Source: Cyanophora paradoxa CCMP329 (Eukaryota > Plantae > Glaucophyta). From it: 64,000 nt of DNA. This document shows positions 1 through 64,000 of the stretch, one piece after another. Numbering within the stretch: position 1 is the first letter of the stretch; every line of letters begins with the position of its first letter. The stretch spans positions 248,001-312,000 of the forward strand of contig QPMI01000520.1 of the NCBI GenBank assembly GCA_004431415.1, read 5' to 3'. Under the pieces are notes generated by a model, which saw nothing but the letters and a program-made list of their open reading frames with translations, made no database searches and was not told where the DNA came from. The position numbers were made by a program, and so were the translations under genes.

Positions 1-117
1 CTGGACGGCGTCTTCGACGACACGGTCGAAAACGTCGCGGAGGTGGCGCTCGCCGCCCAGCAGAACGCGGCGCTCGTCGGCGCGCTCGCCGACTTCCTCG
101 CCGCGAGCGCGAGCTAG
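1..117 (+). CDS. 3' end of an unidentified gene (partial, runs off window)
   Basis: Open frame LDGVFDDTVENVAEVALAAQQNAALVGALADFLAASAS ending TAG at 115-117, with strong GC3 bias. Confidence 0.55.
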   Translation: MDGVFDDTVENVAEVALAAQQNAALVGALADFLAASAS

Positions 118-350
118 CCAGCCAGCCCAGGTAGACCGGGCAATGAGTCGAGGCGTTCACCGAATGCGTGCAGGCCTATCCCTTGCCACGGCGCCCCCTC
201 CCGGTCCAGCTTCCAGCGCGCGGTGGGCGAGCGGGAGACGCCACGCGGGAGCCCCGATCCCACAGAGACCCAGGGCTGGCACGCCACGAGCGCGGGGCCT
301 CAGCGTCTTAGCCTCGGGGATCGTATTGTACAGCGCGCTGCCCTGCCCGG

Positions 351-1333
351 CTACTTTGCTTCCAGCGCGGGGCGCTTCGCGGGGTCCGCCTGCCGCCGCA
401 CCGCCCCAGTCAAGGGCGGGCGGGGAGGGACGGGGCCGGGGCGGCGGACCAGCTCCCAGAGATACGTGGCGAGCTCGGTCCTGCCCATCTCGCCCGGCCG
501 CACGTGGAAGGGCCGCACGTCCGCCGAGTCCTTCACGCTCACGTCTGCGCCACGCCGCCGCCGCGCCCCGGTGAGCGGGCGGGCGGGCCGGCTGCGGGCG
601 GGCGGGCGGGCGGAGCGCACAGCCCTTGACGTCGGGAGACGAGCGGTCCCACTTCACGCGCGTCGCGTGCGCGTAGAGCTCCAGAGCAAAGCTGCCCCCG
701 GCCACGTCGGCCGCGGCGGCGCGCGCCACACACGCCCGGCGACGCACCTCTCCCGCTCGATGTCCCGCTTCTCCAGCTCCGCAATGTCCTGCGCCTGGCC
801 CTGCAGCTGCTCCACCGTCCTGCGCATCTCCTTTATCTGCCCCTCCAGCGCTCTGCGGGCGCGCAGCGGGGTCAAGCAAGCGGCAACACTCGGCGGCGCT
901 ACAAAAGTTTATACAGAGCGCACATTCTCTCAGCTTCCATCCGCTTTATGTTCTCCAGAATCGTCTCTTTCTGCCTCTGCACCGTTCGCATCTTCTCCTG
1001 GTGCACCCGCTCAGGCTCCGGCCTCTTCGAGTCCGCCCGCACGCGCTCCACGTTATCGGAAAGCTCTGCCAACGGAAAAGGCGAGGGCGTGCCGTTAGCT
1101 AGGTATGACGCAGGCCGAGGTTTGTCCGAGCACTGGCTCAGCTGGAGGGCGGGCGCACCCCGAAGCGCATGCTTTAGCCGCTCCCTATGCTGCGTGCAGA
1201 CTTCCTTCGCTTCGAGCTGCATCTGCCGAATGCTGTGGATCTTCGCGACGTCCTTGCTCTGCGACTCCTCGTACACGTCCATGAGCTGATCAAGCATGCT
1301 CATCGCCTCCAGCAGGTTCGGCAGGCCCGCCAT
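351..1333 (-). CDS. SPC24: Kinetochore protein Spc24 (NDC80 complex), multi-exon
   Basis: Spliced product has an N-terminal coiled coil, then LELYAHATRVKWD..KG...VRPFHV...ELATYLWEL, resembling the Spc24 C-terminal RWD motif (LYxxxxxIxWD...PF...NYLW). Confidence 0.7.
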
Positions 1334-2296
1334 CGCTAGCTTCGTCGGAGGAACCGTTTGAGTCGCGATTACCGTAGCCCGACGTCAAGCCAACAAGCCG
1401 CCATGCTTCAAGCCAAGAGCCAATTGCAAGCCGATGCGGATTGCGGCTTGCGGCTTGACTGGAATTTGATCTTCAACGCGTATACGTACAGCGGCCGTAG
1501 CTATAGTACGGTTGCAATAAATTGCCACGGCCGCGGTGCACGTGCGCGTGCCACGGCCGCCGTGCACGTGTGCTATGCGCTACTGTAGATCTAGCTAGGC
1601 TATAGTTAACGTTAGCTCTAGCTGTCGACGTCGCGCGCCAAACAACCCCACATGCACACGTGGTTAACGTCGCCCCTTTTCCGCAAACCAGATCCCAGCG
1701 CCCCAAGAAGGCATGCGCTTGCACGAGGGCCTGAAAAAGAAGTTTGAACACATGATCGCATCAAGAGCTACGGCTCGGGAGCTGGATACACAAGAGCCGA
1801 ATACGAATCAGGAGCACGCTGGGCTCCGTAACAGAAGGGCAGCTTTATACACGAACTCATGATGAATGATACAATCTCAAATTTTGTGGCGAGCTCAAGG
1901 GCTGCTGAAAAATAGATAAGAGCATATAGTGCAGCAGATTGCTGAGTACCTGCATACGAGACCGAAGCACACACTGCAAGAGAACTACGCCTGATTCCTG
2001 CTCTAAGGTAAAAACGTACACACACATCATCATAGTAACTCAGGATCCGAGGTATTTTGAAATCTTCTGTCTATACACGTTGCAGTCGGGCCCTGGAGGG
2101 CTGTACAAACTAATACGAAACATCGACAAAATCTTATATGCGAATCACTGTCGGAATGTCGATGGAGAAACCATTAGGTGAAACGAAGAGCTACAAAGAG
2201 ACACGCCAATACAACGGTGGCGATGGAGCTCAAGATGAAAGTCCTTCAAAAAGAAGTCCAAAGCGGACTTTGCTACTGCTGTTGTACAATGTACGA

Positions 2297-2818
2297 TTAG
2301 AGATCGAATTGGGGCCCTCGGGTGACCGTCGAGAGCCGCGGGTCCTGCAGCTTCCAGTCGGATGAGCCATCACCAAGAGGAGAGAGTGACTCGTCGTCGA
2401 GAATAGACAGGGCCGAGGGCCGCGGCCGCTGGGCTCTCGGCATCACGATGCCCGCTGCGGTCGGTTTCCGACAGCTATCCTCGCGGGCCACGGCCAACTC
2501 CTCAATGGCCCAGGCCCAGCTGCTGCTGTTGAGGGAGACGCTACGAGGGGGCGTGCCAGAGGCCGAGGAGGTGCTGGAAGGCGGGGAGAGCTGGGGAGCC
2601 GGGGAGTGGTGCGGGGAAAGGGAAGGGGAGGCGTCATGTGAGTCCCAGCCGCAGGACGGCTGGTCCAGGTGCCTTACGTTGAGAGCCCGCACCATCTGCG
2701 CAGGCAGGCGGGTAAGTTGGCTGCCAAAGAGACGCGCAGTGCGAAGGGCCGATCGCACCCTGTCCTGCGCGGCCGCTCTTTCCATGTGGGCGAGGGCTGC
2801 GGTGAGAAGACTGCTCAT
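2297..2818 (-). CDS. Hypothetical Ser/Pro-rich protein
   Basis: ATG-initiated ORF with a probable GTGCGA..CAG intron; no recognisable domain. Confidence 0.3.
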   Translation of the reverse strand: MSSLLTAALAHMERAAAQDRVRSALRTARLFGSQLTRLPAQMVRALNVRHLDQPSCGWDSHDASPSLSPHHSPAPQLSPPSSTSSASGTPPRSVSLNSSSWAWAIEELAVAREDSCRKPTAAGIVMPRAQRPRPSALSILDDESLSPLGDGSSDWKLQDPRLSTVTRGPQFDL

Positions 2819-3669
2819 CTCGTCTCTTTGCTGCCCAGCTGCGGGTTGCGTCCCCTCGCCTCACGTGCACCGCCGATCGCTTCTCGCCCGGGCTGTGACG
2901 TTGACCGATCGCTGCTCAGGGTAATAGAGGAAGGTGGTGCTCTGTTGATGCTGCTGCTGGCTGCTGCTGCTGGTTGCTGCTGCGCGCGCGTCTGCGCGTC
3001 CCTTCTCCCCGGAGTCCCCTAAGACTTGACTGCCAAAGACGCTCGCTGAAACGGGGCGTCGCGGCCCTCGCGGGGGGAACCACGGTCCACGTACTAAAAT
3101 CTGGCAGCGCCAATTTGATATAAAGGAAATTGAAGGGCCCGGATTAATTAAATCTTTAATAATTAAGCAAAAATAATTAACACGAAAGCAATATATATGT
3201 GCATATGCATATGAGCAAGCATGACGTATACTCATGCAAACTTATTATATGTTTGCGCAATATTGTTTCAAAAACTTTTGCATTAGCCTAGTATAGGCCG
3301 GGCCGGGCCGGGGAGCCGAGTCACCATTGATATTTTCGCGACGTCGACGTCGACGTCCGTGTTCGCCGTCGGGGTTCGATTCCCGCCGAGTGCACTTCAA
3401 AGCGTGCTCTACCCCTGCCTCTCGACCGCTGCAGACGCGTACCTCTCGACCGCTGCAGACGCGACCGTAATCTTCAGCTCGATTTTGCTTAGTCGTAGTC
3501 ATAATCATAGCCTCGCGACCTCCTGCTTCCGATCCGCCAGCCCGCGCAGTCCGTTCTGTAGAATCGGGCATCTGCAGCGCGCCGCGCCCTCGGAAGCGTC
3601 CGCATTACAATAACAGAGCGCACTGCGGCTGAGGGGAGTCCCGAGACCCCCCGCAGCTAGTGCGGCGGG

Positions 3670-5684
3670 ATGGCAAACATGGACCCCGACCTTCCAGCCT
3701 GGCTGGCGTCGGCCAAGGGGTCGGCCCAGCGGTCGGAGGCGTGGAGCGCGCTCGCTAACGAGGTCTTTATCTCCCTGCGCAACGAGATGAGCGCCTTCCA
3801 CGTGCGGGTAGGCGACTCCTGAGCGGCCCCGGCCGCTCGCCGCCGCGCTGACACCCTTCGCAGTTCTTCTCGGACCTGACGGGGAAGGAACAGCTGTTGT
3901 TTCTGGAGAAGGTGCGGGAGAAGCTGCGGGAGCGGCCGGCGTACCTCAACTTCCTGGACGTGGCCAGCGACTGCTGCAACCGGGCGCTGCGGGACGAGTT
4001 CCGGCGGCAGGCGCGCAGCGCGGACGCGGATCGCGGCTCCAAGGTCGACGCGCTCGTCTCGACCTGCGCCAAGGGCGTCGAGGCGCTCCTGAGGAGGTGG
4101 CCCGACCAGCGCGAGCGCCTCCGGTGCGCGCCTCTGTCCCGCCGCGGGGCGCCGTGGGGCGTGCGGGGGGCGACGAGGGGCGGGGCGGCAGGCCGCTGAT
4201 CAACGAGGACCTGGGGCCGAACCTGCGCCGCTCCGCCTGGCGCCTCTTCCTCGGGCCCAGCGAGGCCCCCGGCGCCCACGGGCCCAGGCGCCCCCTGCCC
4301 CTCCTCCCCCCACCTCGCCCGCTGAGGCGCGGGCAGCCACGGGCGGGCGTACGAGCGGGCGGTGCAGGAGCGGCGGCTGCAGACGGTCTCGCGCTTCGAC
4401 GTGCTCATCGCGCAGCGCTGCCAGGCGCTGCTCGCCTCGCGGGCGGAGTGGGGGCACCTGCGGGGCGCGGCGAGCGTGGGGCGGATGAAGAGCGCGCTGA
4501 GCTACCTCCGGGTGCAGCGCTCCGACGACTCGGACGACGGGGGGGCGGCTCCCGAGTACCACCTCATGGTGCCCCTCCTCCACGTCTTCGAGGAGGAGGC
4601 CGCCGCCGGCAGGGCCCCCGCCCCCGCCCCCGCCCCGTCCCCCTCCCCCGACGGAGACATCCCCCAGGCCCGCCAGCGAGCTCCCCCTTCCCCCCCTATC
4701 TCGATGCGCGCCGGGGCGCTGGAGCGGGGCGGGCGGGCCGGGGGCGCAGGTGGCGCAGTACGTCGAGTTCCTCTTCAACCTGCTCGACATGCCGCGCCCG
4801 CGCCTCATCACCGACGCGCGCCCCCCGCCCGCCTCCCCGTCCCTCCCCGCGGCGGCCTGAGGCCGCGGGGCGCAGCCGCGGGGCGCGGCGGAGACGGCGG
4901 AGAACGAGCGCTTCGCGGTGGACTTCATGCGCCTCCTCAAGGACCAGGTCCCCGCCCCCGCCCCGCGCCCTCTCCGGGGCGCCCGGCTGGCTAGCCGGCC
5001 CCTAGCTTGGGCCGCCCAGGGCGCCCCGGGACCCCGCCCGCCTCTGGGGCCCTTCATGGCCTGAGGCGGCGGGGTGTAGGACCCCGAACTCTTCGACGCC
5101 CTCCTGCGCGCCCTCGCCGAGCCCGACCCCGGTAGCCCCCTCCCGCGCACGCTCCCGCGCCCCTCCCGAGGCCCCTGACGCGGGGCGGGGCCGGCGGGGG
5201 CAGAGGCGAGGCGGCGGGGCAGCGGGGGGGCGGGGGCGGGGGGCCCGCGGGGGGCGGTGGACGCGGTGTGCGGCCTGGTGGCGAACTGCGTGGAGCGCTT
5301 CTTCGTCGGGGTCGTCCCCTTCCCCACCGTCCTCTTCCTCTGGGACCAGATCCTCCTCGCCGGGCCCTGGTGCCCCCCGCGCCCTCCCCGAGCCAGCCCC
5401 GCCGCCCTCCCTCCCCCGGGCTCACTCACGGGGCGGGCAGGATCGTGCTCCACCTGAGCGCGGTGTACCTGATGCTGCTGCGCGAGTGGCTGCTGCCGTG
5501 CACGTCGGAGGCGGAGGCGCGGCGCGCGGTGGCCGAGCGCTCGCCCTCGCTCACGGCGGACGCCTTCCGCCGGGAGATGGAGCGCCGCTTCATGCCGGCC
5601 GTCCGCGCCCGCCTCCGCCTGCCCCAGCGGCCCGCGCTCGTCGACCCCGTCGCCGACACCCCGGCCCGCCTCCTCGACTCCTAG
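3670..5684 (+). CDS. Rab-GAP/TBC-like domain protein, multi-exon
   Basis: Spliced segments LGPNLRRSAWRLFL, KSALSYL, LMVPLL, FFVGVVPFPTVLFLWDQILL and LSAVYLMLLREWLL follow the TBC pattern (LRxxxW...LWD); start uncertain. Confidence 0.55.
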
Positions 5685-5798
5685 CTCTTGCCAGGGAGTG
5701 CACGCAGGCCTCTTGCTATTTACAGAGCGAGCGAAGATGAGGCTGCGGGGAGGGGAGGGCGCGGCCGGCGTGGGGCCCCCCGCCTCGGAGCGGGGCCC

Positions 5799-8700
5799 TC
5801 AGAGGGGCTCCGTGGCGTAGGTGCGGCCGCGGCCGGCGCGCTCGATGAGGCCGCGCAGCTTGTCGCGGAGGGCGCGCCCCGGGCCCGACCCCGCCCCCAG
5901 CTCCTCCAGCCGCACGTGCATCCGGTACCTGCCGCCCCGCCCCCGTCAGCGACCCGCGCGCCTCGAGGAAAGCTGCGCGGGGGTGCGCGCTTCCAGTAGT
6001 GCTCCGGGTTGCTCGGCACGTTGATCTGCGGGGGCGAGGCGTGAGGGAGGCGTCACAGGAGAGTGCGGGGGGCGGGCGGGCCTGCTCGGCGCGGGGGTCG
6101 GGGCGCTTGAGCTCGGGGCTGGCGGCGAGGATGTCCTGCACGGGGAAGACGGCGAGCAGGGAGGGGGCGGCGAGGTGCTGCTCCAGGAAGGCCTCCGCCG
6201 TGCCCGGGTCCAGGAACTTGGGGGCCTCCCCGGGGCGCCCCAGCACGTGGTTCCAGAAGCGCTGCGTCGTCCCGTAGTCCTCCTCCCACCACGCCCTGCC
6301 CCGCCCCGCCTGAGGGCCCCGGCGCCGGCGGGCGCGTCTGCTGCTCGGGGGGGCACCGGATGGTGGACATGTCGTGGCAGGACGGGGTGCAGACGGTCAT
6401 GTAGGGGTACCTGCCGCGGGGCTCGGGGGGCCGCGGAGGGAAGGCCGGGCGGGGCGGGGGCGGCGGACCGCGCGGGGACGCCGAACTCCTGCTTCGGGTC
6501 CGTCGTCATGCTGCCCCCGGGCCTCAGAGCTGGAGGAGGGGGCGGCGGGGGCGGGGGCGGGCCGCTGGATGCGGAGGCCGAGGATGGAGAGCTCGTCGAG
6601 GGTCGGGGGCACGCAGGCGGGGATCATGCCGAGGTCCTCCCCGCACACGAACATCTCCGACGCCGCCTTCATCATCGGCAGCCGCTCCAGCGCCGACCGC
6701 CGCCACGTCTCCTCCTGCCGCTCGAAGAAGTAGCTGCCCCCGCACGCACCCTCAGAGGGGCGCACGGGGCGGGGGCGGGGCGGGGGCGGACTTGTGGTAG
6801 AGCTTGCCGAGCTCGGCCTTCCAGGCGCCGGGGAGCTCGTGGAAGGAGGCCGTCTTGTACGCCTCGATCCGGAAGTGGAACTTCTGCCACGGCTCCCCCC
6901 TGCCGCCCCCCCGGCTCGAGGCGGCCCCGGCGGGCGGGGGTGGGGGGCGGGCGCGCGGGTCGCGGAGGAGGACGACGTTGGCGAGCAGGTCGAAGAGCTT
7001 CCCCTTCAGGTCCTGCCGCGGGGGGTTTCGAGGTGAGAGGCTAAAGGAAGGGGCGGGGCGGGGCGCGGACGGCGTTGGAGGCGCGCTCGGCGTCGTCCTT
7101 GGGCTTCCACCCCGCCATCAGCGCCTCCACCTTGCGCTCGCTGTCAAACTCCGCCTTGAACCGCAGCCGGCCCCCGTCCTGCCCGCTGCACGTGAGGCCC
7201 GGGGGGCGGGGCCGGGGCGGGCGGGGGCGGGCCTGGTGGAAGAAGGTGGAGGCGACCCAGCCGGCGCGCGCCCCGAAGAGCCCCGAGAGCATCGGCCAGT
7301 GCACGTGCGCGTCTGCCCCACGAGCGTGAGGCGGGGGCGGGGGTGGGCGGGGGGGAGGGGCGGGGGCGGGCACCGGTGAGGCGGTTGACGTCCCAGATAC
7401 CGCGCTTGTCGAGCTCCGACTTGTCGATGGGCAGCGCGGGGGAGAAGCGCCCCAGCAGGCCCGTCACGCAGTGCTCCGGGATCTGCTCGGGGCGAGCGAC
7501 TCGAAGGCGGCGGGGGGCGCTGGCTGGAGGCGGGATGGCGGGGCATGCTTGGCCCGGGGCGGGGCGGGCGGGGCGCGGACCTCCCAGATGCGGAAGAAGC
7601 CGAGGATGTGGTCGATGCGGTAGGCGTGGAAGAACTGGCCCATGAACGCCAGCCGCGCCCGCCACCACGCGTACCCGTCCTCCTTCATCGCCGCCCAGTT
7701 GTAGGTGGGGAAGCCCCAGTTCTGGCCCTTGTTGGCGAAGAAGTCGGGCGGGGCGCCCGTCTGCGCGTGCATGTTGAAGTCCTTCCGCGTCACCCACGTG
7801 TCCACGCTGCGGCGCGCGGGCGTGAGCTGCGGCGCCGCCGGGGCCGCCTGGCGAGCTGCGCGGGGGAGGCGCGCCAGTACTTGTTGACGCCGATGGGCAG
7901 GTCGCCCTGCGCGTGGGGCGGCGCGTGAGGGGCGCGGGGCGGGGCCGGGGGCCGGCGGGGCCGGGGACCGGCCTTGAGGGCGACGCGGCGGGCGGCGGCG
8001 TGCTGCGAGGCGGCGAGCAGCTGGTTGTACGCGTGGAACTGCGCGCCGAGGCCTCAGCGAGAGAGGCGAGGGAAGCGGAGGAGGAGGGGCCGGGCCTGGA
8101 CGAAGTAGGCGAAGGCGACGGCGTCGTAGTGGACGCTCTCCGGGGCCGCCACGGACTCCAGCCAGGCCGGGTCCGGGTCCGCCCGCGGGCCCCACTTGGC
8201 GAACTCGCTCGTCCCCGTCAGGTCCCGCAGCACGCCGAAGACCGCGTAGGGGAGCAGCCAGCGCCGCTGCCCTGCGGGAGGCGTTGGAGGGGCGGGGCGC
8301 GGGGCGCGGGGCGCGGGGCGGGGACCCTCGAAGAAGTGCGTGAAGTCGGGGGAGGCGAGGAAGGGGTCGCGGAGGGCGCGGAAGGCGCGCCGCAGCAGCC
8401 CCAGCTTCGTCCGCAGCACCTCCTGCCGCCCCGCCCCGCCGCCCCGCCGGCCTCGGGGGTCTGGGCGGGAGGGGAGGGGCGCGGGGGCCGCGCCTCGTAG
8501 TCGAGCTCCTCGTTGGGCTCCAGCCGCTCCCGCGCCTCCCGCGCCGCCTCCAGCAGCTGCGCCGGCTCGGCGGGGGAGGGGGCGGGGGGACGGGGCAGCG
8601 GGGCGGGCCTCCTGGGGCAGGCCCGGGATGGACTCGATGTGCACGTACATCGGGTGCAGCGCGAAGACCGACACCGAGCTGCCGACCCCGGCTCCCCCGT

Positions 8701-11029
8701 CAGACAGATGCTCTACGGGAGGATGGCGCCGCGGGGCAGGGCGGGCCTGTAGGGGTACGAGTCGCGCCAGGACATGGTGACCGTGGTGTCGTTCACGGGG
8801 AGCAGCTGGAGCATCTGCGGGGGGCGTCGGGGGGGAAGGGCGGGGGCGGGGGCGGGCGGGAGGGGGGGACCTGAAGACCGCAGTCGGCGGCCCAGTCGAT
8901 GGCGGCCTGCGCGAGGGCAGCGGTCAGGAGGGGAGGAGGGTGGGGGCGGGGGCCGGGGCGGGGCGGGCCTTGAGGTCGTTGAAGTCGCCGACGCCCATCG
9001 AGGCGGCCGTGCGCAGCGCGAAGACCGGCACCGCCGCCCCCGCCCCCCGCCACTCCTCCCCGTACTGCCCCCCGGTGGGCGGCGGCGGGGCGGCGCAGGG
9101 GCGCGGGGGAGGAGAAGGGGGCGCACCCGGAAGGGCGAGTCGGTGCAGTAGATCAAGTGCGGGGCCCCGGCGGCGCCCTCGAGGCGGGCCCCGGGCTGCA
9201 CCCCCTCGAACCCACCCCGCTCCGGAGCCGGCGTGTCCGTCCTCGCCCGCGCAGCCGGGGCCGCCGCCTTCGCCTCCTCGGCCTCGTCCTCGGCTGCCGC
9301 CGCCGCCTCGTCCGCCGCCCCCGCCTCCTTCCCCTCCTTCCCCGCCCGTCCCGCCCGCGCAGCCGCCGCCTCGCCTCCCTTGCCGCCGGCCTTGGCCGCG
9401 GCCGCCGGCTTCGGTGGGCTCGCTGGCGCGGGGGCGGCGCGGCCGGGCTTGCCGGCGGGCGCCGCGCCGCGCAGGAGCGGCAGGATCGGCGTCGTGGCCT
9501 CGGGCACGTGCAGCTGCCGCCGGCGTCAGGCGGCCGCGGGCGCTGCGGGCCGAAGCAGGCGGCGACGGCGGGCCTGGAAGCGGCGGTTGTCGCCCGTGTC
9601 CCCTGCCGCCGGCAATCAGAATCTTAAAATAGCTGTGGATTGCAACGAGTCTCCGCGGGGCGGGGCGGGGCGGCGCACAGACGGCGCGGCGGGAGTCGCG
9701 GTCGCGGATGAGGTACTTGTACTCGAAGGGCATGCTCGCGGGGTCGAGCAGCAGGTCCACCCGCCACGCCGTGCTGCCCCGCCCCGTCAGCGCCGGCCTG
9801 CGCGAGAGGGCGGGCGCCGCTCGCGCGCTCGCCTGCTGCCCCGGCCGTCCCGGCGCATCTCGACGGCGGCGCGGGGGTCCCAGGCGCCCAGTGCCGGCGG
9901 GCTCCCCGTCACGCACACCACGTGCCCCGGCTCGATGCGCGGCACTGCGGACCGCGGCGTCAGCGCGGCGCGGGGGGGAGGGCAAAGTGCGAGGGCGGCG
10001 CACCTTCAATGGAGAGGCGGATCCAGAGGGTCGGATTGGCGGAGACGACTGCGGGGGCGCTCAGCGGGCGGCCCGGCGGGCGCGGGGCGGGCGCGGGCGC
10101 GGGCTGGGCACCGACGGCGGGGGGCTGGCCCTTGGCAGCGGCCTCCTGCAGGTCCTTCTCCTCGGGGCGGAAGATCACCTCCTTGAACGCGCTCGTCAGG
10201 AAGTTCTGCGCCAACCCAAGTTCCCCCGCGAACGAGAATCCGAGGGGATCGCGCGCGAGGCGTCGCTGGGACGGCCCGCACGTTGCTGGAGGCCGCTGAG
10301 GAGCGCCAGAAGTCCTTCATCTCCACCTGCGCGCCTCTCGCTCGCGCTGGCGCCTCGGCCTCTCGCGCCGCGGTCAAGAGATCAATAGCGAGGGGCGGAC
10401 GGTCTGAACGGTGTCGGCTTGGGCGCGGGAGAGCTGGATGAGGCGCCAGCCTCCCTCCTCGGCGCGATGCCCCACTTGCAGCTTCAGCGCGTAACGGTAC
10501 TGGATGCCCCTCGCGAGGTCGTCCGCCCCGATGCGCGCCTCGCCGACCCACTTGCCCGCTGGCCGCCGCTGAGGGCGCGGGGAGGCGAAGTCGCGAGGGC
10601 CATACCTGGGTCGAAGCGGAGATCCATCGTGCGCACGTCCGCATCGCCAGGCTTAAGGAGGCCGCCCTCGCGCGTCTCCACGACGATCTCCTCGCCAAAC
10701 TGCGGACACACGCACGCACGTCCGCATCGTCAACGTGCAGGCAGGAGAACAAAATTCGAGCGCAGAGGCGCTCAGCTGCGCGCCCGCGCGAGGGGCCGGG
10801 GCGGCTCAATTTGTGCGGCCCAGCGGACGGCTCGGGAGGCGCGCCGACGGCGAGTGCACGAGAGCGGAAATTGCGAGACCCTCCCTGCGCGCATTCTCCC
10901 GGCGTAGGCGCGCTCGCGGAGCCCACCTTGGTGTTGAACGGGACCTCGAAGAGGACCCGGGCCTGCGCAGGACGTCATTGACGCACTAAAGAACGCATGC
11001 ACGGTGCGTACACTCGCCTGCCTCGCCAT
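5799..11029 (-). CDS. DPE2: 4-alpha-glucanotransferase DPE2 (GH77 with N-terminal CBM20 domains), >20 introns
   Basis: Motifs WRGAGAAVPVFALRT, GVGDFNDLK, QLLPVNDT, WRDSYPYSSVSVFALHPMY, KGDLPIGV, TGAPPDFF, GQNWGFPTYNW, YRIDHILGFFRIWE, CGEDLGMIP, HDMST, INVPSNPEHYWKYRMH; CBM20-like VTGSPPALGAWDP and FEYKY. Confidence 0.95.
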
Positions 11030-11086
11030 GGTCGAGCGAGAAGAGCAAACGAGGGGAGGGCGAACTGGCGGGGGGTAGTGACATCG

Positions 11087-13327
11087 ATGTTTGCTGCCGG
11101 TGGTCTCAGTAAATTGAGGATGCAGGCCGCGCGGCCGATCGTAGAAGTCCAGGATCGCTCTTCGCGCTCGCCTGCGATCTGCTCCACGCTTCCCAGCGAG
11201 GACGCGGATTCGCTGCGGTTTTTGTCCGGTGCGCCGGGTCGCCCTGCGCGCCGCCGCACCTTCCTCTCGGCAGCGCTCCCTCTGCTATGCGCACGCTATT
11301 TTGCGCCTGTACGATCGCGCGCCGCTCTGTCGCGCGCTGAGGTCGCCCGGCCGCGCACCGCTCGCAGGCTCATGGGCGCTACCCGACCCAAGTAAGCTGG
11401 GTGCTGGCGAGGATGCATGCTTCCAAACCTCCGATGGGTTCGCCAAGAAGTTTGAATTGGGACCGTGTATTCGTGTCTCACATGAGGTTGCCTACAGGCG
11501 CGGATTCGGGGTGTCGGACGGGGTGGGAGGCTGGAGTTTCGTCGGAATAGACTCGGGCGTGTTCTCTAGACAGCTGATGCTGGGCACGAAGGTTCGCTCC
11601 TGAGGATTCGAGTGTGCTCGGCGCGCGTTCGAGCCGGCCCCGAGTGATCATGATCCTGCGCAGATTGCCATTGAAGCTGGCGAGACGGATCCTATTGAGG
11701 CTCTGCGCAAGGGATTATCTGTGCGTCGCGTCCGGCTCCGCCTTCCCGGCGCACGAGCCTGACACGATCGAGCGACGGCCTTGCATCGCAGGCGACGAAA
11801 GCGGCCGGGAGCGCCACAGCGACGGTAGCCGTCTTAGACGGGCGCAACATGCGCACTTGGTGGGCTTTCGCCTTGCCCAGTCCAGCGCGCGCCCCGCTCC
11901 CTCTCCCGGCTAAGCTTGCGCGCTGCGCTCAGCCTTCTGGGCGACTCCTCCTTCATCCTGGTGCGCGCCGCGCGCCGCTGGATTCAGCGCTCGGCTGACG
12001 CCCGCGGGCGGGGCGGGGCGCAGATCCGGAACGGGGCGGTGGTGTACCGGACGGAGGAGCAGCTGCACGGCTTCAACTTCCCCTTCCAGCTGGGCGCCCA
12101 GGCCCTCGGCCAGGTCCGCCCCGCCGGCGCGCCCGCCCGCCCGCCGCTCCCGACGCCGGCCGCGCCAGCACTGGGACACGCCCGAGCAGGCGATCCGCGC
12201 CGACTTCTGCGTCTACGTGCGCCTCCACCTTCCCCCCCCCCCCCCCCCCCCCTCCCCCTCCCCCCCCTCCCCCCCTTCCCCCCTCTCTCTCTCTCTGAGC
12301 GGCGGGGTGCAGGAGGACGACGTGGTGGTGGCGGCGACGGACGGCCTCTGGGACAACCTCTTCGACGAGGAGGTGAGGAGGCCCCCCGCCCGCACCAGCT
12401 GCAGGCCCCAGCGCGCCAGCTCCTCCGCATCCGACCGCCCGCGCGCAGGTCCTCCGCATCGTCGGCACGACCCTCGGTGCGGCCCCGCGCCCTGCGAGCC
12501 GGCCGCCGCGCCGCGCCGCTCCGAGCGCGGCGGTGGCGCTGGGCGCAGCGGAGGCGGAGAAGCACGCGGAGAGGGGACGGCGGTCTCGGGGGCGGGGCGG
12601 GTGCAGCACCGGTGCCGCGGGGAGCGGCGGGCGGCGCGGCGGCTCGCGGAGGCGGCGCACCAGGCGGCGGGGACGCCGCGCCGGCAGAGCCCCTTCGCCA
12701 AGAGGGCCGCCGAGCACGCCATCCGGTGCCCCGCCTTCTCACCCCGCCCTCCCCGCGCCCGAGCGGCGGCCTTCGCTGAGACTTGGGTCTGGCGCCAGGC
12801 ACGTGGGCGGCAAGATGGACGACGTGACCGTCGTCGTCGGTGGCCCTCTTTCCTGGGCCCCCCCGTGGCGCCCGCCGAGTGCCGACCGTGGCCCCGCAGG
12901 GCGCGTGGTGGCCTTCGAGGAGTGGGCGAAGGAGCAGGAGGTCAACGCCGCCGTCGCCCGGGCGGCGCTGGCCGCCGCCGACGCCGCCGCCGCCTCCTCC
13001 TCGGCCCTCGCCACCGCCTCGGCCTCCGTCACCCTCAACAGCGTCGCCGGGGGCAGCTGCCACGGCTCCTCCCCGCCCTCCTCCCCGGGGCGGCCCGACT
13101 CGCCGGGCCCGCCCACCGTCCCGCCCTCGCCCTTCAGCTCCCCCGAGGGGCCGGGCGGCGGGCGTGCCCCGCGCTCCCCGTCCCCGTCCCCGGGCACCCG
13201 CTCCCCTTCCGGTTCCCCGCTCGGCCGCCCCTACACGACGCTCGCGAGCCTGCGCCTGCCCCGCGGGCCCCCCACCGCCGCAGGCTCCAGCCCCCGCCCC
13301 ACCTCGGGCCGCCGTCTCTCCCTGTGA
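11087..13327 (+). CDS. PTC7: PP2C-family phosphatase, PTC7/PPTC7 type
   Basis: EDACF, GVSDGVGGW, GIDSGVFSRQLM, GSATA, LGDSSF, QLHGFNFPFQLG, ATDGLWDNLFDEE, SPF, GGKMDDVTVVV. Confidence 0.9.
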
Positions 13328-13904
13328 GGTAGCATGCGCATGGGATATATGTCGATGCGGCATTGTAAAATATTTGGTTCGATATCGGTCATCGCGCACG
13401 CGGAAAGCACGCGTACGAGCTCTCTGGCGCCAAGAACTGCTGAAGAACGTCGACGTCGACGTCTCTGCAGCGCTAGCTGCGGCGCGAAATTTGAACTCGC
13501 GACGAAGGCAATCGAAGGCAGTACCCCAGCCCAGACATCGCAGCGTGTCATCGCATCGCTTCGCGCAGCAGGCTTCACTGGCATTCAGCAGTGCGCTTGT
13601 TGGTCCCGCGCAGCTCGCGCAAGCTTATTGGCGCTCCACCTAAGCGCCTCACAAGTCTTAGCCAGAGGAATTGGAAGCTCCAGCTAGCTGGAGTCGTCAC
13701 GAGGTCGCGCGCGCACGCGCTGTCAGTGCTGTCACCGGTAGAGTGAAGCAGGAGCAATTCATCCAGCAATTCGCGTCCCCAGCGACAGCCAGAACGGGAT
13801 GAGGGCGTTGAGACGAGCAGCTAGAGCAACTTAGTTTCAGAAGCGGCCATAGGCGGTCAGTTTTTACCTAGAGCGGTATTGCGGCTGTACTTGCAAGTCG
13901 TACA

Positions 13905-16788
13905 ATGCCGGAGGGGACGCGCAAGGTGCGCCCTTGACCTTCCTAACCCGCACCCCGGACCCTCCGACCCTGAGCCCTCCCGTGCAGAATTCAAAGAGAA
14001 AGGAGGATATTGTAGCGACGCTGAAGGGGGCGGCGGCTTACGTCCACAGTGCGCTCATCTTCAAGCGCAAGCTGATCAGCGAGAGGCTCTTCGCCGTCTT
14101 CCAGGACCGCGCTCAGACGTACAAAAACCACCTCCTTTACTTGAAGGCGTCGATGGACGACCTCGGCCGCTGGCTTAGGAAGTACCCCGAGGCGAGCAGG
14201 CCGTGGGGAGTCGCCCGGGAGCGCGGCGGGCGCTGATCGGGCCGTTGTCGCGCAGGTGGTCGAGGCCTCCGGGATCAATGCGCAGGTGGGCATGCTCTCG
14301 GGCCTTCTGTCCGTGCGGGACGCGCTCGCCGTCGAGCTGGAGATCAGCGGGGAGCCGCAGCACTGTGCGCGGGGCCCTCCTGCCCAGCGCCGCCCCGCCT
14401 CACGCCGCCCCGCCCCAGGCGAGAGGATGCCGGAGGTGCTGCGCATGCAGCAGCAGCTGGAGCGGGAGGGGCGCGTCGCCCCGCCCCGCGGCTTCCAGCC
14501 GACCGTGAGCCCCCCGGGCCGCTCCCCGGAAACCTGGCGCCGAGCGCCGCGCGCAGGGGCTGATCGGGGAGCTCTACACGGAGGGGAAGCGGATGCTGCG
14601 GCGGCTGATGGAGGTGATCCCGAACCCGGCCGGCTTCCAGGAGGCGTACCGGGCCTCGGTCGTGGACTCGCTGCCGCCGCCGGACGCGCACGAGGAGGAG
14701 GAGCTGCACGTCGACCCCCGCGACCTCCGCTTCCGCGAGGCCGTGCCCCGCTGGGCCCGCGCCATCGAGGCCTGCGTCGACCGCGTCGAGGCCGCCGCCA
14801 CCCTCGCCAAGAAGCTCGCCGTCCGCACCCCGCTCGCGCCCGGGCGGCGGACCGGCTGACTCGCTCGCGCCGCGCGGCAGGTGGCCTTCGTGATGTCGCG
14901 GCAGATGGTCCCCGTCGAGGCCATCCGCCTCATGCAGGTGCGCCACGCGACATGCGCACGACACGCGCGCGGCGGCCCTCGCCCGCCCGCCCGGGGCGCG
15001 AGCGCTGAGCGGGCGGGGGCCGGTGCGGGGCGCAGGAGGAGCGGAAGAAGGACGTGGAGCGGCGGCAGCGCGTGGAGGAGGCGCAGCGCGTCGTGGAGGG
15101 CAAGCTCGAGGGGGACCCCTTCGCCGCCCCGCTCCTCCGCCTCGCCTCCCCCGCCACCTCCTCCGCCCCCTCCGAGGACGAGGAGGAGGCGCCCCCGGAG
15201 CAGGAGGAGGCCCCCGCCGAGCCCCGCGCCGCCTCCCCCGAGGGGCCCCCCGAGGCCGAGGAGAGCGAGGAGGAGGAGGAGGAGGGGGCGGGGGAGGGCG
15301 GGGAGGAGGAGGAGGAGCGGGCAGCGCGGGCGGCGGCGGTCATGGGCGAGCTGGAGGAGCTGCTCAAGGGCGGCAGCGGCAAGGGCGGCTCCACCACGCA
15401 GCGCTCCCGCCGCGTCCGCCGCCGCGAGAAAGAGCAGCCGGCGCCCGCCCCGCGCCGCTCCCCGCCCCCGGCCCCGGCGGCCAAGCCCCCGCCCGAGCTC
15501 CACGGTGCGAGGGCGACGGGAGCGTCTCCGCGCGGGGCTGGCTGACGCGGGGGCGGGGCGGGGCAGACGTGCGGCTGGGCTTTGGGGACTACTCGCCGCC
15601 CAAGAAGGCGGGCGGCTTCGGCTTCGGGACGGCCTCCAGGTGCCAGCGCCCGCCCCGCCCCGCCCCGCCCCGGCGCCTCCCGCCTCCCGGGGCGACCCCC
15701 TGGGGCGGCGGCAGGTTCGGGGGCCCGATCACGGGCCCGCCGGCGCGGAGCCCGCCGGGGAACAAGTCGGTCCGGCGGGCCTTCCCCTCCCTCTCCCCGA
15801 TCCTCGCCGTCTCGGGCCCCGACCTCGAGGGCCCCCCGGGGGACGGCCAGCCCGCCGGCGACGAGTCCGGCGGCGGCGGCCTCGCCGCCCCCAAGCCGGC
15901 CCCGCGCCGCCTCTCCCTCATCGAGCGCCAGGCGGCCGCCGCGCTCGAGGCGGCCGCCGCGCGCTTCCAGGAGCGGTGGCGGATGCGGCAGCCGCAGCAG
16001 GGCGACGCGGAGGCCTCGAGCGGGGACGAGGAGTCGGGCCCCCGCGCGCCCTTCATCTACGAGGGCAAGCGCGAGCGGCCGGCGCGGCGGGCGCGGCCGA
16101 AGCGGCAGAGCCCCGGGCGGGAGAGGGCGGAGGAGATGATGCCGTGGCCGCCGTTCGTGCACGGGCGGGGGGACCCCGAGGGGAGCAGCAGCAGCAGCTC
16201 GAGCGCCGGATCGGAGGAGGAGGCCCCCGTCCTCGAGGTCCCCCGCATGCCGGCGGCCCTCGCCAGCGCCCCCACCGTCTGGCACTCCTACGACTCGGGG
16301 CGGCGCGCCCCGGCCTCCTTCCCCCCGCGCAGGCCCCGCGCCTCCATCGCCGAGCTCGAGGCGCCGGCCCCCCGCGCGAGGCCGCCCCGGGCGCGGGGCC
16401 CCGCCGTCGCTGCAGCCCGGCGGGCGCTCGGGCCCGCTGCAGATCAACCCGCACTACGCGACGGCCCTGCGCGCCGCCCGCCACGCGCACCGCGCCGAGC
16501 CGGCCCGGGCCCCCCGAAGCACATGCGCTTCCTCGTCGCCCTCCCGCCAAGGGCGCCGGCCCCGGCCCGGCGCCCTGCCCCCGCCGAGGGCGCCGCCCCC
16601 GCCCCGCCGGCAAGCCCGGGCGGCGGGAGCGGCGCGAGAAGCCGGCGGCCGGGCCGGGGCCCGGGGACGGGGCGCTGGGCGACGAGGTGGCCATGCTGCT
16701 CGCCCTGTTCTGGAACAAGGCCGCCGGGGCGGGAAGCCGCCCCGCCCCGCCCCCAGCCCCGGCCCCGGGCTCCCTCTGGGGGCGCTAG
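13905..16788 (+). CDS. Hypothetical multi-exon protein (helical N-terminus, acidic/Pro-rich C-terminus, IQ-like AAARFQERWR)
   Basis: Series of GC3-biased exons joined by consensus introns; no family recognised; ends approximate. Confidence 0.5.
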
Positions 16789-17021
16789 CGCCATCGGCCT
16801 CTTCCTGCCCGGCTGCGCCGGCGGCCCGGCCCTTCTAGTATTCTAGTATTTATGGATAGTGTTCTATTGGCCTTCTAGGGAAGGCGCGTATACTGTATAG
16901 TGAATTGTTGACGTATTTACGAGACGCAGCGGCGAGGGGCGAGAGGCGAGGGTGGCAGGGCTTGAAATAGAAAAAAAGGAGGATGCGGGGGAGAGAGAGG
17001 ATGTCCGGTGGAGCTGTGGGG

Positions 17022-17866
17022 TTACGCGAAGACCTAGAGGCGGGGCGGGTCAGGGGGAGGGGGGGGAGGGAAAAGGAGCGGGGGCCGCGCCTGGTTCTTG
17101 GCGAACTCGGCGCGGGCTTTGAGGTTGACGGGCCGGAAGACGGCGTGGCCCAGCACGATGGAGGCCGTCCCCAGCGAGATCGTCAGCAGGTAGAAGATCG
17201 CCGACGTCAGCCACTGCGCCGAGCGGGGCAGCGAGCGCTTCGCTCAGCCCGCCGCCGCCGCGCAGCCGCCCCGACAGCGGGCGGTTCGCCTCGCTCCGTG
17301 CGCACCAGAACGAGGAAGGAAACGACGCCGAGCGCAGTGAAGAGCTGCTGGTCTGTGATCTGCGCCGGAGGGAGGACGCTTGGCGCAGAAGGGGCGAGAA
17401 GGAAACCGAACGGGCTCGCCTTCTTGTCGCCGATGCGGTACGCGCGTTTCCGCGTGGAAAGTGCGAGGAACCATGCCGCGGAGACGAACGCCAGCCCGAT
17501 AAGGAAGGTCGGTTGCCGAATGCTGGTCCGGAGCTAAGCTCACAAGAACGCGGAATGCCTGCAGGCGGGGCCACGAACAAGGCCAAGGCGACGAGGGCAA
17601 GCGCGATGAGGAGATAGTTGGTTCTATAGTACACCAGGTTCATATGCACGCGCTTCTGCAGCTCCAGGCGGCGCATGGGAGGCTGCAGGGCGTAAACAGC
17701 GGTTGATGCCACCGGCGAGTTGCGGTGCGAGCGGGCTCACCTTGTCGAAGCGCTCAACGAACTCGCTCCTGGAGCACAGAGGTCAGAGAACGCGGCGTGC
17801 GAGGGCGGCTGGCGCGGGCCATCGGCGCGGCTCGGCGGGTCCGGCCGCGCAGCAGGGGCCGGCCAT
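17022..17866 (-). CDS. PRA1: PRA1 family protein (prenylated Rab acceptor)
   Basis: RVHMNLVYYRTNYLLI and IVLGHAVFR motifs with two hydrophobic hairpins; start codon uncertain. Confidence 0.85.
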
Positions 17867-18345
17867 CGGGCTCTGTTTGCTACCCCATGCCAGGAAAGGC
17901 GGAAAGCTAGAGCGGCCGGCGCGTTGCCGGCCGTGTGGGCGCGCCAGGCTTATAGTTCGAACGCGCGTTGCCGCGGCGCGGCGGCGCTGGAAGGACAGGG
18001 CCGCACCAATGGCGGTTGTGCCGAACAAACCAGCTTAGGTCGAGCGACATCTTTGATGTGTTCCGCCGACGGTCGAGAACTTCCTGCGCGGCGTAGCGCG
18101 ACGCATCAAGGACGGTTCCACGGTGCTCAACAGCGTGGCGCGGCGGCCGTGTCGCGCAGCGCACCGGATAAACCGTTTCTGCCTGTACCCCGGCATTTCT
18201 TGCCGCCTCGCTCCACACGCGCCCCAGTGCGCTCTCGTTGCGCTAAACGTATGCATCTAGACCTTCTAAACAAGCAGGTTTGCGCTCAGGTTCGAGTTCG
18301 TCGGCAAGACCGCTTATTTCCCGGCCGGCGTCGCTGCGAGACCAA

Positions 18346-21300
18346 ATGGCAGCGTGCCAGCACGCTCTCAAGCCGCTCGAGCCGCCGAGGCTCTCGACGC
18401 CCGTCTACAAGGAGGAATGCACCCAATGCTTCGACGGGCAGGTCCGTTCGCCCCTCTGCCGCCGTGTGAAACGGGTCATTTGCGCTTGGCTCTGTCGACC
18501 TGCGTCGATCTCGCGCGAGGACCAGACTCCGACGACGCGCGTCGGCTGACCCCCTCGTACGCGCCGCGCAGGACAATGAGGAGGGCATCAACGTGTGCCT
18601 GCACTGCTTCAACGGCGGATGCGCGAAGCACGCGCCGCTTCACGCGATGAACCGCGGGCACCCCATCGCCCTCAACATCAAGCGCATCCTGGTGAAGGTT
18701 CGCTACCCTCGCGCCCCGACCGCCGGCGCCGGCGCCGCTGGCCTCACGCGCCCCGCCTGCGCCGCAGAAGGCGGAGGCTCGCCCGCAGAAGATCACGAAG
18801 GTGGCGATCGGCGTGCCCGGCGGGGCGGGCGCGGAGGCGGACGAGTACGACTTCGAGACGAAGGTCCTCTGCTTCCAGTGCGGCACGGAGGTCGAGCGCA
18901 CCGCCGGAAAGGTCTGCTCGCCAGTCCCCGCCGGCCCGGCGGATCGGGCGGCGGCGCGGGCCTCACAGGCCCCGGCGCGCGCAGCTGCCGGGGGTGATCG
19001 ACGGGGTGGTGGCGGCGCCGACGGCGGCGAAGCAGGAGGAGCTGAAGGCGTGGGAGAACGAGATCAGCGCGTGCCAGCACACGAAGGGCCTCCAGCAGGA
19101 CCCCGCCGCCCCGCAGCTCGCCGCCAAATGTCCGCCCCCCGCCCGCCCCCTCCCCCGCGGCGCCCGACGGGGCCGGCGCAGCGCTGGCGCACTGCGGGCT
19201 GTGCGAGCTCTCGCAGAACCTGTGGCTGTGCCTCGCGTGCGGGCACTTGGGGTGCGGGCGGCGGAACTACGACGGGACGGGGGGCAACGGGCACGCGATG
19301 GATCACTACACCGCGACCAAGCACCCCGTCGTCTGCAAGCTCGGCACCATCACCCCCGAGGGCACCGCCGGTGCGCCCCTCCCCCCCTCCCACTCTTCCC
19401 TCTCCTGACGGGGCGTGCAGACATCTACTGCTACGGGTGCGACGACGCGAAGCTGGACCCGCAGCTCGCCGCGCACCTCGCCCGCTTCGGCATCAACGTC
19501 GCCTCCCAGGCGCGCCCTCCCCTTTTTCCGCGGGGCGGCCCCGGCGGGACTAGACAGCGTCAGGGCTAGGACGAGGGGCCCGCCGACCGGCCGGGCTTGC
19601 TCTCGGCGCAGGAGAAGGGGGCGGCTCGCTCACTTCGATCGCAGGAGAAGACGGAGAAGAGCACGGCGGAGATGGAGCTCGACCGCAACCTCACCCTCGA
19701 CTTCAGGCGAGGCGCCTCCTCCCCCCTCCCCTCCCCCCTTCTCAGGCGGGGCGGGGGCAGCGAGGCGACGGAGGACGGGCAGCGGCTGACGCCGGTGCAC
19801 GGCCCCGGGTACACGGGCCTGCGCAACATGGGCAACACCTGCTACATGGCCTCCGTCCTCCAGGCACGCCCCCGCGGGGGCCCCCCTGCCCGCCCCGCCC
19901 CTCCCCCCCTCCTCGCCCCATCCCGCCCCCTGAGCGCGGGGTGGTGCGGCCGGGGCGCAGGTGCTCTTCAAGATGCCCGAGTTCCTGCAGCGCTACCAGG
20001 CCGTCGCCGCCGCGCACGCGCCCTCGTGCCGCGAGCCCTCCCACGCCGCCTGCTACCTCTGCCAGGCCCGCCCCCCTCCTGCTTTCTCCCTCCTCCTCGG
20101 GCTCAGCGGCGCTCCCCGCAGATGGGGAAGATGGCGGACGGGCTGGCGAGCGGGCGCTACTCGCAGGCGCCGAAGGACGCGGCGGCGGCGGAGGCGATCG
20201 AGGCCGGGGCGCTGAAGGCGACGAGCGCGCCGGACGCCGGGGGCCCCGGGCAGGAGGCCGGCGTCGCCCCGCGCATGCTCAAGGCGCTGGTGGGGAAGGA
20301 CCACGCCGAGTTCAGCACGATGCGGCAGCAGGACGCCCTCGAGTTCCTCCAGCACCTCCTCAAGCTCGTCCGCCAAAAGGAGCACGCCGCCGGCGGTCCG
20401 CCCCTCCCCGCCCCGCCCCTCCCCTCCCCGTCGGCCGGCTCAGCGGGGGTGCGTCGCGGCAGGGGAGGACCCAAGCCGGGCGTTCGACTTCACGGTGGCG
20501 CAGCGCGTGCAGTGCGCGCAGTGCCGCCGCGCCCGCTACTCCCGCGCCACCGAGCAGCAGATCTCCCTCCCCATCCCCCTCCCCCAGGCCCGCCCCCCCC
20601 GCCCCCCCCCCTTCACCCCCCTCCCTTCTTCTCACCAGCGGGGCGGGCGGGCAGGGCGCGGAGGGCTCCGGGGCGGGCGCGACGGTGCCGTTCGAGGCGT
20701 GCGTGGCGGGCTGGGCGGCGGAGGAGGCCGTGGAGGGCTTCCAGTGCCCCGCCTGCTCCCCGGCCCGCACCGTCGCCCTCAAGTCCGCACGCCCCCGCCC
20801 CGCGCCCCGCCCCCCTCACCCCCCTCCTCAGGTCGCAGCGCTTCGAGACGTTCCCCGAGACGCTCGTCTGCCACATGCGCCGCTTCGTCTACGACAACTG
20901 GGTCCCCAAGAAGCTCGGTCCGCCCCCGGCCGGCGACGCGGCGCCTGCGACGCGGCGCCTCGCCCGCCCCGCGAGCGGGGGCGCCTGACGCGGCCGCCCC
21001 GGGCAGACGTGAGCGTGACGGTGCCGGAGCGGTTCGACTTCGGGGCGTACATGGGCGCCGCCGCCCTCGCCCCGGGCGAGCAGCCGCTCCCCGACGCCCC
21101 CGCCGCCGCCCCCGCCGCCCCCGGTGAGCCTTCCCTCGCCCTCCGTCTACCTCTGCCGCCTGAAGCGCTCCTCTCGCTTGCCGGCAGCGCGCCCGCAGGC
21201 GGACGAGGCGTCCGTGGAGCAGCTGATGGCGATGGGCTTCCCCCGCCCCCGCTGCGTCCGCGCCGTCCTCGCCACAGGCAACTCCGGCGCTGAGACCGGT

Positions 21301-22062
21301 CCGCCCTTCCCTCCTCCTCCCGCCTCCAGCCGTCTCCCGCCGATCTGGGCGCCCCGCAGCAATGAACTGGCTCTTCGAGCACATGGAGGACCCCGGTGCG
21401 CTCCCGGCGCCCCGCCGCTGCCCATCGCGCGCCCCGCCGCCCTCACCCCTCCGGGCCCGAACCCGCAGACATCGACGCGCCGCTCCCGGAGCCGATGGAG
21501 GCGACGGGCCCGGCGGCTGCGGCGGCGGCGGGCGGGGCGGGGCCCTCGGAGGAGAGCGTCTCGATGCTCTGCGACATGGGCTTCACCCCCGCGCAGGCCC
21601 GCAAGGCCCTTCGCTCCACCGTGCGCCCCCCGGCCCTCCCAGCGCCCCCGCTGCCGCCCGAGCCCTCCCGCAGGACAACAACATGGAGCGCGCCGTGGAG
21701 TGGCTCTTCTCGCACCCTGGCGACACGGGCGAGGAGGCCCCCGCCCCCGCCCCCGCCGCAGCCGGCTCCGCGGGGGCTCCTGCGGGGCCGCCCCCCGCGG
21801 GGCGCGCGGGGCGGGGCGTGTACGAGCTGGTCGGCGTGGTGACGCACAAGGGCCCGTCGGTGCACTGCGGGCACTACATTGCGCATTGCCGGCGCGCCGC
21901 GGACGGCCGCTGGGTCCTCTTCAACGACAACAAGGCCCGCCCGCGTCGCCACTCTCCCGGCGGTCTGCGGCGCCCCCCTCACTCTCCCCCGGGCAGGTTG
22001 TGGAGGCGGGGAACCCGCCCCTCACGCACGGCTACCTCTACTTCTTCCGCCGCGTCGACTGA
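18346..22062 (+). CDS. UBP14: Ubiquitin C-terminal hydrolase USP5/USP13/UBP14 (isopeptidase T), 19 exons
   Basis: VYKEECTQCFD; zf-UBP NLWLCLACGHLGCGR..GGNGHA; Cys box GLRNMGNTCYMASVLQ; QQDALEF; two UBA domains (MAMGF, CDMGF..ERAVEWLFSH); His box HKGPSVHCGHY..WVLFNDNKV..GYLYFFRR. Confidence 0.97.
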
Positions 22063-22324
22063 CCGACTGGCCACATGCATGGCCCGCCCCTCCCACGGCC
22101 GCCCCTCCCTTGGTTAATGCAGTAAATGTGAACTGGACAAACACGGCCTGCGACACGCGTCTGCGGTACTCTATAGCTATCTTGACGCATCAACAGCGAG
22201 GGGTACGCTGCACACCGTGCCGAGGGGGTACGGCTTGTGCAGGCTGAAGGGCATCCGCGCGGCGCCCTTCGCCGTCGGCGCACGTGCACACCGCCGTGCA
22301 GGATTGCACAGACGCACGTGCGCG

Positions 22325-24155
22325 ATGCCTGGTGGCGGGCGCAAGAGGAAGCAGCCGCCGGCGGGCGAGCACGTGGCCGCAGCTGCCGAACTTCCGGAAG
22401 TCACGCAGCTGCCCGACGCGCTCATCCTTCAGATCTTCGAGTGTGTGGATCTGCGAAGCGCGGCCATCGCGCGGGCGGTTTGCCGCCGCTGGCGCGATTT
22501 GGTCGAGGCAACGCTCTGGCCCAGGCTGGAGGTTCCGCATGCGCATGCGCTGTGCCCCGATCAAGCCGAACACCTCGCGAGCCTACTCGTGGGCGCTGAA
22601 GGCCAGCAGGTCGGCGCTGGGCGGCTGAAGCCGGCGCCGCGGCGTTGGATTCGCGTCGGCCCCGGCGCCTCGCTGAGCGCGAGGATGCGGGATTATTACA
22701 TCAGCAGGCCGTGGACGGCTCCCGGCGCGCTCGTGGCGTCGTGCACGGCGGCCAGCGGCGGCCTCAGCGACGTCGACTTGGACTGCGCCTCGCTGATGAT
22801 CCCGTGCCTGATGGTCAGCGACGTCCTCGAGGCCCTCGTCCCGCCGGGCGCCGCCTCCTGCCCCGCCCTCCGCGGCATCGCGCTGCGGGGCGCTCTGGAG
22901 GACTGCAAGGGCCTCCCCGGCGGCCTCGAGCGCCTCCTGCGCCCCTTCCCCGGCCTCGAGAGCCTCTGTCTCCCCCGTTGCTGCTCCGCGGACGGGCCCG
23001 CCGCCGCCGCCATCGTCCAGTGCCTCCCGCGCCTCAAAAGGGTCCGCGGCCCCTCCCCGCAACCCCCTGGGTCTGCGCGACTGAAGCCAGCTCGGGCGCA
23101 GCTGACGATCGCTCTGAGGGACTCGCGGGGAACGCAGAGGGCGGCGGAGGCGCTGGCGGCGCTGCCCTCGCTGGAGTTGCTGGAGGTGCTGGACGCGCCC
23201 TGCCCGCCCTCGCGCCTGCTCCTCGAGGGCCTCGCCGCCGGCCCCGCCGCCCTCTCCCTCAAGGAGTCCGCCCCGCCCCCGCCGCCCCGCCCTGCCCCGA
23301 GGCTCCCGCCTCGCTGAGCGCCGGCCAGGCTGCGCTTCGAGGGCGCCCTCAGCGGCAGCGCCCTGCGAGCCCTCCCGCGCCTCGCCGCCCTCGAGCACTT
23401 GCGTGGGCTCACGACGGTCCGCCCGCCCCCGCCCCCGGCCGGCCCGCGCCGCGGCCGCCTGGGGTGCTCGGGGTCACTCGGGGCGGGGGCGGGCAGCTCT
23501 TTACGGACGTGAGCGGGGGGACCTGGCTGCGCTGGGTGCCTGCGGGGCGCTCCGCAGCCTGGGGCCCCTGCACCTCTTCGAGGCCGACGTGGCCCCCGCC
23601 AGGGCCGCCTCGCCGCCCTCGCCGCCGCCCTCGCGCGCCCCCGCTCCCTCGACGCCGTCGACCTCGTCTTCCGTGCGCCTCGCGCCCCGCCCGCGCCGCC
23701 CCCGAGGAGCCCGCCCCCCCTGATCGGGGCCCCGCAGACGCCCCTCCGCCGCCGCAGTCGCTGGGCGCGCTGCTCGCGGCGGCCGGCCGGCGCCTCCGCC
23801 TCCAGATACCCCTCTTCCTGAACCCGGCCTGCCGCCCCCTCCTCTCCGCCACCGCCGCCGCCCTGGCCGCCGCCCCTCCCCGCCGCCTCGTCCTCGCCGT
23901 CGCCGACGGCGAGGAGGCCCTCGTCGGAGACTGGCTCCCCGCCCTCGCCGCCTTCGCCGGCTGCTCGGGGGACCTCGAGGTGCGCCCCCCCGCCTCGCCG
24001 CGGCTCCCGCCGCCGCCTGCACGAGGGGCGGCCGAGAGCTCCCTCAGGTCCTGCTCCGCCTCGCGGAGGACGCGGAGGCGCGCACAATGCGCAGGGACGC
24101 TGCGCTCGCGGCGGCGCTCACGGCCCTCCCTTCCGCCCGCGTCGTCTTCCCGTAG
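22325..24155 (+). CDS. F-box protein with degenerate LRRs
   Basis: F-box LPDALILQIFECVDLRSAAIARAVCRRWRDLV, followed by LxxLxL repeats (FPGLESLCL, LPRLKRL, LPSLELLEV). Confidence 0.75.
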
Positions 24156-24472
24156 TCGTCGGGCGCTGGCTTGCTCCTTGTTGAGGCCCGCCCGCTGTTG
24201 AAGCCGCCCGGCGGCCCCGAAGCTCGAATTTCGGAAGCGGGATCACGTGCACGACTGTACGCGCCGGACGCGCAAGAAGGGGGAGCTCGAGGGGGCTGAG
24301 CTCGAGGTCCTCGGGGGGCTTCAATAGCAAACCGTTCTATAGCTACCGCGGCGAGGCGGCTAGGCGGCTATAGCTAGGCGACAAGCCGCGAAAAGGGGTA
24401 CCGCGTAATCGTAGCGTCCCGCGAAACTGAAAGCGCGAAGGTTCTGGCGGCTAACGGGCACGCGGAGCTGCC

Positions 24473-26519
24473 ATGGCGTACTGCGGGGGAGGTGCGATGA
24501 GCGGGCGCGGCCCGCGGCATCTACCTCGCGCCATGTGACCACGCCTCGCTCGCAGACGAGGTCTCGGCGGTTGTCGTTGACATCGGCTCCCTCAACGTAA
24601 AGGCTGGATGGGCCGGCGAGGATGTGCCCAAGGCCGTCTTTCCATCGGTGCGCCGCGCCGCACGCAGCGAGCGGAGCCCCGCCATTGCGTGAGCTGAGCG
24701 ATGCTAGCTGTCGCGATCTGACGAATCGATGCGCGCCCGCGCGCCGCTCTCGTCGCGCAGCAAGTTGGTGTCCTCTACAAGGAGGGCGACGCGAGCACCG
24801 TCGGCAACGGGACGCAGGCGGTCGGAGAGGAGTCCACTAAGGACGCGGCGGCTAGCGGGAGCTCCAGCGGCAGCAGGATAGGGAAGTACTACATCGGCAC
24901 GAACGAGATGTGCGTACGGCGAGACAGCGTCGAGGTGATCGGCCCGTACAAGGAGGGCATACGTGCGCCACGCCGGCGCCGCGCGCGCACCTGCGGCGCG
25001 GCACCTGAGCCGCGGGGGCGGGGCGGGCGGGCGGGGCGCAGTGCACGACTGGGAGTGCGTGGAGCAGCTGCTGGACCACGTCTTCAAGACGCGGCTGCAG
25101 ATCAACACGGAGGAGCACCCGCTGCTCATCGCCGAGCCGTCCTTCAACACGAAGGCGGCGCGGGAGAAGCTCTGCCAGCTGATCTTCGAGAAGTACAAGC
25201 CGCCGGCCATCTTCGTCGCCAAGACGGCCGTCCTCTCCGCGTACGCCTCGGGGCGCGCCACGGGCCTCGTCCTCGACTCGGGCGCCGGCGTCACCTGCGC
25301 CGTGCCCGTCCACGAGGGCTACGTCCTCCAGAAGCGTGCGCGCCCCCGCGCCCCCCGCCCCCGCCCCTCCCCCGCCCGCCCCGCCCGCCCCGCCGCGCTC
25401 GAGCGCGCCCCGCAGACATCGTGAAGTCGTTCGTGGGCGGGGAGGCGCTGACGGAGGTGATGCAGCGCTGCATCGAGCGGAAGGCGCCCATCCGGCCGCC
25501 CTACAGCTTCGTGAAGAAGGCCAAGGGGGACCTCTTCGAGGCGCGGCGGCCCCCGGGCGGGCCTCGCCGGGCGCTGAGGCGGGGCGGGGGGCACAGGTGA
25601 AGGACGTGGAGGCGGAGAAGATCGCGAAGACGACGGCGAGCTACCGCAGCTTCGTCCTGCAGAACACGGCGCGGGACGCGAAGGAGAGCATCTGCCGCGT
25701 CGCCGAGGCCGCCTTCGCCCCCGCGTGCGCCCCCGCGCCCCCGCCCCGAGCAGCACGCCAGAAGCGCCGCGCCGGGCGCCTCCTCCGAGCAGCCGCGCGG
25801 CGCCTGCGGGCCGACGCGGGGCGGGGTGCGCAGGGAGAACGTGAACCTGCCGGGGCTGCAGTTCGAGCTGCCGGAGGGCCGCAGCGTGGAGATCGCGCTG
25901 GACCGCTTCCTCGTGCCGGAGCTGATGTTCCAGCCGGCGCTCATCGCCTGCCCCGAGTTCGGCCCCGAGGTCTCCGCCCTCGCCGCCCAGGGGCCCTGGC
26001 CCACCGCCGCCTCCCTCCCCAAGATGGTCCCCCCGCCCCGCCCCCCGCCCCCCGAGGCCCCGCCCAGCCGCCCCCCGCCCACCTCTCCCCGCCGCCCGGC
26101 AGATCGTGGACAGCATCTCGCGGTGCGACACGGACATCAAGAAGGACCTGTACGCGAACGTGGTGCTCACGGGGGGCAACACGGCCTTCCCCCAGTTCTC
26201 CGAGCGCCTCCAGCGCGACCTCTCCGACGCCGCCCCCGGGGTACCCCCCCCCCCTCCTCCCCCCCTCGCGCCGCCGCCGAGGGCGGGGGGCAGCAAGCGA
26301 AGGTGAAGGTGATCGCGCCGGCGGCGAACACGGGGGAGCGGAAGTACGCGGCCTTCATCGGCGGCTCCATTCTCGCCTCCCTCGGCTCCTTCCAGCAGAT
26401 GGCCCGCCCCCGCGCCCCCTCCTCCAGCCGTCCCCCTGACCCGGCGCCCCCCGCAGTGGATGTCCAAGCAGGAGTACGAGGAGAGCGGGCCCGCCCTCCT
26501 CGAGAAGAAGTGCCCCTAG
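24473..26519 (+). CDS. ARP4: Nuclear actin-related protein 4 (ARP4/ACTL6)
   Basis: [34 protein letters not shown]; HPLLIAEP; C-terminal [30 protein letters not shown] diagnostic of ARP4. Confidence 0.93.
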
Positions 26520-26964
26520 GCCCGAGCCGCCCCGCCCGCTGCTGTCCCTCGGCCCTCCAAACGCGAGGGCCTCCTCGTCGGCTGGACGGCGCGCTTGAGG
26601 GCGGGGGCGGGGGCGGGGCCCGCTAGATGTGGCTAGCCGGTCGGCACCCTGCGCGTGTACCGTATACAGGATCCAAGCCGAAGAGGGGGGAGGGGCCCGA
26701 GGGGGGGAAGGGGGTACGAAGGATATCATCGGATCGAATCCCGAGCGGCAGTTACGCATACAGGTTCGAATTCCGCTGCAGCTGGACGAATGCGGGGCTT
26801 CATCTGCAGCTGCCGGCTTCCATCGGTGCTGCCGGGCTACGCCGAAGCGCAGCTCGCCCGGCCGCCAATGCTGAGCGCATTCATGAGGCAATGCTGCGCG
26901 AGCTCACACGCATGGCATTCAGGGGCGCATTGAGCGCGCATGCGCGGCGCCATCAGAGCGTGTG

Positions 26965-27252
26965 ATGCGAGACGCCGCCGCGGATGCGGAGCCGCTCGCG
27001 GCGCGCTCGGCGGTGCTGCGCTCGGCCGTGCTCGCGCCGCGGGACCTCTCCATGGTCTCCGAGCGAGCCGCGCGCCGCGAAGGAAATCCCGGAGGATGCT
27101 CGTCCTCATTCAACGGAGCGGGCTCAGAGTCGCCGTCAAGCGAGCCCGAGCCGCGCGTAGCGATGGAGCGCGAGCTGCCAGAGGGCGGCCTGCTCGCTTG
27201 GCTCGTGGTCATCGCCTCCTTCATCGTGCACGTCTGCGTCTTCGGCATGCAC
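26965..27252 (+). pseudogene. Monocarboxylate transporter (SLC16/MCT, MFS) exon 1, 5' half of an interrupted gene
   Basis: PEGGLLAWLVVIASFIVHVCVFGMH matches the MCT TM1 motif PDGGWGWVVV.ASF; followed by GTGCGC donor; continuation lies ~20.5 kb downstream. Confidence 0.85.
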
Positions 27253-27359
27253 GTGCGCTCACCCAGCATCCGAATTCTGGTTCGTTCCGGTTTAGCTAGC
27301 TAGATCCACTCCAGCAGTTAACGTTAATAAGTTGACTTTGTTGTACGATAATAACGTTA

Positions 27360-29174
27360 TGCTACATAGTAGATTAACCCATGTTCCCCTTGGAAGAAAA
27401 TTCCGTTTAGTACTACGGCAGACTCAAACTGCCAGCATTGAGAGCGGTGCGAACAGTCAAAGTCACTGACTGGACTGTGCTCCATGGGTGGTCCAGCCTG
27501 GGCTGCCAACAGTCGTGCCAGCATGTTTGGTAAGTGGGGAACTTGTGAATCGCAGGCCAGTGGTTGAGTTGTCGCTCTCATTGGTATACTCAATTCGATA
27601 TGCACTTGAAGGCTGCCAGTGCTGCCTTGACTCACTGTGGTCACTGAGACAGGCTCCACATGAGAAGGAAAAGTCACTGAGTGATGTATGACTCTGTGAC
27701 TTCTTAAAAAAAGTAGCGGCAGCCGCTGCCCTTGCCAGTGAGCTTGGAAGTATGAAGTGGGAAGATCTGCCACAGAGTGGAGTTTTGTGGCTGAAATTGG
27801 GTATCCGGCAGTTCTGTCAATGGAAAGTCCCTTTAGTGCTGTGGTGCACTTGATTGCTCAGTGCCGATTCAGAACCAGTTCGATTCTTGGCAAACAATAA
27901 ATAATACATTAAACATCTTGGCATGTACAACAAAAAGAAAAGCATATGTTCCACAATGTACAAACAACAAAACAAGACAAAAAACAAAAAAACACAACAC
28001 TAACACAACGTTCACACATTCACAACAAACAAAACAGAAACTTGCCAAATTGAAATTGAAGAGATTGTACTTGCATTGTTTGTTTAACATCTAGATCAGT
28101 GGCATCTAGATCTTTACATTGATCATGATGCATGCATTATTCATCATGGCATCATTGCATGCATAAAATATTGTTGCGTGTTACATGCATGAAATAAAAT
28201 GATCAATGATTGACTTGTTCATGATCAATTCTTCTACAACCTTGCCAGGTTGTTTTTGCCAAGTTGCCAATTGAAGTGTTCAATTCTTAAGCTTCTTGCA
28301 ATTGTTCATGATCAGTGCCGCAATGTGTTGCCAGGCTAGATAGCTGGCAAGGTGGTGTATTGGGGTACAGGCAGACTGAGGTACAGGGGTACAAAGCTAC
28401 AGGGACTTCGACAGTATATCACTGCTGCAATACATGTTAACGTTCAAGCTTCTTGCCCACTTTCCTGCTAAGGATTGCCCTTGCTTTGCCAGCCATGGCC
28501 AGTATTTAACACCAAAACTCGATGTTCGATGACAGATCTAGAACATAAATGATCAAAACTTTGAAATACGTATACATTGCATGTGCTTCTTTTGTATTGT
28601 TTTGTGATCACTTCATTGTTTCTGGATCTGTTCTGAAATGCTCTCTTCTTCAGTGCTTCAGCTTCATTTTCGTTCTTTGTAATACGATTGATCATGAACC
28701 ACAAGAGATTCATGTGTGCAATTTCAAACTTCTTGCAATTGTTCAGTGCTTTAGCTCTTCTTCTCATCTTCCTGGCTAAAGCTATAGCTATAGCTAAGAA
28801 TATCAAATCGCCCTTTAATTTCTTTGCCAGCCAAGAATTAAACACCAATTGCAAAGCACTGTGTTTCATGACAAACCATAAATGATGAAGCCTCGCTTTG
28901 GACTACATTGCATCTCGTGCATTGTTTCCAGATTACATGATCAGTGTTTAATTTCTACATCTTCCATGCACTCACATCTGTGTTCTTTATGTTCAGTGCT
29001 TCAGCTTCTTCTGTTCTGTCTTTACAACTTTAGTACTTCATTCTCATTCTTTGTTCAATTAATAAGTAGTAGTAGTAGAAGTAGTACGTAGAAGAAGAAG
29101 AATAGACCACAAGAAATCAAAGACTCCTAAATAACACTGGGGGGGTGCGGGGGGGCGGAGCCCCCCTGCTTGTG
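27360..29174 (+). repeat. 1813-bp AT-rich unit, copy 1 (intact), ending in a GC hairpin; putative non-autonomous rolling-circle element
   Basis: Repeated head-to-tail at +1813 (left part) and +10527 (right part); begins and ends with TG; no convincing coding capacity. Confidence 0.9.
29147..29169 (+). other. Terminal hairpin GCGGGGGGGC-GGA-GCCCCCCTGC (also at 39674-39696)
   Basis: 10-bp stem with one G-T pair and a GGA loop, 5 nt from the unit end. Confidence 0.8.
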
Positions 29175-29862
29175 CTACATAGTAGATTAACCCATGTTCC
29201 CCTTGGAAGAAAATTCCGTTTAGTACTACGGCAGACTCAAACTGCCAGCATTGAGAGCGGTGCGAACAGTCAAAGTCACTGACTGGACTGTGCTCCATGG
29301 GTGGTCCAGCCTGGGCTGCCAACAGTCGTGCCAGCATGTTTGGTAAGTGGGGAACTTGTGAATCGCAGGCCAGTGGTTGAGTTGTCGCTCTCATTGGTAT
29401 ACTCAATTCGATATGCACTTGAAGGCTGCCAGTGCTGCCTTGACTCACTGTGGTCACTGAGACAGGCTCCACATGAGAAGGAAAAGTCACTGAGTGATGT
29501 ATGACTCTGTGACTTCTTAAAAAAAGTAGCGGCAGCCGCTGCCCTTGCCAGTGAGCTTGGAAGTATGAAGTGGGAAGATCTGCCACAGAGTGGAGTTTTG
29601 TGGCTGAAATTGGGTATCCGGCAGTTCTGTCAATGGAAAGTCCCTTTAGTGCTGTGGTGCACTTGATTGCTCAGTGCCGATTCAGAACCAGTTCGATTCT
29701 TGGCAAACAATAAATAATACATTAAACATCTTGGCATGTACAACAAAAAGAAAAGCATATGTTCCACAATGTACAAACAACAAAACAAGACAAAAAACAA
29801 AAAAACACAACACTAACACAACGTTCACACATTCACAACAAACAAAACAGAAACTTGCCAAA
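29173..29862 (+). repeat. 1813-bp unit copy 2, left part (up to the LINE)
   Basis: Matches 27360-28049 (same ORFs at offset 1813). Confidence 0.95.
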
Positions 29863-30147
29863 CATGCTGCCCCGTGTCGTACCCCCCCGGATCTGGCGAG
29901 GCACGCAGCAGCACAGCAGCAGCAGCGCGGAGCGTGGTGCGCACTTATTCTTATCTTATGCGTCGTTCTGAGACTCTCCTGCCCTTGGGCACCTACAATC
30001 TGCCGCGAGGCACCTATCCCTGTCCTTCTCGCACCTATCCCTGCAGTTTCGCTTGATCTACGTGCCAATGCGCATCACATGACGCGTTTTCCGCTTGCGT
30101 CACTGCGCGCTCCTGACCGCTACTCTGCGTCGGCAGTTTTGACCGTT

Positions 30148-32664
30148 ATGGCTGACGAAGACTGGTCTTCCTTGCAGCAAGGCGCATCGTCTGGCGGACG
30201 CAATAAGACTGAGCGAACTCATTTTATGTCGTTCTGGCACAAGCCCGATCGTTCTGCGAGGCGTCATTCTGTGTTTGCTGCTCCGGCCGCGGAGAGGCAC
30301 CTTCTTGGTCAGGAGCTCAATCATGCCTCGGGAGTGCCGACTCAGCTCCGCTTCCGCTTCCCGTTGGATCCTGCCAGGGCGCGAATCACTGAACCTGATG
30401 ATGTGCGCAAGGTCCAAGGTTCCTATCGTTCAAAGGAGATGATTTCTCGTGCTCGGGAACTCTCACGGCACATGCAGTCGACCCCATTTCAGCGCCCCGG
30501 CACTCCTGGCATCTCGCTTGACCCCAAACTGAACCCTGACAAGAACACTCTGGACGTCACTGTCGATTTTCACTCCCCAGACCATGGCGTCCTTCAATCC
30601 TACTCGGCTTTTTATGGCACCTTCGACAAACTTATAGAACTTTTCCCTACCATAGTCTCAGACCTCTATCCCCGTGGACACCGCTATAAGCTGTTCCTCC
30701 ACCATCAGACTGTGACTGATTTTGTTCGGGCCAATTCTGTTGCTGGTGTCCCTTCCTCGGTCCCAGCCCTTGCTTCTAGCTGGTCATCAAAGCCAGGAGA
30801 GCCTGAGCCCCACGTCCTTCTTGAGCTGTCCATCAACCTTCCTCCCTCGGCGAAGCCCGACCACCCATTCTTCTCAGCAGCCTCGATGGAATCTGATGAG
30901 TTCATCCAAACTGTCCTTGTCTCTATTCAGGATGCCTTGTCCCAGCCGAATGGCGTACTGGTCTCCAGTGACTCTCCCACAAACTTGCATCTTGACACCC
31001 TCCTTGACCGTATTCGGCTTCGTGAGACCAACCCTGACACTAGCCTTGGCGACCATGTTGTGATCCTTCCTTTCTCTGACCCGGCCCCAACTATTCTCTG
31101 TGCTGTGGCTGCTCACAAACTTGAGGGCTTCCGTCTTAAACACAAGGGTGTCGCGTATGACCGACGTCTGCATCCGAACAATGACTACAACTTTACTGTG
31201 AAATGTGAGCCTGAGGTGGCGCCTTTCCCGGAAATTGTGCATGGTGGAGACTATCGCGTGGCCAACCGAGCTATCTGCCCGATCATGCTAATTGTGTCTG
31301 TCCCACGGTCGAACTTTTTAGTCCGCCATGTCCTCTCTCGTGACAAGGACTACCCTTTTGGCAATAATGGCATCAAATCTGTCATCTTTCCTGTTGAGGA
31401 TTCCCTGCTGGCCTTCAATCTCAACTTCTTGGATGCTGACTACCCCTCTGTTTTGTACAACATCTCTCAAGCTCGGACTGGTGCCTCTGTGCCTGAGGCT
31501 GTTGCGGAGCCGTGTAATTACACTCCTTTCTACTCGTGCCGACCTGAATGTGAATTCCATGATAAGTCGTTCTGTCTTATCCCGGCCAAGGATGATCAGT
31601 CTTTCTTTTATCATGTCAACCGTGATCCCGTCATCTATCACCTGCCAATGAGCCTGCGGAATGAGATTCTTGCCTTCCACGGTGATGAATCTGCTCTTGC
31701 CTCGGCTCTCCCTCCGGTGCTCATACTCATGCTCTCTCTATTTCGGCCTCTCTCTTTCGTAACCTCTTTTCCTTATGTTGTACTCTTGCAGAATGACCCT
31801 CGTGATCGTATGCCAGCTGCCCGACCTGCAGCAGCTCCTGCTTCATCAGCCTTACCGCGGCCTGCCCTGTCTGCTTCCGCTGCCCAGACCAAAGGAGCCC
31901 CTCCTCGCCCTCCTGCTCCTGCGCCGTCCGTGTCTGCTGTGCAGCCAGCTCCAGCTTTGGCTCCTGCCCCATCTGCTGGCTCGCCTCCGGATCCCATGCT
32001 GCTTGCAGTTGTTAAAGCCTTGGACCCCGCTCAACTTGCTGTTCTGGCTGCCACCAACCCTCCTATTGCACACTTCTTGATGACCTACGGACACCTGGTT
32101 TCCGCGTACTCTTCTTCTTCTTCCGCTGCCCCGGCGTCATCTGGTCCTGCTGCCCCCTTGTCTGCCGCTTCGCCTGCTGGCTCGCGTGACGTCCCCAAGC
32201 GCACTCGTGACTCCGACCTCGAGCCCACTGCCTCTGAGTTGCCTGATGCTCCTCCCTCTCTGGCACCCCCGCAAAAGACGCAAGTGACAGCTGCAAACTC
32301 CATGCTTCCGCGCCCTTTGCACGTCCCTGCAACCTCTCCTGCTCGGTCTGTCCTCTCTTGTGCTTTTGCTCTCTCCCCCCTGACTTTACCTACTGCTCTC
32401 TCAGTAAAAGTGGTCAGATTAAACCTGCGAAGCCCTCTGGTTCGGCAGCTGAGACCCAAAGTGATTCCATTGAAATTCGCAGCTACTATGCAGCCCTTGT
32501 CAACCAGCCACAGAAGTAGCCTTTTAACTGCACATGATCTTATTTTGAATTTTCTCCTGGCTTCCAATTGCAATGTACCTCCCTTGCCTCGTTGCCCACT
32601 GCTTGCAGAGCCCAGCCCCACAGACCAGATCCGTCCCTTGCGTGCACCCCCGTGGCCTGATTAA
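30148..32664 (+). CDS. LINE ORF1 (gag-like/nucleic-acid-binding); probable start MADEDW; may be spliced and end at 32519
   Basis: Long open frame upstream of ORF2; Cys/His cluster CRPECEFHDKSFC; Pro/Ala-rich tail. Confidence 0.7.
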   Translation: MADEDWSSLQQGASSGGRNKTERTHFMSFWHKPDRSARRHSVFAAPAAERHLLGQELNHASGVPTQLRFRFPLDPARARITEPDDVRKVQGSYRSKEMISRARELSRHMQSTPFQRPGTPGISLDPKLNPDKNTLDVTVDFHSPDHGVLQSYSAFYGTFDKLIELFPTIVSDLYPRGHRYKLFLHHQTVTDFVRANSVAGVPSSVPALASSWSSKPGEPEPHVLLELSINLPPSAKPDHPFFSAASMESDEFIQTVLVSIQDALSQPNGVLVSSDSPTNLHLDTLLDRIRLRETNPDTSLGDHVVILPFSDPAPTILCAVAAHKLEGFRLKHKGVAYDRRLHPNNDYNFTVKCEPEVAPFPEIVHGGDYRVANRAICPIMLIVSVPRSNFLVRHVLSRDKDYPFGNNGIKSVIFPVEDSLLAFNLNFLDADYPSVLYNISQARTGASVPEAVAEPCNYTPFYSCRPECEFHDKSFCLIPAKDDQSFFYHVNRDPVIYHLPMSLRNEILAFHGDESALASALPPVLILMLSLFRPLSFVTSFPYVVLLQNDPRDRMPAARPAAAPASSALPRPALSASAAQTKGAPPRPPAPAPSVSAVQPAPALAPAPSAGSPPDPMLLAVVKALDPAQLAVLAATNPPIAHFLMTYGHLVSAYSSSSSAAPASSGPAAPLSAASPAGSRDVPKRTRDSDLEPTASELPDAPPSLAPPQKTQVTAANSMLPRPLHVPATSPARSVLSCAFALSPLTLPTALSVKVVRLNLRSPLVRQLRPKVIPLKFAATMQPLSTSHRSSLLTAHDLILNFLLASNCNVPPLPRCPLLAEPSPTDQIRPLRAPPWPD

Positions 32665-32666
32665 AT

Positions 32667-35600
32667 ATGGTTAACATTGCATCAATAAATGTGGGCGGGC
32701 TCAATAGTCCCAGCAAGCTGCAGACCTTTGTGGAACGTTGCAGGAAGTTCGCCGTTGCTCACAAGATAGACATTCTCTGCTTACAGGAAACGAAGTTACG
32801 GGAATTTGATGACGCTGGTCACCCTTTGGGAAAACTTGCGAAGATTGCCGCTGCCTGGCGAGGCCCGTTCTTCCACTCTGCTCCTACTCAATCCCGCTCC
32901 ACTGGTGTTGCCATAATGGTCACGCCCTTCTTTGCTGCACAGCACGAGGTTACACTTGCTCGTCAGGACTCTGATGGACGTTTTATTTCGGTCTCTGTTG
33001 CGTACAAGGCGTCGGGTTCCTTCCCTGCTACGACCGTACTCTTGGCTTGCGTCTATGCCCCTGCTAGTGACAACAGGGACCGCCGTGAGTGGTGGCAATC
33101 TTGTGTGCACGCTGGGTATCTCTCCGCTACTGTGCCTATGCTTCTGATCGGAGACTGGAATCACCGCACCCCGAAGCCCAATTCCCTGCAGCGCTCGTAC
33201 CTTCACACAACGATGACTTCCCACCAGCTTGATGATCTTGCGAACCATGCTCCACCGCCTCCTGCCGGCGGAACTGCTTCAGCTTTTGCCCCAACTTATT
33301 CACGAATTGTTAGCCTTAAAGCTGTAAACTCGCGCCTCGACTTTGCTCTTGCAACCAAGTGGTTCCAGCGTCGCCTTGCCACGTACTCGCTCCTAGCGCC
33401 ATCCGATGCGCTCCATCTTCAGCTTGACCACCGCATTGTTGTTCTCTCCTTTTCAGGCCCTCGTGTGCACCGTCATTTGCCCCGGTCCCGCGTGCAAGCG
33501 TTCCCGTATGACTTCGTCAGCAACCTGCCCGGACAGTATTCTCAGCGCGGCGATCCAGTCTGCCTCGACCCTGCTCTGCGCAAACGCACGGAAACGCACT
33601 TGACCCAATTCCTGAGCACTATCCTTCAAGCGCGCGGTGAAGGCGAGGTCGTCTCGGATGCCTCTGTCTTCGACGATACTTGGCGCGTATTCTGTAAGCG
33701 GCTCTGCAAGATGGCGCGTAAGCACAGAGCGCACGTGATTAGCAAGCTTTACACGCATGAGCGCGCGGCGTACAAAGCGCTGGGCAACGTTGAAATGAAG
33801 ATCTACCGCTTGCCGCCCGGCTCCGATGCTGTCGCGCTGTACCGCGAGCGCACCCAGCGGCTTGAATCCCTGCGCGAACTTCAGAAGAAGGTCTCTCTCA
33901 GCAATCGCCAGCTTGCCAGGCTTCAGCACCGGCTTACATTCGAAAGCGGCTCTAAGCGTGACTGGGCGCGGCTCGCCAAGCCCTCCTCCATTGTCCCCCC
34001 GCCGCTGCACTTCACCTCGGATGGTCCCACTGTTATCACTGTTGAGCCTGGCGCGGTTGCGAACTATTTGGCTAGAAAGCTTGTAGAACTGGGCGCTCCT
34101 ACCCCTGCTTTCCTGTTGACTCAGACCTCTATCCTCGACGCTCTCTGCCCCCCTCCTGAACCCCCCGAGGACCCTACTGTTGATATCCCCCTTCCGGCGT
34201 CTCCGGATAATCCCTCCGCTGCCGCTTTCATTCAACAATTTGTGGACGATATCTTGCCCCATGTTCAGGGGACTGTCCCGCCTGTTTGGCGCACTCAGAC
34301 TAATATCTCTCCTGACGACGTAGCGTTCTCTATCAGTAAAGCGTATGCCCATGGGGCACCAGGTCCTGATGGAATTCCTGTTGGCATTTTTAAGATGCAC
34401 ACAAAGCCCTGGTCTGTTTTCCTGGCTGCCTACTTTCAAAAGATCGCCGTTCAAGGCTTCCTTCCTGACTTTATGCGCGACTTGACCTACACTTTCATCT
34501 GGAAGCGGTCAGGCTTGCCCACTGATGCTTCGAAATACCGACCTATTGGAGTTTCTAACACACTCTTGCGCTTGTTTGAACGGACTATGGTCACAGTAGC
34601 CAATCCGATCTTACAACTCATCATTCCTGAAGATCAGTTCGGTTTCGTGCAAGGTCGGGACGTTCATAAAAATATCTTTGCAGTGCTGGCAACGTATACA
34701 CGCATCCGCTATGCCAATTATGACTGTGTTATCGGGTTTGACTCTGATCTGAAGTCTGCGTACGATCTCTTGCTTTGGGTTATTATGGCGCTTGTTCTCC
34801 ATGTTCAACAGTGGCCCTGGCTTATCCGGCGAATGCACCACTGCCTGTACAACCCCAGAGCCCCCCTCCGTGCACGTGTATTTGTGAATGGGCTATTCTC
34901 TTCTGTGTTCTCACGTCTTGTGGGCACCATTCAAGGTGGTCCCTGGAGCCCGGTTTCCTTCATTCTCTCGATCAGCCCTCTACGCTCTCTCTTGCTCTCA
35001 CTCACTGATATACCCCGCCCTGTTGGCACCCCCCTTGTCCAGTTTGCTGATGATATTTATCAGCTATTCCTGCTCCGCGCCCAGGGGCTATCTCTGCGTG
35101 ACTCCCTCTTAGCAATCCATGCACGGTTCGGCTCTTTCAAACCACTCTCTGGTCAACATCTCTCTATGGAGAAATCTCTGGCCATCGTCCTACGGGAACT
35201 TGCTGCCTCACCGTTGGATCTCGATCCGGCCGATCCCTTGCCATTCCCTGTTCTCCGCGTCGCTGAGCTTGATCCTGCTTGTCATAAGCAGCTCGGTTTC
35301 CCTCATCAGCTCCTTCTGGATCGCGAGCACCATCCGTCTTGGAACATGATTCAACATAAAGCGACCTTCTTTATGGAGACAGCTGTCGATTTCCAGTCGT
35401 CCCTTCTTGGACGTGGTCGCATCGCCTATGCTTTTTGTCAGGGGGTCTTAAGCTTTTATATCCGTGCGGTTCCAGCACCTCCTAAGATCCTCCGGGCTAT
35501 TTCAAAGAATTTACAGACCTTTGTCTGGAAACGTTCTTCAAATTCCGATGCGTTCATCTTACCCCATCAGGGCATGACCACTGCTTCGTGTCGACCTGTA

Positions 35601-38297
35601 TTTCTCGGCGGTCTCGGAGCGCCCTCCCCCGAACACTTCCAGCTCGCCTTTGCCGCAAACTCTTTGGAATCGTGGCTTGCTTCCCCGGCATCTCTTCCTG
35701 GTCGAGAAATTATTGAGGCGTTCACGGAAAACGGTGGCTTTGGGCTCTGGCTTCCTTTTCTCAACAGGACTGATCGCCTGGTTAAGCCTTTGTGGCCTCC
35801 ACCTGCTGACCCATTCTTTGCCATCTTCGACGCTTGGCGGACTATTTTCGATGTCAAGAAACCACGCTGCGCTTGGGATTTCCTGTGTATGCCGATCATG
35901 CACCCTTGGTATAAGAAAGACACGTACTATGAGCGTGATTTCACTTTCACGTTGCTCTTCCGTCTCGGCTTCCGTTTCAACTATCAAATCTGGGACTTCT
36001 CTGGGGAACATACTCTCTATGTCGAGCCCTCCTATCCCGAGCAACTGCGCGACCAGCTGCATGCGCTCAATAATCGACTTGCACAAGAGGTCTGGCGCTG
36101 TGGTCGCACTGCAGACTGGAAACACGAACCTGGAGGTCTCGCTATTGGCCCTTTTTCGAAACTTGCTGCTGAACGCGTCTCACTTCAGGGCGTAGCTCTC
36201 TGTCGCGTTCGCCTTCTTCCTGACACACAGCTCGCTTTCCATGAGATTGACGTGCCCTGCAGTACTTCGCTTGACAGTCCCGTTGCCCTCCCCGATGTAC
36301 TTGCGATCCGGCCCGCGGCCCGTGCGATCGACTTCATTCCCGTGCCTGCGCATGCGCTTAGCCTTGTTAAGAATGCTTGCAAGTTGTCCCCCATGCCTGC
36401 ACTCGTCCGGTTCCTCATGAACTCGTTACAGCTTTCCGACCTTGCACTCCGTCCGCTGCCTCCGTCGTCTTCCCGTACGTTTGCGTTCCACTCTGACCGT
36501 GAGAACATCAATGATCGCTCAAAGGAAGAGCTGCGCCTCTCTAAGTCGGTTGCGTACAAGCTGCCTGCTGCCCCGTCGCGTTTCACGGTTCACGACGTGT
36601 ACAAGTACCTTTCCTCCCACGCTTTCATGGCGCCGACGACCGCTGAGACTAAGTGGCGTGCTGATCTCTCCCCAAAGTTCCTCTGGCCGCCGGGCTACGA
36701 TGCGCGCACTGATCGCTTTCCCTGGTTCAACACGGTGATTCCCGACCTCCGCTATGCTCTCACGCAGCGCGTCCTTGATGGCTACTTTGCACTGCGCTAC
36801 AACGCTCTTCGCACATCGTCCCGCATCGCTGATATGGCTGCGCGCTCTGTTCTTCAGCGTCCTGCTTCGGCAAATTTGTTTGACAGTGAGCTCCTCTCCT
36901 CGCTATGTCCGGTCTGCCACCGGCGCTGCAATGCGCTGCACGTTTTCGTTCTCTGCCCTGTTGTGCAGCAGTTTTGGTCGCTCATCTTCCATGCCCTGCA
37001 GCTCCACCCGATGCCCATTCCTTCCGCTCGCTTTGTTGCCTGGTTGCTTACTGGCTCGGTCCGTTTTGCTGACAGCTGGATGTTCTTGCAGAACTGGGAG
37101 TGGCAGGTTGTTCGGATTCTTGGATTGCACGTCATTCTCCGCTCGTATTGTCTGGCCTATCGAGCAGGTCGCACTGAAGCTGCGGCCACGTTTGCAATGG
37201 ACCCTAACACACAGCTGCCCCTTACACCTTCCTCCAAGACGGGCTTGAAGGCCGCTACTCTGATGACTGCCTTGTTCCGCGAACTGGACGATTTCATGGA
37301 CATGCTTCCTCGCCGTTTACCTCGATTTAAAGTCACCTATGTCCGTGGGTATTTCCGTTTCATCTCTACTGCTGACCCCTCTCATTCTTCATTCTACGCT
37401 AATCTTTTAGACGCTGCTCGTACTTATGACCATTCCCTAGCCTCTTATGAGCACTGTGAACACATTGCTCAGCCTGCCCCTAGCCCCGATCTAGCCCCTA
37501 GCCCCCTTGTGGCACAGTTTCCTTATGCCAGTGCGCGGCCTGTCCTGCTGCAGCGTCTTGAAAAGGAGGATCTTGAAGGCTATATGTCCCCTCCTGACAA
37601 CGGCTCAGACTCCTCTGACCTTTCCGACCTTGGCCCTGATGATCCTGGTGATTCCTCCAGTAGTACCTCATCGGATGATGACGACCCCCCTGGTGGACCC
37701 GACCCTGCCCCTGACCCTGGTCCTGTGGCTCACTCACCCCCTCACCCGCTGCCACCTCACCCGCCGCCCGATATTGACTCGGAGGATGAGCCGCCTCTTC
37801 AACGCCGTCGTGTTGGTGCTTCAGCGTTTGGTCTTGATGCTGCTATAGATGATACAGGTTCACCTCCGCCCTCTCCTCAAGATATCATCTATGTGGATGA
37901 CACTGAGCTTGCCCCTGATCTGCTGCCGATCTCTCCTATCCGAATCGACGCTGTTGATGTTGAGCCCGACTTCACGAGTCATGCTGTCATTGCTTCCCCA
38001 GCTCCTCCCTCTTCTGCCCCTCTGCTGTCTTCTGCGCCTATGACGCCCATGGATACTGATCCTCTTTCTCCTTCTATTGTCCCGCCTAAGCGTCGTCGAG
38101 TGTCTTCTCCAGACCCTGGTGCTCTGGATCATGGTGATAACATTCCTGGTGTCCCACCTCAGGTTTCTTTCAAACGCTTGCGGCCTTCACCTCCCCCAAC
38201 TCTCCCATCCGCTGCCCCTATGGATCTTGCTGATGACCCAGGTTCCCCAATGGTGCTTATCTCTGACGAAGAGGCTGATGACATGACTGATGGCTGA
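32667..38297 (+). CDS. LINE ORF2: AP endonuclease + reverse transcriptase + zinc finger, 1876 aa
   Basis: APE: SINVGGL, DILCLQET, GVAI, DGRF, VYAP, GDWN, SRLD, DH. RT: APGPDG, YRPI, QFGF, DLKSAYD, GTIQGGPWSP, FADD. Zn finger CPVCHRRCNALHVFVLCP; acidic/Pro-rich C-tail. Confidence 0.97.
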   Translation: MVNIASINVGGLNSPSKLQTFVERCRKFAVAHKIDILCLQETKLREFDDAGHPLGKLAKIAAAWRGPFFHSAPTQSRSTGVAIMVTPFFAAQHEVTLARQDSDGRFISVSVAYKASGSFPATTVLLACVYAPASDNRDRREWWQSCVHAGYLSATVPMLLIGDWNHRTPKPNSLQRSYLHTTMTSHQLDDLANHAPPPPAGGTASAFAPTYSRIVSLKAVNSRLDFALATKWFQRRLATYSLLAPSDALHLQLDHRIVVLSFSGPRVHRHLPRSRVQAFPYDFVSNLPGQYSQRGDPVCLDPALRKRTETHLTQFLSTILQARGEGEVVSDASVFDDTWRVFCKRLCKMARKHRAHVISKLYTHERAAYKALGNVEMKIYRLPPGSDAVALYRERTQRLESLRELQKKVSLSNRQLARLQHRLTFESGSKRDWARLAKPSSIVPPPLHFTSDGPTVITVEPGAVANYLARKLVELGAPTPAFLLTQTSILDALCPPPEPPEDPTVDIPLPASPDNPSAAAFIQQFVDDILPHVQGTVPPVWRTQTNISPDDVAFSISKAYAHGAPGPDGIPVGIFKMHTKPWSVFLAAYFQKIAVQGFLPDFMRDLTYTFIWKRSGLPTDASKYRPIGVSNTLLRLFERTMVTVANPILQLIIPEDQFGFVQGRDVHKNIFAVLATYTRIRYANYDCVIGFDSDLKSAYDLLLWVIMALVLHVQQWPWLIRRMHHCLYNPRAPLRARVFVNGLFSSVFSRLVGTIQGGPWSPVSFILSISPLRSLLLSLTDIPRPVGTPLVQFADDIYQLFLLRAQGLSLRDSLLAIHARFGSFKPLSGQHLSMEKSLAIVLRELAASPLDLDPADPLPFPVLRVAELDPACHKQLGFPHQLLLDREHHPSWNMIQHKATFFMETAVDFQSSLLGRGRIAYAFCQGVLSFYIRAVPAPPKILRAISKNLQTFVWKRSSNSDAFILPHQGMTTASCRPVFLGGLGAPSPEHFQLAFAANSLESWLASPASLPGREIIEAFTENGGFGLWLPFLNRTDRLVKPLWPPPADPFFAIFDAWRTIFDVKKPRCAWDFLCMPIMHPWYKKDTYYERDFTFTLLFRLGFRFNYQIWDFSGEHTLYVEPSYPEQLRDQLHALNNRLAQEVWRCGRTADWKHEPGGLAIGPFSKLAAERVSLQGVALCRVRLLPDTQLAFHEIDVPCSTSLDSPVALPDVLAIRPAARAIDFIPVPAHALSLVKNACKLSPMPALVRFLMNSLQLSDLALRPLPPSSSRTFAFHSDRENINDRSKEELRLSKSVAYKLPAAPSRFTVHDVYKYLSSHAFMAPTTAETKWRADLSPKFLWPPGYDARTDRFPWFNTVIPDLRYALTQRVLDGYFALRYNALRTSSRIADMAARSVLQRPASANLFDSELLSSLCPVCHRRCNALHVFVLCPVVQQFWSLIFHALQLHPMPIPSARFVAWLLTGSVRFADSWMFLQNWEWQVVRILGLHVILRSYCLAYRAGRTEAAATFAMDPNTQLPLTPSSKTGLKAATLMTALFRELDDFMDMLPRRLPRFKVTYVRGYFRFISTADPSHSSFYANLLDAARTYDHSLASYEHCEHIAQPAPSPDLAPSPLVAQFPYASARPVLLQRLEKEDLEGYMSPPDNGSDSSDLSDLGPDDPGDSSSSTSSDDDDPPGGPDPAPDPGPVAHSPPHPLPPHPPPDIDSEDEPPLQRRRVGASAFGLDAAIDDTGSPPPSPQDIIYVDDTELAPDLLPISPIRIDAVDVEPDFTSHAVIASPAPPSSAPLLSSAPMTPMDTDPLSPSIVPPKRRRVSSPDPGALDHGDNIPGVPPQVSFKRLRPSPPPTLPSAAPMDLADDPGSPMVLISDEEADDMTDG

Positions 38298-38567
38298 AGG
38301 TTTCACACGTGAGGTCGTGACCAGGACTCCCCCAGGCCGGCATTAGGAAGAGGCCCGCATTGGGATGTCTGTGGTTGCTTTCCGTGTCTGCGTGTATGAG
38401 CGCCGGACCGCCGGGGCATACATGGCAGACCGTAAGGCGTTTGCGCCGCCACTACCCTTGTCTGGTTGGTTCACTGTCGATTGTGCTTCGGGCCTTCGGG
38501 TCCTTCGCCTTTCGTCAAAACCGCACAACCGGCTTGGGCGTGTCTTATACATACTCTTCTTCTTCTT

Positions 38568-39701
38568 CTTGCCAAATTGAAATTGAAGAGATTGTACTTG
38601 CATTGTTTGTTTAACATCTAGATCAGTGGCATCTAGATCTTTACATTGATCATGATGCATGCATTATTCATCATGGCATCATTGCATGCATAAAATATTG
38701 TTGCGTGTTACATGCATGAAATAAAATGATCAATGATTGACTTGTTCATGATCAATTCTTCTACAACCTTGCCAGGTTGTTTTTGCCAAGTTGCCAATTG
38801 AAGTGTTCAATTCTTAAGCTTCTTGCAATTGTTCATGATCAGTGCCGCAATGTGTTGCCAGGCTAGATAGCTGGCAAGGTGGTGTATTGGGGTACAGGCA
38901 GACTGAGGTACAGGGGTACAAAGCTACAGGGACTTCGACAGTATATCACTGCTGCAATACATGTTAACGTTCAAGCTTCTTGCCCACTTTCCTGCTAAGG
39001 ATTGCCCTTGCTTTGCCAGCCATGGCCAGTATTTAACACCAAAACTCGATGTTCGATGACAGATCTAGAACATAAATGATCAAAACTTTGAAATACGTAT
39101 ACATTGCATGTGCTTCTTTTGTATTGTTTTGTGATCACTTCATTGTTTCTGGATCTGTTCTGAAATGCTCTCTTCTTCAGTGCTTCAGCTTCATTTTCGT
39201 TCTTTGTAATACGATTGATCATGAACCACAAGAGATTCATGTGTGCAATTTCAAACTTCTTGCAATTGTTCAGTGCTTTAGCTCTTCTTCTCATCTTCCT
39301 GGCTAAAGCTATAGCTATAGCTAAGAATATCAAATCGCCCTTTAATTTCTTTGCCAGCCAAGAATTAAACACCAATTGCAAAGCACTGTGTTTCATGACA
39401 AACCATAAATGATGAAGCCTCGCTTTGGACTACATTGCATCTCGTGCATTGTTTCCAGATTACATGATCAGTGTTTAATTTCTACATCTTCCATGCACTC
39501 ACATCTGTGTTCTTTATGTTCAGTGCTTCAGCTTCTTCTGTTCTGTCTTTACAACTTTAGTACTTCATTCTCATTCTTTGTTCAATTAATAAGTAGTAGT
39601 AGTAGAAGTAGTACGTAGAAGAAGAAGAATAGACCACAAGAAATCAAAGACTCCTAAATAACACTGGGGGGGTGCGGGGGGGCGGAGCCCCCCTGCTTGT
39701 G
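38568..39701 (+). repeat. 1813-bp unit copy 2, right part (after the LINE)
   Basis: Matches 28041-29174 (same ORFs at offset 10527). Confidence 0.95.
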
Positions 39702-39745
39702 AGACGGGGGCCGGCGACCCCGGGCGAAAAAGTGGGACCCAGTGC

Positions 39746-39905
39746 TCATTGCGGACGCCGCGTGTCTTTCAGCTCCCCCTTCAGCGCCTCGACCTCCTCC
39801 TCCCGCATCCGCAGCTGCCGCCCCGCCTCGACCGGCGCCGGCGGCGGGGGCGGGCGGGGCGGGGCGGGAGGGGGCGCACGCTGCTGAGGGCGGCGATGTG
39901 CTCGT
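39746..39905 (-). pseudogene. Short coiled-coil gene fragment (EHIAALSS|LRMREEEVEALKGELKDTRRPQ*)
   Basis: Two in-phase exon pieces joined by a GTGCGC..CAG intron; no clear 5' end. Confidence 0.35.
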
Positions 39906-42709
39906 TCGAGGCGGCACACGGGGGGACAGTGGGGGTTCCTTTGGCTCCCAGCGTGCAGTCCCGCCGAACCGCACCTGGACTGCGCCTGGCCGGGCGGGCT
40001 GGGGCTCGGGGTCGTGCGGCCGGCCCGGCGAAGGTGCCGGCAGCGGTTCCGAGCCCGAGGACGTCCACGAGAGCGATGAGTGCGCCCGCCGCTCGCGCTC
40101 TCGCCGCTCTCGCGGCCCGTGGCTTGAGCTCGCTCCCTCCCTCCGCGCAGAGACTTCGACCTGGCCGCGCACGACCGCGACATCTTCGACCTCCGCTGGG
40201 ATCGATATCGGCTGCCTCGCGACAGGCGCGGGTTCCGATTCGGCTCGTGGTACTACAACGCGTCGACGGGGCTCTACGAGAACAAGCCCCTCGGGCTGGT
40301 AGCCCGCAAGCGGCCCGTGCCGTGCCGCTCGGAGCGCGAGGGGGGCGCGGCCCCGCTGCCGTCGGACGCGTGGACCGACCGCGGCTGGAGGGTGGAGAAG
40401 CGGCCGGACGCCGCCGGGCCGCCGGGCGATTGCGGCCGTTCGGCGTGAGGTACGTCGGCGGTGCGCCCGTGGAGTACTACGACCCCGCCTCCGGCGCCCG
40501 TGCCGACGCGTTCGACGAGAAGTGGCTCGCCAAGGTGCGCACGTCCCCCCCCCCGGGCGCCCCCCTGCGCGCGCGCGCCGCCTGAACCGCCGCGGCCCGT
40601 CAGGAGTGGGGCCGGCTCCGCTTGGAGGGCGGCTGGGAGCAGTTCTGCGAGGGCACCGCGGCGGGGCTCTTCCACTACTGCGAGCGCACGCTGGAACCCT
40701 CCCGCGTAGACGACTGGCGCGCCATCTGGACCGAGTACTACAACCTGGAGACGGACGAGATCTACAGGCCGGCGCGGCAGTGGCTGGATGCGGACCCGCG
40801 GCGCCGCGCAGGGGAGGAGCTCATGCAGTACTTCCTGGAGAACCCGGAGGACTTCGGGATTCCGGCGCGCTGGACGCATGTCACGTACATCGAGCTGCCC
40901 ATCGACGGGCACGACTTCGGCGTCCGAGAAGTGAGCGAAGGAGGCCGGACGTACAGAGACTACATCAACTTCGAGACGGGCGAGCACGCGCGCTGGATCC
41001 TCCACCGCTGGTTCACAGAGGAGAAGCCGTGCGCGCGGCCCCGCCAGCCCCCCTTTCGCCCCGCCGCCCCCCATGTCTGACGTGGGGGCGGGGGCCCGGG
41101 GCCGTGCAGCGTCGGCCCGCAGGTCCGGAGCATGTGGGAGGTGGACGACAAGCCCGTCGTCCGGCAGTTCCTCCAGGAGTGCATGGCTGCCGTCTTGGCG
41201 CGTCGCGCGGCCGTGCGGGAGCTCGCCGCGGCGCGCGCGGCGAAGGCGGCGGAGGCGGAGGAGCGCGCCGCAGCTGAGGAGGCGGCGGCGGAGGCGGCCG
41301 CGGCAGCCGAGGCGGAGGAGCGCGCCGCAGCTGAGGAGGCGGCGGCGGAGGCGGCCGCGGCAGCCGAGGCGGAGGAGCGCGCCGCAGCTGAGGAGGCGGC
41401 GGCGGAGGCGGCCGCGGCAGCCGAGGCGGAGGAGCGCGCCGCAGCTGAGGAGGCGGCGGCGGAGGCGGCCGCGGCAGCCGAGGCGGAGGAGCGCGCCGCA
41501 GCTGAGGAGGCGGCGGCGGAGGCGGCCGCGGCAGCCGAGGCGGAGGAGCGCGCCGCAGCTGAGGAGGCGGCGGCCGAGGAGGAGGCGGCGGCCGAGGCGG
41601 AGGAGCGCGCCGCAGCTGAGGAGGCGGCGGCCGAGGAGGAGGCGGCGGCCGAGGCGGAGGAGCGCGCCGCAGCTGAGGAGGCGGCGGCCGAGGAGGAGGC
41701 GGCGGCCGAGGCGGAGGAGCGCGCCGCAGCTGAGGAGGCGGCGGCGGAGGCGGCCGCGGCAGCCGAGGCGGAGGAGCGCGCCGCAGCTGAGGAGGCGGCG
41801 GCGGAGGCGGCCGCGGCAGCCGAGGCGGAGAGCGCGCCGCAGCTGAGGAGGCGGCGGCGGAGGCGGCCGCGGCAGCCGAGGCGAGGAGCGCGCCGCAGCT
41901 GAGGAGGCGGCGGCCGAGGAGGAGGCGGCGGCCGAGGCGGAGGCTGCGGACGCAGCGGCGTCGGCTAAGGTGAAGGCGAAGCTGCCGCGGCCGACCTTGG
42001 CCGGCGCGGACAGGCGGGCGGGCAGGGGAAGCGGTTGCGGCCGGCCGACGCGACGGGGGCGGGCGAGACGGCGCCCGCGTGGGAGGCCCCGGGGCGGAAG
42101 GCCGGGAAGCGGGCGACCGTGGCCGCGCCATCTCCCGCCCGGCCGTCCCCTGGGGAGACTTGGGAGTGCGCTTCTGGCGCCCCCGGGCTGCTTCGCTTCC
42201 AGCCCGTGTGGATGCCGCCGTTCGCCGAGTGTCCGACTTTTGGAACCCCGCCCGGGCAGCTGGGCGCTCAGTACGACCTGCAGCTCTTTCCCCCGTCCGC
42301 CTTCCTGCAGCAGCAGCTCTTCCTGCAGCAACAGCTCTTCCTGCAGCAACAGCTCTTCCCCCCGCCCGCCTTCCTGCAGCACCAGCTCTTCCCCCCTCTC
42401 CCGCCGGCCCCGCCCGGCCCGCCTGCCCCGCCTGCCCCGCCGGCCGTCCGGGTCCCGCCTGCCCCGTCGTCTGGACTGGCCCCGCAGCCTTGCAAGGGGA
42501 GCAAGGACATCACGCTCGACTGCATCCGGTGGTTCTTCGAGGCAGGCTGGAAGCAGAAGGCTGCGGCTCTTCACCTCGGTGTCGACCCCAACACGCTCCG
42601 CACGGCCTGCTGCAATCTCGGGGTCGACCGGTGGCCAGTTCGCTTGGAGGGCCCCAAGGGTTTCCGGCTGGCCCTCTCCAAGAGTCCCTTCGTCCCCTCC
42701 CATCCATGA
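39900..42709 (+). pseudogene. Frameshifted multi-exon gene with Trp/Tyr-rich N-terminal domain, Glu/Ala repeats and C-terminal RWP-RK domain
   Basis: KDITLDCIRWFF...AAALHLGVDPNTLRTACCNLGVDRWPVR (42503-42643) fits the RWP-RK consensus; consensus introns; frame breaks near 40430, 41830-41885 and ~42030; no clear start. Confidence 0.7.
41248..41945 (+). repeat. Coding minisatellite of 60/57-bp units (AEAEERAAAEEAAAEAAAAA), ~11-12 copies
   Basis: Directly visible near-perfect tandem repeats. Confidence 0.95.
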
Positions 42710-43109
42710 TGTGGATAGTACTGTAGCTAGTCTTCTCGCCCTTCGCTACCTGGTCCCTGCACCCACCCCTTGCTAGCTTGTTTATATACATAGTAATAGT
42801 CTCGGGTCCGGCTTTTTCTAGTTTTCGCTGGGTTATCGGTTCGGGATGAAGAGATCTAGAGCTTGACGTCAGTAATCCTCCGTCTGCATATGGTTGCGCT
42901 TAAGGGGCCCAGGCGTTTCCGCTCGGGGAAGGGGGTCGGTGATTGCGACGTGGAACCGGCGCCGGTCCCCGCATGCGCGCAGCTGGTCATATGCATGGGC
43001 CGCGGTTCAGTTAACCGGCGCCGGTCCCTGGTCAAGCTTCGAAAAAAATTCAGTTAGAAGTAAGCTTAACTTAGTATACGTAAGGTAACTTAGTAATTTT
43101 TATAAGGCG

Positions 43110-43725
43110 CTCTGGATCCACCGGGCCGGTCTGCGGCGCCATCTGCAGGCCTAGGCCGCTTTAAGGTTTTCCGTTTTCCGAAGTTCAGTTTTGCAGGTTC
43201 AACGGTTATCGTGCAATTGCAAGCGCTAGCCTAGTAGCTAAGGGCGCCCGAGCTCAGTTTTGCAGGTTCCGAAGTTCAACGGTTATCGTGCAATTGCAAG
43301 CGCTAGCCTAGTAGCTAAGGGCGCCCGAGCTCCGGATCCGGTCTGCGGCGCCAGCTGCAGGCCGCTTTAAGGTTTTCCGTTTTCAGTTTTGCAGGTTATC
43401 GTGCAAGCTAAGGGCGCCCGAGCTCCGGATCCGGTCTGCGGCGCCAGCTGCAGGCCTAGGCCGCTTAAGCTTTAAGGTTTTCCGTTTTCAGTTTTGCAGG
43501 TTATCGTGCAAAGCTAATTATAAGGGCGCCCGAGCTCCGGATCCGGTCTGCGGCGCCACTGGGGCCAGCTGCAGGCCGCTTTAAGGTTTTCCGTTTTCAG
43601 TTTTGCAGGTTATCGTGCAAAGCTAAGGGCGCCCGAGCTCCGGATCCGGTCTGCGGCGCCAGCTGCAGGCCGCTTTAAGGTTTTCCGTTTTCAGTTTTGC
43701 AGGCGCAGGCCGCTTTAAAGTTTTC
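43110..43725. repeat. Modular tandem array, 77-112 bp period, rich in palindromes
   Basis: GCGCCCGAGCTC at 43244, 43321, 43414, 43526 and 43629; core CCGGATCCGGTCTGCGGCGCCAGCTGCAGGCCGCTTTAAGGTTTTCCGTTTTCAGTTTTGCAGG. Confidence 0.9.
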
Positions 43726-44095
43726 AAGTTTCCCGCCCCATGTCACCGCTAGTAACGGCGGCCCTGGCCCCTGTGCCCGCTTCGAATTCAAAGTCGCAGT
43801 TTTCAGTCTACATACCCTTGCAATTGCCCCTTTAATTTCACGAAGAAGGTTGAATGTGGTTCAATGCATGTATTCTCTTCTGTGGTCTAATACACAGGCT
43901 GGTTTGAAAATGCTGGTTTGAAAAGCGATCTAGAGATCGATCGGACTGTACAAAGTTGACTGTGCAAAGCGGACTGACTGTATAAACGGAGGGCTGACAC
44001 ACTGCAGCCTCGAAGGGGCACATCTAGCCCTGGACATTGAAAGGTGTGACATACTACAAGGGTTCTTCGAGTCGGAAACAGAAGGAGGTCGCCGC

Positions 44096-47000
44096 TCACT
44101 TCTTCTTGCTGAGGAAGCCGAGGATGGAGGGCTGGCCCTTGCCGCCCTTGCCGCGGGCGGCACGGCGCGGGGGGCGCGGGGCGGGCCGGGTGATGACGGG
44201 GGCGACGGCGGGCAGGGCCGGGGCGGCCTCGAGGTCGATGATACCGGCCGGCGAGGGTGCCGATGCCCCCGCGGTCTCGGCCTCGGCAGCGTCCTCGGGG
44301 TCCTCCGCAACGCGCCGGCGCCGATTGACTCGCCCGCGCACCGGCGGGGTGACAGTGTCCTCGTCGCCGGAGCCGGGGCCGGCGGACGCGTGACGCTTGA
44401 GGGCAGTCGGCACCGGCCCCGGCACTGCGGGGCCCGGGGCCACGGCCGCAGAAGCCGAGGAGGAGGAGGGGGAGGAGGAGGAGGAGGAGGAGGAGGAGGC
44501 GGAGGCGGAAGCCATAGGCTGCTGAACCGGCTCGACCGGCTCGAGGAGATCCCAGTGGTTGCGCCCGTCGTGGATCATCTGCGCCGGGTAGAATGAGAAA
44601 GCCCACAGGGCGAGCCACGGGGAGCAGTAAGACAAGAGAGGACACCCTGACTGCGAGGTGCCCCGGGCTCGGCGGGTCGGCGTTCGGCGTGTAGGACCGC
44701 CGCGTCCCGTCCTGCGTGTACCTGCACGAGCGGTCTTAAGAGATAACGGTGCGTACGAGGAACAGAACGGCGCGCACGTCCCCTCGAACACCGCGGCGCC
44801 GGTCTCGTCGACGCGGTAGACGGCGACGTCGATGCCGATCATGTTCGCGACCTCGGCCACCTCGGGGATACCGCCCCAGGCCCCCGCCTCCCGCATCCTC
44901 TCCAGGTACCCATCGATGCCTCCGTGCTCGTCGAAGTCGCCCGCGACGGTGGTCGCGGCGGCATCGTCGGCGCGGGCCAGGATCCCCTGCGATGACGAGC
45001 CCGTGTGCGTCGGGGGATGCAGGGCGGGGCGCGGGGCGGGGACGGGGTGGGGGTGGGACGGCGGGCGGCAGGTCGCTAGAGGCAGGCATACGGGGGGAGA
45101 CAGACAGGCTAAATGCAAAAACGGGCGCTGGCCGCGAGCTGCACACCTCGATCTCCTCGCGGCGGGTCGCAGCGTGGTCGACGATCGCCTGGCGCAGCTC
45201 GAGTGGCGTGGTGTGGCGGTCGAGGCCGAGGCCGTGCGCATGCAGGAAGGCGTGGACCTGAGGGGGCTGGCGATGAGAGGCAGACAGATCGAAGCCGAAG
45301 GGGAGGGGGGGCGTACCGCGTGGAAGAGGCAGTCGCCGTCGCGCGGGACGATGGCGCGGTAGTGGTGCGCGCCGTCGATGTAGTACGCGAGGGGCATCTG
45401 ATGGGCCTCGTACTCGAGGATCTGCCGGGCCTCGTACTCGAGGAAGCTGACCTCGCGATCGTCATCGTCGAGCTCACCATCATCACAGCTGAACTCGCCG
45501 TCGTAGTCGAACTCGTCATATTCCGGCGCGCCGGGCACGGAGGGCCTGCGAATGAGGGTCAGAGGTTGCAGATGGGACAGAGAGAGACCACGCGCGTGTA
45601 CCCTGCACCCTCTGCGCTGGTCGGCTCTGGGCACGTAGCGTTGGCCGCGGCTGGTGGGCCGGCGCGGGCCGGGGTGCGCGCCGCGTCACGGGCCCGAGCG
45701 TCGCGGGCCCGATCGATCGCATCGCCTGTCGCGCGGGCCTCCCGTTTGATCTGGCTGATGGCCGCGGTGCCGAGCTGGAACGGACGGACACCCGTGCGGC
45801 GGAGCTTGTCCTTCAAGTCCCGCTCGATGGCGCTGATACCGAGAAAACCGTGCTTTTTGCACGTCCCCGTCATGAACTCGACGAACTGCGACAACGTCAA
45901 CCCGAAGAAGATCGCACGCTAGAGCGCGGAGGGGACGCGGACCGTTGCATTGTCGTGGAATTCGCCGATTGGACGGAAGCCTCCGTCCAGTATAACCAGC
46001 TCGTAGCTGTAGCCGTTGCGCTTGGCGTTGTCGAAGGCCGCTGCGTACTTGACAGTGTGTTGGTCTATCCTGTCAGTTGGTTCCCGCACACATGACTGGA
46101 CCAGCGTTTTCACCGTCTTGACCTGCCGACGGGTGCGCATCAGAAAAGAAAAAGGGCGAGCGCCGTACGCGTGAGCGACCAGCCCACACCTCGATGCCCC
46201 TTTTGAGCTTCGGCTTGCCGTTCGCGTCGAGACACATCGAGCCGTTTGCGTGCACCTCGAACACGCCAATGTCGAAGGTGTACGTGCCCTCCTGCCTGCC
46301 CGCTTTGATGTACCTGCATACACAGAGTCAGATCGCCGGTGACCCCCCAATTCCTCTATGGAAAGGGTGTGTGGGGATGAGAGAAAGGGATGCAGAGAGA
46401 AAGAGAAAGAGAAAGAGAGATTAACTTTTTAGGAGAATGAAACTATGTGAAAGAGAAAAAGAGAAAGAGATGCAGGAGATACATACGGCATTGCGAGTTG
46501 TTCCCGGAACTTCGACCCGTCGAACGGGGTACGGATGCTGCTCGCGACGACTCCGTCGCGCCGGACCAGTATCTCGACCATGGCGGACTCCTGTCGAGGG
46601 GGTCAGGAGGGGAAGGGGGAGCCGGGGCGGGGCGGGGTTGTCACCGCTTGTGACTGCGTGACGACGATCTCCGTCTCCCCCGCAAACGTGCCGTCCGCAT
46701 ACCGGAAGTTATGCGAGCGCCGGGATCCCGCGAGTGCGTGCGGCTGTGCACCCAGTGTGACACAAGGATACGAAAAGGACACGAAAAGGTATGAACTGAC
46801 CCGTATGGCACCTATGTGCATCAGAGACGCAAGCTGGACGCGCTCAAGAATCTCCGGGTTCTGCAGCGCGTGGCGGTAGCCCGTGCGCGCCTCCAGCGTA
46901 TCCTGTTGCCGCTCACGGGTCTCCGGGTTCTGCAGCGAGTGGCGGTGGCCCGTGCGCGCCTCCAGCGTATCCTGCTGCCGCCGAACACTCTCCGGGTTGT

Positions 47001-47733
47001 GCATCGCGTTGCGGTGGCCCGTGCGCGCCTCCAGCGTATCCTGCTGCCGCCGAACACTCTCCGGGTTGTGCATCGGGTTGCGGTAGCCCGTGCGCGCCTC
47101 CAGCGTATCCCGCATCCGCAGAACACTCTCCGGGTTGTGCATCGCGTGGCGGTGGCCCGTGCGGGCCTCCAGCGTATCCTGTTGCCGCTCACGGGTCTCC
47201 GGGTTCTGCAGCGCGTGGCGGTGGCCAGTGCGGGCCTCCAGCGTATCCTGTCTCTTCTGAGCCCGGCTGAGGTAACTGCACGGCCTGCATCTCCCGTTGA
47301 GAACCCCGCGCGCGAGCCTGCCCGCGTTCATGACTCTGGTTGCGTTGTGCGGGCATCTGCGGGCCATTTCTTTTCGAGTCAGGCGAAAGACCCGAATGAT
47401 GCAGGCGAGAACAATGCAAGCGAGCTTTGCGCACTCCACGGTCCCTTCTGACGACGGGCCAGGGCACTTGACTTCGACTTCAGAGTTGAAACCATTGAAC
47501 GGTTCGACGAACCTGGCGGTAGGGGCGCGGGCGTCCGAATGAGTTGTCTGAGACACCGATATGTAAAAAGCTCCGCACCCGACGACCGAGATGCCCCGCT
47601 CTTCGATCCTCTTCGTCAGACTCTCCCTCGTCAATGGGCGGCCGCCAGCCACAGACACGACAAAGTGAGACAGGAGCAGTACAACCAGCGCCCAGCCGGT
47701 CGCCTTCGACCGACGCTCGCGAACTCCCGCCAT
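44096..47733 (-). CDS. Putative multi-exon fusion: Zn-ribbon + 23-aa repeats + PD-(D/E)xK endonuclease + OTU cysteine protease + PIP box
   Basis: KC..ECPH..GRCRPC; 6x QDTLEARTGHRHALQNPE; TQSQAE..YTFDIG..IEVKT..NGYSYELVILD; OTU VPRDGDCLFHAV..LRQAIVD..YLERM..AWGGIPEV..NHWDLL; C-terminal QPSILGFL. Exons splice in phase; the join across the TAG at 45919-45921 needs a 24-nt intron. Confidence 0.7.
46836..47250 (-). repeat. Six 69-bp coding repeats (23 aa)
   Basis: CTCCAGCGTA at 46891, 46960, 47029, 47098, 47167 and 47236. Confidence 0.95.
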
Positions 47734-47762
47734 ATCGCTCCAAACCTCTCGTCCCTGTACCC

Positions 47763-49458
47763 TCCGTCTTCATTCTGCCATACGCGAAGGCCTTCAACGT
47801 TGGACGGGGCGCTGTATCAATCATCAGTATGTGCCCAGTGCCCCTGTTCGAGCGCTCCCGGTTTTCAGGCTCCGCCCCGCAGGCACAATCGCCTCCACCC
47901 TCTTCCCCCTCGCGGGCGCCCTCGTGGGGGCCCTCGCGGACCGCTGGGGGTACCGCAAGGTCCTCGTGGTGGGCGGGGTGCTCTTCTGCGCCGGATTCGC
48001 CATCAGCGCCTCCGCACAGGAGGTCTGGCACCTCTACCTCACGCAGGGTCCGGCCCCGTAGCGCGTACCCCCGCGCACCCGCGACCGCGTCCCCCCCGCA
48101 GGCGTCATTGTTGGCCTTGGAATATCAGCGCTCTTCTTCCCTTCCGTTTCAGTAGTGAATCAATGGGTCAAGAAAGAGTGCGTGTACCCCCTCTCCGCCA
48201 CCATGTTTCCCCTCTTTCTCCTTCCCCCCCCCCCCCTCCCCCTCCCCCCCCTCCCCTCTCTTACTCCTGGCCTTGAGGCAGGCGGCGGGGCCTTGCTGTG
48301 GGCGTGGCGAGCTCGGGCTCGGGCGTGGGGAACGCCCTCTTCGCCCTCCTCATCGAGGCCCTCGTCGCCTCCCAGGGCTGGCGGGTGCCCCCCGCCTTCA
48401 TCAGCCCCTCCCCTCCTCGCCCGCCCCACGCCCCGCCGCAGAACGCGCTGCTCGTGATCGCCGCGCTGCACGCCGGCCTCCTCTCCGTCGCCGTCGGCTT
48501 CCTCCGCCGCCGCCTCGTCCCGCCCCCGCCCCCGCCGGGCCCCGGCGGGGTCCCGCCCCGCCGTCCGCCCCTCTTCGACGTCGGGCTGCTGCGGCGGCGC
48601 AGCTTCCGCCTCCTCTACGCCGCGACGCTGCTCGGCCAGACCGGCTTCCTCATGTCCGCCCCCGGGCCCCCGGTGCCGCCCAGATCGCTCTGGTGGGATC
48701 TGACGGGGGGCGGCGGCAGGCCCTCCGCGCACGTGTCGGCGTTCGCGCAGGACCAGGGCATGCCGGCCGCCTTCGGGGCCCTCCTCGTCTCCCTCCTCGG
48801 CGCAGGCTCCGCGGTCGGGCGGGTCGCCCTGGGCCTCGCGGCGGACCGCTGGGGCCCCCTCCCCGTCCTCCGCCTCGCCATGCTCGTCAACGCCCTCGCC
48901 ATGCTCGCCTGGCCCTGGTGCACCCTGCCCCCGGCCCTCGCCGCCTTTTGCGCCCTCTACGGCTTCACCGTGCGCCCTGTACCACACCGGCCCCTCGCGC
49001 GGGCCCGAGAGCGGCGGGGTGCAGGGCGGGGGCTTCATCGGCGTGCTGCCGGTGGCGGCGGGGGAGCTTTTCGGGGTGGAGCGCCTGGCGCGCGCCTTCG
49101 GCCTCCTCTTCACCTCCTTCGGCGCCGCCAACGCGGCCACCTCGCCCCTCGCCGGCTTCCTCTTCGACGCCACCGGCTCCTACACCCCCGCCATCCTCGC
49201 CTTCTCCGGTCCCCTCCCCTCTCTCCTCACGACCCGGTTCCTTCGGTGACGGGCGCGGGGCTCGCAGGGTGCATGCTCGCGTCGGCATGCCTCCTCCTCT
49301 TCGTCCGCCCCGAGCAGCCCTCCGGCGCCGCCGTCGGCCCCGAGCTCGAGCTCGAGCTCCCCGCGAGGCAGCCGCGGCCCCGCGAGGCGCCGGAGGCGGC
49401 CCCCCCGTCCCCAGGGGACCTCTTGCCCGTCAAAGCCCCGCCGACCGTCGCCGTCTGA
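47763..49458 (+). pseudogene. Monocarboxylate transporter (SLC16/MCT), 3' part of the interrupted gene
   Basis: SVFILPYAKAFNVGRGAVSII|STIASTLFPLAGALVGALADRWGYR, LYLTQG..GLG, VNQW..RRGLAVGVASSGSGVG, GRVALGLAADRWG, ELFGVERLARAFG, PLAGFLFDATGSY; lacks its own TM1 and start. Confidence 0.88.
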
Positions 49459-49656
49459 CTCGTGATCATCTTGGCCGGTTAAAGCAGTTGCGCGTGCACC
49501 GAGGCACCGGCACCAGGAGTGGCAGTGGCGCTCTCCGGCGAAAGTGCTGCAAGGCAAGCACCGATCGCGAGCCACCCGCTTACTTACTAGTACTGTTTAT
49601 AATTAATTTTACTACTTTCCAAGTAAAATTACCGTCACAGTGTAGCGAGCGGGGGG

Positions 49657-51281
49657 CTAGGCCGGGGGCGGGGCGGGGCGGGCCTGGGGGGCGGCCTCGC
49701 GCTGGGCGCGCCAGGCGGCGACGTTCTCGCGGAGCTGGCGGACGATGGCGGGGTCCATGGGGACGGCGTTGGCGGCGCGGGCCGCGCGCGCGCGCCGGTA
49801 GCCCCGCTCGCCCGGCACGAAGATTTCGTCGACCCCCTCCACCCGCTTCGCCGCCTTCACCCGCCGCACCTGCCCCGCCCCCAGGCGCGTGAGCCCTAGC
49901 CTCGCGTGCTGCCCGGGGCCCGCGCGCCCCAGCGCCGGGGCCGCACCATGCGGCGGAGGGCGGCGCAGAAGGCGCTCGGCTCCCACAAGAGCTCCGGGTC
50001 CACCGCCAGCACCAAGTTCCCCTGCCGCCCCGTGAGGACGAGCCGGGCGGAGCGCGTGCTCTCAGACAAGCGTTGGGTGGATCTGTGGGGGCGGAAGTGG
50101 GGGCGTACCCAGTTGGAGTGGGGGTCGGCGAGGGTGGCGAAGGAGGCGCCGACGAGGGGCCCGCACAGGGCCTCCACCGCGAACGCCAGCCCCGAGCCTG
50201 CGCGAGGCCGCCTCAGGCCCCAGCGGCGCCGCCGCGAGGCCGCGCTGCGCGCTCGCTGGAGCTCGCCCTTGTGGGCGCCGAAGGGGCGGAGGGCGCCGCG
50301 GCGGGCGGCGGCGGGGTCCGTCGTGGGCCGCCCCGCCTCGTCGAAGGCGATGCCGTCGGGGAGCGCCCGCCCCGCCGCCTGCGCCTCCACCAGCCCGTAG
50401 TACGACGTCGCCGACGCCGCCAGGTCCAGCACCACCTGGGGGGGTGCGGCTACGTTATGGGGGGCACGGGTGCGCACGCGCGTGCGCGGGGGCGCACCGG
50501 GTCCTCCCCGGAGCCGGGGCCCCCCAAGCCCGCGCCGCCCTCCCCCTCCCCCTCCCCCTCCTCCTCGGCTAGGTCGGCGGCGCCGGGGAGGCACGTGGGA
50601 AACCCGATCGCCAGCGGATTCGTCCCGAAAATGCGCTCGTACGAGCCTGCCGCAGAGAGAGCGCGCGTTTTCCGGCCGCGGTACCGGTGCGGGCAAAGCC
50701 TCAGGAGGCGTGCGCACCCTCTGCACACATGAGCTCGGAGCAGGAGGAGAAGGCGAAGCCGATGAGGCCGGCCCTCGCCATCCGCTCGCAGTAGAAGCCG
50801 ATGGCGCCCGTGCCCGTGCACGTGTTCCGCGTCCCCACGATCGCCATCCCGTGCGCCTTTGCCTTCTCGATCGCCACGTCCGTCGCCCGCCGCATCACCA
50901 CGAAGCTGCGGCCCGCGCGCATGTACGGATGCGAGGATCTGCAGCTACGCACATGCAGGGCACGCGCACCCGAGGTTCTGCTCGCCGTTGATGAGTGCGG
51001 AGAGTTTCGTCTCGCGTTCGAAGCGCATGGGCTTCGCGTGCGGGCTCGGACTGATCGCGCCCACGCCACCCTTCGCCGCCAGCTTAGCTATGCCCTGCGC
51101 GCTTGCTCGGCCGCGCCACGACGTGCGCGCCGAGGCAGATGAACCATCGCACCTGCGTGTTGCCGCGGAGCTGCGCCCAGATGAGCGTCTCTGAGACGAT
51201 ATCGACTTCCTCGTTCGTGAGGCCGCGCAGCGCGAGTGCCTCGCGCGTGAGCGCTACAAGTTCGTCGAGCGACACAGACAT
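49657..51281 (-). CDS. Ldh_2 family NAD(P)-dependent oxidoreductase (malate/L-lactate/sulfolactate dehydrogenase type)
   Basis: AQLRGN, AIEKAKAHGMAIVG, GAIGFY, FGTNPLAIGFP, VVLDLAAS, DEAGRPTTDP, PFGAHKGSGLA, IFVPGERG. Confidence 0.9.
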
Positions 51282-51370
51282 CGAACCGATCTACACGTCA
51301 GCTAAGCGTCGAGCGCCACCGGCTTCTGAGCAGCCATTTCGCGTCGCGTACCCCGCGCCGAACGCACACC

Positions 51371-51408
51371 GTCGCACAAGTCGCACACGCGTCGCACACT
51401 GTCGCACA
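51371..51408. promoter_or_regulatory. Four GTCGCACA repeats in a divergent promoter
   Basis: Exact 8-mers at 51371, 51380, 51391 and 51401, between divergent ATGs at 51281 and 51492. Confidence 0.45.
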
Positions 51409-51491
51409 ACGCACGCCGGCGCCAGCGCATCAAAGCGCATGAGAAGCTGCAGGCGCGCGCTTCAGGCGTCGCGTACATTAACGCTGCCCGG

Positions 51492-52391
51492 ATGATCGTC
51501 GTATTGATGGGCGTGAGCGCGTGCGGGAAGACTACGGTCGGGAGGAAACTGGTTGAATCGCTCGGCTCCGGCTGGGTCTTCGTCGACGGCGACGATTTCC
51601 ACCCGCGTACGTTTCAATGCGGCTCCGGCTTCTGATCGCTCCGCGTTTGCTCAGCCGCTGAGTACGTGCAGCGGAGAACCGCGCGAAGATGGCCTCGGGG
51701 ACCCCGCTGACGTACGTGATCCACCTGTTTGCCAGCCGCGGGCCGGGCTGCGCCGGCGCCGTGCGTGCTCACGCTCTGTGCGCGCAGCGACGGGGACCGG
51801 CTGCCGTGGCTGCGGGCCATCGCCGGCTTCATCTCGGAGGCGCTGGACGCCGACCGCCACGCCGTGGTCGCCTGCTCGGCGCTGAAGGCGCGCTACCGCC
51901 ACCTCCTCCGGCACGAGCACGCGACCCCGCTCGTCCTGCCGCACCGCTCCCCGTGCGCCCTCCTCTTCCTCTACCTGCACGGCACGTACGAGCTCCTCCT
52001 CGAGCGCATCCGCGCCCGCGACGACCACTACATGAAGGAGAATGCGCGCAGGCCGCGCCCCGCCCCGCCGCGCCCCACGTGCACGCTCATGATCAGCGGC
52101 CGGCCGCGCCCGCACGCGCAGATGCTTCGTTCGCAGTTCGAGGCGCTGGAGGAGCCGGCGCGGCTGCGGATGGGCGAGGACGGCCTCCCGCGGGAGCCCG
52201 AGCCCGGGGCCCGGCCGCCGCCCCCGCCGGACTCCGAGCTGCCCGGCTGCGCCGCCTTCGTGGACGCGGCGGCCTGGGTCGAGGTCGGGCCGCCCCCGGA
52301 GGCCGTCGCCGCCAAGGCACTCCGCTGGGTCGACGCCGCCCTCCGCGCCGCGCCCCCGCCCCCGCACCCCGCCCACGGCGGCCCCGCGTAG
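51492..52391 (+). CDS. IDNK: Gluconokinase (GntK/IdnK family)
   Basis: MGVSACGKTTVG, FVDGDDFHP, NRAKMASGTPLTDGDRLPWL, VVACSALKARYR, RARDDHYM, LRSQFEALEEP. Confidence 0.95.
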
Positions 52392-52719
52392 GGGAGGGAT
52401 GGGGGTACCGGGTAGCCTGGAATCGGAGGGGTAGCTATAGGGGCAGGCAGGCAGACTGCAGGAATCCATGTAAGAAATGTAATAATATGAACGGAACAGG
52501 GACACTGCTGTCGCAGTGGCCCTGTTGGAGGGGAAGGACCTCTAAGTTCTGGGCAGGAAAGGGCAGGTTTAGGTTACAATTACGAAGTAGAGTCTGGATC
52601 ACTAGCAGACCGCGCCCGGCCCTGTGCAAGTGCGGCAAGTCCGGGCCGCGGGTGCAAGGGGGGGTACTTGTACACATTGCAGGGTACTGGGGCGGGGGGG
52701 GGGGGGGGGAGCGGGGCCA

Positions 52720-53400
52720 GAGAGGCGAGGCGGGCGGCCGGGCGAGGCGGGCGGCCGGGCGAGGCGGGCGGCCGGGCGAGGCGGGCGGGGTGGCGAGGCG
52801 GGCGGGTGCACGTGGGGTGGCGAGGCGGGCGGCGGCGGCGGCGGGCGGGAAAGCGGGAGGAGAGACAGGTGGCGCCGGCGCCGGGCCCTGCGCATAGCCT
52901 GCACATACGCAGAGCCGAGGCGTCAGCTCGCCCCGGACAGAGGCCGGCCAGCGGTGGCGGCCGGGCCAGGTGCGCAGCAGCAGCGGCGGGGCGAACCTGG
53001 AGTCGGCGAAGCTGAAGCATCCGGCGGGCGGCGGGCGGGAAAGCGGGAGGAGAGGTAGGTGGCGCCGGGACCTGCTGATAGCCTGCGCATGCGCAGAGCC
53101 GAGGCGTCAGCTCGCCCCGGACAGCGGCCGTGCGGGGGCGGGGCCCAGCGGGGACGGCCGGGTCACTGAGTCAGGTGCGCAGCAGCAGCGGCGGGGCGAG
53201 CCTGGAGTCGGCGAAGCTGAAGCATCCGGCGGAGCGGCGAAGCTGAAGTAGCCAGCGGGGCCGCGGGCGAGGAAGCGGGCGGGGCGGCAGGTGGCGCCGG
53301 GCCCTGCGCATAGCCTGCGCAAGGCCGAGGCGTCAGCTCGCGCCAGACAGCGGCGGCGCGGGGGCGGGGCCCAGCGGCAGCGGCCGGGTGAGATGCGTAG
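52720..53400. repeat. 17-bp tandem (GGCGAGGCGGGCGGCCG) plus three imperfect ~190-235 bp units
   Basis: Units start near 52847, 53037 and 53271; all share GGTGGCGCCGG..GCCGAGGCGTCAGCTCGC, and the first two share GGAGTCGGCGAAGCTGAAGC. Confidence 0.75.
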
Positions 53401-54276
53401 CATGCGCAGCGAAGCTGATGCGGGCGGGGAAGTCGATCGAAGCGGGTGGAGCGGGAGGGCCGAGGCGTCAGCGCGCCCTGCCGGAGAGCGGCGGTGTGGG
53501 GTCGAAGCCCAGCCCGGCGCGGCGTACTAGGAGCAGTTGCGAATACTGTAACGCCGCCACCATCTCGGGTCGCTGGCCGCGCGCGGGTCAAGACACGCGG
53601 GTCAAGACACGCGTGCGTGCACGTGCACTGCGGCCTGCACTCGATCGCGAGGCGCTTGAAGGGCTTGAAGGGTTCTAGATGTGCTTGAACCGAAGCCCGT
53701 CAGAAACCGAGCTCGAGAGCGTAGGCGAAACGCCGCGAGCGCGCACCGGAACGCGGCGTCGCGGGCGCGCGAATTGCTTCCGGTTGCAAGGCAGCTCAGC
53801 CCCGCGACCTCATCCACCACGACGCGCCATGCTCGTGTACCCAGCAATCGCCACAAACTCTCAGGAGCACTTTTTTCGGGCGCCCGGTACAACAGGTACT
53901 TGAGGCGGCCTAGCGCGCCACCCTGTGCCCCTTCGGTCTCGGCATGTATGACATGAATCGTCGGGCTCATCAGGCGCATTCAGGCGCACTTGGTCCGGCA
54001 GATATATCGCCACTTGGTGAGGCGCTAGATCACATTTTCGTAAAATGTGTTATTGCCCATTCCTGGCCCACCGGACGGGGCCCGGATGTCCCGGAACATA
54101 TTTCCGGGCTTCTAGGGGCATGCCTTGCGAGGATCCGGCGAGAAAACCAGGCTTTTTGGAGGTCGGGACATTTCGTTTTGGCCTAGGGTGGGCACCCGAA
54201 CACCCCCAAGTGGGGGAAGGGGAAGGGGGTCCTTCCCCAATAACGTAATCTATCTTTGAAGACGCGACCGAGAACC

Positions 54277-55294
54277 CTACTCGAACTTGCCGGTCTCCTT
54301 CAGCGCCTTCTCGAGGTCCAACAGCCGCCCTGCGATGGGGGTGCGGGCGTCAGTCGACGTCGGAGGCGGGTGCAGCAAACGCCGAGCTGCGCTGGGCGGG
54401 GTCGCGGGGGGGCGCGCCGGCGTCGGCCCAGTTCGTGAGGCCCTTCTCCATCTCGCCGCGGACGCGCTGGACGACGGGGTCCTCGTTCACCGCCGCCCAC
54501 CACGCCCGCAGCTTCGGGCGCGCCCCCAGCAGCCGCTCCTCCGTCCAGCCCCAGTACCGGAACAGGATGAAGTGGTAGTAGACGAAGGTGGGGTACAGCG
54601 CGAGGTCGGCGGTCGTGAGGCGGTCGCCGGCGAGGAAGCGGGTACCCCCGACGCACGCCTCGATCTGGTCCAGGTACGTCTCGATGGCCGCGAAGCTCTC
54701 CTCCCGCTTCTCCGCCGGCATCCGGTTGTACAGCGCCTGCCCCCGCCCGGGGTAAGACTGGCCCCGAAACAGAGAGAGCAAGCGCAGAGCAGATCGCGCG
54801 CCTTCTGGTGCGGGTGCATGTAAATGTCGTGGAGGCGGGCGATGTACGCGGCGCGGGCGCGCAGCTCGGGGGTCGCGGGGACCAGCTGCTGCCCCTTGTA
54901 CTTGTCCACCAGGAACTGCACGATCAGCTCGCTCTCCGGGAGCACCTGCCGCCCCCGAGGGAGGTCAGCCGGCGCCGGCCGCCGGGGCGCCGCTCGGAGC
55001 CGCCGGCGCGGCAGGGGCGGGGCGGGGCGGACGGTGCCGTCGGCCATCCTGAAGGCGGGGATCTTGCCCAGGGGGTTGATCGCAGACCACTCCGGCTTCT
55101 TGAAGCCCGGCGGCCGCTGCGCGCGCCCCGGTCGGATCGGAGGGAATCCGGCTTTGATCTGATTCAGACCTCGACGAGAATCTCCGTCTCAAGCCCCAGC
55201 GCGTAGACCACGTGCCGAGGTCGCGCGCCGAAGTTCGACGTCGGCTGCGCGTCTCCATCAGTGGGGCCGGCATGTGCGGTCGCATGTCTGCCAT
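54277..55294 (-). CDS. Glutathione S-transferase
   Basis: PTSNFGAR, INPLGKIP, VLPESELIVQFL, FLAGDRLTTADLALYP, PKLRAW; start approximate. Confidence 0.9.
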
Positions 55295-56009
55295 AGAGCG
55301 GAGCGCACGCCGCCGGCGCCGCCGGCCGGGCATGTGCGGCCGCGGGTCTATATATCATAGAGCGGCGCGCGCGCAGCCACCGGACGCACGGTCGTATAAA
55401 GGATGGGCTTCGACGTTGACGCCGAGCACTCAAACTGAACTGAGCTGGTTTGGCTGGCGCCGGCCGCGCGCCTTGTCTGAACCGAAAGCGAGAAGCATGT
55501 GCTCCGCTGCTGGGCAAGCCGGGCCGTGCTGGAGCTCCGTATCGACGCGCGCTGCACAGGAGCGATCGGGAGCGCGAAGGCGGGCATCTGGTCGTAGCCG
55601 GTTTTTTTCGCAGGCGGGTACGGCGAATCGGCCTCTCTGCCCGCTGCTAGCGCTCGCCTGAAGTGGGCGCTTTCGACTTGTGCACGCAACGCGCTTCAAT
55701 TAGGAAACGCAGCAGACCTCCGCACCGCCCCAGCCGGCGACCTGCTGTCGCTCCAGCGACCTGCTGTCGCTCAAGCGCTGCATCGCAAAAGCAAGGACAT
55801 CATCGCGTCTGCCTGTAGCAACGACCGCAAGTCGCCGCTTTTCGTCTGCAGCTGTCACAAGCATCCGGGCGCTAGGGCTTACAAAGCGCGCGGTTCCGCG
55901 CGCCTGCACGTGCAGCGGCGATCGAAAGCGCCAGTTCCCGGCGGCTACAAATTTTACAGAGCGATCCAGCCGCTGCGCGGCCCAGGTCGTGCGGGCGGAA
56001 GCGGCATCG

Positions 56010-57999
56010 ATGGTCGTCGCATCGCCGTCGCCGACGGGCGTGTCGGCCGCCGCCGATCTGCGTGCAAAGCTCTACAAGCGCAATGTCAAGCTGATTCCCG
56101 TCCGTTGCTTTGGCTGCCTCATCGGTCGACTTGGAAGTTTCTTATCCGGTCGCGTGCGCAGTTCATAAGATGCCTTCGGATGGCTTTGATAGCTCAGGTA
56201 ATCTACGCCTTGCTCTGCTCTGAGCTTGACTGCGGCTTGCACTGAGCGATCCTGCTTCGCCCAGGGCGTGATTGTTTATTACTGGCAAAACGAGATCGGC
56301 TGCTCCGTACGGGAAGTCCTGCTCCTCCAAACCCTCAGCAGCGTGTGGGTGGTGCTGCTGGAGGTGCCCTCGGGCTACCTGAGCGACCGTATCGGGAGGA
56401 AACGGACGCTGCTGCTTAGCGCCCTCTTCAACGCGTCCGCCTTCGTGCGCGCGCCCCCTCCGGAGCACGCCGGGGTTGAAGACGTGCTGCTGCAGGTCGC
56501 GTACGCGCTCGCGTTCAACGTCGCCGGCCTCGCTGTCGCCGAGACGCTCCTCGCCGTCGGCTACGCCCTCTGGCGCGCCCCGCCGGCTCGCCGGCCAGCG
56601 CGCTCCGCCCCTCGTGCTGACGGGCGCGGGCAGGTCGGGGACCGACGTCTCGATCCTGTACGAGAGCCTGAAGGGCCTGGGGTCGGACGGCGAGGGCCAG
56701 GCGCTGGGCAAGGAGTCGCGCACCCTCTTCTTCGCGCAGGCCACCGAGGCGACGGCGGCGGTCATCGGCGGCTACATCGGGACGCGCAACCTGCGGGCGG
56801 CCATGTGGGCCACCGCCGCGCCCTTCCTGCTCGTCTTCGCCATCGTCGCGGTGTACGTCGTGGAGCCGGCGGGCGAGGCGGACGAGTCCCGGCACCGCGC
56901 CCGGCCCCAGGGCTTCTTCGCACGCGAGGCGCGCCGCCTCTGCCGGCCGCCTCCGTCGCCTCCGACGCCAACGCGCCCCGCCCCGCGCAGGCTGCGGTGC
57001 TCAAGGGGATGCTGGCGGAGATACGGGCGGACCTGCGTCCCTCCGGGGCCATCCTCCTGCCCTTTTGCGCCGCGGCGCTCATCTTCACTGGGACGTACAC
57101 CGCCGTCTGGCTCTACCAGCCCCTCTGGGCCGAGGCCGGCATGGAGGTGCCCCCGCCCCGCCCCGCCCCGCCCGCCCCGCCCGCCCCGCGTCGAGCTCCG
57201 GGCGTGGCGCAGCTCTCTTTCTTCGGGTGGGCATGGGCAATTGTGAACCTCGCGGTCAGCGCGGGGGCGCTGCTGGCGGTCCCCGCCGAGAAGCGCGCGG
57301 GGACGCACAACGCCCTCTGCGGCGTCGGCGCGCTTCTCTGCGCCTCCTACGCCCTCTGCGCCTTCGCCCGCGCCCCCTGGGCCCTCGGTCCGCCCCCGCC
57401 CCTCCTCGCCCCGACTCCGCGCGCGCGCCCTCGGGCTCACTGCCCGGCCGCCAGTGGTGGCCGGCTGCTTCGTGAACAGCTGCCGGGGGATCACGGCGCC
57501 GGTGATCAACACGTACATCAACCGGCGGGTGCCCTCGGAGCGCCGGGCGACGCTCCTCTCCGTGCTCTCCCTCGCCATGCGCACCGTCTTCTGCGTCTTC
57601 TCGCCCATCAACGGCGCCGTCGGGCGCTCCCTCGGCCTCCACGCCTCCTGCCTCCTCTCCGGCTTCCTCCTCGGCGGCAGCGCGGCCGCCGCCATCCTCG
57701 CCTTCCGGCCCGTGTGCGGCCGGGAGGCGCCGCCGCCCCTCTCCGCGGGGGCCGAGCGGGAGTCTGCCGAGGTGGCCCTCATATCGCGCGCCCTCGACGA
57801 GTCCGTCGACCTCGAGCTCGAGGGGGCCGCCCGCCTGCCCCCGGCCCCCCCCGCCCCCGCCCCCTCCGCACCCGCCGCCCCCGCCCCCGAGAGGGCCCCC
57901 GCCCTCCTCTCCCCTGCTCCGAGCGCCCGCTCCCAGGGGGCGGGGCTCGCCCCCCGGCCCCCCAGCGCCCACCCGCCCCCGCTCGCCCCGGAGAGCTAG
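56010..57999 (+). CDS. MFS transporter (YxaM-like)
   Basis: LEVPSGYLSDRIGRKRTL, SGTDVSILYESL, INRRVPSERRATLLS. Confidence 0.88.
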
Positions 58000-58123
58000 C
58001 TAGCTAGCCAGCGCCTCGCCCCCGCGCAGCACGCATGCGCAGAACCCTATTGCACTCAATTTATTGCTTGCATCGCCGACTCGCGTACGTGTACGCACTT
58101 GTACACCAGGGCGCGGCGCAAGC

Positions 58124-60480
58124 CTAGGCCTCGCGGCGGGGGGCCGAGTCCGACGTGCTCCGCCCCGCGCCTCCGCCTCCGGCTTGGGCGGAGGCGGCGA
58201 CGGCGCGGGCGGCGGCGGCGAAGGAGAGGGTGAAGGAGGGGAGGCCGCGGGGCCCCGGGAAGGGCAGGGGCTCGGCGAGCCAGCCCTCGACCCCGGCGGC
58301 GAGGAGGACGAGGGCGACGAGGGCCGGCGCCTCGAGCCCCGCCGCCCCCGCCGCCCGCTCCAGCGCCCCCGCCTCGAAGCGCAGCGGGAGGCGCTCCGCG
58401 GCGAAGGCCGGCGCCGCCCGCCCGTAGTGCACCCGGGGCCGGTAGGCGTAGGGCGCGTCGGAGGGGGCGGGGGACGGGGCGAGCTCGCCGTCGGACCAGG
58501 CGGAGAAGAACAGGCGGGGTTTTTTGTCGGGCGGCGCGACGGCCTCGGCGGCGAGGAAGAAGGACTGCTGCGGCTCCCCGCTGAAGACGGCCGCCACGTC
58601 CAGGCAGTCCGCCAGCGCCCACCCGCACGCCCGCACGCGCACGTGCAGCGCCGGCCCCGCCCCGCGGGCGCCCGAGAGGGAGAGCTGGACGCGGCGGGCG
58701 AAGCTGGGGCCCTGCACCGTGCGCGGCGCCCCCTCGCCCTGCGCCGCCTCGGCCGCGTGAAGACGACGCGCGCGGCCGCCTCGGCGAGGGAGCGCCAGAG
58801 GGCGGGCCCGGCGCCGGCGCCGGCAAGGAGGCGGCCGAGCGGGCTCGCCCCGGGTCGGCTGCGAGGAGGCGGGCCGCCTCGCGGAGGGCCGCCGCGCGCG
58901 CCTCGCACGCCACGAGGGCCCCGGAGCAGGAGCGGACTCTCCGCCTCCCCCCCGCTGCGTCCGGCGCTGCCTCCCCGCGGCCTCCCCGGGGCGCCCGGCG
59001 GGCCCCGAGGGCGGCGAGGCGGCCCAGCGCCCCCTCGCACAGGGCCGCCGCGTCGGCCGTGGCCGCCGGCGGGCGGCCGCAAGCATCCCCTCCAGCGCCG
59101 GCCCGGGGTCGGCGAAGAGGGGGTACAGCCGCTCGCGCTCCGCCTCGCCTGCGCCGTGACAGTCGGGTCAAGGGCACTGCGGCAGCTCCCGCTTTCGAGG
59201 GGCGGGCCGCACGGGCGCGGGCGGCGGCGTCGTGGCGGCGAGGGCGGCCTCGCGGCGGTCGGCCTCCGGGAAGACGGGGCCGCAGTCCGCGCCCACGGGC
59301 GCCGCGTCGGGCCCCGGCCAGAAGCCGGCCGCGCACGGGCAGGGCGAGCCGGCCCAGGGGCCGCCCCAGCACCCGTCGGGCGGCGCCGCGCGCGCCGTGA
59401 GCGCCGCGGCGACCAGGAACTCGAGCAGGGCCGCCGGGCACAGCTGCACCTGCGTGGCCGCACCGGTCGCCCCAGGAGAGAGCTGGAGGGGGGTGTAGGG
59501 GGCGGGGGCCGCACGCCGAGGGCGATGCAGAGGGCGCGGTGGGCGAAGACGGGGACGCGCCCCCCGGGGAAGGGCGCGCTGCAGAGCTCCACGCAGGCCG
59601 CCAGGGGCACCTCCCCCAGCTCCGTGCTCGCGCCCCGGTAGAAGCCGTCCCCCTGCGCCCCCGCCCGCTCGGGATCAGCGGCCGGGCCCTCGGCGCCGGC
59701 GGCGGCGCTCACGAGCTCCTCGTCCCCGCACGTCTCGATCGAGTGCCTGCGGAGCGGGCGCGGGCGTGAGCGACGCAGGCGGAGCCGAGAAGAGCGGGGT
59801 CCGGCGGAGGCGCACACGGCGGCGCTGGAGGAGATCCGCAGGGCGCGGTCGGCGATGCGCCAGGAGCAGACGAGGTCCAGCGTGCCCAGCTCCGGGGGCT
59901 CCTCCCCCGCCTCGAAGCGCCTCGCCAGGATCCTCAACGACGAGATCCCGATCTCCGGCTCCTGCGATCTCAGATTGGGGGGGCGACCGCTCGCGCCGCG
60001 GGGCGCGCCGCTTTCGTCCGTTACCTGCAGCTCGTGCCACCTAGAACGGGCGGAACGCTGGACGATGCTGGCGTCGACTCGGACCGCGCTCGCGTCCGGC
60101 CCGCAGATGTCGAACACCGCGCGCGTCTCGTAGCTGCGCCGGCGCTGAGCTGTCTAGCTGCTACAAACAACAGCGACGCACTTGAAGGTGTCCTTGCCCG
60201 CACCGGCGCGCCAGTGGCCGTGTCTGCAAGATGATGAGCAGCCTCTGCCCGAGAAGGAGACGCGCTTCGCGATGCGGGATATTGTCTCGAAGGCGTTCGG
60301 CGTGAGGCGGCCGGCGAAGCGCGACGAGAGCGCAGCGGCAAGGAGCCTAGACTGGGTCAGCTGCTGAACAGAGCGGCAGACTGAGAAACCGAAGTGTCGC
60401 AGGCAGGCCCGCTTGAAGATTAGACATTCCGGAGCCTGCGCAGGCGCCAGCGTCGAACTCGAAGCGCTCTCCCCGATTAA
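58124..60480 (-). CDS. Hypothetical multi-exon protein, possibly a degenerate F-box/LRR family member
   Basis: GC3-biased exons separated by consensus introns; weak F-box-like ECLIFKRACLR..VCRS; boundaries uncertain. Confidence 0.35.
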
Positions 60481-60901
60481 CCGCAAGTACAAAGCGCGCC
60501 AAAGCGGCGCGAGCAGCTCGCGCAGGCGGCGGCTGCAACACGAGAGCGCCGCGAGGCTCAGCGCTGTGCAACGATGATCAGGTTTTTAAAGACGGGGTGC
60601 ATGGCGCGTCCAGGGGCGGCGCACGTTTACACGTCTTTGCGCAGTAAAGAATGAGATCGTCCGGCAGGTCTTCCAGCTGCAGGCCCATGATGCGGACTTC
60701 TGACAAGGGGGTACCACTGACAGCTTGAATTCGGAAAAAACAACAACGGCCGCTCTCCTCGAAGATGGCAGGACGCCCGCCGCCAGGACCCAGCCGCCCG
60801 CAGCAGCAGAGCGCCAGCGCCAGCAGAGGTCAGATTCCCGCCCGTGTGGTCTTTTGCTCTCGCTGACTTGGGGCTGGCACTCGTTTCGCGTCCGCAGAGC
60901 C

Positions 60902-63056
60902 ATGGGAGGTGCAAGACGCTCAGTAGCGTTGATATTGCACATCTTTTGCTAACCTGACAGCCGCTTCGCCCCGCAGATCGACCCTAGCACGATTACTCTC
61001 TCAAGGTCGGTCCGGCGGAGCCCTCTCAGCTCGCCCGTGCAGACGCTGTGAGCGGTTGAGCTTATTCTATATGCGCTTGCCTGCAGTGCCCTGGTGCGCC
61101 GCCTCGAGGAGCAGCAGCCACGCGACGGCGCCCCGCCCCACCCCGCCCCGCCCCACCCCGCCCCGCCCTCGTACTGAGCGAGGCGCGCGGCAAAAAAGGG
61201 ACGCGGCGGCTTCGGTATCGTGCACAAGGCACGATGGGCTGTACGTCCCTCTCGGCCCGACCAGCCGGCCCACGCCTGACTCCCCAGCGTACAGGGCCAG
61301 AAGGTGGCTGTAAAGAAGCTCGTGAACAGCGCTGCGATGAATGCAGAGACGCGGGAGGAGTTTAAGCAGGAAGCACGGTGCAGGCTCTTGTCGACGCGTA
61401 CATCGCAGACAGCGGCCGCGCTGACGGCAGCGCTGCAGGTTGCTGTCAGTCCTTCGGCACCCTAACATCGTGCGCTGCTCCCACCTTCCAGCGCAGCGAT
61501 CGCCTCTAATCGCAAACCCTGCAGATCAACGTGCGCCAGAGCACGCCCCGGGCCGCAGCGCCCGCAATAACAAACGCTGTCGCGCAGTTCTTTGGAGCAT
61601 GTGTCTCTGATCCTCAGAACATGATGATCGTTACCGAATACTGCCACGGCGGCAACTTGTTCGACTACATCCGCAACGTGAGCCCCCTGTCTCCCTCTCC
61701 CGTTGGCGCCGACTTCCTCTCACACTCGCCGTCTCAGAACCAGCTGGTGATGGAGAGGAAGCTGGAGATCCTGCGCGACGTCGCCTGCGGCATGCTGTAC
61801 CTGCTCAACTACCGCAACCCGCCCATCCTGCACCGCGACCTGAAGAGCCCCAACGTCCTCCTCGCCCGCGACGGGACGGCGAAGCTCTGCGACTTCGGGT
61901 ACGCCCGCGTAAAGACGGAGGCGATGCGTCTGTCCGGCATCCTCGGCACGCCCCAGTGGATGGCCCCCGGTCCGCCCTCATTGGCTTCCGCGTCTTCGCC
62001 CGCTGAGCGGTTTTTTCTCCCACAGAGGTTCTCAAGGGAGAGCTGAACGCGACAGGTTATTTTCCTCACATCCTTCCTCTATCTACTCCTCTGACGCCGC
62101 CCCCGCAGAGAAGAGCGACGTCTTCAGTTTCGGTGCCCCTTCCCGCGCCCCCCTCCGCCTCCCTTCCCGTACCCCTCGCCGACGGCGGGCGCAGGCGTGA
62201 TCATGTGGGAGGTGGCGGGGAACACGGCGAGGATGCCGTGGGAGGGCGTCGGCCCACACCAGATCGTCAAGCGCGTCGTCAAGGGCGAGCGGTTACCCAT
62301 CACCCCGGACCACGACCCCTGGTGCGCTCCTCCCGCCTTTTCCCGGGTTCCTTTCCTCACGGGGGGCGTGCAGGCTGGCACAGCTAATCCCGCGCTGCTG
62401 GAAGGCGGACCCGAGGGAGCGGCCGTCGTTCCGCGAGCTTTCGGAGCTGATCCAGGGGCGCCTCGACGAGCTCACGGGCAGGCAGTCCTTCGGCCCCGGG
62501 CCCGGCTTTAGCCCCGCCGACAAGTACAGCCCCGGCAACAGTGCGCCCTTCCTCGGCCCCGCCCTGTGCTCTCCTGACGGGGCCCTCGACCCCTCAGGCA
62601 CGTGGTCGCCCGCGAGCAAGCTCACGACACCGGATCGCAAGCTCTCGGTGCCCTCGTTCGGGACGCCCGTGCAGGGCAGCCCGCTGCGCGGCGGGCCCTC
62701 CACGTTCCGAAACGACACCTTCTCCGCTGTCCGTTTTCTTTCCCTTTCTTGTGGCTCGCTCTGAACCGCGCGCCGCGCAGTGCCTGCCGAACTTCCTTGC
62801 GGAGAAGGTCGGACTCACGTCGAGCGGCCTGAAGACGATGGGCCTCGGCGGCCTCTGCACCTCTTCTTGTCTAGACGGCCTGCGAGACAAGCTTGAAGAG
62901 TTTTTGAGCGCGGAGGACCACGGGCGAAGCAAGCCCACATCGGCCCACTCCTCTTCTTCTTCTGTCGCGGAGCCAGCCCAAGAACAGACTCAACGATGGA
63001 TCGGCTATACCAAGAGGCCGCCCCGCATCGTCCCGCCCCCTCATTTGCAGAAATAG
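60902..63056 (+). CDS. TKL-group Ser/Thr protein kinase
   Basis: GRGGFGIV, VAVKKL, LRHPNI, IVTEYCHGGNL, HRDLKSPNVLL, DFG, GTPQWMAPE, KSDVFSFGVIMWE, CWKADPRERPSF. Confidence 0.92.
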
Positions 63057-63322
63057 TGTTCGCCTCTCAGCTCGCAGGCCCACCCTCGTATACAGATCAG
63101 CCCCCCTCTTTGTTTCTCCCGTTTCCTTTTTCTTAGCCCGCACCTACGAATGACATCATGCACAGCGACGGAGAGCGCTTGCGGGCTGCCCCAATGCGAA
63201 TGCGGGGTGGAACTAGAAGGCCAGCCCTCCCCGCAGCGCCATCAGACAAGCCTGAAAGAGAGAATGTTTTCTTGACTAGCATACGAGGCCTATACGCTAT
63301 ACACAGCATGTCATAAGCAGTC

Positions 63323-64000
<678 letters not shown>

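Follow-up and report, generated by a model that had tools for sequence, protein, structure and literature searches.

The gene on the reverse strand at 44096..47733 of the 64,000-nucleotide stretch of Cyanophora paradoxa DNA analysed here (the window) raises the question of how a virus-style endonuclease came to be joined, within an intron-bearing algal gene, to an OTU domain and a predicted PCNA-docking motif, and whether it serves, as the original prediction proposed, as the core enzyme of an undescribed mobile element. Spliced contigs from three studies (runs X15, X16 and X19) demonstrate that the locus is one real gene with 12 GT-AG introns and 13 exons. All 12 joints, seen as CT..AC on the forward strand, are missing from the DNA run X3; ten are common to the three spliced runs and the remaining two occur in X15 and X16. 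Runs X15 to X20 are taken to be RNA since they hold GT-AG joints that the DNA run does not. Joining the exons (47733-47579, 47512-47435, 47356-46801, 46743-46645, 46590-46487, 46313-46190, 46122-45943, 45885-45602, 45545-45317, 45257-45147, 44986-44778, 44721-44646 and 44578-44096) at the observed joints gives a single 895-codon frame from 47733 to 44096, whose translation is letter-for-letter identical to the database protein P0001. The in-frame TAG at 45921-45919 is removed by splicing, as had been predicted, although the intron that carries it is 57 nt long (45942-45886; joint 45885/45943 in X15, X16 and X19) and the earlier reading had missed two further introns in the 5' part of the gene (47578-47513 and 47434-47357). 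The joints rule out both a 24-nt intron at 45942-45919 and a two-gene model with a stop at the 45919 TAG, and one contig spans the nuclease and OTU parts, confirming the single transcript.

The modules of the protein, all described here on the reverse strand, occur in the order that the original prediction gave them: Zn-ribbon, six repeats, nuclease block, acidic linker, OTU domain and a terminal QPSILGFL. Ahead of them is an N-terminal leader (aa 1-29, 47647..47733) with a hydrophobic stretch that reaches the maximum Kyte-Doolittle value of the protein (1.98 in a 19-residue window at aa 11), is not spliced out in the X15 and X16 contigs and, by eye, resembles a signal peptide; these first ~30 residues are absent from viral relatives. 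A CapR-like segment with a Cys4 zinc ribbon follows (aa 33-104, 47278..47637; C68, C79, C101 and C104), for which the CapR match is weak (Pfam E 0.13, below the cut-off) and two of the four cysteines, C79 and C104, are invariant among six aligned sequences. The six 23-aa repeats (aa 114-251, 46840..47250) belong to DUF7487 (Pfam E 9e-17, 62.2 bits versus a cut-off of 27), match PHROG 3339 'homing endonuclease' (E 3.5e-8), are detected by TRF in the DNA as 5.8 copies with a period of 69, and are likely to bind DNA. The DUF7487 family (PF24308) is uncharacterised and is not named in the literature that we searched.

The nuclease domain (aa 255-432, 45943..46827) contains the QSQAE/TFD/IEVK/GYSYEL block at aa 293-418, in which E297, D345, E372 and K374 are invariant in 77 aligned sequences, P0001 included, although the invariance of the E and ExK positions partly reflects how 53 of the homologues were initially chosen. 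The domain is ~20% identical to its relatives and its sequence likeness to the family is weak: the hhalign score (31.5; E 1.2e-4, 109 columns, probability 55%) is clear of the shuffle maximum of 16.4 (n=40), and the HMMER score of 9.9 bits exceeds the maximum of 7.7 in 1000 shuffles by a narrow margin. The Pfam TnsA_N profile found no match in P0001, and neither phmmer with P0001 nor the nuclease-family profile had a significant match among PDB sequences. A fold model (pLDDT 84), which was built with the family alignment and is thereby biased towards the family fold, gave viral Foldseek matches at E 3e-9, the nearest being giant-virus Vsr/MutH/HJR-type and restriction endonucleases. Against the PDB, Foldseek returned nothing at E 0.001 or better, most of the top rows being nucleases of the same fold, and the best solved-structure match was TnsA (1t0f; Z 7.4, rmsd 4.7, 113 aligned, a Z in the tool's 'common' range), with FAN1 rows at Z 4.8, one of them a PCNA complex. 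In the ESM Atlas, DUF7487 and TnsA-like clusters were top for aa 255-432, all below 0.9 and thus a lead only. The profile comparison, fold model, Foldseek search and TnsA match agree with the virus-style PD-(D/E)xK endonuclease that had been proposed, and the fold predicted over 45950-46720 is indeed that of a nuclease. The N-terminal half can be classed as a TnsA-like PD-(D/E)xK endonuclease with DUF7487 repeats, a type that giant viruses and phages commonly encode, and is predicted to cleave DNA.

The relatives of this nuclease bear on how the two halves of the protein came together. In 79 of 79 viral loci, which were found with a 10-protein alignment and are relatives of P0005's subfamily and perhaps not the nearest kin of P0001, the protein ends at most 7 residues past the nuclease profile, and 72 of 75 database relatives end at most 50 residues after the nuclease. 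The algal protein continues for 463 residues beyond it. An OTU domain was found in none of 52 long relatives, nor was a second nuclease-OTU fusion seen in the viral loci or database relatives examined, and P0001 and P0002 as single queries identified no relative in viral contigs. Because the viral relatives stop right after the nuclease profile, the 57-nt intron is likely the point where a viral ORF and the C-terminal half were joined, and we infer that the N-terminal half is of viral origin. Median GC is 0.28 in the viral loci versus 0.66 here. Phage relatives are annotated as Hef or homing endonuclease, and a phage major head gene is split by a group-I-like intron (E 1.9e-5, short of the Rfam cut-off) within which lies a DUF7487-repeat endonuclease found with P0001. 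No eukaryotic orthologue was listed in word-seeded searches that each scored ~8000 candidates, nor was one present in the best 150 of 815 phmmer matches, in keeping with the original prediction, which a syntenic gene outside any insertion would have contradicted.

The C-terminal half begins with a three-helix segment (aa 433-500, 45682..45885) in a low-confidence model, which has no Pfam match and no meaningful PDB match. A resemblance of aa 433-480 to a CENP-B/pogo-type helix-turn-helix was considered and dropped on the same two null results. A single-sequence fold of the whole protein was uninformative (pLDDT 41), its structure search returning generic helices only. The OTU domain (aa 576-750, 44534..45400; PF02338, E 2.2e-8, 35.1 bits versus a cut-off of 23.3) is of deubiquitinase type and retains its catalytic residues, C599 within the DGDC at 45340-45329, H743 at 44557 and D745, as had been claimed; its activity is predicted. 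PDB matches to it are weak (viral and human OTUs, best E 0.03). The C-terminal tail (44099..44134) consists of QPSILGFL at 44134-44111 and basic residues after it, and a second basic, NLS-like stretch is found at aa 819-826. A PIP box has the form Q-x-x-[ILM]-x-x-[FY]-[FY] and sits in a disordered, often terminal segment; QPSILGFL has Leu in place of the last aromatic residue. Of 3000 shuffles of the sequence, one placed the PIP-like motif among the final 20 residues and 50 had it at any position, for a pattern chosen after the motif had been noticed; the motif is present in 1 of 154 relatives. The PIP-like tail of the original prediction is present, and binding of the replication clamp (PCNA) by it is predicted.

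The setting of the gene is as unusual as its composition. It sits at the right end of an inserted block (39702..47762, neither strand assigned; ~8 kb plus up to ~100 bp at 27253-27360, or 20.5 kb counting nested repeats, the left end being approximate) that interrupts a host MFS gene for a monocarboxylate-type transporter. Exon 1 of that gene, identified from sequence on the forward strand at 27162..27252, is matched over 27172-27251 by a ~90%-identical transcript, has no PDB match on its own and is followed by an intron start that has no matching acceptor; the rest (47762..49458, forward strand; Pfam MFS_1, SfMCT/MCT2 matches) resumes within exon 2. About three codons and the intron-1 acceptor appear to have been lost at the junction. 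Breaking the gene probably came at low cost since an expressed, ~90%-identical relative exists. The ATG of the endonuclease-OTU gene at 47733 is ~30 bp from the junction at ~47762, at the insertion edge as had been predicted, and RNA contigs from two studies end at 47754 and 47757. A second, convergent gene of the block (40050..42709, forward strand, start approximate) has host-like GC, a 57-bp tandem array in which two units are one base short, and a C-terminal RWP-RK-like domain (Pfam E 8.5e-5, 22.8 bits, under the cut-off of 29.3). Between the two genes is a 94-109-bp repeat array (43100..43720; TRF 43313-43703), and CpG is undepleted (observed/expected 1.15 versus 0.37 in the nested repeat).

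Independent elements are nested at 27360..39701: two tandem copies of an 1813-bp repeat, with a GC hairpin at its end, and a LINE (29863-38567; APE and RT, 9-bp target duplication) that interrupts the second copy. The 1813-bp repeat has ~20-100 times the flank depth and loose ends at 27359/27360 and 29173/29174. The 1.8-kb repeat is therefore truly multi-copy, and the LINE inside it probably so. Capture of the block by read-through of the nested repeat is unlikely, as single-copy, non-host-intron-like DNA precedes the repeat and the repeat ends are sharp.

The block itself behaves quite differently from what the original prediction had led us to expect. Contigs of run X3 cross the 47762 end unbroken and unbranched at flank depth, the left end is likewise unbroken in two DNA runs, and no second copy was found at ≥90% identity in X3, so that the genome-wide copies sharing the 47762 end that had been anticipated were not seen there; nor did the word-seeded searches list a second copy of the protein in the 90% database. 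The block is seemingly single-copy, as judged from contigs of one of 14 DNA runs at the gene and of two at the left end. No 7-bp word, direct or inverted, is shared between 27240-27360 and 47690-47800 as a terminal repeat or target-site duplication (TSD) would require, the ends having in common two internal 6-mers only, both direct. Neither a DDE/D transposase, a tyrosine recombinase nor an HUH domain was found in the Pfam-scanned exons, which cover part of the block's frames, and P0001 lacks both domains of a Helitron RepHel (HUH and PIF1-like helicase). A core enzyme of a multi-copy element is therefore unsupported. A giant endogenous viral element was also rejected, given the 12 introns, the splicing and scanned neighbours that are actin-related, MFS, RWP-RK-like and LINE. 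With the MFS gene lacking its intron-1 acceptor, two convergent genes present and no Rfam match at gathering scores within the window, the block is not a self-splicing intron.

The same observations make the original view improbable in the form of an undescribed DNA transposon of low copy number, whose core enzyme this gene would encode and whose ends the TnsA-like domain would cut so that the block could move to new sites. The gene does lie at the element's end, a host gene is interrupted, Tn7 TnsA is the top solved-structure match (albeit with its Z in the 'common' range) and some Helitrons carry OTU domains (PMC9741609). However, both ends are unbranched, copies, terminal inverted repeats (TIRs), TSDs and a recombinase are lacking at the scopes given above, and TnsA by itself performs no strand transfer.

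We tentatively favor, at somewhat below even likelihood, a selfish homing-type nuclease that has turned nuclear and gained host-handling modules. Under this scheme, a giant-virus/phage-type endonuclease would have been fused to an OTU domain and PIP-like tail by way of a new intron over its old stop codon; the DUF7487 repeats would bind DNA and the tail would dock on PCNA, the nuclease would cut a chromosome lacking the block, the OTU would strip ubiquitin from PCNA or repair proteins, and host double-strand-break repair would then copy the block. The block itself may have entered during the repair of a break in which a little of the target was lost, and homing may have fallen dormant if empty alleles are no longer encountered. 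Such an entry agrees with the junctions, at which no TIR or TSD of ≥6 bp is evident and ~three codons and an acceptor appear to be missing, and with the single site. Homing is suggested by the PHROG match, the phage homing annotations and the relative in a group-I-like intron, by the four catalytic positions invariant in 77 sequences, and by the position of the gene at the very end of the block, for which the RNA ends at 47754 and 47757 are a weak hint. The association of deubiquitinases with selfish DNA (Helitron OTU/VTD, Wolbachia CndB) points the same way, as do the nearest folds, the low cost of the broken MFS gene given its expressed relative, and codon use: GC3s is 134/174 in the nuclease half and 160/169 in the OTU half (P 2e-6; MFS exons 173/181), making the nuclease half less host-like. 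More specifically, the gene could be a natural nuclear gene drive of viral origin, a giant-virus homing endonuclease, now spliced, that has recruited a deubiquitinase and PCNA-docking tail to steer host repair. It would propel an 8-kb cargo, in which the RWP-RK-like gene would be a transcription factor, into the site that it targets, with no self-splicing intron, intein, terminal repeat or transposase, a reading that we regard as unlikely.

Several observations weigh against homing. All 14 DNA runs listed carry 0.95-0.96 of the stretch. The single copy, 12 introns, expression and undepleted CpG suit a host gene equally, and the block, which does not self-splice and ruins a host gene, is unlike classical homing elements. 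The second gene of the block looks ordinary and another stretch resembles host DNA, as in a displaced piece of chromosome, and the hydrophobic leader could steer the protein away from the nucleus.

The main rival, possible if on the unlikely side, is a domesticated host enzyme. Here a captured viral nuclease with added introns, OTU and PIP would serve replication forks or damaged sites, where it would cut DNA that is stalled or foreign and reset the ubiquitin on PCNA; a one-off rearrangement unrelated to this activity would have brought the block into the MFS gene. Consistent with domestication are splicing in three studies, a single copy, two intact catalytic sets, and the host-like DNA and RWP-RK-like gene of the block. 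The undepleted CpG contrasts with viral-origin genes of Cyanophora, which are reported to be mostly methylated, methylated genes there being mostly silent (PMC12344493). Set against these are the failure to find a eukaryotic orthologue among the ~8000 word-seeded candidates or the best 150 of 815 phmmer matches, the location of the gene no more than ~30 bp from the junction at which a host gene is broken, and codon use in the nuclease half that is not fully host-like.

A poison-antidote system or meiotic driver, of which fungal Spok is an example, would have the nuclease harm the chromatin of block-free cells while the OTU or the RWP-RK-like neighbour protects carriers. The signal-peptide-like leader would fit delivery into another cell, and CndB shares the design of nuclease plus deubiquitinase, cytoplasmic incompatibility (CI) involving replication stress with PCNA retention (PMC12687446). 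Nevertheless, the deubiquitinase is of a different class and apart from the common nuclease fold no homology to CifB is apparent (E 0.31 for the CidB chain in the structure search), and we consider this account very improbable. Most improbable is a chimera in decay or without function, whose transcripts would start from a promoter that happens to lie at the junction: the nuclease is divergent and has insertions, the leader is odd and the neighbour's array has its two short units, but the frame is open across 13 exons, the stop-bearing intron is efficiently removed, and the catalytic residues of two enzymes and the terminal PIP-like motif are retained.

Whichever account holds, the components are known, and the combination of viral nuclease, OTU and PIP-like tail was not met with in the databases and literature searched. 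The gene illustrates cleanly how a selfish viral nuclease became a nuclear gene that is spliced, and the intron across the old stop apparently preserves the point of fusion. If the homing reading is true, it represents a nuclear selfish element without transposase, terminal repeats or self-splicing carrier, which as a single-copy element would be overlooked by repeat annotation; a domesticated gene would instead encode an enzyme of forks or repair that is specific to this lineage and made from viral parts. It further provides an expressed member of the DUF7487 family in a cultured host, and an example of the OTUs found in selfish elements, the activity of which, according to PMC9741609, had not been tested.

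Among the closest known systems are the viral DUF7487 TnsA-like endonucleases (Vsr/MutH/archaeal HJR, Hef-like; PHROG 3339), which have the same order of putative zinc ribbon, 23-aa repeats and QxxE..D..ExK nuclease and, as modelled, the same predicted fold, yet are intron-free, virus-encoded and end at the nuclease, whereas the algal protein is spliced and fused to an OTU. The free-standing homing endonucleases of T4-like phages (seg, mob, hef) likewise lack terminal repeats, and in such 'intronless homing' the endonuclease gene and flanking DNA are spread by host break repair (PMC2988022); however, those are phage genes located between conserved genes, while the algal gene is spliced, nuclear, fused to OTU and PIP, and breaks a host gene. 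Intron- and intein-borne homing elements spare the host gene, in contrast to the block that destroys the MFS gene here, and cut-and-paste transposons have TIRs, TSDs and dispersed copies, which the block lacks (copies at ≥90% identity).

FAN1-type fork nucleases combine the PD-(D/E)xK fold with a PCNA partnership, although the structural match is weak (Z 4.8) and, unlike the algal protein, they have neither a deubiquitinase nor DUF7487 repeats. The Wolbachia deubiquitinase of CidB/CndB is not known to be an OTU. CidB/CndB nevertheless unites a PD-(D/E)xK nuclease and a deubiquitinase in one selfish protein on replicating chromatin (PMC12687446), but it is a bacterial effector that contains four (pseudo)nuclease domains and is partnered by CifA, and the algal protein has no sequence homology to it that we could see. 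Epstein-Barr virus BPLF1 is a viral deubiquitinase that takes ubiquitin off PCNA (PMC4865505), a likeness that would be a functional analogy only, as BPLF1 is a tegument protein of another deubiquitinase family without such a nuclease. Helitron/Helentron RepHel proteins that carry OTU or VTD deubiquitinase domains (PMC9741609) pair a mobile-DNA nuclease with a deubiquitinase as the algal fusion does; theirs is an HUH Rep with a helicase, whereas the algal protein has neither, its nuclease is PD-(D/E)xK and its block is single-copy.

The motifs listed in the original prediction were present on the minus strand in a six-frame reading, and contigs of three runs guessed to be RNA, from three studies, contained 12 joints with CT..AC ends that were found in no contig of the DNA run. 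Splicing at these joints yields 13 exons and a single 895-codon frame (47733 to 44096, minus strand) whose translation is identical to the database protein P0001. The TAG at 45921–45919 is inside a 57-nt intron (45942–45886) with a branch-like TTGAC 15 nt upstream of its end. Since a single 1617-nt contig in two of the presumed RNA runs (X15 and X16) spans the nuclease exons to the OTU exons, there is a single gene across the TAG, as had been proposed. Cyanophora paradoxa has been reported to have 9.2 introns per gene with a mean length of 86 bp, and to be likely haploid (PMC6704402). RNA contigs from two studies end at 47754 and 47757, less than 10 bp from the insertion junction at about 47762, and the X16 contig there has 19 letters beyond its aligned part that may be adapter, upstream exon or leader. 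The 29-residue leader of P0001 is hydrophobic, which could be an argument against a nuclear role.

The six repeats in the N-terminal half of P0001 are DUF7487 (Pfam, E 9e-17), and a CapR match in the same half was below the Pfam threshold. A scan of all 1.84 billion representatives returned 815 matches at E 0.001 or better, and DUF7487 repeats were inside the matched stretch in every one of the best 150. A C-terminal QxYE..PD..ExK nuclease scored at least 60 bits in 75 of the 154 relatives fetched, two of the 75 having Pfam TnsA_N on record. Against a profile built from 53 of the relatives' C-terminal domains, P0001 residues 255–432 gave a weak HMMER match of 9.9 bits, the highest value among 1000 shuffles being 7.7. 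With hhalign the match spanned the domain from end to end at a probability of 55% and E 1.2e-4; its score was 31.5, and that of the top-scoring shuffle among 40 was 16.4. The sole invariant columns in a 77-row alignment were E297, D345, E372 and K374, the invariance of the Glu and ExK columns, unlike that of the Asp column, being partly due to how the rows were picked. The domain, modeled with that alignment (pLDDT 84), had 26 viral structure matches at E 0.001 or better, led by Klosneuvirus and Marseillevirus giant-virus nucleases and followed by phage homing and head-completion nucleases and iridovirus proteins. Among solved structures the best match was Tn7 TnsA (Z 7.4, rmsd 4.7, 113 aligned), and further proteins with the PD-(D/E)xK fold came next. 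The model supports the anticipated nuclease fold and its PD-(D/E)xK assignment, short of independent proof as the fold leans on the family alignment.

Viral contigs contain many members of the subfamily, as defined around the relative P0005 (506 of 600 candidate stretches), and 30 of the 79 loci kept are giant-virus MAGs by name. Phage relatives carry Hef or homing endonuclease annotation. In the phage locus L001 (6221–9308), a group-I-like intron splits the major head gene and contains, on the opposite strand, a DUF7487-repeat endonuclease; the latter was found with P0001. The relatives P0003 and P0007 join DUF7487 repeats to an N-terminal domain that by eye is GIY-YIG-like, and further relatives join them to MTES_1575-like and Mom-like domains. 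Because they are joined to differing nuclease types, the repeats appear to be a module that is shuffled among selfish nucleases.

The C-terminal half contains the predicted OTU domain (35.1 bits versus a cut-off of 23.3) with its catalytic residues C599, H743 and D745, and ends in QPSILGFL plus basic residues. We take QPSILGFL to match the PIP consensus except for one substitution, making it a putative PIP-like motif; one of 3000 shuffled sequences had such a motif within its final 20 residues. P0001 alone was returned as a nuclease–OTU fusion among longer proteins, and alone among 492–1567-aa proteins scored on residues 255–750 (about 8000 candidates each). None of 52 long relatives had an OTU domain, nor did any ORF in the 79 viral loci match one. 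Viral ORFs stop at most seven residues past the nuclease profile in all 79, and the stop-bearing 57-nt intron is likely the fusion joint as it starts right where these relatives end. Synonymous GC3 was lower in the nuclease (134/174) than in the OTU half (160/169) or in four exon pieces of the flanking MFS gene (173/181), which is expected if the nuclease half arrived more recently. Literature searches, in a collection with few of the subscription journals, found nothing naming DUF7487 or treating Cyanophora OTU-domain endonucleases, and a general review was the sole, partial match for a domesticated giant-virus endonuclease with spliceosomal introns and a PIP box. The fusion is new within the databases searched; its parts are already known, and its architecture and setting are unreported in the literature covered.

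The gene sits at the right end of a block splitting an MFS transporter gene, whose exon 1 ends at 27252 and which resumes within exon 2 at about 47762. About three MFS residues and the intron acceptor were probably lost, as estimated from MCT2 numbering, with exon 1 fitted by eye and without gaps. An intact MFS relative is expressed, since a ~90%-identical transcript covers exon 1 (8 differences) and the 3' exons (9 differences; probably the same contig, by equal depth). Of the 20.5 kb between the MFS halves, 12.3 kb is two tandem copies of a 1813-bp non-coding repeat, one with a LINE; the remaining ~8 kb comprises a host-like stretch, an RWP-RK-like gene, a 94–109-bp array and the P0001 gene. 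The original prediction suggested a search for copies sharing the 47762 end. In the DNA run X3 a 1030-nt contig (depth 15.4) crosses this junction unbroken, a 2424-nt contig (depth 18.3) covers 44521–46902, no variant letters are listed for this run, and a few bins reach 50–73 because of short GC-rich stretches with matches at other places. At the left junction, contigs of the DNA runs X1 and X3 are likewise unbroken. These unbranched contigs argue against near-identical copies of the block, depth not being copy number. The block ends share neither a TIR nor a TSD of at least 6 bp, and CpG is undepleted in the P0001 gene (1.15), in contrast to the nested repeat (0.37).

The 1813-bp repeat copies (27360–29174 and 29173–39701) share TG at their join and end in a GC-rich hairpin. 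The repeat is AT-rich and CpG-depleted, and has other flanks in the runs; its sharp loose ends and a depth many times that of the flank mark it as an independent element, resembling a non-autonomous one of rolling-circle or circle-forming type. Inside the second copy is a full-length LINE (29863–38567) that has two open ORFs, ends in a (TTC)n tail and is flanked by a 9-bp target duplication; its ORF2 (1878 aa, APE and RT) has a long, acidic, proline-rich tail. At 39746–40000 (minus strand), within the block, is the apparent 3' end of another host-type gene, with a short coiled-coil exon and a GC-rich intron. The RWP-RK-like gene (40050–42709) has repeated W/Y-rich motifs, a C-terminal RWP-RK-like domain and a 57-bp array of Ala/Glu-rich 19-aa units, two of which, near 41777–41889, are one base short through assembly error or frameshifts. 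Algal mating-type determinants are among the RWP-RK factors, which would matter were inheritance of the block biased. A degenerate 94–109-bp tandem array (43100–43720), rich in short palindromes, separates the two convergent genes.

The proposal that P0001 is the core enzyme of a mobile element fared less well, as the anatomy is not that of a cut-and-paste transposon, a Helitron or an endogenous giant virus. It does fit an element dependent on host break repair, by which free-standing phage homing endonucleases are described as moving together with the DNA that flanks them (PMC2988022). On these two grounds we favor P0001 being a selfish homing-type nuclease, with catalysis, binding and homing all predicted. 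Nearly as likely is domestication, with P0001 a host gene of viral origin: the gene is spliced and seemingly single-copy, in contrast to the viral-origin genes of this alga that have been reported as enriched for silencing methylation (PMC12344493). As a selfish homing-type nuclease, P0001 may be brought to replicating DNA by its predicted PIP, and its predicted OTU domain may strip ubiquitin off PCNA, repair factors or P0001 itself. Reported precedents for such accessories are the OTU/VTD domains of Helitrons (PMC9741609), CndB (PMC12687446) and BPLF1, which acts on PCNA (PMC4865505).
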